Shown here: in pieces, positions 1 through 64,000 of the stretch | Position numbering within the stretch: position 1 is the first letter of the stretch | Layout of the letters: every line of letters starts with the position of its first letter | Source of the DNA: Dictyostelium discoideum | Taxonomy: Eukaryota | Direction of reading: 5' to 3' | Assembly: GCA_000004695.1 (NCBI GenBank) | Contig: CM000152.2 | Location: 4,352,001-4,416,000 of the forward strand | Length of the DNA: 64,000 bases | Position numbers and translations under genes: made by a program | Notes under the pieces: model-generated | Seen by the model: the letters and a program-made list of their open reading frames with translations, nothing else | What the model was told of the DNA's origin: nothing | Databases searched by the model: none

Positions 1-12990: not shown

Positions 12991-13366
12991 TATTAATAAT
13001 AAAAAAAAAAAAAAACATAAAATAAAATAAAAATGGTAATAATAAAAAAATGATATAATTTATAAAGTAATATTGTGTTTGGTAGTGCTGAACATTTATA
13101 TTTTTATTATAATAATATTATTAGACTAATATTATTATGTGCATGATTAAATATTGTTTTTATTAATTTTATTATTATTTTTATTATTATTTATAGTTGA
13201 TTAAAATGTATCATAATATATGAATTAATGATTAAAGATAATTTAAATTTTTATTTTGAGTATAATTTTATTATTTAATTATAAAGATAAAGAGGGATTT
13301 TTATTTTTTTTTATTTTTATTTTTTTTTTTTTTAGAGTTATTATTCTTTGTTCTATATTATTATTA

Positions 13367-13371
<5 letters not shown>

Positions 13372-13455
<84 letters not shown>

Positions 13456-13458
13456 TTT
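13372..13458. repeat. (ATT)n microsatellite of about 29 units
   Basis: A long perfect attattatt... run produces the spurious poly-Leu ORF at 13256..13507. It is flanked by homopolymer T runs and ambiguous bases. Confidence 0.9.
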
Positions 13459-13478
13459 TTTTTATGATTTGATAAGTT

Positions 13479-13512
<34 letters not shown>

Positions 13513-13533
13513 ATAATTTAGATCTTTTTTTTT

Positions 13534-13683
13534 NCCNTTTTTGNGTTTAGAATACGTGCAGAATACATATATATTGATGTACAATAAAATTTTGTATTCC
13601 TTGCCAAAAATAGTATTGCGGGTGTTTTAAAATTATGGTTATATGTTTAATGAGTGAAAATAAAGTGTAAAAACTGTTATCTN
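13534..13683. other. Region with ambiguous bases (N), a low-quality or unresolved assembly stretch
   Basis: Literal n characters occur at 13534, 13537, 13544 and 13683-13685, embedded in homopolymer T tracts. Confidence 0.9.
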
Positions 13684-16637
13684 NNTTTTTTTTTTTTTTT
13701 TTTTTTTTTTTTATATCTTGTTTTTACGATTTACAAAAAATAAAATAATAAAAAATAATAAATAATAATAAAAAATAATAAAAATAAATAAAAAATAAAT
13801 AAAAAAATAAATAAAAAAATAAATAAAAAAATCAATAAAAAAATACATCTTTTATTACTTTTTAGGATTAAAAATATAATTGGATATTGTTGTATGAAGA
13901 AGAAAAGAAAAAAAAAAAAAAAAAAAATTTATTTCTGGTTGAAAGCGTAAAACCATCAAAAAAAAAAAAATAAAAAAATAAAAAAATAAAAAAAAATAAA
14001 ATAAAATTTTATAAAAAAAATCATCTTATTTTTGTTCAACGTGAAATTTTCTTTGGAATAATCTTGCTTAAGTTTGCATATAAAAAATCAAAAAAAGTAA
14101 AATTTTTTTTTTTATTTAAATTTAAAAATTATTCCATTAAAAAAACACGAAAATTAAAAATCAAAATTTAGTAACGTTGTACAAGCAGGGTGTGAAATTC
14201 ACAAAAAAATAAATAAAAAATAAAATTTTAAAAAAAGATATTAATTTTATTTTATATAAACACACACAAACCCTTTTGATTTTTAAAAATTATAATTTTT
14301 TTTTTTTATTTTTATTTTTCTATTTTTACTTTAAATTATGAATATTCTTTCGACAATCTTGGTCAAGGTGACTCATTTTTAAAATTTTTTTTATTTTATT
14401 TTTTTATTTTATTTTTTTTTTTTTTTTTAAGGTGATATTAAAATTAAAACAAAACATTGAAAGAGGAATTATTATAATTAAATTATGATTGAGTTTAGGT
14501 TAATTTAAATAGAATTTGATATATTCAGTTAAAACACTTACCAATTGATGATTTACCACTCTATCTTGGCTACCACAATAAATATATATATTTTTAGTTT
14601 TTATTTTTTAATTTTTTAATTTTTTTTTTTTATTGGTGGTTGGGAATTAATTTTAGTTATGATCAGATTTAATTTGAACTATAATTTATTAATTTAGTAA
14701 TATAAAAACCTATTTTTTTTTAATTTATAATTTTTAGATTTTCTCAATTTAATTTAGTACTGTTTTGTTTTAAATTTAAAGGAAAATAAATTAATTTTTA
14801 TATATTTTTTTTTTTTTTTTTTTCAACAAATAGGTCAATATTTTTAATTTATTTATTTTTTTCTTTTTTTTTGTTTTATTTGATTAAATTTTTAACAATC
14901 TTGATTAGGGTAAACAGTTATTTTTATTTTTATATTTTTATTTAACATTATTATTGTTATTATTTTATTTTTTTTTATTTTTTTATTTTTTTATTTTATC
15001 TTTTTTTTTTTTTTATATTACTCATTTTTCAAAATTACAAATGACCAAAATATAATTGTTTTGTTACAATAAAAAAAATAATATTGTCATATAAAATTGT
15101 TATCATTGTGAGTTAAATATTTAAAAATTAAAAAAAAAAAAAAATAAACTTTTAAGAATAATGCCATTTCTAAAAATGATCAAAATAATTTAAAAAAAAA
15201 ATAAATTAAAATAAATAGTTTGAATATATAAAAAAAAAAAAAATAACAAACACACGGATGTGAGGTTTAAAATATGTGTTATATAGGGTATTCTTTTAAT
15301 TCAATTATTATATGTATATAAATAGTTGTGTGAGTGTGTTATTTTAGTGGTTTTCTTCAAACACAATATGAAATTTTAAAAATTTAGCACAACCACACCA
15401 CCACACAACACTACACCATTAAAAATATTATGAATATATGTGTACTAGTTTTTTTATATTTTTTTTATTTTTATTTTATTTTTAAATATATTGTTTAATA
15501 TATATAAAATTTTTTTTTTTAAAATAATATTAAAAAAAAAAAAAAAAAAAAAAATAATAATAAGTGTTTTTAATATATTGTAATGTAAAATAATTATTAT
15601 AATTTATAAAAGGTATGTATGTGTAAAATATAAGTAATTTAGGACACAAATAACAAGTTCAAATAAAACCAAATTATTTTTTATTTTTTATATTTTTTTT
15701 TTTTTTAAAAAAATAAAAAAAAAAACACAAAAAAATTATTTATTTGTATTTATTTTAAAATTAATTTTTTTATTATAAAAAATATTTGTATTTTTATTTT
15801 AAAATTAATTTTTTAAATAATTATTAAATAAAATAAAATAAAAAAAACAAATTATTAATCATAATTTGAACAAAATAATTGGTATAAAAAATAGTATTAA
15901 TTTAGGTAAAAGAATAAAGATAATAAATTGTTCTTTTTTTGGGGTTTTTTTTTATAGTACAAATAATTTATTCCATCATTCTCGTATCATTTACACACCA
16001 TACAATACCATATTATACATAAAATATACAATAAACACAAATACACACACATCTATATATATCATTGTGAAAATAATTTCCATAGACATAAACCATACAA
16101 ATAATTAATTATTTAAAATTACAGATTTATTTGTATTTTTAAAATTTTTTTTTTTTAATAGTTTTTTTACTCTAGTTTTTTATTTTTTTATTTTTTAAAT
16201 TTTAATTTTATTTGTTTTTGTTTTATTTTTATTTTTATTTTTAATTTAATTATTTTTATAAAAATTATTGTGTTTTTTTCTGTTTGATTCATTTCAATAA
16301 ATAATTTATATTTTACTAATTTGAAAAAATCTATTTTTATGGAAAAAATATAAAAAATAAAGAGAAAAAAAAAAAAAAAAAAAAAAAAAAGGAATAAATA
16401 TAGTTTAAATTGTACAATACTTTCAATTTTTTTTTTTCTTTGTTAATCGATTTCAAATACAAAAAAAAAAAAAAAAAAAAAATTTATTTATTTATTTTTT
16501 ATGTATAGCTCCTGATAATAATAATAATTATAATAATAATAATTTAAATTTAAATTTAAAACAAGAAAATAGTATATTAAATATAAAACATATAAAACAA
16601 ATTAAACGAAATAAATTAATTATATATACAATTAAAA

Positions 16638-16813
16638 ATGATGCATGCATTGGGTGACCTTTTCAAACCCGAAGAAAAGGAAATTAAAATGGATAGAGAT
16701 AAGTGTAGTGGAGCTTGCGTTGCAATTTGGACATGGAAAACAAGTAGGTTTTATTTTTTTATTATTTTCATTTTTGATGCAATTAATTAAATTTTTAATA
16801 ATTTTATCTTTTA

Positions 16814-16858
<45 letters not shown>

Positions 16859-17552
16859 AAAAAAAGTTGTTAGATTAATATGTTTGATTGCAGGTGGTGT
16901 TCAAGTATTTATGGGTGGATATATTTTTTACTCAATTAGTTTTACAAAAGATCATTCAGTTCAAAACTATTTATCATTATCAGTTGTTGGTTTTTATGCA
17001 TGTTTAACTGGTTTATTAATTCTTTTTGCAGAAACAAGAACAAGATGGACTAGAAGAGCTGTAAAAGTATTTGTTTTCCTTTGTAATGGTTTATCAAGAG
17101 GTATAATTTATATTCTGTAAGTATTTAAATTATTTTTTAACTTTTATTTTTATTTTTATTTTTTTCCACTACTAATAAAATTAAATTTCTTATGGATTTT
17201 ATTATTTTATTTTTATTTTTTTTGGAAATAAAGAATTGGAGCTATTGATCAATCACCAATACCATTTAAATTTTTAAATATTATAACTTCAATGCATATT
17301 GGTTTAGTTTGTATAGCAGGTGGTGTTGTATCAATTATTGAATTTTTAATTACATATAGAAGAAATAGAGCAAGATTGAATCAAGCAATTGCAAATCATC
17401 AACAACAAGCTAAAGGTACTGAATTGTATGACCTATTTGAAAGAGAAGATTTCAATAATCCTGAAGATGCAGCTGCTTATGATTTGGAAAAGGGTAAAGA
17501 TCCAAATTATATTCATCAAGATTTAGAAATGCAACCAGTTCAAGAAGCCTAA
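16638..17552 (+). CDS. Small four-TM integral membrane protein of unknown family, three exons
   Basis: join(16638..16743, 16894..17116, 17234..17552). Exon 1 reads MMHALGDLFKPEEKEIKMDRDKCSGACVAIWTWKT, with a GTAGGT donor at 16744. Exon 2 (acceptor tgattgcag) reads GGVQVFMGGYIFYSISF...VVGFYACLTGLLILFAETRTRW...FLCNGLSRGIIYIL, with a GTAAGT donor at 17117 that overlaps the apparent stop. Exon 3 reads IGAIDQSPIPF...HIGLVCIAGGVVSIIEFLITYRRNRARLN... and ends in an acidic C-tail. Family assignment (possibly a Golgi/COPI-vesicle tetraspan protein) is speculative. Confidence 0.65.
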
Positions 17553-17662
17553 AAAATAATAATAATAAAAATAATAAAAACAATAATAATAATAATAAAA
17601 CAACAAAAAAAAAAAAAAAAAAATAATAATGTTTTTAAAATAGAAAAGGAAAAAAAAAAAAG

Positions 17663-17710
<48 letters not shown>

Positions 17711-17916
17711 GAAAAAAAAAAAAACCATAATTTTAAATTTTTTAAATAAAAAAATAAAAATAACAATAAAAAATAACAATTAAAAAAAAAATTAAATATA
17801 TTCACATTATTTTGAATAAAAAACAAACAAAATTGTGATCAAATTTGGGAAGTGAATTTTTTTTTTTTTTTTCATTTTTATTTTTTTTATTTTTTTCATT
17901 TTTATTTTTTTTTTTT

Positions 17917-17949
<33 letters not shown>

Positions 17950-18111
17950 CAGATTGCTCGTTTTTTTGTGTATATATATTTATTTAATCATTTTTTTTTT
18001 GTGTCCACATACAAACCTAAAAAAGACAATTACATTAAAACAATAAAAACAATAAAACCTATAAAAATCAAAAACTCATCAATACACAACACGCATATAT
18101 AAAAAAAAAGA

Positions 18112-18426
18112 ATGAATTTCAACAAAAATTCAATTGTATTAGGTACTTTATTACTTAAAGGACCATTGTCAAGACAAAACCTTTGGAGTTATGTTTCAAG
18201 ATTCAATTTTTACTCTGGTTTAACAAACTTAAAAATGCACTTGGATAGAATGGTTAAAGAAAGAAGAATCACCAGAAAAGTATCACCATTATCAAAAACG
18301 AGAGGTCAAGAGATTTTTGAATTTGCAATTATTAAAGAAAATGAAAGAAACAATATTCCAGAAGATACTTTAGATAAAATAAAAACAGAAATCAACGAAT
18401 TTGATAAATTATTTGAAAAAAAATAA
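18112..18426 (+). CDS. Hypothetical 104-aa basic protein, single exon
   Basis: A clean ATG-initiated ORF encodes MNFNKNSIVLGTLLLKGPLSRQNLWSYVSRFNFYSGLTNLKMHLDRMVKERRITRKV.... Codon usage is coding-like and it lacks the homopolymer runs seen in flanking DNA. No family was recognised. It could be a mitochondrial-targeted small protein. Confidence 0.45.
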   Translation: MNFNKNSIVLGTLLLKGPLSRQNLWSYVSRFNFYSGLTNLKMHLDRMVKERRITRKVSPLSKTRGQEIFEFAIIKENERNNIPEDTLDKIKTEINEFDKLFEKK

Positions 18427-18771
18427 AATAAAATAAATAATAATAATTTAAATAAATAATGAAGCAACACAACAAAAACAAAAATAACAATATAATATAA
18501 TGCAATTAATTACCTATGAATGGAAGTGTATCCATACACTCTTTTTTTTTTTCATCAATAAACATGTACATAAAATAGGTAAAAAAAAAAAAAATAAAAA
18601 AATAAAAAAAAATAAAAAATTATAATTAAAAAAAAAAAAAAAAAAAAAAAAGATATTTGTTTGGGTGATTTAAATATATTGAAAATAACTTTTGAAATGA
18701 TCTACATATGTATTGGGGATATTTCTCTATTTTATGTAAAATTTTTATTTTTATTTTTATTATTATTTTTC

Positions 18772-19007
18772 TTAGGAAAATAATCTCTTTATGGCAAGTG
18801 CCACAAGAAGGGTAAATAAAATTACAATCATTCTATCAATTTGAATGGTGGATGGGTTTAAAATTGTTCTTTGTTGTTGAATTATTGGTTGTTGTTGTAG
18901 TTGTGGTGGTTGTTGTGGGTTTTGTAAAGTAGTTGTTGGTTTTTGTGTGGCGGAGGGTGTTTGAGAATTATTTTGCGCTATATTGTCATTTTTATTGTTA
19001 TTATTGC

Positions 19008-19038
<31 letters not shown>

Positions 19039-19656
19039 ACTATTTTTATTATTTTCAGTGATAACACCAATTGTTGGTGTATTTAATTGTATTGATGCTC
19101 CACTGCCACCAGAAGCACCAATTGAAATATTTTGTGTTGGTAAATTATCAAGTGATTTCATTACCATATCTTCTATTGGTTCATTATCTTCATTATCTTG
19201 TTCATTGTTGTTATTGACTATTTCTTCCTCTTCATAATAAGTTTCTGTATTTTGTTTAGTTTCTTCCTCTTGTAGTTTTTCATTGTAATCTTGATCTTCA
19301 TTTTTAATATCACCACTATCATTATCATTATTATTATTGTTATCATTATTATTATTATTATTAGTAGTAGTAGTAGTATTTGTTGAGGTATTAGTAATAG
19401 CTGTAACTGTGGTTTCTGTTGCTGCTGTTGTTGTTGTAGTTGTTGTTGTAGTGGTGGTTGTATTATTATTATTATTATTACTATTAACTGGTTGACCCAA
19501 AGCAAAACGATTATGTGAACCACATCTTGTACATTTCCAATCTAATGATTTTAATGCTAATTCCTTTCTATCTTTTGTTGGTAAATCAATAGCACCAATT
19601 GCACCTTTTCCTTCTGTTGGCATAAATCCAATTAATGCAACTAAAACTGTTCTAAC

Positions 19657-19692
<36 letters not shown>

Positions 19693-20312
19693 AAAATTAG
19701 ATTTATTAGCATTTTTTTTTTTTTTATTTTAATTATTTGTTTTATAATATTTATATATACATACTACTCCAAGATGGTTGCCAATGTTCTGGATGGTGTG
19801 CTGATACAGTTAAACAAATCTTTACATTGGTTTCAAATCTACCATTTGGCTAAATATATTAATCATATATATGGTTAGTGTTATTTTTAATAGGTGTTGT
19901 CGGTTGTTGTTATTTTTATTGTTAAATACATACTGTCAATAATACAATATTTGGTGGTTTGAATGGATATTCAGATGGTAAAATAATTCTACCATGGTAA
20001 ATACCACCATTAAAATCTGAATCTTGTGGTCCTCTTATTGTAAAATGCCACTCAAATATATTGTCCTACATATAAGATATTATATATATATAATCATTAG
20101 TTTAATATTATAATTTAAATTGTTTATAATTAAAAAAAAAAAAAATAATAAATATATATATATATATTTGTGTATTTATATATATATATATATATATATA
20201 CACATACCTCTAAAGGAAATGCTTTGTAATCTGGATTTGTATCATTTCTAAGTTCTTGTATCTCCCTTAGGATTCTTTTTACTGCTGGGTTATTTGGGTT
20301 ACATGAATCCAT
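18772..20312 (-). CDS. Ubiquitin-conjugating enzyme E2, UBC6/UBE2J type, tail-anchored, four exons
   Basis: complement(join(18772..19655, 19765..19849, 19934..20065, 20208..20312)). The N-terminus reads MDSCNPNNPAVKRILREIQELRNDTNPDYKAFPLE | DNIFEWHFTIRGPQDSDFNGGIYHGRIILPSEYPFKPPNIVLLT | PNGRFETNVKICLTVSAHHPEHWQPSWS | IRTVLVALIGFMPTEGKGAIG.... This gives the UBC fold with the catalytic Cys in the HPEHWQPSW context typical of Ubc6. The gene continues with a long N/T/Q-rich low-complexity linker and a C-terminal hydrophobic anchor (MIVILFTLLVALAIKRLFS). Intron 1 contains a (TA)n run. Confidence 0.8.
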
Positions 20313-20442
20313 TGAACGTACGTAGTTTATTTTCTCTATTATATAAATAATGCAATACAAATATTTTAATTTAATTTAAAAAAAAAAAAAATAAAAAAAA
20401 AAAAAAATAAAAAAAAAATAAAAAAAAAAATTAATTTTTTTT

Positions 20443-20473
<31 letters not shown>

Positions 20474-20874
20474 CAAGAAATAAAGGGAAAACAAAATTTA
20501 AAATATCTGAGACATATGTTTTTTTTCTTTTTTTTTTTATTTTTCATTTTTTTTATTTTTGGAAATAATTTGACTTTTTTTATAAACACAATTAAAATAA
20601 GTAATTTTCAATAAAAATAAAAAAAATAAAAAAAAATTTATTTACAAAGCCTCTTTTATAGTAATATATTTTATTTATAATTAATAATTTTTTGATTTTT
20701 TTATTTGTTTCCATAATTTACAAATATTTTAAAATTATTATTTACAAATTTGTTAAGAGAGAAAAATATATATATTTTTGTTTTGAAAAGTGGTAATATT
20801 ATTTTTTTTTTATTTTATTTTATTTTATTTTTACTTTTTTTTATTTTCCGGAAAAAAAAAATGGAAAAAAATAA

Positions 20875-21751
20875 TTAAATTAAAAAATTAGTAAATTTTG
20901 AAGAATATTGAAAAAGAAATGAATCTCTATCAGTTATTGAATCAAAATTATTACAACGAAGATCTAATGATTTAGTGACGCGATTATTAATACAAGCATT
21001 GATTATTAAATGAAGTGAAGAAGTATTTAAAAAGTTTTTTGCAAAATTTATAGTATGAAGATATTTTGAAGTTGAGATATAGTAAATTATGATATCCATA
21101 TCATCATTTTCAATCTCATTATTTGAAAAATTTATAATTGTAATTTTATTTGATTTTACAATTGATTCTAAAAGTTTTGAAAGTTTATAACTGTTCAATT
21201 TTGATTTCCTATGAATGTACTCTTTCAAACCATCAGAATTCTTTGATTCAAAGAAATCACAAAGTGAATCTATTGAAATTTTGGAATTTATTGCATTGCA
21301 TGATAGATTTAAAACTCGGATATGTTGATTCACAGTTAGTATTTGAATGATTGTGTTCACTCGTTCTGGTGATAATAAAGAATTTGAGAATTCAATTCTA
21401 AGTAATCTCAAAGTTGAGCATTTCATTAAATACGGTACTAAATAGCAAAATCCCAATGGATCCAATCCGAATCTTAAATAAATTGCTTGACATCTATTAA
21501 TTGATTGATAATGATTACGCGGTGTTAACCAACGACCAATGATCCTACAATAATTCAAATCACTATCCCTTTCATATAAAAACTTATAAGAATAATATAA
21601 ATGTCTTATACTTTTTATTGATAATTTATTCCATAATCTACAAACCATTGAAATTTGAAAAAAACTATTACTTGGAAATACAATATCACATGCAAATCCA
21701 ATTATTTTAATTATTAAATATTCCGGTAAAATTTTATTAAATGATTTCTTT

Positions 21752-21783
<32 letters not shown>

Positions 21784-22176
21784 TACATTTTTTATTGTAG
21801 TTGATGGTGTTGATATTGGTAAAGAAATTGATGAAGATGATGATGATAATGAAGAAATTGATTGTATAGAATTTGATCTTGATAAACTATTATTATTATT
21901 ATTATTATTATTTTGTATTTGTGACGATGATGATTTTTTATTTTTAAATTTTTTTATTTTTTTTAATGGAGATTTTAGGTTTTTCTTTTTTGAAACTTTA
22001 CAATTTACCGAATTTGGTGATGGAATTAGATTATTATTTTTATCTAATTTTATTAAATTATTTAAATAAATATTTGATGATAATGATTTTTGTTGTTTTG
22101 GTGTTAATTCAAAAATTCCACCTGATGATATCATTTGATTTGTTTTTAATTGTGATGATGATGATGAGTTTCCCAT
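20875..22176 (-). CDS. N-myristoylatable F-box-like / leucine-rich-repeat protein, single exon
   Basis: The 433-aa ORF starts at an ATG and begins MGNSSSS (Gly2 myristoylation consensus). A poly-N/S linker follows. The motif ILPEYLIIKIIGFACDIVFP...CRLWNKL is F-box-like. Repeated LxxLxLxxN units follow (LNLSCNAINSKI, INFSNNEIENDD, LDLRCNNFDSI), which resemble RNI-type LRRs. Confidence 0.6.
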
Positions 22177-22904
22177 TTTTTTTATTATTATTATTTTTAT
22201 TATTATTATTTTTATTATTATTATTATTATTATTTAGGGTTAAATTTTTTTCAATCTGTTTTTTTTTGATGGTTAATTTTTTTTAATCTGTTTTGATTTT
22301 TTTTTAATCTGTTTTGATTTTTTATTTTTTATTTTTATTTTTTTTTTTTATTTTTACTTTTTTTTTTTTTTTTCAATCTTTTTTCAGAATCTGAGACAAA
22401 ATATCTTTTTTTTTTTTGATTTTTTTTTTTTTTTGATTTTTTATTTTTTTTTTTAATATTATGGTTTTTAAAAGGGTTTTAAAATTATTTTAAACCAACC
22501 ACTGAAAAAAATTAATTGGAATAGAAATAGAAATATATTAATATAGTACAAATAATATAATGTTTTTAAATTAATGAATGGGTAATGAGAAATGAATTCT
22601 GATTTGTTTTTTTTTTTTTTTTTTCTATCAATTTTAATTTTAATTTTTATTTATTTTTTTTTGTTTTTTTTTTTTTTATTTTTTTTTATCAATAAAAAAA
22701 AAAAAAAAAAATGGCCAAACCACTGAGATTCAATCAGCAAACCATTTGATTGGTCAATTTTACAACTCTCAAAAAAAATCTCCTCGCAAAAGTCTTTTTG
22801 GCAACTCGTCAGATAGTTCCATGAAATTAGAAAAATCACATTGATTGGCTTTTCCAAAATGCGATAAATTTTTTGTAAAATTGAAAAAAGAAAAAAAAAA
22901 AATA

Positions 22905-22954
<50 letters not shown>

Positions 22955-24037
22955 AAAATAAAAATATACAGTTTAACAAATCAGAATCAATTTTTGTGTG
23001 AGTGTGTGTTTGATCGGATTAATATATAATTTTTTAATTTATTTTATTTTATTTTATTTTTTTTTGTTTTTTATTTTTATTTTTATTTTTTTATTTTTTT
23101 TATTTTTTTTATTATTTTTTTTTTTTTTAAATTAAATTAAATTAAAAAAATGATAATAATAAAATTATTGTTTAAATTTAATATGAAAAATATCAACATG
23201 TTGATATGATATGTTATAGTGTATCAAAAATAGTAATTTAGATTAATCTATAAAAATTAATAATATCCATATTTATATATTTTTGTATATAATAAAATTT
23301 ATTTAATTTATTTATATGTACTGTTCAAAAAATTTTTTAATTTTTTTATTTTTTATTTTTTTTTTTAAAATTTTTTTTTTATTTTTTTTTTAAAATTTTT
23401 TTTTTTTTTTATTATTTTTTTTTTTTTATTTTTTTATTTTTTTATTTTTTATTTTTATTTTTTTTTTTTAAGGGCAATACAAACACGATAAATAAATTAA
23501 ATAAACCAACCCCCAAAATTAAAAATCAAATACTCACTCAATAATCCATATTTAATTATTTATATACCCAAATAAAGAAAATTTTGTTTATTTATATATC
23601 ATCATATATATATTTATATTTAAACATTTTAATTATTTATAAAATTATATAAAAAATAAAATAAAAAAAAAATAAATTATAATAGTAATAATATTTTTTA
23701 TTATTATTATTTTTTTTTTTTTAGTGTATTATATATATAAATATATTAGTTAAAATAGAAATAGGATTATATTTATACCAATAACTATAGTTTTTCATTA
23801 ATTTATATATTCTATCCCGATTTTGTATTTATACATGTATTTCCTTATATACACTTAAAATTCAGACATTATTATTTATTATATATAAAAAAAAATTAAA
23901 AAAAAAAAAAAAATTAAAAATAAATAAAATTTAAAAAAATAAAAAAAAAAAAAATAAAAAAAATTTGTATATATATTAGAAAAAAAAAAAAAAAATAAAA
24001 AAAAACAAAAACACAAATAAAAAAATAATAAAAGAAA

Positions 24038-24706
24038 ATGAAGAGGTTCTTTTCGAATCTCTTTAAGAGAAAACAAGACCAGAATAGTCATATTAAACAA
24101 ATAAATGGGCCAACAACATCAACTCCTACAACAACTCCTACAACTCCTACAACTCCTACAACAACTCAAACACCAACGCCACAAAATAATAATACAAATA
24201 ATAATACAAATAATAACAACAATACAAATAGTAATAATAGTAACCAACAAAAGAAAGAACAAGCACAAGCATCACCATCAACTAATCAAACACAAACACC
24301 ATCTAATAATACAATATCAACATCTCCAACTGTTACAACACAACCAAGTTTCACACCAGGTGTTATAAGTACATCAAAACTTACAACATCACCACCAGAA
24401 AGTCCAAGACCACCAACTTCAACAACTAATACTACACAACCATCAACCACTACAACCACAGCTACTAATAGTACCAATACAAACACAGCATCAGCACCAA
24501 CTAAAACAGCATCTCCAAGCTCACCAAGTGCAACAGCTTCACCAAATAATAATAGTAATAATACAACTACTACTGCTGCAACTACTACAACTACTACAAC
24601 TACTACAACCACTACAAATGCAAATCAAACAGCAAGTGTTAATCACACTAGCAGTGACCAATCATTAAATGCTCAAAATGTAACACAAACAAATAATAAC
24701 AACAAC

Positions 24707-24737
<31 letters not shown>

Positions 24738-26565
24738 CAAATAATACAAAACCAATTAATCCAAATGATTATATTCCATTGGATTTTGTGGATTCTACAC
24801 CAAAAGTTGATAACAATCAACCAAAAAGAAAAGCAAGTGGACCACCAGAAATTTTACCAGAAGAAATTGATAGAACTGATTTCCTTGGTCAAGGTTCATT
24901 TGGTTCTGTATACAAAGGAAAATGTCGTGGTCAAGAAGTAGCAGTTAAAATTCCAAGAAAACAAAAACTTAGTTTATATGAATTAACTAGTTTTAGACAT
25001 GAAGTTAAAATTATGAGGTAAGGGTTTATTATATATAAAAAAAAAAAAAAAAAAAAAGACCATTTTTTTATTAATTCTTTTTTTTATTTTTATTTTATTT
25101 TTAAAAATCAATTAGTAAAATCTTCCATCCAAATGTAGTATTGTTTTTAGGTGCTTGTACACAATCAGGTAAAATGCAAATTGTTACAGAACTTTGTCAA
25201 ACAGATTTAGAAAAGTTATTACATAATGATCGTACCAAAAAGGAGTTTAGTTTATTTAGAAGAATGCAAATGGCTAAAGATGCAGCATTAGGTATGAATT
25301 GGTTACATGGTATTACTAGAATTGTTCATAACGATTTAAAAACAGCAAATCTCTTGGTAGATATTAACTTGCGTGTTAAAGTAACTGATTTTGGTTTCAG
25401 TCAAATTAAAGAAGGTGAAGAATTTCAAGATAAAGCAGCAAAAGGAACTCGTAAGTTTTAAAAAAAATTTTTTTTTTTTTTAATAATAATCATTTTTTGA
25501 TATTAACTATAATTTTTTTATTTTTTTATTTTAAAAATAAAAAGCATTATGGATGGCACCAGAAGTTATGATGGGTAATCCATATAATGAAAAAGCAGAT
25601 GTCTATAGTTTTGGTATTATTTTATGGGAAATTTTAACAAAGGAAGCACCATATTCACATCATAAAGATTACGATATTTTCTTTAATGCAATTTGTAACG
25701 AGAAAGAGAGACCACCAATTCCAGCAGATACACTTCCAAGTTTACGTCATTTAATTCAAACATGTTGGGATCATAATCCACAAAATAGACCATCATTTAG
25801 CGAAATCTTATTCAGATTGAATGAGATTTTAATCGATTGTGCAATCGATTTCGACGATGGAAGAAAGTATTGGAAAGAACATTTCTTAGTACCAAAACAA
25901 GAATTACAAGAGGAGGTTGAATGGTCAGACTTTGAAAAAACTTTGAAAGCCACTCACAAACAATTAAATCTCGATTATGCTCCACTCAAAGAGTTACTCG
26001 TTCAACAATCTCATCAAACTGTTCAAAAAACTAAACAAGTTGTCACTATGGAAAGATTTGATAAAGTTAGTAAATGGTTTGGTTCTTTCTTTGAACCAAA
26101 TACTGGTATTGAAACTATTGATAATGTATGTTTTCTTTTTTTTATTTTTTTTTTTTTTTTATATAAATATTTTATTAATATTGGTTTCTTTTTTTTTTTT
26201 TTTTTTTAAAAAAATAATAAAAATAGATTAATAAATTATCAGCAAAAATTTGGTTCCATGGTGATATTGTAAGAGAACAAGCAACATCTAGATTATCAAA
26301 AGCAGCTGAAGGAGCATTTTTAATTAGATTATCATCAACCGAACCAAAGACATGTCCTTTCACATTGTCAATGAAAAATAATCAACACCGTAGAATTCAA
26401 TTGATCGATGAAAATAATTTTACAGGTTTTAAGATTCAAGGAAAGACAGCAGTTTACAATAGTTTAATAGAATTGGTCGAAAAATGTAATGACTATCCAT
26501 TATTAGTACCTTGTCCAAAATTCACACAAGAAACTTTTAATCCTTATGATCCTTATACAAATTAA
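24038..26565 (+). CDS. Protein kinase with a C-terminal SH2 domain (Dictyostelium shk family, TKL-like), four exons, about 744 aa
   Basis: join(24038..25017, 25116..25450, 25545..26125, 26227..26565). Exon 1 is a T/P/N-rich N-terminus followed by the kinase start GQGSFGSVYKGKCRGQEVAVK..EVKIM. Its junction R|S restores SKIFHPNVVLFLGAC. Exon 2 carries HNDLKTANLL...VTDFGFS. Exon 3 carries ..GTPLWMAPEV...DVYSFGIILWEILT.... Exon 4 is an SH2 domain (WFHGDI...AFLIRLSS...). All junctions are GTAAGx/GTATGT...AG and in phase. I could not determine which shk paralogue this is. Confidence 0.8.
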
Positions 26566-26870
26566 AATAATAATAATAAAAATAATATTTATAAAAAATA
26601 ACAACAATAACAATAATAATAAAATAATAATAATAATAATAATCAACATTAAAAAAAAAATTGTAATACCACATTTTTATTTTAATCAATCAAAAAAATA
26701 TTTGTTTTTTTTTGAATCCACTGACCAACAATAATAAAAAAAAAAAAAAAAAAAAAAGAAAAAATTTTTAAAAAAGAAATAAAAAAAATAAAAAACAAAT
26801 AAAAATAATAAAAAAAATTAATATATAATTAATAATATTATAAAAGAAAATTATGTGCATTTGATTTTTC

Positions 26871-26907
<37 letters not shown>

Positions 26908-27228
26908 TAGTAAAAGATAATTTGTCCAGCTGGCTTTTTTTGAATTTTCGATAATTACTGTCTTTTGACCAAGGCTTCCAAAAATATATTTTCTCATTTT
27001 TTTGAGATATCCATATAATTTTTTTAATATAAAATGATGGAGAAAAAAAAATTAAAATATTGACTGAATAAAATAAATAAAATAAATAAATATATAAAAT
27101 AAAATAAAATAGAATAAATATATATAAAATAAACATAAAATAAAAATTAAAATAAAATAAAATAAAATAATAAAATAAAATAAATTAATAAATAAAATAA
27201 ATTAATAAATAAAATAAAATAAATAAAA

Positions 27229-27569
27229 ATGGGATTTTCAGAATTAAAAACTAAAACTACATTTAAATTTGACTTTTTTGATAATTTCTTTGATAAAGAA
27301 AAAAGAGAATTTTTAAGAGAATGGACAAAGAAAATTCAAGAGGCATTTAAAATTTTCATTCAAAAATTAAAACTAACTTCTAAATGGGTAGATGAAAATA
27401 TTGTGAAACCAATTTTACTAAAACTTACAGAGTTATGGCAATGTTCATATGCAATGATTCAAACATCAACAGTTTCCAGACATGAATATTTTGAATTACA
27501 ACAAGAATTCAATAAAGAGGCTGAAAACTTATTAAAAAGATTTGAAGAAAAATTAGAAGAAAAGCAAAG

Positions 27570-27615
<46 letters not shown>

Positions 27616-27825
27616 AAACAAAAACATAACAAACAACAAAAACAACAACCACAACCTCAACAACAACAACCACAACAACAAGAACAACAAGAACTACAAG
27701 AAATGCAACCACAATATTCAAATCATTACAAAGATGAATCCAGACCGGAAGATTATTATCAACAAGATCAAGAACAATATTATAAACAAGAACCTCAACA
27801 ACAATCAAATAAAAAACTTGACTAA
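27229..27825 (+). CDS. Hypothetical coiled-coil/polyQ protein, single exon, 198 aa
   Basis: The ATG ORF encodes MGFSELKTKTTFKFDFFDNFFDKEKREFLREWTKKIQEAFKIF...EKLEEKQR(Q)n.... A (CAA)n run encodes about 20 Q. No family was recognised. An (AAATAAAAT)n-like tandem repeat at 27060-27225 precedes it. Confidence 0.5.
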
Positions 27826-28249
27826 AAAAATTATTTTAAAAAAAAAAAAAGAATAAAATTCCTAAAATGTTTAAATTTAAATTTTAACTTCAAGAATTAT
27901 TTTTTTAAAAAAATGAAAATAAAATCTAAGGTTGGCCAGATCTAAAAATTTCATAACTATTTATGAAAAGTAATTTTATGCTAACCTGGTGGCCTGTTTT
28001 TTTTTTATTTTATTTTTTATTTTCTGTATTGCCCCTTATTAAAAAGTTAAGGACTACATTTTTTAAAAAACTTTTTGGAGAGCTGGATTTTTTTTTATTT
28101 TTTTTTTTAAGTGTTGATTTTATAATTTTATTTGAAAAATAATCAAAAAAAAAATCTTTTTTTTTAATTTTTAACAAACCAAATAGATTTCTTTTTTTTT
28201 TTCCTTTTTTTTTTTTTTTCCTTTTTTTTTTTTTTTCTATTCTCTTTTA

Positions 28250-28301
<52 letters not shown>

Positions 28302-28439
28302 TTTTCATTGATATTCAATATATAAAATATTCATTGAGTAAAAATAATTTGTTATTTGTTAATAATGTTTCAAAACAAAATATCTTTGGTAAATAATATT
28401 TTTTATCTGAAATATAATATATAAAATATTTTAATTATC

Positions 28440-30990
28440 TCTAAAAAAAAAAAAAAAAAAAAAAAAAATGTTTATAGGTCGTGATGGATCAAAAGGACAT
28501 GATGAAATGGTATTAATGGTAAAAAAGGTGTCGATGGTAAATATACAATACAAATATTTGATTATGAGGGTGTTAAATTTAATAGTTCACCATATGATTT
28601 AATGGTGGAAGAGATTGGATAAATTGATAGAATAGGTTATAACGTAATTGAACCAGATTCAGATGTAACTTTAATGGTAAAGCATAAAAATGTGGGAGGA
28701 ATGCCAACACCATCATACCAAAATATTATGACATACGTCGATGATAATAAATGGGTATTCTGTGATCCAGTTAATAGAGTTGCATTTGATAAGTCAATTT
28801 TACAGGGTGCAGCTTCAAGAAATAAAAGAAATGAATTTAAAATCACAGATTTTAAACAAAATCCAAAATCATTACCAAGAGATCCATTTATGGTTAACGC
28901 AACAATGGACCATCAATGTTTAGTTGACCGTATCAATCAAAGCTTCAAGACAATTTCAGATAAGAAATCAAATTTTATTATTGAGTATCCAATTCAAACT
29001 TCATTAATTAAAGGTTTAAATAGTATTATATTAGGTGATGAATCACCATTTGTATTTAGAATGGGTTATATTCACATGTCGAAATGATTGGACCATCGGA
29101 ATTAAAATTCTTTTCAGGTACAATTTCATTTATAAACCCAAATATAAAACCATATACAAGAATTTTATTAGAATCAACCATATATTTAGGCCATGTTAAT
29201 AATATGATGTCTCCATTACCAATTCAATCAAGACCATTTGAAATTCAATTATCAGAGTGTTATTTACCAAAATCTATATTTCAATGTGATCTATTACTGG
29301 TTGTAAATAATCAAAGTGATTATAATGAAATTAAAAGTTGGAGAAAATTAGCAAAAAGTTTAAAGTTAAAACTAAATATTTGGAATACTAGTCTTTATAG
29401 AGCTTTTAATTTATCTCATGTTAAAATGGATGGAAAATCATTATTGGAAGATTTTCGTGGTAAAACTATATTTTTTTATATAATAGTTTTTAAAAGATGA
29501 ACTATTAACTCCACACGCTAATTTGATTAGACCTGATGAATTTTTTAATGCAGCCTACAATCATGGAATAAAGGTTTTAATCATTGGTAAAAGTTATTCA
29601 ATTGAAAGGGAAATTTCACCAATAAATACATTAGAGAAATCAACTACAGAGGCTTAATATCTAGATGATGATCATTTCTTTAAAACAATGAAATATCAAA
29701 TTCCAAATGGTTTAGGCACTGGTATTTCATTACCACCAATATTTGCAAACACTTTAAATGGTGATTTGGCAATTAATGCAATTGTAAATGGAAAAGAAAA
29801 TAATTGGATTGTAATTTTCAATGGGTATTATTTATTATCAATTTATAAAGAATCAATTTCATTATATCCACGTAAATCAATGGATTTAAATACAAACTTT
29901 GTACTTAGGAAAATTGATGAAAAAATCGATAGTGTTTCATTCCAATTATCAATTCCTCATTTAAACTTTGTTATTAACTTTTCAAAGTTGTTGGTAAAAA
30001 ACCAATTAAAATTTTAAATTTAAAGAGATTTTCATTGACAAGAGGTAATCAATTTGGTAATGAAAAATCAAGTCATGAACAGTGTTTTCAATTAGTTACA
30101 CCAGAAGTAACATGGTTTTTTAAATCTCAAGATCATTTTGAATGGGTTAGTAGATTATCACCTGAATATCAAACTTATTCTCAACCATCATCTTTGATTA
30201 AAGATCAAGTAATATTAGGTAAAGTTGATTCAAGAGGTGTTCATTTAAATGATGAATCTCCAATTATTGAAACTAGAACCATTCCAACCATCCAAGTAGT
30301 AGGTAGATATATTTTCACTAAACCAACCATTGATGACTTAGATAAGAAGTAGAAAAACAAGAAGAACGAGAAGTAGTAGATCAAGAAGATCAAGAAAAGC
30401 AAGAAGAAGAACAAGAAGAAGAAGAACGAGAAGTAGAAGAAAACCAAGTAGAAAAAGAAGAAGAAGAACAAGAAGAAGAAGAAACAATTCTTGAATCTCC
30501 AGAACCAATTGTTGATCATGAAAATCATTTGAATGGTTAGATCCTTTACCATTACCAATTCAATTGCAACAACAACAACAAGTTTATCAACCTCAAAGAA
30601 TTCAATTCAATTAAAGGAAACAAAAGATTTCGAAGATTCTTTACAATCAGAAAAACAAGAAGATTAATCATCATTATACCAATTTCGATTACAATTAGAT
30701 TCACCAAAAAGTTTAAAACAATTACTTGAAGACGAACCTGAAAACCAAAAAGAGGATAGTTTTTCAGAGGGTATCAATCAACAGCAATCAAATGACCATT
30801 TTCGATTAGATCAACAATTAATTAAAAATGAACAAAAAGAAAACCAAGATACCTTCTATGATCAACACTCCAATTAAATCAACAACCAACTCTAGAAGAA
30901 TTAAACCAATTGGATGAATCATTAAAACAAGAAGAAACAATCCAATTTGAGAAATCAATGGAACAATCCAAATAAAAGAAAATAAATAAA
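28440..30990 (+). pseudogene. Decayed protein-coding gene: about 2.5 kb of coding-like sequence broken by frameshifts and stops
   Basis: Composition is coding-like and not intron-like AT-rich. The longest stop-free segments are short and sit in different frames on the same strand (28674..29087, 29084..29500, 29688..30017, 30035..30352, plus acidic E/K/Q-rich segments at 30360-30540 and 30700-30990). No GT..AG introns with AT-rich interiors separate them. A short Gly-X-Y-like run (GRDGSKGHD|NGINGKKGVDGKYTIQIFDYEG) is split by a 1-nt frameshift near 28520. Confidence 0.55.
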
Positions 30991-31384
30991 ACTAAAATTA
31001 ATCCTAAAAACCATTTATTTAATAATCCATTTCCTTATTTTTTATTTTTTTATTTTTTATTTATACATTAAACACTCCAAAATTAATGGTACAAGTAAAT
31101 AGAATAGTAAGACAAAAAAAAAAAAATAAAGAAATAAAAAAAGTATTTTTTTTTTTTTTTTTTTAATAAAGTAATAATATATTGTTTGTTAATAGTAAAA
31201 AAAGTATATTATTATTAATTTATGTTTTTTTTTTTTTTTTTAGTTTTAGTGTAGTTGAAAAAGGTTATTTGTTGCAATTTGGTTTGGTTTGTTGTGTTTG
31301 TTTGTTTTAATATATAAAAAAGTTACTTGTTTGATTTTTTGTTTGTTTGATTTTTTTTTTTTTTTTTTTTTCTTTAAAATTTTA

Positions 31385-32595
<1,211 letters not shown>

Positions 32596-33821
32596 TTATT
32601 GTATTAAACAATAAAAGAATAAAATAAAATATAAAAAAAAAAAAAAAAAAAAAGTTAGTAAATATTTTCACTAAAACTGGTGAAAATAAAAAAATATCAG
32701 CGTAATTTAAATGTTATTGGTGAAAGAGGTGATTAAATATGTATTATATTGTTTTTATTATTGTTATTATTTATTTTTTTATTTTTATTTTTTATATTTT
32801 TATTTTTTTATTTTTATTTTTTATATTTTTATTTTTTCGATTTATATATATATTTTTGATTTTAATTTGTTTATTGATTTATTCGTTTTATTATTTTATT
32901 ATCACACTAATATTGTTTTTATAAAACTATTGTTTACCTGTATAGTGGATTTGTGTTGTTGTGAAAAATAAATAAAAATTATATTAAAAAAAAAAAAAAA
33001 ATTCAATTTTTTTTTTTTTTTTTTTTTTTTTGAATTTTTTTTTTTATTTTTTTTATTTTTTTTTTTTGAAATGAAATTTTTTAAAACCTGGGTTCTGGTG
33101 TAATTTATAACTTTGGGAGAAAAAAAGAAAAAAAAATAAAAAAAATAAAAACAAAAGAAAAAAAACAAAAAAATGCAAAATAAGCAAAAAAAACAATAAA
33201 AAAAAAAAAATAAAAAAATTAAACAAATAAAATATCAAATTCTAAAAAAAATAAATGTCTACTTTTTTTTTTTTTTTTTTTTTTGTGTGGGTTTTTTTTT
33301 TTGGTTTTTTTTATTTTTTTTTTTTTTTATAAATTAATTATTAGAATAGAATTCAATTCTGTGCAAAAATAGTTTTAATAAATAAATAAATAAATAAATA
33401 AAATTTTCTAATATTTATAAAAAATATAGTTTTTTTTTTTAATATGATTTTGATAAAATAAAATAAATTTTTATTTTTTTTTATTTTTTTATATTTTATT
33501 TTTTTCTTTTTTTTTCATCGATTTCTTTTCTAACATTAATTAAAATGTCAACGTGTTAACACACGAGATGTGTGGTGATATTAAAAAATTTTTTTTTTGA
33601 TTTTTTTTTTTTTTTTTTTCTTTTGTTTTTATTTTGATTTATTTTTTTTTTTTTTAAAAATCTTTTTTTTTTAAAAATTAATTCCAAATTTCCAAAACAG
33701 GACCAAATATTTTTATTTTGCCTGGATAAGTAAATAAAACAAATGAATTGTTGAGGAAAAATCTCAATTTTAATTTTTTTATTTTTTTTTTTTATTTTTT
33801 AATGTTTTATTTTTATTTTTT

Positions 33822-35295
33822 TTAAAGTGTGGGGTTTGAAGAGATTTTAAAAACTTTAAAATCAAAATTATCAGGAGCTTTCTTTGCAACATCACCCATA
33901 ATTGATTTCTTTTTTTCATTTGATTTATCACTTGCCAATTCATATAAAGAACAAATATTAAATATTAAAGTTTCATCAATTGATTTTTCATATTTTTGTT
34001 TTTGAGGAGTAGTAGTTTGAGTTGTTGGTGATGGATCAATTGGTGAAGTTTTCTCTTGAAGCACACCTTCCAATTCAGTGATAGCACCACCAAGATCGCA
34101 AGTGTATAACATTGAAATACATTTATTATTTATAGCAGCTATATTATTTGGTTCGATTTGAATTACATCTTCAAAATATTTAATAGCTGATGGATATTGA
34201 TCACTTGCAATTGAGTAAAATCCATGATTCATTAATGATAAAATTTTTAATGAATTATTTAAATTATTATTATTATTATTATCATTAATTGTATTTTTTA
34301 TAATGATATCAACAAATTTGAATATTTTTTCAGCACCTTTTAAATTACCCATTTGAAGATGAATTCTACCTAAAGCTGATAAAATGTAAATATCAGCTTC
34401 AAACTTTTGAATTAAATCCTCTAATATTTTAATTGCCAATAGGAAATCTCTATTCTTTTGAATTATAAAAGTCACAATTGAAAATATGATACGACGTTCT
34501 CTTTCCCTCCAAAGTGATAATAACTCTAACAATGATTGTAATGTATTACCACCTTGTTCAAAAATCTCTTCAACACTAATTGTACTTGAAATTGGTAACA
34601 TTGGTGTTGATGTATTATTATTATTATTATTATTACTACTATTACTATTATTACTTTCTTCAATTCTTGGTGATATTAATGATGCTGTAGTATTCTCTAA
34701 TTGTGATAAATAAATATTATGATTCTTTGATAATTCTTCTGATACGATTGTACTTGTTGATTTTTTAATTATATTATTATTATTATTATTATTATTACTA
34801 TTATTTTTACTAATAGTTTCATTTAAATTTTGAATTTCTCTATTTTATTATTTGAAATACAAAAAAAAAAAAAAGAATTAATATTAATTATAGTACAGTT
34901 TAAATATTATAATATATTTACTTTTTACAAATTGATAATAAAGCATATAAAGAATCTAATTGAAACTTTTCAGTATTTAAATGACAAGCTAATTCAGCTT
35001 TAATGATTCTCATTGAGAAAGGTACCATTGAACCTTTTTTACCAGGGAATAATTGAGGATAGGATTCATAACAATTCACAAGGTCTCTAATATCACCAAT
35101 ACCTTTAATTTCACTATCGGCTGCTGAATATGATCTCATTTTTACATGTGCAATAATTCTACATAATTTATATTGTAATATACTTTGAGGATTATTGGTA
35201 TTTGCTATACATAATTCTGCAACTTTAAATACATTATTCCAATTACCAATTTTCTTTTTGGGGATAAAATTAAATATTAATATAAATATATGAAA

Positions 35296-35363
<68 letters not shown>

Positions 35364-35835
35364 GTATTTTACATACAATTAATCTTTTTAAAGTTGTTTC
35401 ATCACCAACTAAACTTGAAGAATTTGAATATTGTGGATTTGGAAAGTAAGATATTGGTTGATGTTGTGGTAATGGTTGAATAGATGTACTACCAAATGAA
35501 TCAAAATTTGATACGGAGTTAGACATTTGCGATGCTTGTTTAAATCCACCATTTTGTGGTGTTGTTGGTGTTGTTGCTGTAACAAATTGATGTTGTTGTT
35601 GTTGTTGTTGTTGATTTGTTGGTTGTTGTTGTTGTTGTTGTTGTTGTTGTTGATTTTGTGATAAATTTGTAAATGAGTGTGATCTAGATAATGATTCATG
35701 TAATGGTGATTGTGATTGCTGTGATTGTGATTGTGATTGTTGTGATGGTTGTACAAAATTATTATTTACAATAGGTGAAGTACCAAAATTATTTGAGCCC
35801 CTATTCAATGTATTATGATTTGGTGGAGTGCTCAT
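33822..35835 (-). CDS. TPR-repeat protein with an N/Q-rich N-terminus (possibly a TRAPPC12/TTC15-like trafficking factor), three exons, about 602 aa
   Basis: complement(join(33822..34839, 34922..35253, 35377..35835)). Exon 1 reads MSTPPNHNTLNRG...polyQ...DETTLKRLI, with a GTATGT donor. The 123-nt intron 35254..35376 is an (AAT)n tract whose length is a multiple of 3 with no stop, which is why the track shows a read-through poly-L. Exon 2 reads KIGNWNNVFKVAELCIANTNNPQSILQYKL....LSICKK. A GTAAAT donor overlaps the apparent stop. Exon 3 carries TPR-like helices (..ALGRIHLQMGNLKGAEKIF.., ..DQYPSAIKYFEDVIQIEPNNIAAINNKCISMLY..). Family assignment is tentative. Confidence 0.65.
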
Positions 35836-35915
35836 TTTGTTTATATTTTATTTGTTTATATTTTATTTATTTATTTTATCTGTTTGCCAGTCTCAGCAAA
35901 AATTAATTAAATTTG

Positions 35916-35946
<31 letters not shown>

Positions 35947-36159
35947 TCAAAAAAAAATCTTTTTTTTAATAATTTTTTTTTTTTTTATTTTTTCAATTTT
36001 CAAAAAAAGGTTACCTTCTGTATTTTTTTTTATATTTTTTTTTTTTTTCCAGTATTTGGTATTTAATTACTTTTTTTTTATAAATCAAGTTTATAAATTT
36101 TTTTTAAAAAAAAAAAAAAAAAAAAAATTAAGAAAAAAAAAAACAAAAAAAAAATAATA

Positions 36160-39100
36160 ATGAATTTATCAACGTCAACAACAAATACACCAATAGTAAC
36201 AAATACAACAGGAACACCAACAACATCATCAACCGCAACATCAACAATAGAACATAAATCAGAATTAGAATCACTTGAAAATTATTTCACAGCATTACAA
36301 AAAGCAGTAAATGAAGGTATAAAATTAAATTATAATATCATTAGTAAATTTGATATAGTTTGTAATATTACACCATTATTTGAAGTTTTAAATAAACAAG
36401 AGGTTGACTCTATCACATTGAAATGGTTAAATCTATTAACAAGTTGTCTTGGTCAAGGTACTGGTGGTCCAGCTTTCTCATTAGTCATTGGTAATTTAAT
36501 TTCAAAATTATTTGATCGTTCACCAAATGGTAGTAAATCCTCAACTTCAATAGTTAAAAATTTAATAACTCAATTACAAACAAAACAAATACAATCAAAT
36601 TTAAAAATGTAATATTTAAAATATTTATTCAATATATATATATTTATTTATTTTAAGGTACTAATACTAAACTCACATTTACATGCATGCACAGATCAAT
36701 TATTGATGTTTTATCAATTATATTTAAAAATAGTAAAACATTAGCAATTGTTTATATTCAAGAGATATTAACGATATTATCAAAGATGGTTAAAGTTTCA
36801 AGTGAAACATCAGGATTTAAAGCATCATGTATGAGATGTATTGGATGTTGTTTAGATAGTGTTGGATATACTAGAGGTGCAATTCATGTGGATACATTTA
36901 AATTGATAAAAACCATCTATCCAATACCAGTTGGGAATAGTGGTGGTAGTGGTGGTGGTAGTGGTGGTGGTAATAGTGGTATTGGTCAAATGTCATCATT
37001 ACTTGCAACTAATAACGGTGTATTAGCAGCTGCCCAAGATTTTAAAATTGAATGTTTAAATTGTATTTTACCAATTGCAAAATATTATAATCAAAGTGAT
37101 TCAAAATTATCAGGTTTTGATGAAAAGATTCTAACTTTTCTTCAAAAGATATTAGATGAGGATTCTTATCGTCAAAGATATAAATTATCGGAAACTTTAG
37201 CATTGGTTTTATCAACATTTTATTCAAAAGAGCAACAACAGCAACAACAACAACAACAATCATCATCGTCACAACAAAATCAATCACAAAATCAATCACA
37301 AAACCAATCATCATTATCAGCATCAGGTAAAGATCAATCATCGGTATTATCATCATCATTACAGGGTATTCAAACAAATCAATCAAATGGTGCACTAGGT
37401 AGTGGTGGTGGGTCAATTAAGAAATGGTCAATTGAACAATGTTTAAATTATTTAAATAATTTATTAGTAACAACATTGGTAAATAAAAAAGATATTAGAA
37501 CCAATATTACAATGGGATATAGTATGTTTTTAAGGGAATTATCATTATCAGATATTGAACCATTAATTGATACTATTATTTCAACCATTTTAAAGATAAT
37601 TTCAACACCATTTAATAAATTCATTGGCAATTTATCATCAAATTCAACAGTTTCACCAACACCACAACAAATTAGTGAACAAATTCAATTTAAATCTTGT
37701 GTATCATATATAATTAGAACTGGTTTAGGTGAAAAATTAAGTGAAAATGGTCAGCAAAGAATGTTACGTTATTTATTAACTTTGGTAACTTCATCAACTA
37801 CAATACAATCAACAAGTACTCAGCCAACAGGTACTCAAACAACAGCCACTACAACATCATCATCATTATCAACAAGTACAAATTCAACTACAGCAATAAC
37901 ATCAGATTCAACATTAAATGAATTAATATTATATGTATCATTAAAAGAAAGTTGTTTATTAATTAATGAATTGGGTGAAGGTGGGTTGGGTGGTATAGTT
38001 GAAGATTATTCAGCACAATTGATACAATTATTCAGTGATCGTAATCAAAGTACAAGAGTATGGGCAGCAATTTGTTTAAGATCATTGGCAACTCATTTAC
38101 CAAAATATATTTCACAATTTTTAACAGAATGTTTAACAAATTTAAATAATTTAATTGGTGAGATTGATAAATTATCAATTCAACCCGATTCATTGAAAAG
38201 AATTATGAATTCATTAAAGGGTAATTCACAAGGTTGCGCAGCATTAATTTCAACTGTAAAGACTACGGAATTGGGTGTACCAGCGACATTGTTAAATCAA
38301 ATTACAAAGATTTCCTCATCGTTGTTGTCGAATCCAGATTTCCTCAATCCAGCTATTACATTGGCAAGATTGGAAGCAGGTTGGACCATTATGAATTCCT
38401 TGATCAAGTATATGGGTACAACATTTGTTGAATCGATATTGGTTAGTTTGTTTGGATTTTGGAAGAGTTGTTTCAATATTAGCACAGTTCATCCTACAGC
38501 AGAGAGGGATATAGTGATTTTTGCACGTACTAGAGCCGATGCATTAATACCCTTACATAGTTTAATAGTTTATAATAGTAAGTTATTGAATTCAAAAGTG
38601 ATTGGCACAATAGTTAATTTCTTGGGTAATACATTGAAGACCGTTAGTGAATTGCCAGCCATTAGTACATCATTTCAAAGTTCAACCAATGAATTAACTC
38701 AATTGTTAGAGTATTATTTAATTCGTACATTCTTGGCATTGCCAGCTCAATCATTTGCAACCCATCATACCACATTGATGACTATTGTTACATCGTTAAT
38801 ATTGGATGGTGTTCAAAATACAATGTTTCCATCATTGTTACATCGTGATGACGAGGATGTATTATTACCAGATTTGAAATCAAGTTATTATCAATTCGAA
38901 TTGAATTATCAAATACCATTCACAAGTCAAGATAGTTCAATGACATCATACACTGAAATCAATGATTGTTTCTCTCACAAGTTGACACAATTCTTAGAGA
39001 TACGTGTTGTAAATAGTGCCATCGAGTTATTCTCTTATCTATTCGTTAACCAACCAGATAGACATAGAACTCAATTGATTGATCATCTTTCAAATTGTAT

Positions 39101-42100
39101 TAAAGATACGAGTACATCGACCCTTCAAAAGAGTATTATGATAGTGAATTCATTGACAGCGATTCTATTCATATTAAAGAGTATGTCACATAATAATCAA
39201 CGTTTTGGAAAGAGTGATATTACATCGACTGTACAAAGATTCGTTCAAAAGTATTTTGGTGATGTCAATGCATTACTTCGTAGAATTTCTTCCGAGTCTT
39301 TAGGTCTACTATGTAGAATCGAGGGTGATAATGTAACGTCAGCAATCATTTCCTCGTTGACTGAAATCATTAGAAAACCAGCTAAAGAAGTACCAGTTTC
39401 AGTTAGAGCCGGTTCTGCATTTGTTTTTGGTTGTATTCAAAGATCAGTTGGTGGTATGATGTCTCAAAAATATTTACCAACTACAATTGCAAATTTACAT
39501 GTATTGGCACAAGATCAAATCTCACCAGACGTTAGTCATTATGCTTTACATTCATTGTTTGTCACAATTCAAACTAGTGGCTTTGATTTCACTTCATTCG
39601 CAGCGCCAACTCTAATGTTAATTCAATCATTATTAATCACCGAATCACCTCCATATTATCTATTGGGTAGAATTGTAAATTCAATCGTAGTTGCATTAGG
39701 TCCAGAATTTGAATCACTCAAAGATATCATGAGTCGTTGTAATAATACATGTTCAATCATTGAAAAGAGTACTGACCCATTGATTAAAGCAGAATCCATT
39801 TACTTCTATCAAAAATTAATCATGTTTGCTCCAAATTCAATAAATACCACCAAATTAATACCAAATTTAATTTCACAATTGAAAAGTCCCTCTCTATTAC
39901 TTCGTGTTGCCTCTGTAACTTGTTTACGTCAATTAATTCAAAAACGTTCAAATTTCCAATTAGATATTCAACCATTGTGTGAAACATTATTTATGATGAT
40001 TGATACTGAACGTGATTATCAATTACAAAAAGAATTAAAATTATTATTATTCACTTTAATTGATACCATTGGTCCTTCAAATCCTTCAACTTGGTTAAAA
40101 ATTTGTATGGCTATAATTTTATCTTCAAAACAAGATGATAATTTATTAGATTCTTCAACTTCACCGATTAATTTAAAACAAATTAATAATAATCCAAATA
40201 ATTCAAATAATACAGATAAACAACAACAACAAGAAGAAGATGATGAAGATTTAGATCAAAAAGTTGTTGTTGAAACATCAGAAAAAAAAATTGGATATGT
40301 TCATCGTTGGTTTACAAAAATATCAGCATTAGAATGTGTTAGAAGAGTTATATCAGTTGTTAGGGATGAACCAAAACATTTCAATATGGTAATTGCATCG
40401 AAATTACCAAATAAAAATGATTATTTAGTTTATCATTTACATAATTTAATTTCAATTTCTTACAAGGCAGCAACATCACAAATCGATTCAATGAGACCAG
40501 TTGGTATTTTATTGTTAAAGGATATTTTAGAAGGATTTTCAAAAGCTATCGATCCAGATTATGAAGGTCATTTATTGTTGGAATTATATCAAGCTCAAAT
40601 TATGTCTGCGCTTAGACCTGCTTTTGATCCTGGTGCATTACCAACTCAACTTTCAAATGCTTGTTCAGTGTTTGTTAGTTTCATTGACTCTGCGGTCTAC
40701 TATGATAGTGTTGCCATTAAAAAGGCTACAACCATTCTATCGAAACAAGTTAAAGATTTAAGAACTTTAAATTTCCCAATCTATAATGAAAAGACTACAA
40801 CATTGGTACAGGTTTCCATACTTAAAGCGTTTGCACAATTGTATTTATTATGTCTAAAAGATCAATCATTATACTCAATTCTATCATCAGTAATTAATCC
40901 ATTGTTAATTTATTTACGTGTACATTGGATAACTTTCCTAAAGGAATATTCAATGTTGGTTTCACAATCACCTCAAATCTTTCCATTATATAAACCAATT
41001 CTATTCTCACCATTAACTTATCAAGATAGTATTGAATATTTTAAAGATGCTTATCCATCAGTTATAAAAGCATTGAGTTATTTATTACATACTCCTTATT
41101 GGTTAATTGGTAGAGAAGATAGTAGTAGTGGTAGTGGTAGTAATATTAATAATAGTAGTGGTGGTAGCAGTGTTACAAATAGTTTACAATCATCAAGTAA
41201 ATTAATTTCAAATTTAACACCAGAAGAAAAAGAATTTTTAAATGAAACTAAACCATTTGATGATTTTTATTTAATTTGGGGTTTAGCTTTAATGCCAATG
41301 GAAAGATATTTGGAAGAATCAATCAATGTTAATTTCAATGTAAATTTGATTTCATCATCATCATTAGAGATTCTATCAATTTTATTCCAATACAATAGTG
41401 GTGAAAATGCTACAGCAAGTAATGTAGTTCGTTCAACAGTTGATGTAATCCCTTTTGATATGATTAAAATGGATAAATTCAAAGAGTTTTGTTCAATTTT
41501 ATTACGTATAAATACTTTTGAAAATGATCAAATTCAACTATTAATAATTGAAATTATTACAAATTTAATTTTAAATTTTGGTACTGATATTGAAAAATAT
41601 CAATCAAAACAACAATTATCAAATTCTTCTTCTTCTATTAAAAGTAGTAATGATAGTATAAATAGTAATGGTGGTAATAATAATAATATATTTGAATTAA
41701 TGATTCAAATTTTATTGAAACCATTAAATATAATCGATTTTTCTTCTTCAAGTGGTAGTAGTAGTAGTAAAAACTTTAATGAATCACAAGTTCAATATTA
41801 TAGTAAATTATATCAATTCTATTTAATTTTAATTAAATATTTCGGTCAAAATGTTGAACAATTTGAAAAGTATTGCCCATTATTCATTTGTACAATCATT
41901 AAAGGTTTATCTTGCTCAAATCAACCAAATTTAATCACTTCTTCAATTCAATTATTAAATCATATCATTAAATCTAGAAATCAATTCCCTGACTCAAACT
42001 TTTCAAATCAATTAAATTTAATTTTAAATACTTTATTTTCAAATTTAATTGATATTTTAAATAATGATTTGTAAGTTTAAAAACCTTTTTTTTAAAAAAA

Positions 42101-42973
42101 AATAATAATTAATTTTGTTAAATGATTTATTAATATATATATTTTTTTTTTTTTTTTAAAATTTAAAAAGACATGAAATTAAACAAGGATTTTTATTATT
42201 AATTCCAATAATTTTAGTAAATACGAATAATTTATCAAATCAATCATTTGAAAAATCAATAGATTTCTTTAAAAAGGTATTATCATCTACAACTACAACT
42301 TTAACAACAGAAACAGAAACAGAAACAGAAAAATCAATATCAATACCAATTAAGGATAAAGTTTATATTCTTCAAGTTATTAGAAATATAGTTAATACAG
42401 GTTCACAACAACAATCAACTTCACAAGTTTATCAATATGCAAAATTACTTGTTAAAAATTTATTTTCAAATTTCTTTAGTTTATTAATTTTCCCATCCCC
42501 AATTGAAACTACAATTTTTAAACAAGAAGAAATTGAATTAAACAATGAATTAATTAAAATAATTATACTTTCTTTACCATTTTCTGATGAAAATAATAGT
42601 AAGTTTTTTTTTTTTTTTTTTTAATTAATTTTAATATCTTATATAACTAATTTTTATTTTTATTATTATTGTTATTATTTTAGAAGCAAATGTATTATCA
42701 GTTATAATTTCTAGTTTAATTTTATTCCTTCAACCAAATTCAAAAAATCAAACTCAATTCCACCACAATGTACTCCAAATTTTATTAAACTTTGCTTCTA
42801 CACAACCTCAATTTAAAGAGGCAGTTTCAAGACTACCTTTAGATCTTAAACAACAATTAGAACAATCAATAAGACAAAATATTGAATCTGCTGCAAAGAA
42901 AGAGGTCAAAGTTGCTCCAAAACCTCAAATTCAATTAACTTTTGATTTCTCTAAAGTCGCTAATAAAGAGTGA
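36160..42973 (+). CDS. HEAT-repeat protein 5 (HEATR5B/Laa1/SWEETIE family, AP-1 adaptor accessory), four exons, about 2180 aa
   Basis: join(36160..36608, 36695..42070, 42171..42598, 42684..42973). The 1795-aa central ORF is helical-repeat throughout and has low-complexity S/T/Q/N inserts. The upstream 150-aa ORF joins in frame via a GTAATA donor and a cacag acceptor at 36694. Two 3' exons follow GTAAGT donors that overlap the apparent stops at 42071 and 42599, and the gene ends at the TGA at 42971-42973. The size and architecture match HEATR5 proteins. The first-intron boundaries are the least certain. Confidence 0.7.
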
Positions 42974-44599
42974 ACCCAAATAAAAAAATAAAATAAAATA
43001 AAATAATTTACATTTAAATCGATAAACAAATAAATAAATAAATAAAAAAAGTTGAATTTCTTGTAATATTTAATTAATTTGTTTTTTTATTTTATTTGTT
43101 AGTTTACTCCTTTTGCTATGTTGGGTATGTTTCTTATTTTTTTTTTGGGTGGTTGATTAGTTTTTGGTTTTCATTTTTTTTATTTTAGCACTGTCTATCT
43201 AGTTTTTCCACCTTTTTTTTTTTTTTTTTGAATAAAGATAAAATGCAAAAACATGAATTGATTAGAAGAGGATCGTTTTTTTTTTTTTTTTGATATAAAT
43301 AAACTATTGTAGTATACAATTAGTATGTTATTTTTATTTATTTATTTTAGGTTTTTTAGTTTTTGTGAATTTAAAATGGTATGTTATTTTAGATTAGGTA
43401 ATTAATAATTGATTGGTGGTGTAATTGTTGGAATTGGTTCATTTGTGTTTATGCTCCATTCTTTTTTAAATTTTTTGAAGGTTTAAATAATTACAGTTAA
43501 ACCTGTATTTTTTATATTGTGCGTTTTCTGCAAAATGAAAATTAATATTGATAGTTGGATCTGGTTTAAATGCTTTGTTGTTTGTTTGTGGTTTATAAAG
43601 GGTGTGTATAATTTTGTTGTTTGGTTTTTTGTTAGTGACCAGTTTTTGTTTCCATTGCAATTTTTATATATAAAATATTTTAATTTGTCGTGGTTTATGA
43701 AGTTGATTGTGTGCTGACAATTGAAAAACAAATGACCATAGGGATCATTATTCATTTCATTGTTGCAAATGGGGCAAACTTTGTTGTGTAGATGATTAAT
43801 CGGAAGACATCTAGTAAAGAATCTTTGCATTGTATCCAGGCCTTTTGGATCTTTTAATTTTTGAATTTTGACAAATAGTTGGTCGTATGTGTATTTCCAT
43901 AATAGTTGTATTGATTGTTGGTGCGAAGTAAGAGGTAGATCTGAATATTTCTTTCCAATATAGTCTTTTGATTTGCATTGGTGATTGTTGAGTATTGTCG
44001 AGTAGATTTCTTTGAGTGTTGGTGGTAGTGAAATATTATTTGTGGTTAATATTTGAGAGGTTTGGTTTTTTGTTAATATTGGTTGTAGGGTTTGAACTTT
44101 ATCTTTTAGATGTCCAATTTGAGTTGCATAGTTTTCCCATTCTTTTTTGATTTTTATAAGGTATGGAGAAGAGATTGATTTGTTGATGATTTGATCCATC
44201 CAACTTATCATGTATATTGAATTGTTTGCAGATTTATGCATATCCAAATCTTTTGAGCAACTTGTAGTAATTGTATATTCCACATACCCCAACCACCTTC
44301 TTTTAATGGTTTTAATGATCTATCATAACACATCAAAGGTAATTTTGCACGTGAATGGATGGTTGATGTGTTGTTTTCAATGGAATTGGTATTGAGAGTT
44401 GGTGATTCAGAATTTGCCGGAGAATTCATTAACCATGAGATTAATTTATTAATTTGAATTTCTTCATCTTTTGTAAATTCTTCAAGGTATGATAAATATG
44501 TTATTGGTGATAGTGAGTAGGTGTTTATGATGGTTGTTTTTGTTTTTAATGTTGTGCCACTAGTTTTCCATAGTACTAATGATTTATTCAGTGTTTTCA

Positions 44600-45820
44600 T
44601 TGTTTCTGGTAATTTCCTATGTAAACCATTATGATTAAAGAAATAGCCAAGGACTCTTTCTGATTGATATTTTTTGGTTATTGGTATTCTTTTTGATTGC
44701 GGAATGTTGTTTATTATGTGTTTATCTGTGATTTTGTGGGGGTTGATTTCTATTATTGCACTTTTGTCAAAATTTAATGATGATGATGTTGAAGCGCAGA
44801 AATTATCGAAATGTTTAATTGATTGTTGTTGTTGTTCGTAGTTGATGTTGTATGTTGCAAATTGGGTAAATTTGATTATAATTTGTGGATTGGGTGAAAT
44901 TGGTAATCCAATTATTGTATTGTCTGCATTTATTGTTCTTGCTAATATTTCAATTACAATTACAAATAAAGTGGCTGAGATTGGGTAACCTTGTTTTACA
45001 CCTCTTTTAATATCGAATTTTCTGGTCGTTTTACCATTAATTGAAATTTTTGCTTATGAGTCAGATAATAGCTTGTTGATTAAGTTTATTAATTTTATTG
45101 GTATACCAATATGAATTAATGTTCTTTTAATACTATGGTGAGAGATAGAATCAAATGCTTTAAAGTCAAATAGTGTGATGATATGAGGTTTTTAGATTTG
45201 AGGTAGTTGATTAATTCATTGATGTTGATGATGTTGTCTATGATGAATCTGTGGGGTACGAAACCAGTTTGGTTGTTGTTGATGATGAAAGGAAGTATTC
45301 TCAGAAGACGTGCATTGATTACTTTGGAGAGGATCTTGTAATCAGTGTTTAGAAGTGTAATAGGACGACGATTTGATATGAGTTAGGGGTTGCCTTTCTT
45401 GTATATTGTGTGTATAAGGCCTTCGGTGAATTCTGTTGTGATGTGGTGAGGGTTTTCTAGTATATCGTTGAATAATGTAGTGAAAATTGGTTTAACTTGG
45501 TTTAAATGATTAATGTAGAATGCATTTGTAACGCCATCTGGACCGAGTGATTTGTTGCAGCTTCAACTTCATCTTGTATAAATGGTGAGTCTAAACCATT
45601 CCAATATTCATTTTTTATGATGGGCCATGTGTTTAGCATGAGCTGGTGAGTAATTGGACAACATATTTGTAAGCTATATAGATTTGTGTAGAATTCAACA
45701 AAAGCATTTTCAATTTGGTCGGGGTCGGATGTAATGATGTTACCATATTGGATTGATTCAATTTTTGCATCTTTTGATCTTTTGTTTAGTATTGCTGATA
45801 GATACTTGCATCAATCCAAA
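44600..45820 (-). pseudogene. TRE3 ORF2 reverse-transcriptase domain, disrupted by frameshifts and stops
   Basis: Minus-strand translation gives LINE RT motifs (..FIINNNQTGFVPHRFIIDNII.., ..FDFKAFDSISHHSI.., ..KRGVKQGYPISATLF..). It needs at least three frame changes, and an in-frame stop lies near 45060. Confidence 0.6.
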
Positions 45821-45865
45821 CATATTAAAAAAACATATTAGGTATTTCTCCATTTATATGTTTTT

Positions 45866-46942
45866 TTAAATGGAGAAATACCTAATATGTTTTTTTAATA
45901 TGTTTGTGTGGTTTTGATGTAATTTGTTTTTGTTACATATATTATTGTATTCAGCGATGCATTGTTCTTCAAGATGTTTGAATTTTGCTGCTTTTTCTAA
46001 TGGTATTTGTTTTACACGTTGAGTTTGTTTGTCTTTGTTATATTGATAGTTTTTTAGAGTTTTAATAATTTTTGATTTTACTTTTGACCAATTTGAAAAT
46101 TGATTGATTGATGTGTTATTGTGATTAGTTATTAAATGATTGATAATATTGATTGCTTCATGGTCATTTGCAGTACCAGATGATAATATCCATCTTTTCT
46201 TATGTTTTTTTATTTGAAAAGGTGAAGAAATTGTTGTTGATACTGGATTATGATCTGATAATGAAGATGGAATTTGGTGGACTTGTGAATATATATTTTC
46301 AGGGTCTATTCTATTGTATTGAGTATATATTCTATCTAATCTGTTGCCATGTGTATGAGTTGGAGTGTTTTTAAATTCACCTTGATCAATTAGACGGTGT
46401 TGGTATGTGTAGGATTGGATAATATCATATAATAGTGAATTGTCGTTGTGGATACAGTTGAAATCTCCTGCGATAATAGACACATGTTGGGATTGGTTTG
46501 GTATTGGGTTTGTTGAGTGGATGTGGGGAAGTGTTTGTAGTGAAGTTGAATATGAATTCTTTTTGATGGTATTATTTGATGCTGGTGCGTAAATTCCAAG
46601 AATACCAATTGGTAATTGATTTGGAAATATAACGTCTACTAAAATAGCTCTACCATCAATTGTTGATATGTGTTTGAGTTTGAGTGTGTTTGGGTTATGG
46701 TTAAGGATGATTACACCATTTCCTCGTTTGGTGACAGAGATGATATGATCGGGAAAATCATGTTTAAGTTGTAATGGTGATGAATTGAGTTCAGTGAGAA
46801 TTGAGATTGTTGGACGAGGTGGAAGTTTTGATATAAGTAGTTGTAGTGTGTCAACAGCTTTTTGGTAGGAATTGTGTTGATTGTTTGGGTTTTCAGTGAA
46901 TCCTCTACAATTCCATGTTATAAAGTTGATTTTTGAGCTCAT
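45866..46942 (-). CDS. TRE3 ORF2 N-terminal apurinic/apyrimidinic-endonuclease-like (APE) domain
   Basis: The 358-aa ORF reads MSSKINFITWNCRGFTENPNN...ILTELNSSPLQ...IIAGDFNCIHND...HTHGNRLDRIYT..., the Exo-Endo-Phos fold of LINE endonucleases. It is truncated at its 3' end by the inverted duplication at 45821-45903. Confidence 0.7.
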   Translation of the reverse strand: MSSKINFITWNCRGFTENPNNQHNSYQKAVDTLQLLISKLPPRPTISILTELNSSPLQLKHDFPDHIISVTKRGNGVIILNHNPNTLKLKHISTIDGRAILVDVIFPNQLPIGILGIYAPASNNTIKKNSYSTSLQTLPHIHSTNPIPNQSQHVSIIAGDFNCIHNDNSLLYDIIQSYTYQHRLIDQGEFKNTPTHTHGNRLDRIYTQYNRIDPENIYSQVHQIPSSLSDHNPVSTTISSPFQIKKHKKRWILSSGTANDHEAINIINHLITNHNNTSINQFSNWSKVKSKIIKTLKNYQYNKDKQTQRVKQIPLEKAAKFKHLEEQCIAEYNNICNKNKLHQNHTNILKKHIRYFSI

Positions 46943-48310
46943 ACCTTACTAGGTTTGGCAGCACCAGTATTGACTGGTTGTGTAGTCAAGGCATTGCTGC
47001 TTCTTCTTGTATTTATTGTATTTGGAGTTGGTGCACTTGGTTTGTTTGGTTGAGATTGTAGAGGTTTTTGTGGTACAATTGTTGGATCGGTTGGATTGCT
47101 CATTGATAATGAGTTTTTCCCGTTATTATTATTTGAAGAATCACTTTTGTGTGAAATTTCATTATTGTTTTGGGATTGATTGTTAATATCAAGTGATTCA
47201 TTTAGTGTAGCTTTTGAACCACTATTTTGAAGTGGGTTATTATTGCGATTGGAACTTGCAATTTCGTTGATTGGTGGGGTGTTAATGTTGTTTTTAGGTG
47301 GATGATTGTTATTGTTAATATTTGGGTTTTTGAGAGCATTTTTTATAGTTGTTGCCATATCTGCATTTTTTGCATGTTGAATTTTGTGTTTAGTGACACT
47401 ACATGTTGCAGCTTTGATATATCTTGTGATACCAGATGGTTGTTCGATCTTTTGATCAACAATGTTGTGTGTGTGATCAATGTTATAATGTAGCTTTTAA
47501 ACGCAACAGCATATGAGTATGTGACAGTAAATGATTCAATTGATGTACAACTGGTGAATTTGGTGAGGTTGTTTATAATTGCATCGTTTGCATGTTTGGG
47601 TGAGTACGTTTGAATGAATGTTTTAATGATTGCATAATCATTTGATGATATTTCGAATCTATAGTTGAGTTTGTGGATATTTAGTGCAAGTTTGTTTTGA
47701 AGGTTGATTATTGAAGTTAATTTATCAACGTTGCAATTTACGAAGGCAGTTGCACCAATTATTTTAAATGCTGATGGCGACAGTATATCTTCGAAGAGTT
47801 TGTGAATGTTTTTGTGAATTTGTTGAATTCTTGTGTCATCTTTAGAGGTTAATTCTTCACGGATGTGTGGTTGATTAAAGTAACACTTAATGTTGATGGT
47901 GTTATTGTTTTTTTCTAAGAAGGAGAGTGGTCTTGTGATTGATGGAGGTGCAATGATATCTAATTGATTATCAAGTCCTTTGTTAAGTGAGAATTGATTT
48001 GTTGGGGTTTGTTTTTTAGGTGTGTCGATTTTTGCACTTTTGTTTTTTGTTGTTGAGGTTGTGGAGGTATTATTTGTATTGGTTGTGTCGTTATCTGAAT
48101 GATTTAACTGGAATTCAGTTGAGTGATCATCAGCCGTTGTTGAAAAGTATATAGGACGATAGCCCTTGCTTTATTGAGTAAAACTAGGGCAAAATTAAGT
48201 GGAATGAATGTGGTGGTGAAGATATAGCAGTGATTTATTTATTATATGAATAAATTCTTGTTTATTTCTTTGTTTCGTTTCTTTGTTTTGTTTCGGTTTT
48301 TATTTTTAGA

Positions 48311-48321
48311 AGAGGATCGAA
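48311..48321 (-). promoter_or_regulatory. ex-B box downstream of tRNA-Gly (GTGTTCGATCC on the gene strand)
   Basis: The B-box consensus lies about 35 bp 3' of the tRNA end, between the tRNA and the TRE3 5' end. Confidence 0.55.
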
Positions 48322-48355
48322 CACTTGATCTATTCAAGATTTTTTTAAAAATATA

Positions 48356-48426
48356 TGCGTATGCTGGGAATCGAACCCAGTTCGCATCCGTGGCAGGGAT
48401 GCATCATACCACTAGACCACATACGC
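48356..48426 (-). tRNA. tRNA-Gly (anticodon GCC)
   Basis: The reverse complement is GCGTATGTGGTCTAGTGGTATGATGCATCCCTGCCACGGATGCGAACTGGGTTCGATTCCCAGCATACGCA. The anticodon stem CATCC/GGATG encloses the loop CTGCCAC. It is identical to the second copy at 61344..61414. Confidence 0.9.
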
Positions 48427-48470
48427 TTTTTTTATATTTCTGAAAAAAATTTACCAAAATTTATGTCGTA

Positions 48471-48922
48471 ATGGGGAATAAAATCAACAGCCATTATCTG
48501 CGAAAACATCTGGAGAAGAAAATTCATGAAGGAATAACACTCAAAAACTTAAGAAAAGAACCACTAGTACACGAACTAAAGAAAACTCAAACAGCAGCCG
48601 GGAAAGAACAAAAAACAACATATACAAACTAATCAGACAAGAAAAAAAAGCAACCAATAACGAACAAAAAAAAAATTCAAAAACATCATCTCCCTGCAAT
48701 TCGAATGATTTAGCAAACACTGGAACTCACCACTACACACAGTAGCACTACCATCAAACCTCAATAAATATATTACATCATTCAACACACTCCGCACCCC
48801 CCAACTTTAAAAAAAAAAAAAAAAAAAACCATACAACCTTAAAAGGCACCTGTAATATTTAATAATAAAATGAGATATATCTCAAGAAGAAGCAACTAAA
48901 AATTGCGTTATTCCATCAAAAA
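48471..48922 (+). mobile_element. Short TRE5-like, poly(A)-ended non-LTR retroelement fragment flanked by a 15-bp target-site duplication
   Basis: A perfect direct repeat aaaatttatgtcgta occurs at 48456-48470 and 48923-48937. The 452 bp between them are not AT-rich. They start ATGGGGAATAAAATCAACAGCCATTATCTGCG... (a 53-codon ORF) and end ...gttattccatc(a)9 immediately before the right repeat. The insertion point is about 45 bp upstream of the tRNA-Gly 5' end, the characteristic TRE5 position of 48±3 bp. The element lies head-to-head with the tRNA. Confidence 0.65.
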
Positions 48923-49225
48923 AAAATTTATGTCGTATTTATAATCAGTCCTATAAAAAAACATTTAGTAATAATTGTTTATAATAAAATTAATAATACA
49001 TATATTACTTAAATAAAACCCGTACACATCCCTGGTTGGTTGAGGCCATTAAAAAGAAAAAAAATACTTTTTCAAAACTAGAATTCAACAGAATCACAAA
49101 AACAAACGGAAAAAAAAAAATAAAATAAAAAAAAAAAAAATAAAAATAAATAAATTTTTTTTTTTTTTCTTCTTACTAATTTTTTTTTTTTTTTTTTTTT
49201 TTCTACAATTTAAAAAAAAAACACA

Positions 49226-50349
49226 ATGATTTATGGTGATACAAGAGAATTTAGAAATATTCATTTCCATTTAAATAATATCAGGATAGTAGGAGCAATA
49301 TTTGGTCAAGATGGTTTTATTCATAAAAAAATCCCACTCGCAACCAAAGTGATTTCTATAATTTGTTCAATTTTATTTGCACTTAGTTTAGTAGCACCTT
49401 CAATGTTTGGTTCTTATAAAACCTGTTTATCAATTGAAAGTCTAACAAATTCATTTTTAGATAATCGTTTGTATTTTTTTTTTTTTTTTTTTTTTATTAT
49501 TTATTAATTTTTTTTTTTTTTTTTGATTATTTATTAATTTCTTAAAAAAAAAAAAAAGTTTATAGAATTATATTATCAAATTTTGCACATTTATCAATTT
49601 ATCATATTGTTTATAATATGATAACATTTTTAGATCTTGCAAAATTAGAAAGACTTACATTTGGAACATTAAAATATTTTTATTTATTGTTTTTATTTGG
49701 AATTATTACAAATTTAATATGTTTATTTATTTATTTCATTGGTAGAAATAATGTTTGTCATTTAGGTTTCTCTGGTGTACTATTTGCATTGATTTATATT
49801 GAATCAAATTCCTCAGGAAGAGATGTATTTTTATTTAATGCAGTTAAAATTCCATCAAAATTATACCCATGGGCAATGTTAATTTTAGCCCATGTTTTTG
49901 TACCAAGAAGTTCATTCATTGGTCATTTCAGTGGTATTGTTGTTGGTATTTTATTTATTAAAGGTTATTTAGATATCTTTATCTTATCAAATCAAAAATT
50001 ATCAGAAATTGAATCATCTCAACTTATGAATATATTTACAACTAAAAATAGTTATTTCCCAATAATTAAATTTGGTGGTTCTCGTAGATCCTATAATACT
50101 GATAGAAAAAGTTTAGATGGTTTATTTTTTGAATTAAAAAATTTATTTAACCCACAACAACAACAACAAAGACAACAACAAAGACAACAACAACAACCAC
50201 AATCACCACAACCACAACAACCACAACAACCACAACAACAACCACAACAACAACCACAACAACAACCACAACAACATCAAAGAGATAATTTTAGAAACGA
50301 TAATAATGATAATAGTAATAATTATGATGAATATGATTTCTCAAAATAA
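49226..50349 (+). CDS. Rhomboid-family intramembrane protein (rhomboid-like serine protease fold), two exons
   Basis: join(49226..49466, 49559..50349), with a GTTTGT donor and an (A)n-AG acceptor. The junction creates ..SFLDN|LYRIILSNFAHLSIYHIVYNMITFL.., matching the rhomboid WRxxT..F.H...H..NM motif. TM4 has GFSGVLFAL (the GxSG catalytic Ser). TM6 has AHVFVPRSSFIGHFSGIVVG (the catalytic His). The C-terminal tail is (Q/P)-rich. Confidence 0.75.
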
Positions 50350-51157
50350 CGAATAAAAAAAAAATAAAAAATAAAAAAATAAAAAAAAATCGCCACATTA
50401 TTTTTATTTTTTTTATTTTTTATTTTTTTTAATTAATAATAATAATAATCCAAAGTTAAATTCATTGTCATTTTCATCTAAAAATAGTTTGTGGTGATAT
50501 TTTAGTAGTTTGGAACTGTGTTGAATAAAAAAAACAAAAATAGAAAAAAAGAAAAAATAAAAAAAATGAAAAAAAATAAAAAAAATAAAAATTTGGGGGA
50601 ATAAAAATGATATTTTTAATTAAATTTAATAATTATTTTTTTTTTTGAAAATTGAGTATGGTTCTATCCAAATTTGTAACGAATCTAGCAAAACGAAGTT
50701 TTGTAAAATATTCTGGTAAAGAGGCAAAGAAAACAAATTCTAACGTCTTTTTTTTTTATTTTTTTTTTTACTTTTTTTTTTTTTTTACTATTATTTTATT
50801 TTTTTTTTATTTTTTTTTTTATTTTTTTTATTTTTTTCAATAAAAAAAGTAACTAATCTATAGATATATAAATTTTTTAATTTTAAATAATAAAAATATT
50901 TTTTAACACATTTTCCCCCTTTTTTTGAAAAATAAAGAGTTGTAGAATAAAAAAAAAAAAAAATAAAAAAAATAACATAATTAAAAAAAAAATAAAATAA
51001 AATATTAAAATATTAAAACCAAAACAAGATTATACCTAAGTAATAATAAATAGATAATATTTTTAAAAAAAATAATTTAAAAAATCGGATATCATAATTT
51101 CACAAAACCAAACGTATAATTTTAAAAATTATAACTCGAATATTATTTTTTTTTTTT

Positions 51158-51203
<46 letters not shown>

Positions 51204-51293
51204 CATATATTAAAAAATAAATTAATAAATAAATATTAAAATAATAAATAAAAATTTTATATATAATATAAACCAAAAAAAAAAAAAAAAAAA

Positions 51294-52526
51294 ATGGAAA
51301 AAACAAAAATTAATTCAAATGAATTAAAAGTCTTGATAAATAATTTTGGAACAGTTCCTTTATTTAAAATTGATGAAAATGAAAACCAAGATGTTACTTT
51401 AAAAAAATTAAATAGTTCAAGGTAAATAATTATTTAATTTTTTTTTTTTTTCATTTATATATTTTTATTATTTAAAACTAATTATTTATTTTATTTTTAA
51501 TTAATAGACCAGTTGGGTATCATCAATTTTGTTTTGATTCAAAATTAAACAAATATAAAAGTATTGATAAAGGTGATTTAATTGAAAATCAAAGTGAAGA
51601 ATTAGCATGTAATCCATACCTTTATTCAAAGAATATTAAATTTGTACATGAACGTGATATGGAAATGTGTTATATTTGTAGGGATAGGGATGCTCCATCA
51701 GTATGTTTATGGAGTTGGGATTTTGGAAAGAAATTAGAAATTTCAAAATTAATATTAAACATGTTATTTATGGCATTTGAAGAGAATAGTGGTATTGATT
51801 GGTATTTATCAACTGAAATTTCCAATGATATGGTTTTAGCATTGCGTAATAAAAACCATGAAAAAGTGATGAAAACAATTCAAGATGAATTTTTCAAGTT
51901 ACCATTAGAACTTGTTTCACCAGTTTATTTTGATAAGAAATTAAATTTAACAGAATTGGTGGGTGGTTCAAAGAGATTCTATCTTTCATGTATTATGTCC
52001 AATAGTGGTCCTTATAAAACTCAATTATTCCGTTCGAAATTCTTAACAAAATTCACTCAAGAAGATGACGACTATCTACATTTACACACACCTCCAAAAT
52101 TCAATTACCCATTTAATATCTACTTTGAAGTTTCATTATCATCAAATAACTCCACCACCACCACTACCTCAACTACTACTAAAAAAGAAAATCAACAAGA
52201 AAATCTTGATATTAATGGTAAACAAAACAATAATAACTATTATTTCGTTGAAATTGATGAAAATATTGATACAGTTCAAGATAATAGCACCTTTAAAACA
52301 AAGAATTGGGATTCTGGTAGAGTTGGTGATTGGTTATTTGATATGGGTTTCTATGACTTGATTGAAAGGTTTTCCTTTCAAAATGTTAATGGTGAAACTT
52401 TATTAACTCGTGGTTTATCAATATTACCAAATAGTTTTCTTCAAAATTCTACAAAAAGAAATAAATATATTGAAGCAATAAATAGATTATTATCATTAAA
52501 TAAAATGGATTCAATTTTATCGCCTC

Positions 52527-52610
<84 letters not shown>

Positions 52611-53281
52611 TACAATTACAACAACAACCAATTGAACAACCAATTGCAAGTGCTGATGATCAACAAATGTTAGTTCCAACTGCAAATGCTTCACCATTGT
52701 ATTCAAATCAATATAGTGAAAAATCAATTTTATTTTTAAATTATTTAGACGAAACAAAAAAAAAACAATTAAATAATTTTAAAAAATTACCAGATGAATC
52801 TTCAAAAAATCAAATAAATCTTGATGATAATAATGAAAGCAAATTAATATTAAATGATTTAAATTCAAGTAATTATAAATTAATAATTAAAAATAATGTT
52901 ATTCATGTTCATAAATCAATACTTTCACAAAATTCAGATTATTTCAATGCATTGTTTACTTCAAGTTTTTTTGAAAATTTAAATAGTACTTGTACTTTTG
53001 AAAGTGATGATGAAAAATTAACAATTGAATCATTGGAATTATTAATGGAATTTATTTACCTTCAAACTCAAGAAGAAGCATTAAATTTTTTAAAAAAACA
53101 AGATTTTAAACAATTAAAAGTTTTACTTCATTTATCCGATAGATTCCTTTTTAAACAAAAAGAATTAATTGAAAAATTTATTGTTTGGTCTATAAAATCT
53201 GTAAATTTAAAAATAATTGATCAAGAATTTAATAATAATAATTTAATTTCGCTCTTTACAAAATATTATTTAAATAATTAA
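51294..53281 (+). CDS. SAM-like plus BTB/POZ domain protein with a 35-residue polyQ tract, two exons
   Basis: join(51294..51421, 51508..53281). Exon 1 reads MEKTKINSNELKVLINNFGTVPLFKIDENENQDVTLKKLNSS, with a GTAAAT donor overlapping the apparent stop. The acceptor is taatag. Exon 2 includes a SAM-like block (WDSGRVGDWLFDMGFYDLIERFSFQNVNGETLLT) and a (CAA)n polyQ. A BTB block follows (NYKLIIKNNVIHVHKSILSQNSDYFNALFTSSFFENLNSTCTFESDDEKLTIESLELLMEFIY). Confidence 0.65.
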
Positions 53282-53678
53282 TTAATTAATAAAAATAAAA
53301 AAAAAAATAAAAAAATAAAAAAACCAAATAGAATTAAAAGAATCAAATAAAGCACCATTAAAAAAAAAAAAAAAAAAAAATTTTTGATTAAAATGAAGTG
53401 AAATTATAGCGTTTGTTGGTCTCATTTAAAAAATCATTCCAAATCAAAAAAAAGACTTAATAAAAATCAAGAAAAAAAAAAATCATTAAATTTATTAAAA
53501 TATCTTATATGATAAACCTTGTACCAAAAAAACGTTTTTGACATGATGATTTTCAGATAATTCATAAAAAAATGGTTTTTTTTTTTTTTTTTTTAATTTT
53601 TTTTTATTATCTACTCTTTTTATAAGAGCAGAAAAAAAAAATCATTCTATTTTAAAACAATTAAAGATAAATAAAAAA

Positions 53679-54097
53679 ATGATAAAGGTAACATTTATCA
53701 TTTTTTTTTTTTATATAATTCAATTTATAAATTCTCAATCAACTTTTCATCTAAATGAAAAATCATTAGCATTACAAATATTAAGTGATTGTTATGGTTA
53801 CACTTTTCCAGATCCAACAACTGCAGACCCATGTGGAGTTTTAAATGCAATTTTTTGTAAAGTAGGCGCAAATCCAGATGGTACCACTTTTATTTTTGAT
53901 GTCAGACTTTTAGAAAATAATTATAGTTGCACAATTGGTGATCTTTCAAATTTTCCAAATTTAAAATCATTATCAGTTTATGGAAATCATTCATTAGGTA
54001 CTGCTTTTTTTCAAAATATTAATAATTTAACAGTATTAAATGATGTGTAAAGTTTTAATTATTATTATTATTATTAAAAATTTTTTTAAAAATGTTG

Positions 54098-54143
<46 letters not shown>

Positions 54144-56201
54144 ATCAAAAATAAAAAGTACAACCAATATTCAATCAGAAACAATTCCAATTAATGTTAA
54201 ATTACCAAGTACTTTAATTACATTTATTATTAATAATTTATTAACAGCATTACCAATTGGATTTTTTGAAAGTAATATTCAAAATCTTTATATTTATAAT
54301 GCTGGATTTAGTGCTAGTTATCCATCATCTTTAAAAACAGTCAATAAACAATTGACAGAAATGGTATTAAGTGTGAATCAAAACTCAATACCTCCATTTA
54401 ATATGGGAAGCTATCTTTCAAATTTAAATGAATTAATTTTAAATGTAATTAATGAAAAGTCAATTATTGGATACACTGATTATTCTTTCCCAACATTTCA
54501 ATCATTTAGAATTTTCAAACATCTTACTGTAAATTTCCAAAATAATCAAAATGAAAATTCAATTCAACTTTTTAACTTCCCATCAACTTTTAATAATATT
54601 CAATCACTTTCAAAATTAAATATTAATGGTATTGGTTTCACTGTTGATTCATCATTAGGTTATATTGATTTAAGAAATAATCCTCAAACTTTTGATTTGT
54701 AATTATTATTGTTTATTATTATTAATTCACATTAAATAGTTTTTATTTTTGTAACTAATATTTTTTTATTATTTTTTAGAATAATTAATGGAACATGTGA
54801 ATTATTTTCATCATGCACTACAACTAATGATTGTGTTAGATTACCAAAAACTTCAAGTTTAACTGTTTTAGAATGTTCATTTAATATTAGTAATATTAAT
54901 TATTTAAATATTACAAGTTTTAAATCAACATCAAATAATTTATCACAAACACTTCCAGAAATTAATAATCCATTAGAAATTAATTCTTTTATAATTTCTA
55001 ATACAGCTGTAAGTAATTTTTTTTAAACAATATTAAAAATAATAATAAAATTATTAATTTTACTTTTTTCAAATAGATTACAGGAATAATTCCACAAAGT
55101 TATTGTAAAATTGGGAAATCAATATTCCAAGCTCAAAATAATAAACTTAATGGTGTTGTACCATCATGTTATCAATGTCAAGGTGGCTCACTTTCATCCG
55201 GTATTCTTCCAAATAATTTTGATAATTTCAATTCATCAACACCAAAAAGTTGTCCTGCATTTTCAGTAGATGATAGCTATAATCGTACAATCGATACCAT
55301 TGGTGGTTTATTGATTGTTAATGGTATTGATTTAGGTTGGTCAATTACATCCACTATGACTATTGGACATAGATATTCAATTCCAAATTACCAAATTGGA
55401 TTTCAAATTCCATCAGGTATTGGTAAAAATAATCAATTCAGTGTATCATTTACAAGTGATAATACTCATACTTTCTATTACGATTATATACCACCAACTA
55501 TTGCTTCATATTCGATTATTGAAATTAGTGGTAGTAAATACTTTGCAATCGATGGTAATGGTTTTGATACCAATAATGCAAATGTTGTTTTATTCAATAA
55601 TGGCCAATCAATTAATTTTAGTACTGCATCCAATGGTAGAATCGTATGTACTTCTATTGATTTATTATCTCAATTAGTTCAAGGAATGAAATATCATTTA
55701 TCAATGAAAGTTGGAGGTCAAGATTCAAATGTATTCACTTTTGGTTATTATAATATCACTGTTTCAAATAGTAGTTCTTTATCTTTCAATACTGATGGCG
55801 GTTTAATTAGTATTGATGGTTCATTTGGAACAACTAATTCAAGTTTAGTATATGTTGAAATTAATGGAATTAAATGTACAGTTGAATCAATCACATATGA
55901 AAAACTAACAATTAGTTATCCATCATCAATTAGTGGTAATTTCATTCTTTCTATTAATATTGAAGGAGGTCAACTTAGTATTCCAATTAAGATTTCAGAT
56001 GCCAACACTAGTGGTTCTGTGACTAGCTCTTCTTCTACCACCACTTCTACCAGTTCCTCTACTACCACTACTACCTCAACCAATTCACCTACTACCTCAA
56101 CTAATTCTGGAAATGAACCAAATCCTTCATCCTCATCAATTTTATCAATATCTTTCTATTTATTAACTTTGGTATCATTCATTTCTATTAATAGTTGTTA
56201 A
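53679..56201 (+). CDS. Secreted or GPI-anchored surface glycoprotein with N-terminal LRR-like repeats and IPT/TIG-like beta-sandwich repeats, four exons
   Basis: join(53679..54046, 54159..54698, 54780..55008, 55077..56201). All junctions are in phase: GTAAAG, GTAATT and GTAAGT donors overlap the track's stop codons. The signal peptide is MIKVTFIIFFFYIIQFINSQS. LRR-like L..N/L..L segments occupy exons 1-3. Two repeated segments occur in exon 4 (..IEISGSKYFAIDGNGFDTNNANVVLFNNGQ.. and ..VEINGIKCTVESITYEKLTISYP..), which are IPT-like. A Ser/Thr-rich stalk is followed by a C-terminal hydrophobic stretch (ILSISFYLLTLVSFISINSC), which is a GPI-signal-like arrangement. Confidence 0.65.
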
Positions 56202-56609
56202 AAAACAATAAAATATTATTTAAAAAATTATTATTTTATTATTTTTATTATTTTATTATTTAATATATATTACTAATCTATTTAATGTAGTTTAAAAAAC
56301 CTTTTTTAAAAAAGGCAAACTATAGTTGTTTAAAAGGAACCACAAAAATTTAAAATCATTGGAGGTATTAAAAAGAGTGCACGATATTTACAAAAATCCA
56401 TGAATAGCCTGGAGATAGATTCGTTGAATTAGTATTGTTGATTTTTTTTTTTTTTTTTTAAAGGAAATAAAAAAAAAAAAAAATCTATAAAAAAAAAAAA
56501 AACCAAAGCTAATTAAAAAAAAAAAAAATTCGATTGATTATTTTTTTTTTGACCATATTACTTATATATACTTATTATTTAAATTTTAATAAAAGCCACA
56601 TGACTCTAT

Positions 56610-56640
<31 letters not shown>

Positions 56641-56783
56641 CGTTTTATAATTTTTTTTTTTTATTTTTTTTATATTTTTGTTATGAGTAAATAAATATTA
56701 ACAAAAGATAAAAGCAAAATAATTCATTGCATTTTTTATATATTTTTTTATTTTCTTATTTATTATTTATTTGAAAAAAAACG

Positions 56784-56821
<38 letters not shown>

Positions 56822-57409
56822 GGTATAATAAGTTTTGATTGGCCAAAATTTAAAAAACAAAACTTAATAACGAGACTATATAATTACGTTACAAATTAAT
56901 TTTTAATTTTTTACTTTTTTTTTTTTTTTTTTTTTTTGAAAAAAAAAAATTTCGAAATTTTTTTTTTTTTTTTCGTTTTTTTTTAGTATAAAAAGACATT
57001 TTAAAACTGATATATTTTCATTCAACAAAACATTTAATTGTAAGTTAAAAAAATAATAAAAAAAAAAAATATATATATATATATATATATTTCCTTGGAA
57101 ATAAATAAAAAATTATTATAATAGTGCTATTGAATGATGATATATCACCGCCCCAGTCATAATTTTTGTGCTGATTCGGATTTACAGAACACGCCAGTTT
57201 TGCTTCTGACACCAATAGTCACTACTATAATTATTATATTCATAATATTTATGTAGTTCAATATATTAATATTATTTTATTTTTATATTATAGATTTCTC
57301 GCTAAATAATTTCTATGAGCTTCCTCCTTTGAATTCTCTGCTTTTTAATAATTTCTTGAGGTATGTTACCTAATTGATTCAATCGCCAAATCTTGATATT
57401 TTTTTAAAT

Positions 57410-57487
57410 GTTTTGAATGATGAAACAAACAGACCTGATCTGAACAGTCAATGTTGACCAAAACTAAGAAGTTCTGACTCAAACATT
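57410..57487 (+). ncRNA. Candidate box C/D small nucleolar RNA
   Basis: The sequence reads ..ttttgaaTGATGAaacaaacagacCTGAtCTGAacagtcaatgttgaccaaaactaagaagttCTGActcaaa... It has a C box (TGATGA) near the 5' end, an internal CTGA (D'), a terminal CTGA (D box) and 4-5 bp of terminal complementarity (ttgaa/ctcaa). Overall length is about 75 nt. It sits in a 400-bp island that is non-AT-rich and non-coding. Confidence 0.35.
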
Positions 57488-58113
57488 TAAAAATATATTA
57501 TTTTTTCAGGCGAAAAATATATACTCTTTTTTTAAAAATAATTCGAATACTAATCGTGTTTTCTTTTTAAAAAAATAGGTTTTTCGTTATTTAAAAAATA
57601 TTGTTTTCTTTGTTTAAAAATTATTGTTTTTTTTTTTTGTTCAAAAAATTATTTTTTTCTTAATTTAAAAATGCTTAATAAAAATTTAAATTTTATTTTC
57701 TTTAAAAAAAATCCCGCGTCAACTTTATTTTTTATTTTATAATGATTTTTATTATTTTTTACTTGTTAATTTAATAAATTGCCGTATTCGAGTTTAAATT
57801 TCCTGATGATATGAATGTTAATTGTCATTGAGGAATTTAATTCATTTATTGTTTTAATCTTTTTTTAAAAATATACACATTTAGTTTATTGTTTTTTAAT
57901 ATTTTTATTATTTTTTTTTTTTAATTTTTTGATTGAAAGATGTGTTCCAACTTTTTTTTTTTTTTCATTTTTTTTTTTATTTTTATGAAAATTTTTTATA
58001 ATTTTTTTTTATTTTTTTTTACCTTCCAACAAATGACAAAACAATAAGAAAAAAAAAAAAAAAAGAAAAACAAAAAAAAAAAAAAAACAAAAACAGATAA
58101 AAATAAAATTAAA

Positions 58114-58453
58114 ATGGAAGAAGAACAAGTTTATCAAAAAGCATATGAATGCTTTCAAAGAAAAGAATTTGAACAATCTTTAAAATTATTAAAAGAGATC
58201 AAAGAAAAGAACCAATATCAATCTACTGTAGAGATTCAAATGAATATATTAGTTGCAGAATTTTATAATAGAAATTGTTTAAATCATTTAAAATTAATTG
58301 AAGATTTAAATCAGTTATTAAAATCATTAGTAACAAATAAACAACATCAACCACAACAACAACCATCACAAGACAATTCATCACCAATATTATCATCAAC
58401 ATCAATAACATCACCACCACCACCAACCATTGGTTTAGATTCACAGCCACAAT

Positions 58454-58484
<31 letters not shown>

Positions 58485-59017
58485 ATCAACAACATCAACA
58501 ACATCAACAACACAAACACAAACAATTAATGATTTACTTGACAATGAACAAGCATTAATATTATATAATCAAGCAGTTATTTATTTTAATATTAAACAAC
58601 ATGGATCAAGTTATAAAATATTAGAACAACTTTTTTCACAGGTTTTATCTTTTGATGACTTTTTAGGCATTAGAATTTGTTTACTCTTTATAAATGTTAC
58701 AATAGAAGGTCAACTTTATGATAAGGCATATTCTATTTTACTTTTTTTAGATAAATCTTTTGACCATTTTTTTTATATTAGTGGCGATAATGAACAAACA
58801 AATAACAATAACTATCAAAATACACAAATGACTCCAACTGAATTTAAATTTTTAATTCATTTTTATAAATCTAAAATTTATTTATTATCCAATTTACATT
58901 ATTTAAAAGCATATGAAGATATTGAAAAAGCATTAGAATTAAGTTTAAAGGTAAATAATTTAATTTAATTTTTATTTTATTTTATTTTATATTATTTTTA
59001 TATTTATTAACAAAGAA

Positions 59018-59048
<31 letters not shown>

Positions 59049-60237
59049 TTTTTAAAAAAAATAATAATAATAGATTGACTATTCACCATTAATAGGATCA
59101 TGTAATTCATTAAAAGCAAATTACTTTAGTATGAAATTAGATACACAAAATACAATAAAACATTTATTATCATCAAATATATCATCAACAACAACAACAA
59201 CAACAACAACAACAAACTCAATAGTAAAATCATCACTTTCATTTGGTAATGATTTAATTATGGAGTCAATAACACCAGGTATCTTTTATAATAATATTGG
59301 TTCATTACATTTTAATATTCAAGATTATACATTAGCAAATTATTATTTTTCAAAGTCATTAAAAGAAACACAACCAACTTCAACTTCTTCAACAACTGCC
59401 ACAGCAACCACAACCACAACACCACAAACATTAATATCAACGGATAAAAGAGCTCAAGTATTTTTTAATACAGGTATAGTTTTAATGGCAAGTGGAAAGT
59501 ATGAATTAGCTTTCTCTTGTCTTCAAGAATCTTGTATTTTATTAAGATGTAGTCCTTTGGTTTGGTTAAGATTAGCTGAATGTTGTATATTAGCACATCA
59601 AAATAAATTAAAGGATAAATTATCACAATCAGATAATTCTACTACTGATGATGATAATAGTAATAATAATATTGATGGTTCTATAGAAAAAGATAATGAA
59701 AAGGATACTAGCGAAAAGGATAATATTAGATATAGGCAATCACAAACACAAACACAAACACAAACACAATCACAATCACAATCACAATCACAATCACAAT
59801 CACAATCACAATCACAATCACAAACACAAACACAATCTCAACCTCAACAAACTCAACAACATCAACAACAACAACCACAACAACAACCACCACAACAACA
59901 ATCACAATCACAACCTGAAGTTAATGATAACTTTGAAAGTAATATAGAGAAAATTAAAGGAAAAGAGGATGAAGAAGATGAAGAAGAATTAATTTTTGGT
60001 AGAATTAAAATTTTAAATGATTCTATTTTATTACCAATCGTAAGTGGTCTTCATAAAGGTCTTCAAATTGGTGATAGTGATGTTGTTCAATCTAGTCTTT
60101 CAGCTTCTGATGATATGGAAGAGTCTTTAAGTAGACTTGGTACTTTATCACTAGACTTTGCAAATAAATGTTTAAGAAATGCTCATTACTTGGAAAAATT
60201 AATTTTACAAAAAAAGTCTGAAAGAAATCAATCAAAA

Positions 60238-60327
<90 letters not shown>

Positions 60328-60516
60328 CAAAATAATGAAGATAGAGAAATGGAAAATGAAGATGAATTATTTCAAGAATATCATAATGATTTATTATTAT
60401 CAATTTTAGCATCACAAGCATATGTTTCACTTTGTACACGTAACCCTATTTTAGCATTATCGGCATCTCAACAAATTTTGAATATTTATTCACAGAATGA
60501 AATTAATAATAAAAAT

Positions 60517-60554
<38 letters not shown>

Positions 60555-61041
60555 TACAACGATACCAATTAATCCGAAATATAAATATTATGCACATTTA
60601 TATGCAACCGAAGCATGTTTATTTTTAAATTTACAAAAACAAGCAATTCAATTTCTATCTTTAGATTTTATTCAACAATTACAACAACAACATCAACAAT
60701 ATCAACAACAACAGCAACAACAACAGCAACAACAACATACATCTTTAGCATTGGATTTGGAATCATCTAGTACACTTTATTTAAATCTGGCAATAGCTCA
60801 TTTAATTAATAATGATTTTGAAAGTGCAGAGATATCAATCCAACAGTTACAATCTTATTTGGTAAATCAATACAACCAATATCATAATTTTTATAGTCAA
60901 AATCAACAAATGATTCAATTGCAACAACTATATGAAATTTCAAAAAAAATTAATTTATTAAAAGTTTATATCGAGTTAAGAAAAGGAAATACAGAAAATG
61001 CATTAAATATAATTTTAAGTGGAAGACCTTCTCCAAATTAA
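58114..61041 (+). CDS. CCR4-NOT transcription complex subunit 10 (CNOT10) orthologue, two exons
   Basis: join(58114..58950, 59095..61041). A GTAAAT donor follows ..LSLK and a ttaatag acceptor restores the frame. Two segments are collinear with the human CNOT10 N-terminus. The first is QVYQKAYECFQRKEFEQSLKLLKEIKEKNQYQSTVEIQMNILVAEFYN against [39 protein letters not shown]. The second is ALILYNQAVIYFNIKQHGSSYKILEQLFSQVLSFDDFLGIRICLLFINVTI against [20 protein letters not shown]...FAQAVCFLLVDLYI. TPR-like helices run throughout. Inserts include (SQ/TQ)n from a (CACAAT)n hexamer and a 39-residue polyN from (AAT)n. Confidence 0.75.
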
Positions 61042-61343
61042 TTATTGGTTTTATAATTTTTTAAAAAATAAATATTCTAATTCCTTTTTTTTCTTAATAT
61101 TTTAAACATAATTACTTTTTTTTTTTTTTAATTTTGGTTTATGGTTTTATGTGGAATTCATATTCTTTATAATAACTTTTGAACATAATACAAATTTTAT
61201 GGAATATAAATTCTAATTTTGGTAGATAATCTTGTTTATTTATAGTGGCTAAAACATAGAAAGACCAAATTACATAAATTTTCATTTTTAAAAAAAATAT
61301 TAAAAAACCAGATCATGTTAAAATTTTTATAAAACATAAAAAA

Positions 61344-61414
61344 GCGTATGTGGTCTAGTGGTATGATGCATCCCTGCCACGGATGCGAACTGGGTTCGAT
61401 TCCCAGCATACGCA
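61344..61414 (+). tRNA. tRNA-Gly (anticodon GCC), second identical copy
   Basis: This 71-nt sequence is identical to the reverse complement of 48356..48426. Confidence 0.9.
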
Positions 61415-61447
61415 CAAATTTTAAATGCCTGATTTATTAGATCAACT

Positions 61448-61457
61448 GTTCAACTCC
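61448..61457 (+). promoter_or_regulatory. ex-B box (GTTCAACTCC) 34 bp downstream of tRNA-Gly
   Basis: It has the same motif and spacing as the ex-B box downstream of tRNA-Phe at 1404-1414. Confidence 0.55.
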
Positions 61458-61763
61458 CATTGAGATCGGTATATTATTTATTTTTTTTTGGTAATATATT
61501 CCGTAGGAACCTGATAAAAAAAAAAAAAAAAAAAAAAAAAAAACTAAATCGTATGATTTAACCAAGATTACACAAAAAAATTCCTTGAAGGTCTGATGAA
61601 GATTAAAGAAAAAAAAAAAAAAAAAAATTAATTATTCATTTCTAATGATAAGTTTTTCAAGATTAATAAATTTTTTTACAATCTTGTGTTTATAATTAAA
61701 AACTAATTATTGATTAATGCGTGATATTTATATTTTTTTTATTTTTTTATTTATTATTTTATT

Positions 61764-62423
61764 TTATGAAATTAATCTAATACAATCATAAGATAAATAA
61801 AATAAATTTGAATTTGTTGGATCTTTTACTAATAAAAATGTTTGATGAAATTGATGTTGAGATGTAGTTTTGTATGTGACTTTACCAGTTGCGGTAATTA
61901 AAATATTTGGGTTTTCTTTATCATCACTTGGGACTGGTTGTGCATCAAAAGTTTCAACGACATGAACTGAGTTTGGTATCTCTGCTAATAATTTCCCTAT
62001 ATGTTCTGGTCCTTTACATTCTGTACCATTCCAAATTGATACACTATGATCTTTATAAAGTCCAATTAAATCTGCTCTTGATGAATCATATTTTGGATAA
62101 TAAAATTCCTAATGTGTGTTGAAATAATAAAAAAAAAGATGAATTTTGATTTGAAAATAAACCAAGTTTAAAAATCATAATTTATTATTATCATCAAATT
62201 AAATTGTTTCATTATTGTTTTTTTATTTAAAAATTAGAATTTATTTTATTAATTATTATTATTATTACTAATTATTGTTATTATTATAGTTTCAATCAGA
62301 AAAAAAAAAAAAAAGGTGATTTCAATATACTTTTATAAAAACTTCTGCTCTTGGCGTTATAGTTTCGACAATCTTTTTTAATTTTGCATCTACATTCCCA
62401 TTTGTTGGGCTGTTATCATTATG

Positions 62424-62454
<31 letters not shown>

Positions 62455-62489
62455 GGGTTATTATTAAAAGTATTTTTTCTAAATGACAT
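61764..62489 (-). CDS. Nuclear transport factor 2 (NTF2) with an N-rich N-terminal extension, two exons
   Basis: complement(join(61764..62108, 62331..62489)). Exon 1 reads MSFRKNTFNNNPNY(N)8HNDNSPTNGNVDAKLKKIVETITPRAEVFIK, with a GTATAT donor. Exon 2 reads EFYYPKYDSSRADLIGLYKDHSVSIWNGTECKGPEHIGKLLAEIPNSVHVVETFDAQPV...ILITATGKVTYKTTSQHQFHQTFLLVKD..., the NTF2 fold. The real gene lies antisense to the track ORF 61907..62122. Confidence 0.75.
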
Positions 62490-62539
62490 CTTTTATTTTA
62501 TTGGTATTATATATATATAGTTTGGGTTATTATTGAAAG

Positions 62540-62578
<39 letters not shown>

Positions 62579-63469
62579 ATATGTATGAAAATAAACGAAA
62601 GATGTAAATTTGAAAAAAAAAAAAAAAAAAAAAAAAAAATAAAAAAAAATAAAAAAAAAATAAAAAAATTTTAATTGAAAAATTTTAAAGAGAGGAAACC
62701 CGTCAAAATAAGAAAATTGAAATTATTAATATTTTTTTTTTTGGTAAAAAAAAAAAAAAAAAATAAAAAAAAAAAAAAAAGTGTTTAATTTTTTTAAAAA
62801 AATTAAAATTACAAATTTAAAATTAAAAAAAGATAAAAAGGTTATCAAGTTCAAATAAAAACAAAAAAATATCCTTTTAATGAAAAAACAGCAGCATTTA
62901 ATTTTTTTTTTTTTTTTTTGAAAAAGAAAAAAGAAAAAATAAAAATAAAAACTTCACATTTACAATTTAAGTAATTACTGAGACCAAAGGTTTTCCTTTT
63001 TGTTTTTTTTTTATTTTAATTGTTGTTATAATGATTTTATAATTAAAAAAATAAAAAACAATCAAAATATTTTGGGGTTTTGGTTTTTCATTTTTTTTTA
63101 CCAAAATAGTTTAAAAGATTCAAAAATTACTAATTTAGAATAAAAAAAAAAAAAAACAAAAAACATTTTTTAAAAAAAATAAAAATAAATAAAAAAAAAA
63201 AACAAAAAATAAAAAAAAAAAAAAACACCGTATGGAAATATGAAATATTTTTTTAGTTTAAAAAATTTTAATTATTAAAAAAAAAAAAAGTTTAAATAAT
63301 TTCAAATATTTAAAACAAATAAATTGACTGGACAAAAATTTTATCATATTTAAAAAATTAAGATATTTATTGGATAAAAAAACAATAAAAATAAATAAAA
63401 AAAAAAATAGAACAAAAAAAAAAAAAAAAAAATAAAAAAAATAAAAAAAAAAAAAAAAAAAACCCAACA

Positions 63470-64000
63470 ATGTATAATTTTAATACAATTGAAAAAGTAT
63501 TAAAAAGTATAGGAAAACCACAATCATATAAAATTTCATCATCTCCATCGTCTTCATTGTCATTAAAATCACCCTATTGTATGGGTGCAAGTTGTCAAAT
63601 GATAACTTCAACATCTCATATACCATCTGTTGTTTTAAAAAATCATAATTCAATTTTACCTTTTGTAAAAGAAGAATGTCCTCATTATTTACAAAATAGA
63701 ATTAAATTATATTCTTCACATCCAACACCAACCGATGGAGTATCACAACCTTTTTCATTATATAAAAATAAACTATTATTTAATAATAATAATAATTTTA
63801 TACCTGCAAATAGATTATACTCCACTTCAATAAATAATTATAAAATTTCCCCAAATTATAATGAAAATAATAAAAATAATATTCCAAATACAATTTTTAA
63901 TACAAATAAAAATAATAATAAAAATAAACAAACAAAAGTGTTGTTTAAAAATCCTGATAATACATTTTTATATAAAAATAATAGAAATCAATCAACATCA
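63470..64000 (+). CDS. 5' part of an unidentified protein-coding gene that continues past the window end
   Basis: From the ATG at 63470 the frame stays open to base 64000 (177 codons). It reads MYNFNTIEKVLKSIGKPQSYKISSSPSSSLSLKSPYCMGASCQMITSTSHIPSVVLKNHNSILPFVKEECPHYLQNRIKLYSSHPTPTDG... and then N/K-rich low complexity. It is absent from the ORF track because there is no stop in the window. Confidence 0.5.
   Translation, partial: MYNFNTIEKVLKSIGKPQSYKISSSPSSSLSLKSPYCMGASCQMITSTSHIPSVVLKNHNSILPFVKEECPHYLQNRIKLYSSHPTPTDGVSQPFSLYKNKLLFNNNNNFIPANRLYSTSINNYKISPNYNENNKNNIPNTIFNTNKNNNKNKQTKVLFKNPDNTFLYKNNRNQSTS

Follow-up and report, generated by a model that had tools for sequence, protein, structure and literature searches.

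A probable non-processed pseudogene of a large DUF7932 and PH-domain gene between a polyQ gene and rab14 in Dictyostelium discoideum

Between a polyQ gene and rab14, a 64,000-nucleotide stretch of Dictyostelium discoideum DNA (GCA_000004695.1, contig CM000152.2, positions 4,352,001 to 4,416,000 of the forward strand, hereafter the window) contains a tract of coding-like sequence that is not open in any single frame, which raises the question of whether it represents a dead gene, a spliced gene with very small introns, a retro-copied sequence or a product of sequencing error. The G+C content is 0.23–0.33 over positions 28450–31000 compared to 0.10–0.19 in the flanks, while codon usage between 28477 and 30975 is Dictyostelium-like. 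A codon log-odds score trained on long ORFs from the same window was clearly positive along a frame path of 1>0>2>0>2>1>(0)>2>1, with the best frame switching at least eight times. The combination of positive codon scores and exon-like G+C content indicates real coding-type sequence rather than chance ORFs, thereby confirming the exon-like composition and codon structure reported in a first-pass annotation made from the sequence alone. Every ORF fragment listed in that annotation (28674–29087, 29084–29500, 29688–30017, 30035–30352 and others) is present, and the frames are indeed broken, although the longest open stretch found by three-frame translation of 28477–30975 is 154 codons, slightly above the limit of about 140 given previously.

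A phmmer search with the translation of window 28623–29084 was exhaustive and returned 64 matches, the top match being followed by one long protein per amoebozoan species. The top match is the 1522-aa D. purpureum protein DICPUDRAFT_97676 (P0001; XP_003287331.1, F0ZIV0), with 61% identity and an E value of 3e-52. A frameshift-aware protein-to-DNA alignment covers residues 248–1024 of this protein at 56% identity and contains two stops, three frameshifts and gaps of 66 and 97 aa, while tblastn identified four collinear blocks to eight homologues. The conceptual translation matched Pfam DUF7932 (PF25560) at 26.8 bits (E 7.7e-6; cut-off 27), and returned no match to the Pfam PH domain. This family is conserved among dictyostelids as well as other Amoebozoa, and its genes encode proteins of ~1400–1900 aa; the examples compared here include D. 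purpureum DICPUDRAFT_97676, D. firmibasis RB653_010307, D. citrinum ACTFIU_008740, P. violaceum CYY_004230 and T. lacteum DLAC_05177. Their domain order (end of a Gly-rich region, DUF7932, middle domain, PH) is collinear with the relic, which exhibits 55–56% identity to them over ~600 alignable residues and retains the invariant residues of the DUF7932 region. In NCBIfam, PADLOC and PDB sequence searches the reconstruction returned no match, a PDB search with the D. purpureum protein returned Gly-rich linker noise only, and a fold search with a DUF7932 model yielded generic beta-sandwich matches only. No literature was found for DUF7932 or for the gene identifiers. Family protein searches with the 624-aa reconstruction (X at junctions) or the 154-aa fragment also returned nothing, even though close homologues exist, a failure that is ascribed to limited search sensitivity and not to an absence of homologues.

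The intact orthologue for which the first-pass annotation had suggested a search was found by homology search in the cryptic sister species ‘Dictyostelium cf. discoideum’ (GCA_054859235.1, JBTAPI010000015.1), at a locus (L005) whose flanks match the window at 81–87% nucleotide identity. In this species the DUF7932-PH gene is tandemly duplicated (copies 1 and 2), and copy 2 (L005 17392–23583) is intact, with an open last exon of 1704 codons preceded by further exons and a 1923-aa model, whereas the D. discoideum relic carries stops and frameshifts. Copy 2 is located directly upstream of rab14 and has the polyQ gene upstream, as in D. discoideum. It thus occupies the same chromosomal position as the relic, with which it has the 3' end of the last intron and a tail motif in common, and is 89–91% identical to it at the nucleotide level in the conserved blocks and 77% in the tail; amino acid identity of the relic to the cf. 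discoideum copies is 82–86%. Compared with D. purpureum, D. citrinum and D. firmibasis, no synteny was found beyond the gene itself. We regard window 28477–30975 as a non-processed pseudogene, i.e., the decayed positional orthologue of a large DUF7932 and PH-domain gene, with a probability of roughly 0.93. The earlier pseudogene call is consequently upheld, intact homologues having been found and the lesions having been mapped against syntenic copy 2 (Table 1).

Table 1. Features of the relic and its upstream border, with positions in the window and nucleotide identity to copy 2 of cf. discoideum
Feature	Positions	Strand	Evidence	Identity to copy 2
Probable pseudogene of a DUF7932 + PH-domain gene	28477–30975	+		
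Upstream-region remnant ending in a poly(A) tract (28440–28467)	28274–28467	+	blastn	
3' end of last intron (atgtttatag)	28468–28476	+	alignment to cf. discoideum copies	
Block 1, end of Gly-rich region and DUF7932 domain	28477–29057	+	Pfam, phmmer, nucleotide alignment	88.9%
Block 2, conserved middle domain	29058–29983	+	nucleotide alignment, tblastn	91.4%
Block 3, C-terminal part of PH domain and linker	29984–30340	+	nucleotide alignment, Pfam	90.8%
Junction of ~2.07-kb deletion	30341–30360	+	blastn, alignment	
E/Q-rich low-complexity remnant (GAA/CAA repeats)	30361–30619	+	alignment, frame path	~70%, to (GAA CAA)n tract
C-terminal tail remnant	30620–30975	+	nucleotide alignment	77%, to L005 23140–23583

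Relative to copy 2, ~40% of the gene is left and ~60% has been lost, and the lesions comprise four large deletions, at least five small frameshifting indels (including −4, −1, −1 and −1 nt) and at least two, probably three, nonsense substitutions. This alignment was performed block by block; a global MAFFT alignment misplaced the 3' tail. At the 5' border, window 28274–28468 matches L005 17035–17190 (blastn), upstream of the copy 2 ATG at 17392, and the poly(A) tract represents the left side of a ~1.3-kb deletion that took the start codon and exons 1–3, encoding the Gly-rich N-terminal ~240 aa. The junction of this deletion is A-rich on both sides (poly(A) to the left, a short AAA match to the right), and the N-terminal 230–247 aa of the homologues have no tblastn match anywhere in the 64-kb window. 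The retained intron end aligns to aaatgttaatag, which directly precedes the last exon of copy 2 (L005 18478) and that of copy 1, for which the last-exon boundary is given by residue 221 of P0071, mapping to L005 11159. The ATG at 28468 is fortuitous; it does not represent the ancestral start codon.

Within block 1, a 4-nt deletion at 28505 (frame 1>0) is followed by a TAT>TAA stop at 28620–28622, which interrupts the DUF7932 translation, and by an in-frame 3-nt deletion at 28820. A split Gly-X-Y-like run had been described previously and is present (GRDGSKGHD / NGINGKKGVDG, 28503–28508), but the shift responsible is, by comparison with the orthologue, a deletion of 4 nt and not of 1 nt. Block 2 begins at the junction of a 208-nt deletion (frame 0>2, microhomology AG) with a loss of ~66 aa, the same 59–69 aa being absent relative to all eight homologues aligned by tblastn; it also contains 1-nt deletions at 29470 and 29486 (frame 2>1>0) and a TAT>TAA stop at 29655–29657. 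Block 3 begins at the junction of a 238-nt deletion (frame 0>2, microhomology AAA) and lacks the N-terminal part of the PH domain: in the D. purpureum protein this domain spans residues 867–960 (Pfam), of which the relic aligns only from 904. In-frame deletions of 9 and 3 nt are also found in this block, at 30163 and 30171. The frame changes between successive fragments are therefore as first described, except that two of the supposed frameshifts are the 208-nt and 238-nt deletions, which the first-pass annotation had not recognized.

The ~2.07-kb deletion took the conserved C-terminal domain (residues 1025–~1440 of the D. purpureum protein). By blastn, L005 20808 maps to window 30340 and L005 22881 to window 30351, with AGAA as junction microhomology and a breakpoint uncertain by ~20 nt; a TAG stop at 30350–30352 lies within the junction. 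At least one further frameshift (frame 1 > 0/2, near 30520–30600) is located in the E/Q-rich remnant. The tail remnant has the motif EELNQLDESLKQEE in common with the C-terminus of copy 2, contains a TAA at 30665 and a 1-nt deletion at 30867 (frame 2>1), and ends with a TAA at 30973–30975. The losses of ~1.3 kb at the 5' end and ~2.07 kb in the 3' half were not visible to the earlier reader from the D. discoideum sequence alone.

An automated annotation of a newer D. discoideum assembly, GCA_054883475.1, places two protein-coding genes in the tract, of 332 aa (28468–29657) and 316 aa (29688–30877), according to which it would contain one or two functional spliced genes with micro-introns. A gene caller did make these models, GT..AG pairs that restore ORFs of exactly 332 and 316 aa exist, and one required intron, 29460–29496, is AT-rich. 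Enumeration of GT..AG pairs indicates, however, that ORF-restoring models need three to six ‘introns’ of 20–101 nt, most of which exhibit an exon-like GC content of ~0.2–0.44 (the exceptions being 29457/29460–29496, at 0.11–0.17, and a few very short ones), whereas the genuine introns of rab14, only 400 nt away, are 108–203 nt long, with a GC content of 0.10–0.19 and GTAAGT or GTATGT donors. Furthermore, the introns would cut codons that are conserved in all homologues, and the models contain only half of the PH domain and neither the N-terminal region nor the C-terminal domain. The AT-rich stretch itself was rejected as a frame-restoring micro-intron, as these 37 nt align to orthologue sequence coding for KTI..FLKDELL with two 1-nt deletions. 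The previous statement that no AT-rich DNA separates the fragments holds for most of the tract, this 37-nt GT..AG stretch (GC 0.11) being the one exception, and its rejection of splicing is borne out by the implausible size, GC content and loss of conserved codons of the micro-introns. We consider functional spliced genes at this locus to be very improbable.

The same assembly is 100% identical to the window over positions 28446–32632, while homopolymer lengths differ elsewhere. It is an independent assembly of Nanopore and Illumina data (PMC12745789). Both assemblies probably descend from isolate NC4, so that their identity speaks for that lineage. Homopolymer-length errors that break an otherwise intact ORF could be invoked for three of the small shifts (28505, 29470 and 29486), which fall within or next to short runs of A or T, yet such errors would have to recur base for base across the whole relic in an independent assembly in which homopolymers do vary, and would leave unexplained two stops that are TAT>TAA substitutions and four lesions that are deletions of 208 nt to ~2 kb. 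The adjoining genes are intact, as had been pointed out in the first-pass annotation, whose argument against sequencing error is sustained, and the likelihood of such an artefact is negligible.

The alternative origin that had been proposed, a dead retro-copy, implies that a processed pseudogene was inserted into the interval between the polyQ gene and rab14, and a poly(A) tract does adjoin the relic. This tract is nonetheless positioned 5' and not 3' of the relic, and it matches a poly(A) that precedes the intact cf. discoideum gene. The absence of internal introns is uninformative, since what is left derives from a single large exon of the parent gene. Processed pseudogenes likewise present as coding-like sequence without an open frame, but the relic differs from them in being syntenic with its parent, in keeping intron sequence, and in having neither a 3' poly(A) nor a new insertion site. 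The ancestral position, occupied in the sister species by an intact gene with the same neighbours, and the retained end of the last intron rule out this part of the earlier proposal, and a retro-copy has next to no probability.

For the decayed positional orthologue, the most likely sequence of events is that an ancestral DUF7932-PH gene, located between the polyQ gene and rab14, was destroyed in the D. discoideum (NC4/AX) lineage by four microhomology-flanked deletions (~1.3 kb at the 5' end, 208 nt, 238 nt and ~2.07 kb). The junctions exhibit 2–4 nt of microhomology, and the deletions would probably have arisen by replication slippage or microhomology-mediated end joining. Inactivation appears to have been evolutionarily recent. 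Between the relic and copy 2, dS is 0.246 and dN 0.068, giving an omega of 0.28, which suggests a fairly recent death; in the C-terminal tail block omega is ~1.1. Taken alone, an omega of 0.28 is also compatible with ongoing constraint, a reading that is untenable given the stops, the frameshifts and the missing domains. The preserved codon usage and low omega point to a gene that remained under selection during most of the period following its divergence from the cryptic sister species. Lineage-specific amino acid changes number 17 in the pseudogene versus 9 in copy 2, a difference that is not significant.

A complete PH domain and the conserved C-terminal domain do not occur together in one ORF of the relic. 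Devoid of an initiator codon, the Gly-rich N-terminus, half of the PH domain and the C-terminal domain, the relic would encode no functional protein, and its transcription is probably absent or at most spurious. Individual fragment ORFs, such as that of 137 aa at 28674–29087, may be transcribed or translated, and a fragment such as a DUF7932-only ORF may still be expressed and have been co-opted.

GULOP in primates is a classical unitary pseudogene. Such pseudogenes resemble the relic in that the gene is intact in relatives and has been inactivated at its original site in one lineage, through deletions, frameshifts and stops, but the decay of the relic has been led by microhomology-flanked deletions and not by point mutations. 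The earlier term ‘unitary pseudogene’ applies in a positional sense, to a decayed orthologue as opposed to a decayed duplicate, and does not extend to the absence of other family members. In the 64-kb window, no second family copy was found. A family search with the D. purpureum protein retrieved D. firmibasis, D. citrinum and cf. discoideum proteins, and no D. discoideum or A-type cf. discoideum protein, although this search gives false negatives and missed copy 2.

It is possible, if somewhat doubtful, that D. discoideum still possesses an intact A-type paralogue, like that of D. citrinum, D. firmibasis and D. purpureum, and that the loss was thereby buffered. An NJ tree groups the relic with the two cf. 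discoideum copies in a clade at 100%. The sister of this group is (D. purpureum,(D. citrinum, D. firmibasis)), likewise a clade at 100%, and the arrangement departs from the species tree. In D. citrinum and D. firmibasis the gene is found at a different locus, beside an Acyl_transf_3 gene, and at sites where these two species have a derived residue, the B lineage more often has the ancestral one (11 versus 6). The tree mismatch and ancestral states fit an old duplication. The A and B types are, however, mutually exclusive between species so far, a pattern that fits a relocated, fast-evolving orthologue as well. There is about an even chance that the NC4/AX lineage has lost its sole DUF7932-PH copy, a gene otherwise kept in every dictyostelid and in many Amoebozoa examined.

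If the relic is a pseudogene as proposed, the 332-aa and 316-aa models of the newer assembly are artefacts and should become one pseudogene feature. The locus offers nothing conceptually new, being a genuine but ordinary pseudogene; it does represent a clean, time-bracketed case of a gene dying in a genome very rich in A+T, where microhomology-flanked deletions and short A/T-run indels account for most of the decay and substitutions have hardly accumulated. Should the sole copy indeed have been lost, D. discoideum would be a natural knockout of a conserved but functionally uncharacterized gene, of which its sister species has an intact copy. Absence from the laboratory species may explain why the gene was never studied there, and it would instead have to be studied in the cryptic sister species or in D. 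citrinum or D. purpureum. The cryptic sister species forms few or no macrocysts with D. discoideum.

The tract between the polyQ gene and rab14 (window 28477-30975, plus strand) is a real, well-resolved, non-processed pseudogene, ordinary in kind, of a gene encoding a DUF7932 and PH-domain protein. The ORF fragments listed by the first-pass annotation, which had described frame-shifted, coding-like sequence, are all present on the plus strand in differing frames, and three-frame translation of 28440-31000 shows that the longest open stretch in any frame is 154 codons. The G+C content of the tract is 0.23-0.33, compared to 0.10-0.19 in the intergenic flanks, while a codon log-odds score trained on long ORFs from the same window is positive in one frame at a time, with a best-frame path of 1>0>2>0>2>1>(0)>2>1. 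Together, the score and the high G+C content indicate coding-type DNA of native Dictyostelium codon usage in a repeatedly broken frame, thus bearing out that description. The Gly-X-Y-like run said to be split by a shift was also recovered, at 28503-28508 (GRDGSKGHD / NGINGKKGVDG). Upstream of the relic, a long pyrimidine tract of T runs broken by C or CC (28150-28300) lies within polymorphic low-complexity intergenic DNA.

A Pfam search with the conceptual translation returned a sole, borderline match, to DUF7932 (PF25560; E 7.7e-6, with 26.8 bits just under the cut-off of 27). When 1.84 billion cluster representatives were searched exhaustively by phmmer with the longest fragment (28623-29084), 64 matches emerged, the top one being the D. 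purpureum 'PH domain-containing protein' DICPUDRAFT_97676 (XP_003287331.1; 1522 aa, 61% identity, E 3e-52), after which come Polysphondylium violaceum, Tieghemostelium lacteum, Synstelium, Soliformovum, Planoprotostelium and Stygamoeba, each species with about one long protein (1270-1770 aa), and remoter matches that include Tetrahymena. Intact members carry DUF7932 at residues ~280-410 and the PH domain at ~860-960. Homologue proteins align to the window by tblastn in four collinear blocks, and a frameshift-aware protein-to-DNA alignment covers residues 248-1024 of the D. purpureum protein at 56% identity, interrupted by two in-frame stops and three frameshifts and by gaps of 66 and 97 residues; nothing in the window corresponds to residues 1-247 or 1025-1522. 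When used as a query, the same protein recovered full-length relatives in D. firmibasis (1675 aa), D. citrinum (1726 aa) and 'Dictyostelium cf. discoideum' (a 1262-aa protein). It retrieved no D. discoideum protein in a word-indexed search, negatives from which do not equate to absence, as it also missed the 1923-aa copy 2 described below and gave no matches for window-derived queries even though its collection includes a protein to which these are 61% identical. That the model species D. discoideum may have lost a gene family found across Amoebozoa is mildly notable.

The intact counterpart of the relic is found at the same locus in cf. discoideum, isolates of which (M4B and S6B) possibly represent a cryptic sister species of D. 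discoideum (Holland et al. 2025, PMC12745789). The flanks of this locus (L005) align to those of the window at 81-87% nucleotide identity, and the two share the order of the 401-, 433- and 744-aa genes, the polyQ gene and rab14. The counterpart, copy 2, lies immediately upstream of rab14, is annotated as a 1923-aa protein and has a last exon open for 1704 codons. L005 10001-24366 (GCA_054859235.1) is a tandem segmental duplication, whose unit comprises the polyQ-gene tail, the DUF7932-PH gene and a rab-like gene; copy 1 (10001-14366, P0071) retains an open frame, although an internal in-frame loss has deprived it of the PH region, and differs from copy 2 with a dS of 0.09 and an omega of 0.46.

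Lesions of the relic, mapped by block-wise nucleotide alignment to copy 2 (window coordinates), and features between the two cf. discoideum copies (L005 coordinates)
Feature	Position	Strand	Frame	Detail
~1.3-kb deletion	28467/28468			poly(A) tract upstream of ATG to last-intron 3' end; start codon and exons 1-3 gone
-4 nt	28505		1>0	
TAT>TAA stop	28620			
-3 nt	28820		in frame	
-208 nt	29058		0>2	~66 aa gone
-1 nt each	29470 and 29486		2>1>0	
TAT>TAA stop	29655			
-238 nt	29984		0>2	N-terminal part of PH domain gone
-9 and -3 nt	30163, 30171		in frame	
~-2.07 kb, TAG at 30350	about 30341-30360			conserved C-terminal domain gone
At least one more shift	30500-30620		1>0/2	E/Q-rich low-complexity remnant
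TAA stop	30665			
-1 nt	30867		2>1	
polyQ gene 3'-end fragment	L005 14653-14779			127 nt; between copies 1 and 2
Ras-like gene	L005 15025-15693	minus		222 aa; between copies 1 and 2

The frame changes predicted from these lesions match exactly the path obtained from three-frame translation and codon score. Decay is mainly through deletion, a mildly notable mode that has left ~2.5 kb of a gene of ~6.2 kb. As the first deletion runs from the upstream poly(A) to the 3' end of the last intron, the ATG at 28468 is intron-derived, sitting in 'aaatgtttatag' ahead of the exon start at 28477. All four large-deletion junctions exhibit microhomology of 2-4 nt (AG, AAA, AGAA and an A-run), from which slippage or microhomology-mediated joining may be proposed as their origin.

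Sequencing error is ruled out by a second assembly, GCA_054883475.1, which contains an exact match to the window's polyQ protein, and which from its near-identity to the window we infer to be the Nanopore and Illumina AX2-214 assembly of PMC12745789. Across 20.6 kb the two differ at 78 positions, all but six mismatches being homopolymer or low-complexity length differences, a pattern consistent with assemblies of two closely related laboratory strains; 28446-32632, spanning the relic, is identical. Between 17652 and 33264, length differences in A/T tracts include a 12-nt T/C tract (28270-28281), 3 A (28443-28445) and 26 A (22907-22931), and A/C and A/T mismatches cluster at 22495-22513. The pseudogene call would have failed, according to the first-pass annotation, had a few homopolymer corrections restored one ORF; they cannot, because two of the stops arose by substitution and four lesions are deletions ranging from 208 nt to ~2 kb.

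The same assembly mis-annotates the relic, which is mildly notable, as two protein-coding genes of 332 aa (28468-29657, with a weak DUF7932 match) and 316 aa (29688-30877). When all GT..AG intron sets yielding ORFs of exactly these lengths were enumerated, every solution involved three to six introns of 20-101 nt, nearly all equal in G+C to the surrounding exon sequence (about 0.2-0.44) and interrupting codons conserved among homologues, whereas rab14, 400 nt away, has four genuine introns that measure 108-203 nt, with a G+C of 0.10-0.19 and GTAAGT or GTATGT donors. The sole AT-rich candidate, 29460-29496, aligns to orthologue coding sequence with two 1-nt deletions. A spliced gene, already rejected in the first reading, is thus discounted, and both models look like gene-caller artefacts. 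That reading had left a choice between a unitary pseudogene and a dead retro-copy; the latter is discarded, as the relic stands where the ancestral gene stood and still has intron sequence along its 5' edge, and the only poly(A) tract lies 5' of it and recurs upstream of the intact gene. The pseudogene call itself was right, given the homology, the lesions relative to an intact syntenic copy, the second assembly and the lack of plausible splicing.

Over three conserved blocks, the relic and copy 2 differ with a dS of 0.246 and a dN of 0.068 (omega 0.28), neighbouring genes of the same two genomes giving dS values of 0.14-0.19 and omega values of 0.16-0.35; the C-terminal tail has a dS of 0.25, a dN of 0.275 and an omega of 1.1. 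With D. purpureum, D. firmibasis and D. citrinum as outgroups, 17 lineage-specific amino-acid changes were counted in the relic and nine in copy 2, a difference that is not significant. These figures and counts suggest that purifying selection acted on the gene during most of the period since the split, and that its inactivation was fairly recent; by a crude calculation, the neutral period would span ~0-40% of the branch.

Over relic-covered columns, identity is 86% to copy 2 and 54-55% to the D. purpureum, D. firmibasis and D. citrinum proteins, which are mutually 72-86% identical. The intact genes of these three species ('A-type'; D. citrinum L004 10001-15613, D. firmibasis L006 10001-15590, D. 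purpureum L001 10001-15094) occupy loci that bear no relation to that of rab14: those of D. citrinum and D. firmibasis neighbour a 234-aa gene and an acyltransferase-3 (Acyl_transf_3) gene, with nothing beyond the family gene shared with the window, and that of D. purpureum neighbours the genes for F-actin capping protein alpha, PARP and NADAR. A neighbour-joining tree places the relic and the cf. discoideum copies in a 100% clade, sister to a 100% clade of the A-type members that excludes the discoideum-clade genes; this grouping is at odds with the species tree of PMC12745789, and counting shared derived residues tends to the same result as the neighbour-joining tree. Two explanations remain: the gene at the rab14 locus may be an old paralogue ('B-type') or a relocated, fast-evolving orthologue.

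Follow-up and report, generated by a model that had tools for sequence, protein, structure and literature searches.

The tRNA-Gly(GCC) gene found at positions 48356..48426 (− strand) of the analysed window (the whole 64-kb stretch, D. discoideum AX4 chromosome 3) was very probably the target of two independent RNA polymerase III (Pol III)-guided retrotranspositions, which would have placed a full-length TRE3 downstream of it and a 5'-truncated TRE5 upstream. We directly observed the identities, boundaries, duplications, orientations and distances of the elements, together with the decay of the TRE3 copy and its absence from a sister species. The TRE3/TRE5 reading is supported by the fact that position, orientation, oligo(A) tails and duplications fit the published rules (PMC5006619, PMC5911963; distances and orientations in PMC5006619 Table 1 and PMC5911963).

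The original prediction of the tRNA gene was borne out by both ARAGORN and Rfam (RF00005, 63.6 bits). The gene has an internal B box (GGTTCGATTCC, 48377..48367), a T5 run right after its 3' end, and the published Gly(GCC) primer GTATGCTGGGAATCGAACCC (PMC3159450) can be read at 48359..48378. An external B box (ex-B; GTTCGATCCTC, 48312..48322, − strand), of the kind described in PMC5911963, was read from the sequence on the downstream side, 33 bp beyond the 3' end of the tRNA. The orthologous tRNA-Gly(GCC) of D. cf. discoideum (locus L006) is identical in sequence, and an ex-B counterpart (GGTTCAATTCT) is present in the same place. The gene neighbourhoods are also those predicted, namely HEATR5-like (PF20210, 1.2e-50) and rhomboid (PF01694 found in the orthologues). 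An AX2-like assembly (GCA_054883475.1) was 99.956% identical to the window over 20.5 kb, and represents essentially the same genotype.

The segment downstream of the tRNA gene is a TRE3-family non-LTR retrotransposon, full-length but dead, that occupies 43276..48306 (− strand), as indicated by Pfam matches, homology to other copies and a target-site duplication. It ends in an oligo(A) tail of 16 residues (A16, 43276..43291) and is bracketed by a perfect 13–14-bp duplication (TTAGAAGAGGATCG; 43262/3..43275 and 48306/7..48319) that occurs nowhere else in the 64-kb window and abuts the homology limits of the element. The tRNA-proximal copy of this duplication (TAGAAGAGGATCG on the + strand) lies at 48307..48319 (14 bp if 48306 is counted), while the distal one (43263..43275), beside the poly(A) tail, includes a partial ex-B box. 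As the duplication and the homology limits lie at 43276/48306, the element measures 5,031 bp and starts 49 bp past the tRNA 3' end (48306 vs 48356), on the same strand (−).

These boundaries depart from the earlier delimitation of the element (43075..48235), according to which it would begin about 120 bp beyond the tRNA gene, just past the ex-B box; the 5' ends of the other copies and the duplication give 49 bp instead, and 8 of the 11 bases of the box fall within the duplication. What stands of that description is a degenerate TRE3-type LINE on the − strand with PF03372 and PF00078 domains. The strong G/T strand skew typical of a LINE antisense strand does persist to about 43075, and another A-run (A17) is found at 43213..43229. 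Nevertheless, the homology to seven other TRE3 copies is lost exactly at the A16 tail, short of 43075, and at the opposite end it reaches at least 48293; the first bases of the element agree with those of other copies whose 5' ends are complete (alignable up to 48293–48306). Furthermore, the stretch 43055..43097 is colinear with intergenic DNA of the element-free D. cf. discoideum locus. Together with the window-unique duplication bracketing 43276..48306, these comparisons leave the wider 3' and shorter 5' extent with next to no credibility, and we regard it as already refuted. We also considered that 43075..43262 might be an older, truncated tandem TRE3, and rejected this candidate, as the segment has neither homology to any copy nor a duplication of its own, and its first part is orthologous to the element-free D. 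cf. discoideum DNA (the remainder, 43098..43262, matched neither the other TRE3 copies nor that locus).

The coding content of the element consists of an ORF1 remnant (46939..48137, −), the start codon of which has changed from ATG to ACG (48137..48135), and an ORF2 remnant (43402..46942, −). A profile search of the ORF2-like region, in which endonuclease and reverse transcriptase (RT) domains had been anticipated, matched both, and the domain order was found to be AP endonuclease (~46250..46921, −; PF03372, E = 3.9e-12), RT (~44726..45400, −; PF00078, E = 9.7e-24) and zinc finger (a CX2CX12HX4C zinc knuckle, 43717..43776, −). Besides the lost ORF1 start codon, the damage amounts to 11 indels, among them a deletion of 287 bp at the C-terminus, the removal of 12 bp with the catalytic YADD box, and a 58-bp inverted duplication. 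The last of these, which according to the alignment with intact copies arose when 29 nt were inserted twice where endonuclease and RT adjoin, forms a perfect inverted duplication (45817..45906; 40-nt arms with 100% complementarity, 10-nt loop) that disrupts ORF2 and folds at −53 kcal/mol (z = −15.3).

At the protein level the ORF2 region shows 94% identity with a D. discoideum 'pol' of 1275 aa that is itself intact (AAD43057.1/Q9Y1H5 cluster), and at the DNA level the element is 97.4% identical (ungapped columns, 11 indels) to two other copies, L001a and L002a, so that the expected similarity of the downstream segment to a TRE family was recovered. In copy L002a both reading frames are intact: ORF1 has 402 aa, ORF2 has 1275 aa, and the two overlap at an ATGA. 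Beside four other tRNA genes, TRE3 copies lie ~50–75 bp downstream, share the orientation of the tRNA and are separated from it by a stretch that contains an ex-B box. The literature places TRE3 insertions 40–150 bp downstream of tRNA genes (observed ranges 14–228 bp; PMC5006619, PMC5911963), and the window element lies within this distance and shares the orientation of its tRNA. As in the TRE3 family at large (TRE3-A, formerly Tdd-3, and TRE3-B), we observed two overlapping ORFs, an ORF2 ordered as endonuclease, RT and zinc knuckle, an oligo(A) tail, a duplication, and a position 49 bp downstream of a tRNA gene whose orientation it shares, directly preceded by a B-box element; the window copy differs in being dead.

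As to its place within the family, the element shares one 90%-identity protein cluster with the AAD43057.1 'pol', and the cluster names of its relatives are all 'hypothetical protein' or 'pol'. The copies, measured without the tail, have ~5,275–5,287 bp, which is closer to TRE3-B (5,279 bp) than to TRE3-A (5,229 bp); on the other hand, this is the most abundant intact TRE3-like family among annotated proteins, which would fit TRE3-A, the commonest one according to the literature. A second D. discoideum family (~40% identical overall, 52–62% in the RT) is probably the other member of the TRE3-A/B pair.

Upstream of the tRNA gene we identified a 452-bp element (48471..48922, + strand) that consists of a body (48471..48808), an internal A20 run (48809..48828), a C-module variant (48829..48917) and an A-tail (48918..48922), all on the + strand. 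Its predicted limits proved exact, since a 15-bp direct repeat (AAAATTTATGTCGTA) flanks both ends (48456..48470, proximal to the tRNA gene, and 48923..48937, distal) and occurs in these two places only within the 64-kb window. The distance to the tRNA 5' end, predicted as ~45 bp, was measured as 44 bp, and the orientation is opposite (+ vs −); as had been proposed, the 5' ends of both retroelements thus point towards the tRNA gene. Neither this element nor the TRE3 has a second copy elsewhere in the 64-kb window.

The TRE5-like character assigned to this segment was upheld by its C-module, as the 3'-terminal 55–90 nt are homologous to TRE5-A-type elements inserted ~46–50 bp upstream of a tRNA-Phe (L001) and a tRNA-Lys (L002) gene in opposite orientation. 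The element is most likely a 5'-truncated TRE5-C, a designation suggested by C-module homology and identity, predicted fold and missing B-module. C-module 3' ends are known only in TRE5-A and TRE5-C, the 3' B-module being missing in the latter (PMC3159450), of which no more than 3' fragments, the longest 879 bp, are known (PMC5006619). The window element shares with TRE5-C the position (~50 bp upstream of a tRNA gene, observed range 38–95 bp), the opposite orientation, a C-module ~78% like that of TRE5-A, the lack of a 3' B-module and the form of a short 3' fragment; this comparison follows the published description, and the first 240 bp of the element (48471..48708) had no match in the ~190 kb of other Dictyostelium sequence compared. 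Such an unmatched upstream part is to be expected, given these short TRE5-C fragments and the small amount of reference sequence compared.

The element could alternatively be a 5'-truncated TRE5-A (DRE), the commonest TRE5, with which it has in common the targeting distance, the opposite orientation, a homologous C-module with a three-stem terminal fold, and a stretch of the body (48709..48828) that shows 74% identity to what precedes the initial A-run in a TRE5-A-like element of L006. TRE5-A, however, has A- and B-modules, and its 3' UTR layout (a B-module that comes after ORF2 and is followed by a TRE5-A-type C-module) is not that of the window element: TRE5-A-type 3' ends (L001, L002, L006) have a ~200–290-bp B-module between two A-runs (86% identical between species), whereas the B-modules of L002 and L006, used as queries, gave just a 27-nt A-rich match in the 452-bp element. 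Moreover, the C-module of the window element shows 70–83% identity with those of the TRE5-A type (depending on gap counting), i.e. 17–30% off a type whose copies are nearly identical among themselves; the published identity between the C-modules of TRE5-A and TRE5-C is 78% (PMC3159450). The reference module itself can be assigned to TRE5-A, as it carries C38, A35, C26 and T15 at exactly the published TRE5-A mutated positions (PMC3159450), all four in predicted stems. The last 51 nt of the window C-module are predicted to form a three-stem fold of −11.7 kcal/mol at 22 °C, whereas TRE5-A-type C-modules fold at −16.9 to −19.7 (published values: TRE5-C −12.52, TRE5-A −20.08; PMC3159450), and the terminal stem-loop region of the window element is shorter by 3–4 nt, as published for TRE5-C (51 vs 54 nt). 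We therefore consider a TRE5-A origin improbable. Even less credence is given to the idea that the TRE5 machinery retroposed some transcript of unrelated origin that carried, or had acquired, a C-module. The very first bases of the element do form an ATG, from which a 53-aa ORF runs (no protein match at E ≤ 10), and its first 240 bp are unmatched, both of which could point in this direction; against it stand the homology of 48709..48828 to the TRE5-A-like element and the recurrence of the same C-module variant in L002 (20295..20405). TRE5-C remains the most likely assignment.

In D. cf. discoideum the locus (L006) was found to comprise HEATR5, ~260 bp of DNA, the ex-B box and tRNA-Gly(GCC), with no TRE3, and the empty site reconstructed from the window aligns with it across the junction. 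The D. firmibasis locus (L007) is uninformative on the insertion, as its rhomboid gene has no adjoining tRNA gene.

On the basis of these observations, we propose that a full-length TRE3 would have integrated downstream of the tRNA gene, at a distance of 49 bp and in its orientation, by target-primed reverse transcription (an integration route taken from the literature), with staggered nicks that would have left the 13–14-bp duplication beginning inside ex-B. This copy would then have died by accumulating its 11 indels (C-terminal deletion, YADD loss and inverted duplication included) and by losing the ORF1 start codon. The 5'-truncated TRE5 would have inserted itself upstream, 44 bp away and facing the other way, generating the 15-bp duplication, and its succession of body, A20 run, C-module and A-tail would correspond to the TRE5-C layout. 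With regard to targeting, the literature suggests that the TRE5 ORF1 protein may have contacted TFIIIB and that TRE3 may have recognised a B-box/TFIIIC-marked site.

Other mobile elements also use Pol III-transcribed genes as safe sites in compact genomes (i.e. yeast Ty3 and Ty1, Dictyostelium DGLT-A and Skipper-2), yet these are LTR elements with an integrase and other tRNA distances, whereas TREs are LINEs with target-primed reverse transcription. Within D. discoideum, ~13% of the tRNA genes bear both element classes (PMC5006619), and as the locus shows the textbook TRE arrangement seen at about one in eight of them, it is ordinary. Its presentation as a special natural experiment in Pol III-guided integration was accordingly overstated: the locus is of an already known kind and holds no new lesson on such integration.

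The AX4 gene model DDB_G0281357 is spliced from the dead TRE3, and the hairpin lies inside the annotated region. Were the hairpin transcribed, it could conceivably be diced to small RNAs acting in trans on the ~97%-identical active copies, which would turn the decayed copy into a source of silencing, although we hold this to be highly unlikely. What the locus does offer is a correction of the annotation, as the model DDB_G0281357 and the corresponding AX2 gene are both pseudogene artefacts pieced together from a dead retrotransposon, and a clean, fully bounded example of TRE insertion, in which both duplications can be seen, a sister species shows the empty site and the decay forms a dated series.

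The tRNA-Gly(GCC) gene at 48356..48426 (− strand; ARAGORN and Rfam in agreement) lies on chromosome 3 of D. discoideum AX4, in a locus bordered by a HEATR5-like gene (PF20210) and a rhomboid gene (PF01694), and is flanked by a dead TRE3-family LINE on its 3' side and a TRE5 fragment on its 5' side. This supports the original prediction of both classes of element around a single tRNA gene, with corrections to the coordinates of the TRE3 and to its distance from the tRNA. The downstream element matched endonuclease (PF03372, E = 3.9e-12) and reverse transcriptase (RT; PF00078, E = 9.7e-24) profiles in minus-strand frames between 43400 and 48170, and its conceptual ORF2 shares 94% identity with an intact 1275-aa D. 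discoideum ‘pol’ (P0001, whose 90% cluster includes GenBank AAD43057.1/Q9Y1H5). It was compared with five further loci of the same family from GCA_054883475.1, a second D. discoideum assembly (99.956% identical to the window over 20.5 kb around the locus) that we infer to be AX2-214, the laboratory strain of bioRxiv 10.1101/2025.08.01.668227. Homology with all other copies ends at an A16 tail (43276..43291) and reaches at least 48293 at the opposite end, and the first bases of the element (AAAATAAAAACCGAAAC...) agree with the complete 5' ends present in two of these loci (L005 and L002). Since directly repeated copies of TTAGAAGAGGATCG, seen nowhere else in the 64 kb, sit exactly at these homology limits (43262/3..43275 and 48306/7..48319), the element is placed at 43276..48306 (− strand, 5,031 bp) instead of the predicted 43075..48235, and it starts 49 bp, not ~120 bp, past the tRNA 3' end. 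The target-site duplication takes in 8 bases of the 11-bp external B (ex-B) box (GTTCGATCCTC, 48322..48312, − strand), which is intact on the tRNA side and has a partial copy adjoining the poly(A) tail.

The full-length copies of this family measure ~5,275–5,287 bp (tail excluded), closer to the 5,279 bp of the TRE3-B consensus than to the 5,229 bp of TRE3-A, and an intact one (L002a) encodes a 402-aa ORF1 and a 1275-aa ORF2 with an ATGA overlap. Its predominance as an intact family among annotated proteins would, on the other hand, suit TRE3-A; a second D. discoideum family (~40% identity overall, 52–62% in the RT) is represented solely by broken gene models. The younger pair L001a and L002a share 99.3% identity, and the window copy matches them at 97.4% (ungapped columns counted). 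The window copy differs from intact copies by 11 indels, namely a 15-bp gain within a short repeat of the 5' UTR, deletions of 10, 19, 4, 3, 12, 19, 1 and 287 bp, and two 29-nt insertions; the 12-bp deletion removes DDST from the catalytic box (FTQFADDSTTYN becoming FTQFATYN), and the ORF1 start codon is changed from ATG to ACG. The two 29-nt insertions surround a 31-nt original segment, giving a perfect hairpin at 45817..45906 (40-nt arms, 10-nt loop; −53 kcal/mol, z = −15.3), whose arms are free of mismatches despite the 2.6% divergence of the element from active copies. Two gene models drawn on this dead TRE3 are pseudogene artefacts: DDB_G0281357 of AX4 (P0007, 503 aa; 45505..47358, −), pieced together from the end of ORF1, the endonuclease and a portion of the RT with the palindrome as an intron, and P0110 of the AX2-like assembly (1241 aa).

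At the orthologous locus of the sister species D. cf. discoideum (L006, GCA_054859235.1), reached via its rhomboid orthologue, the HEATR5 stop is followed by ~260 bp, the ex-B box and a tRNA-Gly(GCC) identical to that of the window, and no LINE was found there. The window sequence, after removal of the element and one duplication copy, aligns with L006 through the junction. Furthermore, window 43055..43097 is colinear with L006 6910..6961, and thus at least this part of the extra 3' stretch originally assigned to the TRE3 is ordinary intergenic DNA. The adjoining 43098..43262 (T/G-rich, its − strand bearing an A17 run at 43213..43229) resembles neither TRE3 copies nor the intergenic DNA of the sister species, in which the strand skew at this place is reversed; an older insertion, since decayed, may account for it.

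The limits predicted for the upstream element (48471..48922, + strand) proved exact, as it is bounded by a duplicated 15-mer (AAAATTTATGTCGTA, 48456..48470 and 48923..48937) with no other occurrence in the window. It lies 44 bp from the tRNA 5' end, is directed away from the tRNA, and comprises a body (48471..48808), an A20 run (48809..48828) and an 89-nt terminal module (48829..48917) followed by a short A-tail. Positions 48709..48828 share 74% identity with the stretch preceding the first A-run of the TRE5-A-like element of L006; 48471..48708 had no match among the other Dictyostelium sequence compared, and no homologue was found for the 53-aa ORF that opens the element. Over its last 55–90 nt the element shares homology with the ends of elements found in L001 and L002 at ~46–50 bp upstream of tRNA-Phe and tRNA-Lys, respectively, each oriented opposite to its tRNA and bearing its own duplication. 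Counted from the 3' end, these carry C38, A35, C26 and T15, which all fall within predicted stems I and III and correspond to the four positions mutated in PMC3159450; this reference variant is the TRE5-A C-module. The window module is 70–83% identical to it (depending on gap treatment; 78% is reported between TRE5-A and TRE5-C, PMC3159450) and its terminal stem-loop region is shorter by 3–4 nt. The same three stems are predicted in its last 51 nt, at −11.7 kcal/mol (22 °C), as compared to −16.9 to −19.7 kcal/mol for TRE5-A-type 54-mers and to published folds of −12.52 (TRE5-C) and −20.08 kcal/mol (TRE5-A) (PMC3159450). TRE5-A-type 3' ends in L002 and L006 hold a B-module between two A-runs (86% identity across the two species), and a search of the window element for a B-module found none. 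As C-module ends are confined to TRE5-A and TRE5-C, the latter having no 3' B-module (PMC3159450), the upstream element is most likely a 5'-truncated TRE5-C, a subfamily of which only fragments no longer than 879 bp are known (PMC5006619).

Several other TRE arrangements were observed. Upstream of the orthologous tRNA-Gly(GCC), L006 has a different, TRE5-A-like insertion of ~1.7 kb (7236..8967) that contains both B- and C-modules, its A-run and C-module being separated by ~200 bp of (AAT)n; its apparent duplication (AATTACCTTTT) lies ~440 bp from the tRNA, and therefore a further insertion may intervene. A nest of TRE5 pieces at L002 20295..21100 (−), with no tRNA called up to the locus end, holds, in this order, a TRE5-A.2-like copy (endonuclease start fused to ORF2 end, B-module, C-module), a 74-bp fragment with the C-module variant of the window element, and A-module-like sequence. 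Tandem TRE3 pairs stand behind single tRNA genes in L001 (571..11130) and L002 (4326..14160), both with a TRE5-A-type element upstream of the same tRNA, and their nested duplications show that the same ex-B site was targeted sequentially. The TRE3 copy at L003 ~6980..13460 (duplication ATCATCATTTC) interrupts a polyketide-synthase-like gene (ketoacyl-synthase model 5668..7132) in a 23-kb locus devoid of ARAGORN-called tRNAs; with a B-box-like GATCGATTC ~70 bp upstream, it appears to have inserted off target at a sequence that mimics a B box.

In four of the five further loci the family copies lie 3' of a tRNA gene (Phe, Lys, Thr and Gln), in the same orientation, at ~50–75 bp and with the ex-B box in between, and an independent insertion in L001, 50 bp after tRNA-Phe, likewise has a duplication beginning at the ex-B box edge. 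Neither a TRE3 of this family nor the C-module was found near the window's two remaining tRNA genes, Phe(GAA) (1450..1523, −) and a second Gly(GCC) (61344..61415, +). At least one TRE accompanies 61% of D. discoideum tRNA genes, and 13% have both a TRE5 and a TRE3; in general TRE5 is located 34–95 bp upstream and TRE3 14–228 bp downstream (PMC5006619). The orientations at the window locus also agree with the published rule (PMC5911963). In the published model the TRE5-A ORF1 protein binds TFIIIB, an intact B box is needed, and TRE3 inserts downstream of an internal or external B box (PMC5911963, PMC5006619); by analogy with this literature, the same targeting steps would apply at the window locus. 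Taken together, the poly(A) tails, the duplications from staggered cuts and the constancy of orientation and distance fit target-primed reverse transcription, for which the RNA polymerase III machinery would mark the sites, and the locus, to which every published rule applies, is of an ordinary, known kind.

Follow-up and report, generated by a model that had tools for sequence, protein, structure and literature searches.

TRE5-C is a tRNA gene-targeted retroelement of Dictyostelium discoideum that was reportedly described by Glöckner et al. in 2001 and was treated by Siol et al. in 2011 (PMC3159450). It contains a C-module and lacks a B-module at its 3' end. Over the 3' 87 nt its C-module shows 78% identity to the TRE5-A.1 C-module, and the fold comprises 51 nt with an energy of -12.5 kcal/mol, compared with 54 nt and -20.1 kcal/mol for TRE5-A (PMC3159450). 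The last ~54 nt of the TRE5-A C-module fold into three stems, and retrotransposition is abolished when C38/A35 (stem I) or C26/T15 (stem III) are mutated (PMC3159450). TRE5-A integrates 47 ± 3 bp upstream of tRNA genes (PMC5391098), in a fixed orientation and with target-site duplications of 10-16 bp (PMC9012585), and 5' truncation of the copies is described as typical. Of the tRNA genes of D. discoideum, 61% have a TRE and 13% have a TRE5 as well as a TRE3 (PMC5006619).

Here we analysed a short insert next to a tRNA-Gly gene in a 64-kb window of the D. discoideum genome (Table 1). Judged by its position, its 3' end and its coding remnant, the insert is very probably a 5'-truncated TRE5 copy that bears a C-module and does not belong to TRE5-A.

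Table 1. Coordinates of the insert, its parts and the neighbouring features in the 64-kb window.
Feature	Position	Strand	Basis or remark
TRE3-A-like retrotransposon, ~5.03 kb, downstream of the same tRNA-Gly gene	43276-48305	-	own duplication
Duplication of the TRE3-A-like element, two copies	43262-43275 and 48306-48319		perfect, 14 bp, TTAGAAGAGGATCG
tRNA-Gly(GCC) gene, integration target	48356-48426	-	ARAGORN; Rfam tRNA, 63.6 bits
Left copy of the insert duplication	48456-48470		AAAATTTATGTCGTA, exact
Insert	48471-48922	+	452 bp, between both AAAATTTATGTCGTA copies
ATG-initiated ORF of 53 codons	48471-48632		
Decayed remnant of the last ~110 TRE5 ORF2 codons	48480-48810	+	nucleotide and protein alignments
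Ancestral ORF2 stop codon, TAA	48808-48810		directly before the A run
Internal A20 run after the ORF2 stop	48809-48828	+	sequence
3' 89 nt of the C-module	48829-48917	+	homology, folds
Three predicted stems	within 48870-48913	+	I UGAGAU/AUCUCA, II GAA/UUC, III GCAA/UUGC
Oligo(A) tail	48918-48926	+	9 A, last 4 shared with the right duplication copy
Right copy of the insert duplication	48923-48937		AAAATTTATGTCGTA, exact
Second tRNA-Gly(GCC) gene	61344-61415	+	no TRE upstream

The insert is flanked by two exact copies of a 15-bp sequence. This repeat had already been recognised in the first-pass annotation, which took it for a target-site duplication, and it was confirmed here: no further copy of AAAATTTATGTCGTA was found in the 64-kb window, even with up to two mismatches allowed. 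The annotation had also named a common low-complexity 15-mer as the finding that would overturn this interpretation. In the AT-rich window there are 88,169 exact direct pairs of 15-mers that lie 100-7000 bp apart, and the AAAATTTATGTCGTA pair is the only one of them that survives a complexity filter (at least three G/C and at least 11 distinct trimers). The repeat is thus a complex word, and its pair is unique in the window. As the genome is very AT-rich, and as shuffled sequences also yield two matches once two mismatches are allowed, one might still suppose that the pair arose by accident and that nothing was inserted. However, both matches are exact, the chance of AAAATTTATGTCGTA recurring within 7 kb is about 1e-4 as calculated from base composition, and the repeats precisely bracket a segment that runs from an ORF2 homologue to a C-module with oligo(A). 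An accidental repeat has therefore practically no chance of being the explanation.

The terminal run of nine A, likewise noticed in the earlier annotation, overlaps with the duplication, as its final four A are the first four bases of the right AAAATTTATGTCGTA copy. Because these four A are common to the tail and the repeat, the duplication measures 11-15 bp and the tail 5-9 A, and both the duplication size and the 3' oligo(A) are those of a TRE5 insertion. The insert is richer in GC than its surroundings, as first described (32% compared with 22% for the window), and its plus strand is rich in A and C (A227, C97, T80, G48). The claim that the intact duplication makes the event recent could be kept only in part. 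The duplication itself is real, but recency is only weakly implied by it, since several percent of divergence would be tolerated: at 5% divergence all 30 duplication sites stay unchanged about 22% of the time. A perfect duplication of 11-15 bp is thus a weak clock. No second copy of the insert was found in the window, where self-BLAST gave only low-complexity matches of A runs. Neither a 24-mer from its 5' part nor a degenerate C-module core matched anything in collections of genome and metagenome contigs, which contain no DNA of Dictyostelium. An A/C-rich stretch at 24.0-25.0 kb was considered as a second copy and rejected, as it is a low-complexity part of a protein kinase gene.

The 5'-terminal base of the insert (48471) lies 45 bp upstream of where the tRNA-Gly gene starts (48426), within the distance of 47 ± 3 bp at which TRE5 elements are found. 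The sense strand of the insert is the plus strand, with the 5' end toward the tRNA gene and the A tail distal, and it is divergent to the tRNA gene on the minus strand. The same orientation, with a proximal 5' end and divergent transcription, is seen in the three TRE5 elements at the comparison loci L002, L006 and L007 described below. Taken together, the real duplication, the distance of 45 bp and the canonical orientation bear out the first-pass assignment of the insert as a product of TRE5-family retrotransposition; the tRNA-Gly gene itself was implied there without being named.

The other side of the same tRNA-Gly gene is occupied as well. The TRE3-A-like retrotransposon downstream of it is flanked by its own perfect duplication, and the locus belongs to the 13% of tRNA genes with both a TRE5 and a TRE3. 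The TRE3-A-like element is inserted at the ex-B box (GTTCGATCC). Frameshifts and stops interrupt its RT region, and its APE part is an intact ORF of 358 aa. The ORFs of the element are 99-100% identical to the AX4 proteins DDB_G0281357 and DDB_G0281355, which assigns the window to strain AX4; an exact protein record was found neither for the APE ORF nor for the neighbouring ORF of 93 aa, and none for the AX4 proteins P0001 and P0002. The insert shows no match to this element.

Some further observations concern other tRNA genes of the window. The second tRNA-Gly(GCC) gene has no TRE upstream and is a paralogous, unoccupied target in the same window. Just downstream of a tRNA-Phe gene (1450-1523, minus strand), a stretch of 256 bp (1141-1396) is 95% identical to positions 14414-14669 of locus L004. 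This locus belongs to a different D. discoideum assembly and is rich in transposons, with a tRNA-Ile gene nearby, and the 256 bp are part of some repeat family. About 35-90 bp upstream of the same tRNA-Phe gene an inverted repeat of ~22 bp (gagcttttaaattaattggaaa ... tttccaatttaaaagctc, at ~1556-1612) falls into the integration zone of TRE5 and DGLT-A.

The elements used for comparison were reached through their proteins. An RT query pieced together from the TRE3 element yielded a set of dictyostelid RT proteins, including P0021. An exhaustive search with P0021 led to closer relatives, among them P0138/P0270, a cluster with multiple copies in AX4, and P0124 from D. cf. discoideum. P0270 contains the peptides DCSVDNN and DSRAIFL, which belong to the published TRE5-A ORF2 primers Rep-75 and Rep-176, and is therefore TRE5-A ORF2. 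The AX4 copies of this ORF2 cluster at an identity of at least 90%. Via P0138 we reached a 5'-truncated TRE5-A copy of 1.8 kb (L006, 6787-8600), which is situated 46 bp upstream of a tRNA-Met gene between the two copies of a 12-bp duplication, TTAATAAATATA. Its 3' end consists of the ORF2 stop, an A run, a B-module of 290 bp, a second A run, the C-module and oligo(A). The B-module carries the ORF1 start MKITNNTTNI together with primer Rep-108, in agreement with the isoleucine that is published for position 10 of TRE5-A ORF1 (PMC3159450).

Two further elements extend the comparison beyond TRE5-A. In D. cf. discoideum an apparently intact TRE5 (L007, ~4800-10150) with an ORF2 of 993 aa (P0124) is located upstream of a tRNA-Val gene, and its 3' end runs from the ORF2 stop over an A run to a C-module, without a B-module. 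Its ORF2 tail is about equidistant from TRE5-A and from the insert (64-67% nucleotide identity). The element of ~6.1 kb that was found via P0021 (L002) is also of the TRE5 type; it lies 47 bp upstream of a tRNA-Thr gene, has a duplication of 11 bp, contains no C-module and appears to be TRE5-B-like. Loci L003-L005, which were fetched via TRE3-type RT proteins, contain no sequence related to the insert.

Comparison with these elements showed what the insert is made of. The final ~310 nt of the TRE5-A ORF2 in L006 match nucleotides 10-314 of the insert colinearly at 65% identity, with an alignment score of 178 compared with 47 ± 8 for shuffled sequences (z=17). Nucleotides 10-322 align in the same way to the ORF2 tail of L007 (P0124), with 64% identity and z=15. 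On the protein level the translation in frame 2 scores 129, 127 and 89 against the tails of TRE5-A, P0124 and the TRE5-B-like element, respectively, while shuffle nulls lie at 34-37 ± 6. The identity of the remnant to its nearest intact relatives is 35-41% on this level, and the motifs HELKKTQ and FSKxWNSPL...LP..L..YITS.NTL are common to the insert and its relatives. Homology to the TRE5 ORF2, an APE-RT-zinc finger polyprotein, is thus found for the C-terminal ~110 codons only.

The remnant is decayed. Its frame order is 2, 1 and again 2; it contains in-frame stops and no fewer than two indels that shift the frame, and the first frame change is explained by deletions of 3 nt and 7 nt relative to both intact relatives. 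Reading frame 2 throughout, which contains six stops, was tried and rejected, as the comparison with P0124 puts the middle part in frame 1 and the damage lies mainly in two indels. HELKKTQ in the middle third is read in frame 1 and matches P0124 exactly. The frameshifts and the low protein identity point to an old source lineage or to decay of the copy.

The insert begins with the ATG-initiated ORF of 53 codons that was pointed out in the first-pass annotation. This ORF does exist, but the ATG stands at the truncation point and is not a translation start. Neither an exact look-up nor a homologue search gave a record for the 53-aa product. Only its codons ~16-53 share the ancestral ORF2 frame, while the rest of ORF2 is in frame 2. 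The ORF is an accident of the truncation point and of a stretch of the old ORF2 frame.

These alignments also decide on the make-up of the insert. It had been proposed to be a severely 5'- or internally truncated TRE5, composed of an A-module and a C-module. Plain 5' truncation describes it well, and an internal deletion is not needed. In support of an internally deleted TRE5, in which the 5' A-module is joined to the C-module, the length of ~450 bp corresponds roughly to an A-module (200 bp) and a C-module (134 bp) with some extra sequence, and an ATG is present at the 5' end. However, what fills nucleotides 10-322 is a decayed ORF2 3' end, homologous to that of three TRE5 elements, which leaves no room for an A-module. 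In addition, the ATG ORF has no homologues, and the ORF1 of TRE5-A begins with MKITNNTTNI within the B-module and not with MGNKINSHYL. An A-module joined to a C-module is barely credible as the origin of the insert.

Behind the ORF2 stop the insert continues directly with the A20 run and the C-module. This run is absent from the first-pass annotation, but it is important for the structure of the insert. An A run after the ORF2 stop is also present in TRE5-A (L006), in the element of L007 and in the TRE5-B-like element of L002. The last 60 nt of the insert are 84% identical to the C-module of the TRE5-A copy in L006, and all three stems are kept. The identity of the C-module to that of TRE5-A is 70% over 87 nt and, in a second comparison, 82-83% over the last 54-60 nt. 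No B-module sequence was found in the insert by comparison with the B-modules of L006, L001 and L002.

At locus L001 (14094-14453) a second C-module of the insert subtype was found. An inverted repeat of ~40 bp carries B-box-like GGTTCGACTCCC motifs on both arms. It adjoins a B+C end of TRE5-A, behind which an 89-nt C-module of the insert subtype (unit 2) stands in tandem, and each of the two units ends in oligo(A). This arrangement suggests that elements integrated here one after the other, at a site which resembles a B box without belonging to a tRNA gene. The last ~100 nt of the insert are 85% identical to unit 2.

In the insert the C-module is predicted to fold into the same three stems as in TRE5-A. 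Among five C-module copies compared, standard pairs occupy 95% of the stem pair cells. The nucleotides corresponding to C38, A35, C26 and T15 are found at exactly these positions in the TRE5-A copies and one position nearer to the 3' end in the insert, and in all copies they fall within the predicted stems I and III. Compared with TRE5-A, stem-loop I of the insert is shorter by 3 nt. In stem II there is one compensatory change between the two subtypes, from G-C in TRE5-A to A-U in the insert subtype, which is weak covariation evidence, as only few sequences (five copies) are compared. The predicted fold energy is -11.7 kcal/mol for the insert and -16.6 kcal/mol for TRE5-A (ViennaRNA, 22 °C). 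In direction and size these differences from TRE5-A are in line with those published for TRE5-C, but both the program and the copies differ from those behind the published values. From these predictions the three-stem structure of the C-module appears to be at least conserved in a diverged lineage. As this is the structure that is experimentally required for TRE5-A retrotransposition, its conservation is a mildly useful by-product of the analysis.

The layout of the 3' end separates the insert from TRE5-A itself. TRE5-A (A.1 or A.2) is an abundant and active family, and a 5'-truncated copy of it would agree with the insert in site, orientation, duplication size and the C-module type of 3' end. 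However, in such a copy the ORF2 stop is expected to be separated from the C-module by the 290-bp B-module, and a TRE5-A 3' end of 452 bp would consist almost wholly of B and C. The insert has neither the order ORF2 - B-module - C-module nor the high ORF2 identity of the family, since the identity of its ORF2 tail to TRE5-A is 65% for nucleotides and 35% for protein, compared with at least 90% among the AX4 copies of TRE5-A. Moreover, the TRE5-A primers match nothing in the window. It is therefore very improbable that the insert was derived from TRE5-A. An assignment to TRE5-B was excluded, as TRE5-B is without a C-module.

The features that remain agree with TRE5-C, which has a C-module as 3' end and no B-module in the 3' UTR, as was found here. 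Based on the layout and the published descriptors the family name TRE5-C is the one we somewhat favour for the insert, with less certainty than its place among the truncated, C-module-bearing TRE5 copies outside TRE5-A.

Another proposal of the first-pass annotation was a SINE-like rider on the TRE5 machinery. In that case the insert would be complete and would belong to a family of short non-autonomous elements whose 5' end is defined and which use TRE5 proteins via their C-module. A perfect duplication beside a decayed coding remnant could indeed mean that a non-coding master was mobilised in trans, as TRE5-A.2 is, and the C-module stems that are needed for retrotransposition are intact. However, no head derived from a tRNA, 5S or 7SL gene is present, and no A-module or other promoter module either; where a SINE would have a polymerase III RNA-gene head or an internal promoter, the insert has the ORF2 remnant. 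Rfam gave no match at gathering score inside the insert, and in an E-value scan of 48200-49100 only the neighbouring tRNA was significant. The insert is colinear over its whole length with the 3' end of a full-length TRE5, which is the picture of a simple truncation. There is no second copy in the window that would define a family, and the only other copy of the subtype that was found, the 89-nt unit 2 of L001, starts elsewhere. A SINE-like family is therefore quite improbable, and truncation of a longer element is preferred.

The insert was regarded from the beginning as far too short to be autonomous, and this was borne out: because it has no promoter module and no intact ORF, it cannot move again. 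It is very probably a dead-on-arrival, 5'-truncated TRE5 copy from a lineage that has a C-module and no 3' B-module. It combines a complete, A-tailed 3' end with a 5' end at an arbitrary point of ORF2, a target-site duplication of the variable-length kind and a fixed distance and orientation toward the tRNA gene. This anatomy is the signature of incomplete target-primed reverse transcription, which has been described for TRE5-A and for LINE-like elements at large.

The individual steps can be proposed from the established model of TRE5-A, from which we infer them. An ORF2 protein, encoded by the element itself or provided in trans, would bind the element RNA at its structured 3' C-module. The complex would then be guided to the tRNA-Gly gene occupied by TFIIIB and TFIIIC, where targeting may proceed through the ORF1 protein and TFIIIB. 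An endonuclease nick ~45-50 bp upstream of the tRNA-Gly gene would prime reverse transcription on the oligo(A) tail, i.e., target-primed reverse transcription, which presumably ended early, after ~450 nt. A staggered cleavage of the second strand would finally give rise to the duplication of 11-15 bp.

As the frame is broken while the duplication is still perfect, the template may already have been non-coding when it was copied. A more specific scenario is that a non-coding RNA of the TRE5-C type was mobilised in trans by the ORF2 protein of TRE5-A via the three-stem C-module, in a recent event that is polymorphic among isolates. We consider this unlikely. If true, the trans-mobilised source would represent cross-family parasitism, analogous to TRE5-A.2.

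As a truncated TRE5 copy the insert is an ordinary object of an already known kind in this genome, and it matters little beyond annotation. It is, however, a clean worked example of how a short, seemingly ORF-bearing insert beside a tRNA gene is to be read, namely as the 3' end of a LINE-like element and not as a new SINE.

Compared with known systems, the insert resembles the 5'-truncated copies of L1 and other LINEs, which are likewise incomplete products of target-primed reverse transcription with an A-tailed 3' end, a variable 5' end and flanking duplications. In contrast to these, its site would be determined via the RNA polymerase III transcription complex and not by an AT-rich consensus at the nick site. 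The TRE5-B-like element of L002 also lies 47 bp upstream of a tRNA gene and has a distantly homologous ORF2 tail whose stop is followed by an A run, but it has no C-module, and the identity between the two ORF2 tails is as low as 56% at the nucleotide and 24% at the protein level. TRE5-A (DRE) as seen in L006 is closer: it shares the site (46 bp compared with 45 bp), the orientation, the duplication size (12 bp compared with 11-15 bp) and the oligo(A) tail, its ORF2 tail and its C-module are homologous to those of the insert, and its C-module has the same three stems. It differs in its 290-bp B-module and in its longer stem-loop I. The 3' architecture of the L007 element, which is without a B-module, is identical to that of the insert, and its P0124 is the best protein match to the ORF2 tail (41%, with HELKKTQ and YITSxNTL in common). 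The element comes from another species, however, its ORF2 of 993 aa is intact, and with 64% nucleotide identity it does not belong to the family of the insert at the sequence level. TRE5-C, which was compared by its descriptions, agrees with the insert in the position upstream of tRNA genes, in a C-module related to that of TRE5-A, and in the lack of a 3' B-module, and the three-stem fold is predicted to be weaker than in TRE5-A, as published for TRE5-C, whereas the insert consists of the last ~450 nt only and its coding remnant is broken.

Follow-up and report, generated by a model that had tools for sequence, protein, structure and literature searches.

The CD9-CD1 box C/D snoRNA gene pair on chromosome 3 of Dictyostelium discoideum and its possible spliced non-coding host gene

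Results

Identity of the locus

The window, i.e., the whole stretch of 64,000 nucleotides of D. discoideum DNA that was analysed, contains upstream of the CNOT10 gene a short island whose GC content is 0.215-0.29 across 57000-57499 vs. 0.095-0.145 on either side of it (56500-57099 and 57500-58099; 200-nt windows). On both strands, the ORFs that overlap 57000-57600 measure 56 aa at most. The first-pass annotation, which had described a GC-richer, ORF-less island in AT-rich DNA, is thus borne out.

This island corresponds to CD9-CD1, a published pair of box C/D snoRNA genes of D. discoideum chromosome 3. This identity is given by: (i) full-length Rfam matches to RF01563 (DdR13) at 57131-57209 (100.4 bits, gathering threshold 65) and to RF01559 (DdR1) at 57414-57479 (94.8 bits, gathering threshold 70), all 66 positions of the latter being those of the consensus and both scores being well outside what chance would give; (ii) the published coordinates of CD9 (chr3:4409131-4409211, + strand, 81 nt) and CD1 (chr3:4409414-4409479, + strand, 66 nt; Diesend 2022, PMC8817022 Table S5), both of which are fitted by a single offset of 4,352,000 between the window and the published chromosome 3 coordinates, an offset that places the window at chr3:4,352,001-4,416,000; (iii) the published probes, that of CD9 matching exactly at 57194-57210 and that of CD1 matching the window with one mismatch. 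The window copy of CD1 is identical to the published one, except for that base of the published probe sequence. Nothing speaks against the snoRNA identity, and the CD9-CD1 pair is very probably the best overall explanation of the locus, the splicing step being graded apart.

Since the Rfam matches and the published coordinates agree, the snoRNA call is right, yet it is already known: Rfam covers CD9 and CD1, two papers describe them and their targets are mapped, so that the flagged finding adds nothing new. Both RNAs were cloned as cDNA in 2004 (Aspegren 2004, as cited in PMC8817022). Primer extension, northern blot and RNA-seq evidence for these stable RNAs is found in PMC8817022, and the probes map here; expression is thus established by published data. 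In the same manner, complementarity to rRNA is published evidence, the targets having been mapped by RiboMeth-seq (PMC8817022 Table 1, S5, S7).

The candidate box C/D snoRNA placed by the first-pass annotation at 57410-57487 is CD1; its C, D' and D boxes are found as proposed, a C' box is also present, and an external stem pairs the two flanks (Table 1). A second segment, 57121-57240, had been put forward as possibly another small RNA or a promoter: the former is correct (it holds the box C/D snoRNA CD9), the latter is not. The region therefore carries two box C/D snoRNAs where one had been expected. The Rfam search and the published Dictyostelium snoRNA set, both suggested as checks, list CD1 and CD9. 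True box C/D snoRNAs are thus recognisable from raw AT-rich sequence by a first-stage reading.

Table 1. Features of the CD9-CD1 locus (positions in the window). Host-gene parts are putative.
Feature	Position	Strand	Support or remark
Upstream element TAATAACGAGAC..N..AATTACGTTACA, inverted TAACG/CGTTA half-sites	56865-56893	+	candidate promoter-proximal factor site
TATA block GTATAAAAAGACATT, putative Pol II core promoter	56986-57000	+	13/15 columns invariant in three species
Putative start and very short exon 1 interval	57001-57039	+	from TATA position and 5' splice-site consensus; 38% of columns invariant
Putative intron 1 (254 nt), contains CD9	57040-57293	+	GTAAGT 57040-57045, branch TATTAAT 57264-57270, TAG 57291-57293
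CD9 precursor hairpin, mature RNA plus terminal/external stem arms 57122-57132 and 57213-57224	57122-57225	+	fold
Box C/D snoRNA CD9 (DdR9; Rfam DdR13 family match)	57131-57211	+	RF01563, coordinates, probe; 88% of columns invariant
CD9 C box ATGATGA	57134-57140	+	
CD9 D' guide ACCGCCCCAGT	57147-57157	+	
CD9 degenerate D' box CATA	57158-57161	+	
CD9 C' box GTGCTGA	57168-57174	+	
CD9 D guide	57189-57205	+	
CD9 D box CTGA	57206-57209	+	
Putative exon 2 (67 nt, GC 0.30), non-coding	57294-57360	+	between conserved TAG and GTANGT
Putative intron 2 (218 nt), contains CD1	57361-57578	+	GTATGT 57361-57366, branch TACTAAT 57548-57554, TAG 57576-57578
CD1 precursor hairpin, mature RNA plus external arms ~57403-57413 and 57480-57490	57403-57490	+	MFE structure pairs flanks
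Box C/D snoRNA CD1 (DdR1)	57414-57479	+	RF01559, coordinates; 91% of columns invariant
CD1 C box ATGATGA	57417-57423	+	
CD1 D' guide, core ACAGACCTGAT	ends 57439	+	
CD1 D' box CTGA	57440-57443	+	
CD1 C' box ATGTTGA	57451-57457	+	
CD1 D guide, core CTAAGAAGTT	ends 57473	+	
CD1 D box CTGA	57474-57477	+	
Putative terminal exon with AATAAA 57677-57682 (block ~57661-57710)	57579-57710	+	conserved block

Structure and guides of CD9 and CD1

The CD9 hairpin has an 11-bp stem, an MFE of -24.7 kcal/mol and a z of -3.0; this stem is retained in all three species compared (D. discoideum, D. dimigraforme and D. citrinum), among which one base pair shows a compensatory change from UA to CG. The flank stem of CD1 is A/U-rich (~10-13 bp) and its AATGTT/AACATT core is found in the three species, without covariation. 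In both RNAs the C and D boxes fold to a kink-turn, and the RNA binds the box C/D core proteins (the fibrillarin methyltransferase, Nop56, Nop58 and Snu13). A guide of 10-17 nt would then pair with rRNA, and the rRNA base that faces the fifth guide nucleotide counted from D or D' in the upstream direction would be 2'-O-methylated.

The D guide of CD9 targets 26S-Am1370 and Am1463 (RiboMeth-seq, PMC8817022); the fifth base upstream of its D box is T57201, which pairs with A, in agreement with the published Am1370. The D guide of CD1 is directed to 17S-Um1456 and its D' guide to 17S-Gm1506 and 26S-Gm2132 (RiboMeth-seq, PMC8817022). The fifth bases upstream of the CD1 boxes, C57435 (pairing with G) and A57469 (pairing with U), agree with Gm1506 and Um1456, respectively.

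CD13, a paralogue, shares with CD9 the D guide for 26S-Am1370/Am1463 and also the 11-nt ACCGCCCCAGT, which CD13 uses for 26S-Gm2952; Gm2952 is assigned to CD13 only (PMC8817022). After ACCGCCCCAGT, CD9 has CATA (CTTA in D. citrinum) where SNORD31 has CUGA. It must be added that the CTGA at 57171-57174, considered as the D' box, was rejected: it belongs to the C' box of CD9.

Sub-threshold Rfam matches indicate that the guides of CD9 are common to SNORD31 and ceN63, and those of CD1 to snoR25, snR56 and snoU61. Since the scores of CD1 and CD9 are below the gathering thresholds of those families, they are not members of them. The same conserved rRNA positions are covered by snR61/SNORD38 and snR67/SNORD31 for CD9/CD13, and by snR56/SNORD25 and SNORD61 for CD1 (PMC8817022 Table 1). 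The guides are located on separate snoRNAs in yeast and human, whereas they are combined on a single RNA in Dictyostelium.

Conservation of the pair

The CD9-CD1 pair is found at the syntenic site of D. dimigraforme and D. citrinum (orthologues at 85-96 bits), with order and spacing kept. None of the three refuting conditions of the first-pass annotation (lack of rRNA complementarity, of expression or of conservation in related species) thus applies. The mature snoRNAs are 88-91% invariant in the three species vs. 21-54% for the flanks; guides and boxes are invariant, the changes being confined between D' and C'. The three species are closely related (the neighbouring CNOT10 coding sequence is nearly invariant), thus conservation has a limited power as an argument for splicing (see below).

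No snoRNA was found within 10 kb of the CNOT10 locus in D. purpureum and P. violaceum; the cluster is thus unlinked to CNOT10 there. The paralogous BTB loci (L005-L007) are without snoRNAs. Two pattern scans of metagenomes for the CD1/CD9 guide combinations gave no match, a CNOT10 fragment free of low complexity returned no homologues, and look-ups of the 40-aa ORF over CD9 and of the BTB ORF returned no transcript and no strain contigs.

Conserved motifs around the snoRNAs

In the three species the same order of elements is observed: TATA, GTAAGT, CD9, TAYTAAT, TAG, a segment of ~67 nt, GTANGT, CD1, TACTAAT, TAG and AATAAA. With motif definitions that were fixed after viewing the D. discoideum sequence, this full architecture is recovered in 0, 0 and 1 of 20,000 composition-preserving flank shuffles for the respective species.

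The sole G/C-containing block conserved in the three species within the upstream intergenic region is TAATAACGAGAC..N..AATTACGTTACA, located ~95-120 nt upstream of the TATA block; it may function as a factor site. The distance between the TATA block and GTAAGT is fixed (52-54 nt in the three species). Around CD9, the invariant columns are 6/6 for GTAAGT, 6/7 for the branch motif (the variable position is Y) and 3/3 for TAG, vs. 21-48% for the intron flanks. The 5' site of the putative intron 2 is GTATGT, GTAGGT or GTAAGT according to the species, and AATACTAA is invariant. Both 3' TAG sites are the first AG past their own branch motif in all three species. Between the 3' end of the snoRNA and the putative 3' splice site there are 82, 78 and 81 nt in the case of CD9, compared with 99, 90 and 109 nt in that of CD1. 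The CAG at 57507-57509 was dropped as the 3' site of intron 2, since it is found in D. discoideum only and precedes the conserved branch motif.

The putative exon 2 measures 67, 64 and 67 nt; it is less conserved than the snoRNAs (49% of columns invariant, with indels, vs. 88-91%). It contains only a 5-codon ATG..TGA mini-ORF, and the spliced model has no ATG-initiated ORF of more than 5 codons. Downstream, the AATAAA block TTTAAAAATG(C/A)TTAATAAAAATTTAA is nearly invariant in the three species and may be used as a poly(A) signal. A tandem repeat of 23-24 nt (4.9 copies, TRF) covers 57557-57672; it is D. discoideum-specific, i.e., absent from the other two species. Further downstream, the C-box-like CCTGATGA...TTGAGGAA (~57803-57838) is ascribed to chance, being neither conserved nor matched in Rfam. 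A scan for bacterial-type promoters and terminators, irrelevant for a eukaryote, gave counts at the shuffle level.

TAYTAAY is present in 12 of the 16 ORF-supported introns of the window, and the CNOT10 intron keeps TATTAAC in each of the three species. Scans of single sequences for GTANGT...TAYTAAY...AG are not specific (13 observed vs. 12.6 in local shuffles), thus the argument for splicing rests on the position of the motifs relative to the snoRNAs and on their retention across species.

Discussion

A spliced host gene and its alternatives

On these motifs, CD9 and CD1 probably belong to a non-coding host gene that is spliced and carries a single snoRNA in each intron. The primary transcript would start at the conserved TATA promoter (56986) and then be spliced, with CD9 in intron 1, CD1 in intron 2, a non-coding exon of 67 nt between them and a short terminal exon with AATAAA. 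Splicing and debranching, with exonucleases trimming the ends as far as the snoRNP, would release the snoRNAs, and the external stems would help the release by bringing the C and D boxes together. Several data are unfavourable to splicing: exon 1 has only ~15-25 nt in the model, the 5' part of intron 2 has a GC content of 0.29, i.e., is exon-like, and a developmental lncRNA catalogue has no entry at chr3:4.4089-4.4096 Mb. A small and possibly unstable spliced product (~200 nt or less) could have been filtered from that catalogue.

In yeast and plant polycistronic clusters, the snoRNAs are freed by endonucleolytic cleavage and exonucleases. The implicit model of the literature for CD9-CD1 is of this kind: an unspliced bicistronic Pol II precursor, cleaved in its spacer by an endonuclease and processed by 5'-3' and 3'-5' exonucleases, the splice-like motifs being idle. 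We consider it rather unlikely here. In its favour, all snoRNAs except CD38 are classed as intergenic in PMC8817022, which calls the clusters intergenic bi- or tri-cistronic and cites the RT-PCR primary transcripts of Aspegren 2004; the clusters originally reported yield, according to this citing paper, a common primary transcript. The external stems are present as possible processing substrates and the lncRNA catalogue is without spliced RNA at this site. However, the spacer 57212-57413 contains no significantly stable RNase III hairpin (z = -0.81, as shuffles), and the knockout of DrnB has no effect on the levels of CD9 and CD1 (PMC8817022). Moreover, an unspliced precursor leaves unexplained both the retention of GTAAGT, TAYTAAT-TAG, GTANGT and TACTAAT-TAG amid drifting bases in three species and the fixed distance between GTAAGT and the TATA block upstream of CD9.

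That the two snoRNAs are independent genes, CD9 being promoted by (TA)11 (57070-57092) and CD1 by an A/T-rich element before 57403, is very improbable. D. discoideum does have TA-rich runs 40-60 nt before CD9. In D. dimigraforme and D. citrinum, however, (TA)n is missing and the GTAAGT-CD9 interval is down to 81 and 42 nt, respectively; (TA)11 is rejected as the CD9 promoter because it is not conserved. In addition, no conserved TATA-like block exists immediately 5' of CD1, and primary transcripts that span the bicistrons first reported are cited in PMC8817022. It is more improbable still that the snoRNAs reside in 5'-UTR introns of the protein-coding CNOT10 (ATG at 58114), even though this gene is on the same strand and begins 635 nt downstream of CD1. 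Past the putative last 3' splice site there is a conserved AATAAA block and then ~300 nt without conservation. A promoter-like block that belongs to CNOT10 itself (TGAAAATTTTTTATAAT ... ACCTTCCAACAAATGACAA) is conserved 60-130 nt before the ATG, and the CNOT10 loci of D. purpureum and P. violaceum have no snoRNA within 10 kb, as described above.

Comparison with known systems

Mammalian UHG and GAS5 are non-coding host genes in which each intron carries a single snoRNA. The polycistronic snoRNAs of S. cerevisiae snR72-78 and of plant clusters are cut by RNase III. UHG-like hosts of snoRNA clusters are also found in Neurospora crassa (PMC2780460). With UHG/GAS5 and the Neurospora hosts, the putative CD9-CD1 host shares: (i) a putative Pol II promoter; (ii) one snoRNA per putative intron; (iii) exons that are short, little conserved and devoid of a genuine ORF; (iv) a fixed interval between each snoRNA and the branch point and 3' splice site that follow it. 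It differs from them in that its splicing is a prediction and the spliced RNA would be very small (~140-210 nt). [quoted passage not shown]

No Dictyostelium snoRNA host gene of the UHG type was found in the searchable literature. The only possibly new point is that CD9 and CD1 each seem to occupy a separate intron of a very small non-coding host gene. The chances are somewhat better than even that the «intergenic bicistronic» unit is a miniature non-coding host gene that is spliced, has three very short exons and runs from a TATA promoter to a poly(A) signal, and that the spacing of the clusters is to be read likewise.

If this were true, snoRNA biogenesis in Dictyostelium would proceed by intron release and not by polycistronic processing, a point of modest importance. 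An alternation of introns and exons would account for the near-equal spacing (~200-250 nt) reported for every snoRNA cluster of Dictyostelium, and intron release for the absence of a phenotype on loss of the RNase III DrnB. UHG-like hosts and splicing-coupled assembly of box C/D snoRNPs would then exist in Amoebozoa, beyond animals and fungi; non-coding snoRNA hosts would either have been present already in the ancestor shared by Amoebozoa and Opisthokonta or have arisen by convergent evolution.

Identity of the two snoRNAs

The island at 57000-57499 has a GC content of 0.215-0.29 vs. 0.095-0.145 on either side (200-nt windows) and, on both strands, is free of ORFs longer than 56 aa; the GC-richer non-coding island reported at 57100-57500 by the first-pass annotation is thus borne out. 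The Rfam scan, which covered the whole window, gave two snoRNA matches at gathering level: (i) DdR13 (RF01563) at 57131-57209, with 100.4 bits (threshold 65); (ii) DdR1 (RF01559) at 57414-57479, with 94.8 bits (threshold 70) and every position identical to the consensus. The second match is the box C/D candidate proposed at 57410-57487, whose C, D' and D boxes and terminal complementarity are all present as described; folding indicates that pairing of the complementary flanks closes the molecule. The first lies in the segment 57121-57240, proposed as possibly another small RNA or a promoter. It is a complete box C/D RNA, i.e., the small RNA was right and the promoter was not, and its fold is better than 199 of 200 shuffles (z = -3.0).

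In Table S5 of Diesend et al. 2022 (PMC8817022), CD9 is listed at chromosome 3 4409131-4409211 (+), 81 nt, and CD1 at chromosome 3 4409414-4409479 (+), 66 nt. The difference between these coordinates and the window matches is exactly 4,352,000 for both RNAs, which places the window at D. discoideum chr3:4,352,001-4,416,000. The upstream RNA is CD9, which matches the DdR13 family because it is a paralogue of CD13, located on chr5 (PMC8817022). The published CD9 probe matches 57194-57210 exactly, and the published CD1 probe aligns to 57453-57473 with one mismatch (PMC8817022). As printed in Table S2 of that paper, the CD1 probe reads AACCTCTTAGTTTTGGTCAAC, while the genome and the Rfam consensus read AACTTCTTAG...; this one-base difference probably reflects a misprint or was introduced on purpose. 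The island snoRNAs are real, rightly interpreted at first pass and already known as CD1/DdR1 and CD9/DdR9, published since 2004 according to PMC8817022 and both represented in Rfam.

Features of the CD9-CD1 unit (window positions)
Feature	Position	Strand	Basis
TATA-like GTATAAAAAG	56986	+	D. discoideum reading
GTAAGT	57040	+	D. discoideum reading
CD9 terminal stem, 11 bp	57122-57132 with 57213-57224	+	folding
CD9 C box ATGATGA	57134-57140	+	read from sequence
CD9 C' box GTGCTGA	57168-57174	+	read from sequence
CD9 D box CTGA	57206-57209	+	read from sequence
TATAG	ends 57293	+	D. discoideum reading
GTATGT	57361	+	D. discoideum reading
CD1 C box ATGATGA	57417-57423	+	read from sequence
CD1 D' box CTGA	57440-57443	+	read from sequence
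CD1 C' box ATGTTGA	57451-57457	+	read from sequence
CD1 D box CTGA	57474-57477	+	read from sequence

rRNA targets and expression

In box C/D RNAs formation of a C/D kink-turn is accompanied by assembly of the fibrillarin-Nop56-Nop58-Snu13 particle, the guide pairs with rRNA and methylation occurs opposite guide position 5. The base 5 upstream of the box predicts Gm for C57435, Um for A57469 and Am for T57201. From RiboMeth-seq and guide prediction (PMC8817022), the CD1 D guide is assigned to 17S-Um1456, the CD1 D' guide to 17S-Gm1506 and 26S-Gm2132, and the CD9 D guide to 26S-Am1370 and Am1463. In sub-threshold Rfam alignments, the guide core ACAGACCUG is common to the window, Plasmodium snoR25 (E = 7e-5) and yeast snR56, and the guide core ACCGCCCCAG to the window, C. 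elegans ceN63 (E = 4e-4) and human SNORD31 (E = 1e-3); the snoRNAs sharing these cores target orthologous rRNA sites in other organisms. The fifth-base reading and the shared guide cores, two independent checks at the sequence level, agree with the published assignments. Expression of CD1 and CD9 was documented by cDNA cloning in 2004 (as related in PMC8817022), and that of the snoRNAs in 2022 by primer extension, northern blot and RNA-seq (PMC8817022).

The 11-nt element ACCGCCCCAGT of CD9 is perfectly kept in D. discoideum, D. dimigraforme and D. citrinum, hereafter the three species (window 57147-57161; D. dimigraforme locus L003 15555-15569; D. citrinum locus L004 18537-18551). With this element CD13 guides 26S-Gm2952, a site orthologous to the SNORD31/snR67 target and assigned to CD13 alone (PMC8817022). 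In SNORD31 the element is followed by CUGA, whereas CD9 has a degenerate D' box there (CATA, CATA and CTTA in the three species). Strict conservation of the element suggests that it is still functional in CD9, whether as a redundant guide or as a folding chaperone.

Conservation and synteny

No snoRNA was found within 10 kb of the orthologue of CNOT10 (the gene 3' of the snoRNA unit) in D. purpureum or P. violaceum, thus synteny is broken on the CNOT10 side. For close relatives, the upstream BTB-domain gene (51659-53281) was used as anchor; its orthologues in D. dimigraforme and D. citrinum are 81-82% identical, and both loci contain both snoRNAs, with order and spacing unchanged (85-96 bits). 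In the three-way alignment, invariant columns represent 88% of CD9 and 91% of CD1 vs. 21-54% of the non-snoRNA flanks. Boxes and guides are unchanged across the three species, the substitutions being found in the D'-C' interval and at the distal end of the CD1 D guide. The first-pass annotation had made its snoRNA call depend on rRNA complementarity, expression and conservation; the published targets, the published expression and this conservation all fall in favour of the call.

The gene order upstream of CNOT10 in D. purpureum and P. violaceum is unlike that of D. discoideum, and in close relatives the snoRNA unit remains beside the upstream BTB/TIG genes; a rearrangement breakpoint in the more distant species is therefore located between the unit and CNOT10. 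The region is bracketed by two identical tRNA-Gly(GCC) genes, which lie on opposite strands at a distance of 13 kb (48356-48426, minus strand; 61344-61415, plus strand), and an equal-scoring tRNA is found downstream of CNOT10 in D. dimigraforme (L003 20704-20774). Elsewhere in the window are tRNA-Phe(GAA) at 1450-1523 (-) and a Dictyostelium Class I RNA gene at 682-741 (-) (Rfam RF01414, 50.8 bits vs. gathering 41.5).

Splice-like signals around the snoRNAs

The TATA-like block, GTAAGT, TATAG and GTATGT were picked from D. discoideum alone, ahead of any species comparison. In the three-species alignment: (i) 13 of the 15 columns of the TATA block are invariant, at a fixed 52-54 nt from GTAAGT; (ii) GTAAGT upstream of CD9 is invariant, and the GTAAGT-CD9 interval varies from 91 down to 42 nt, a (TA)11 run being lost; (iii) TAYTAAT lies 52-56 nt downstream of CD9, and the first AG past it is a TAG, 78-82 nt downstream of CD9; (iv) the segment between this TAG and the second GTANGT measures 64-67 nt (49% invariant, GC 0.30), its boundary with GTANGT reading GAG/GTATGT, GAG/GTAGGT or GAA/GTAAGT; (v) an invariant AATACTAA(T) is found downstream of CD1, the first AG past it is a TAG, 90-109 nt downstream of CD1, and a nearly invariant AATAAA-containing block comes next. 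Of 16 ORF-supported introns in the window, 12 contain TAYTAAY, and in the bona fide CNOT10 intron TATTAAC is conserved across the three species, the remainder of this intron being unalignable; TAYTAAY appears to be the branch motif of the D. discoideum genome.

The arrangement tested comprised a 5' splice site at most 100 nt upstream of CD9, a branch-AG then a 5' splice site in the spacer, and a branch-AG at most 120 nt downstream of CD1. With motif definitions that are partly post hoc and species that are close relatives, it occurs in full in 0, 0 and 1 of 20,000 composition-preserving flank shuffles for the three species. Branch-plus-AG combinations by themselves are common in the AT-rich DNA of the window.

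Other elements around the unit

The sole conserved G/C-containing block of the upstream intergenic DNA in the three species is TAATAACGAGAC-N-AATTACGTTACA (56865-56893), some 100 nt ahead of the TATA block, with inverted TAACG/CGTTA half-sites reminiscent of a Myb-type core; it possibly belongs to the promoter of the snoRNA unit. A five-codon mini-ORF at 57315-57332, ATG NNN TTY CYN YTT TGA (MSFLL, MRFPF, MCFLL), retains both ATG and TGA across the three species though the surrounding 67-nt segment drifts; it could be due to chance, or be a short ORF routing a host RNA to nonsense-mediated decay. A tandem repeat at 57557-57672 (23-24-nt unit, 4.9 copies, consensus TTTTCTTTATTTAAAAAATTATTT) is found in D. 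discoideum only, the unit being single-copy in D. dimigraforme and D. citrinum, directly past the putative last 3' splice site. At 57803-57838, CCTGATGA...TTGAGGAA resembles a short C/D-type motif with flanking complementarity; it is unconserved in the two relatives, has no Rfam match and was judged to be a chance occurrence. A strongly conserved block TGAAAATTTTTTATAAT...TTTTACCTTCCAACAAATGACAA (about 57987-58045) precedes the CNOT10 start codon by 60-130 nt in the three species and probably represents the core promoter of this gene together with the beginning of its 5' UTR.

A putative spliced host gene

The splice-like signals make it rather probable that the CD9-CD1 unit is a miniature non-coding spliced host gene, with CD9 in putative intron 1 and CD1 in putative intron 2. 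Each snoRNA would be released from its own intron of a tiny non-coding host transcript. The spliced exons of the model hold a 5-codon ORF at most. Points against the model are the very short exon 1 that it requires and the exon-like GC content at the start of putative intron 2. With one snoRNA per intron, such a gene would resemble mammalian UHG/GAS5, and also the UHG-like cluster hosts of Neurospora. In mammals, as reportedly found by Hirose and Steitz in 2001, splicing-coupled box C/D assembly is close to optimal when about 50 nt separate snoRNA and branch point; with 52-56 nt CD9 is a good match to this value, and with 64-73 nt CD1 is a poorer one. As a further caveat, the locus is absent from the lncRNA catalogue of Rosengarten 2017; the expected host product lies close to or under its size limit, and may be unstable. 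No report of a spliced snoRNA host gene in Dictyostelium was found in the literature searched by full text.

An unspliced bicistronic precursor, the published view of such pairs, is rather unlikely here. PMC8817022 classes snoRNA genes as intergenic, CD38 excepted, describes genes inside clusters as 'equally spaced' and cites Aspegren 2004 for primary transcripts of 3 of the 4 originally predicted bicistrons, giving no names for the four. Since CD9-CD1 is one of only four adjacent pairs among the original 17 snoRNAs (Table S5, PMC8817022), we infer that it belongs to these four and probably also to the three for which a primary transcript was demonstrated. However, yeast-type polycistrons require an RNase III, for which reason the nucleolar enzyme DrnB was tested for a role in snoRNA processing, and snoRNA abundance was unchanged except for OR9 and CD37 (PMC8817022). 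Consistent with this result, the predicted fold of the 202-nt CD9-CD1 spacer is not more stable than that of shuffles (z = -0.81). The small remaining probability is shared by independent CD9 and CD1 genes and by a location in the CNOT10 5' UTR. Against the latter, a conserved promoter-like block belongs to CNOT10 itself and conservation is lacking from the AATAAA block up to this promoter-like block, thus the snoRNA unit is separate from CNOT10. What the conserved arrangement of splice signals, and with it the putative spliced host gene, adds to a known snoRNA pair is modest but can be tested.
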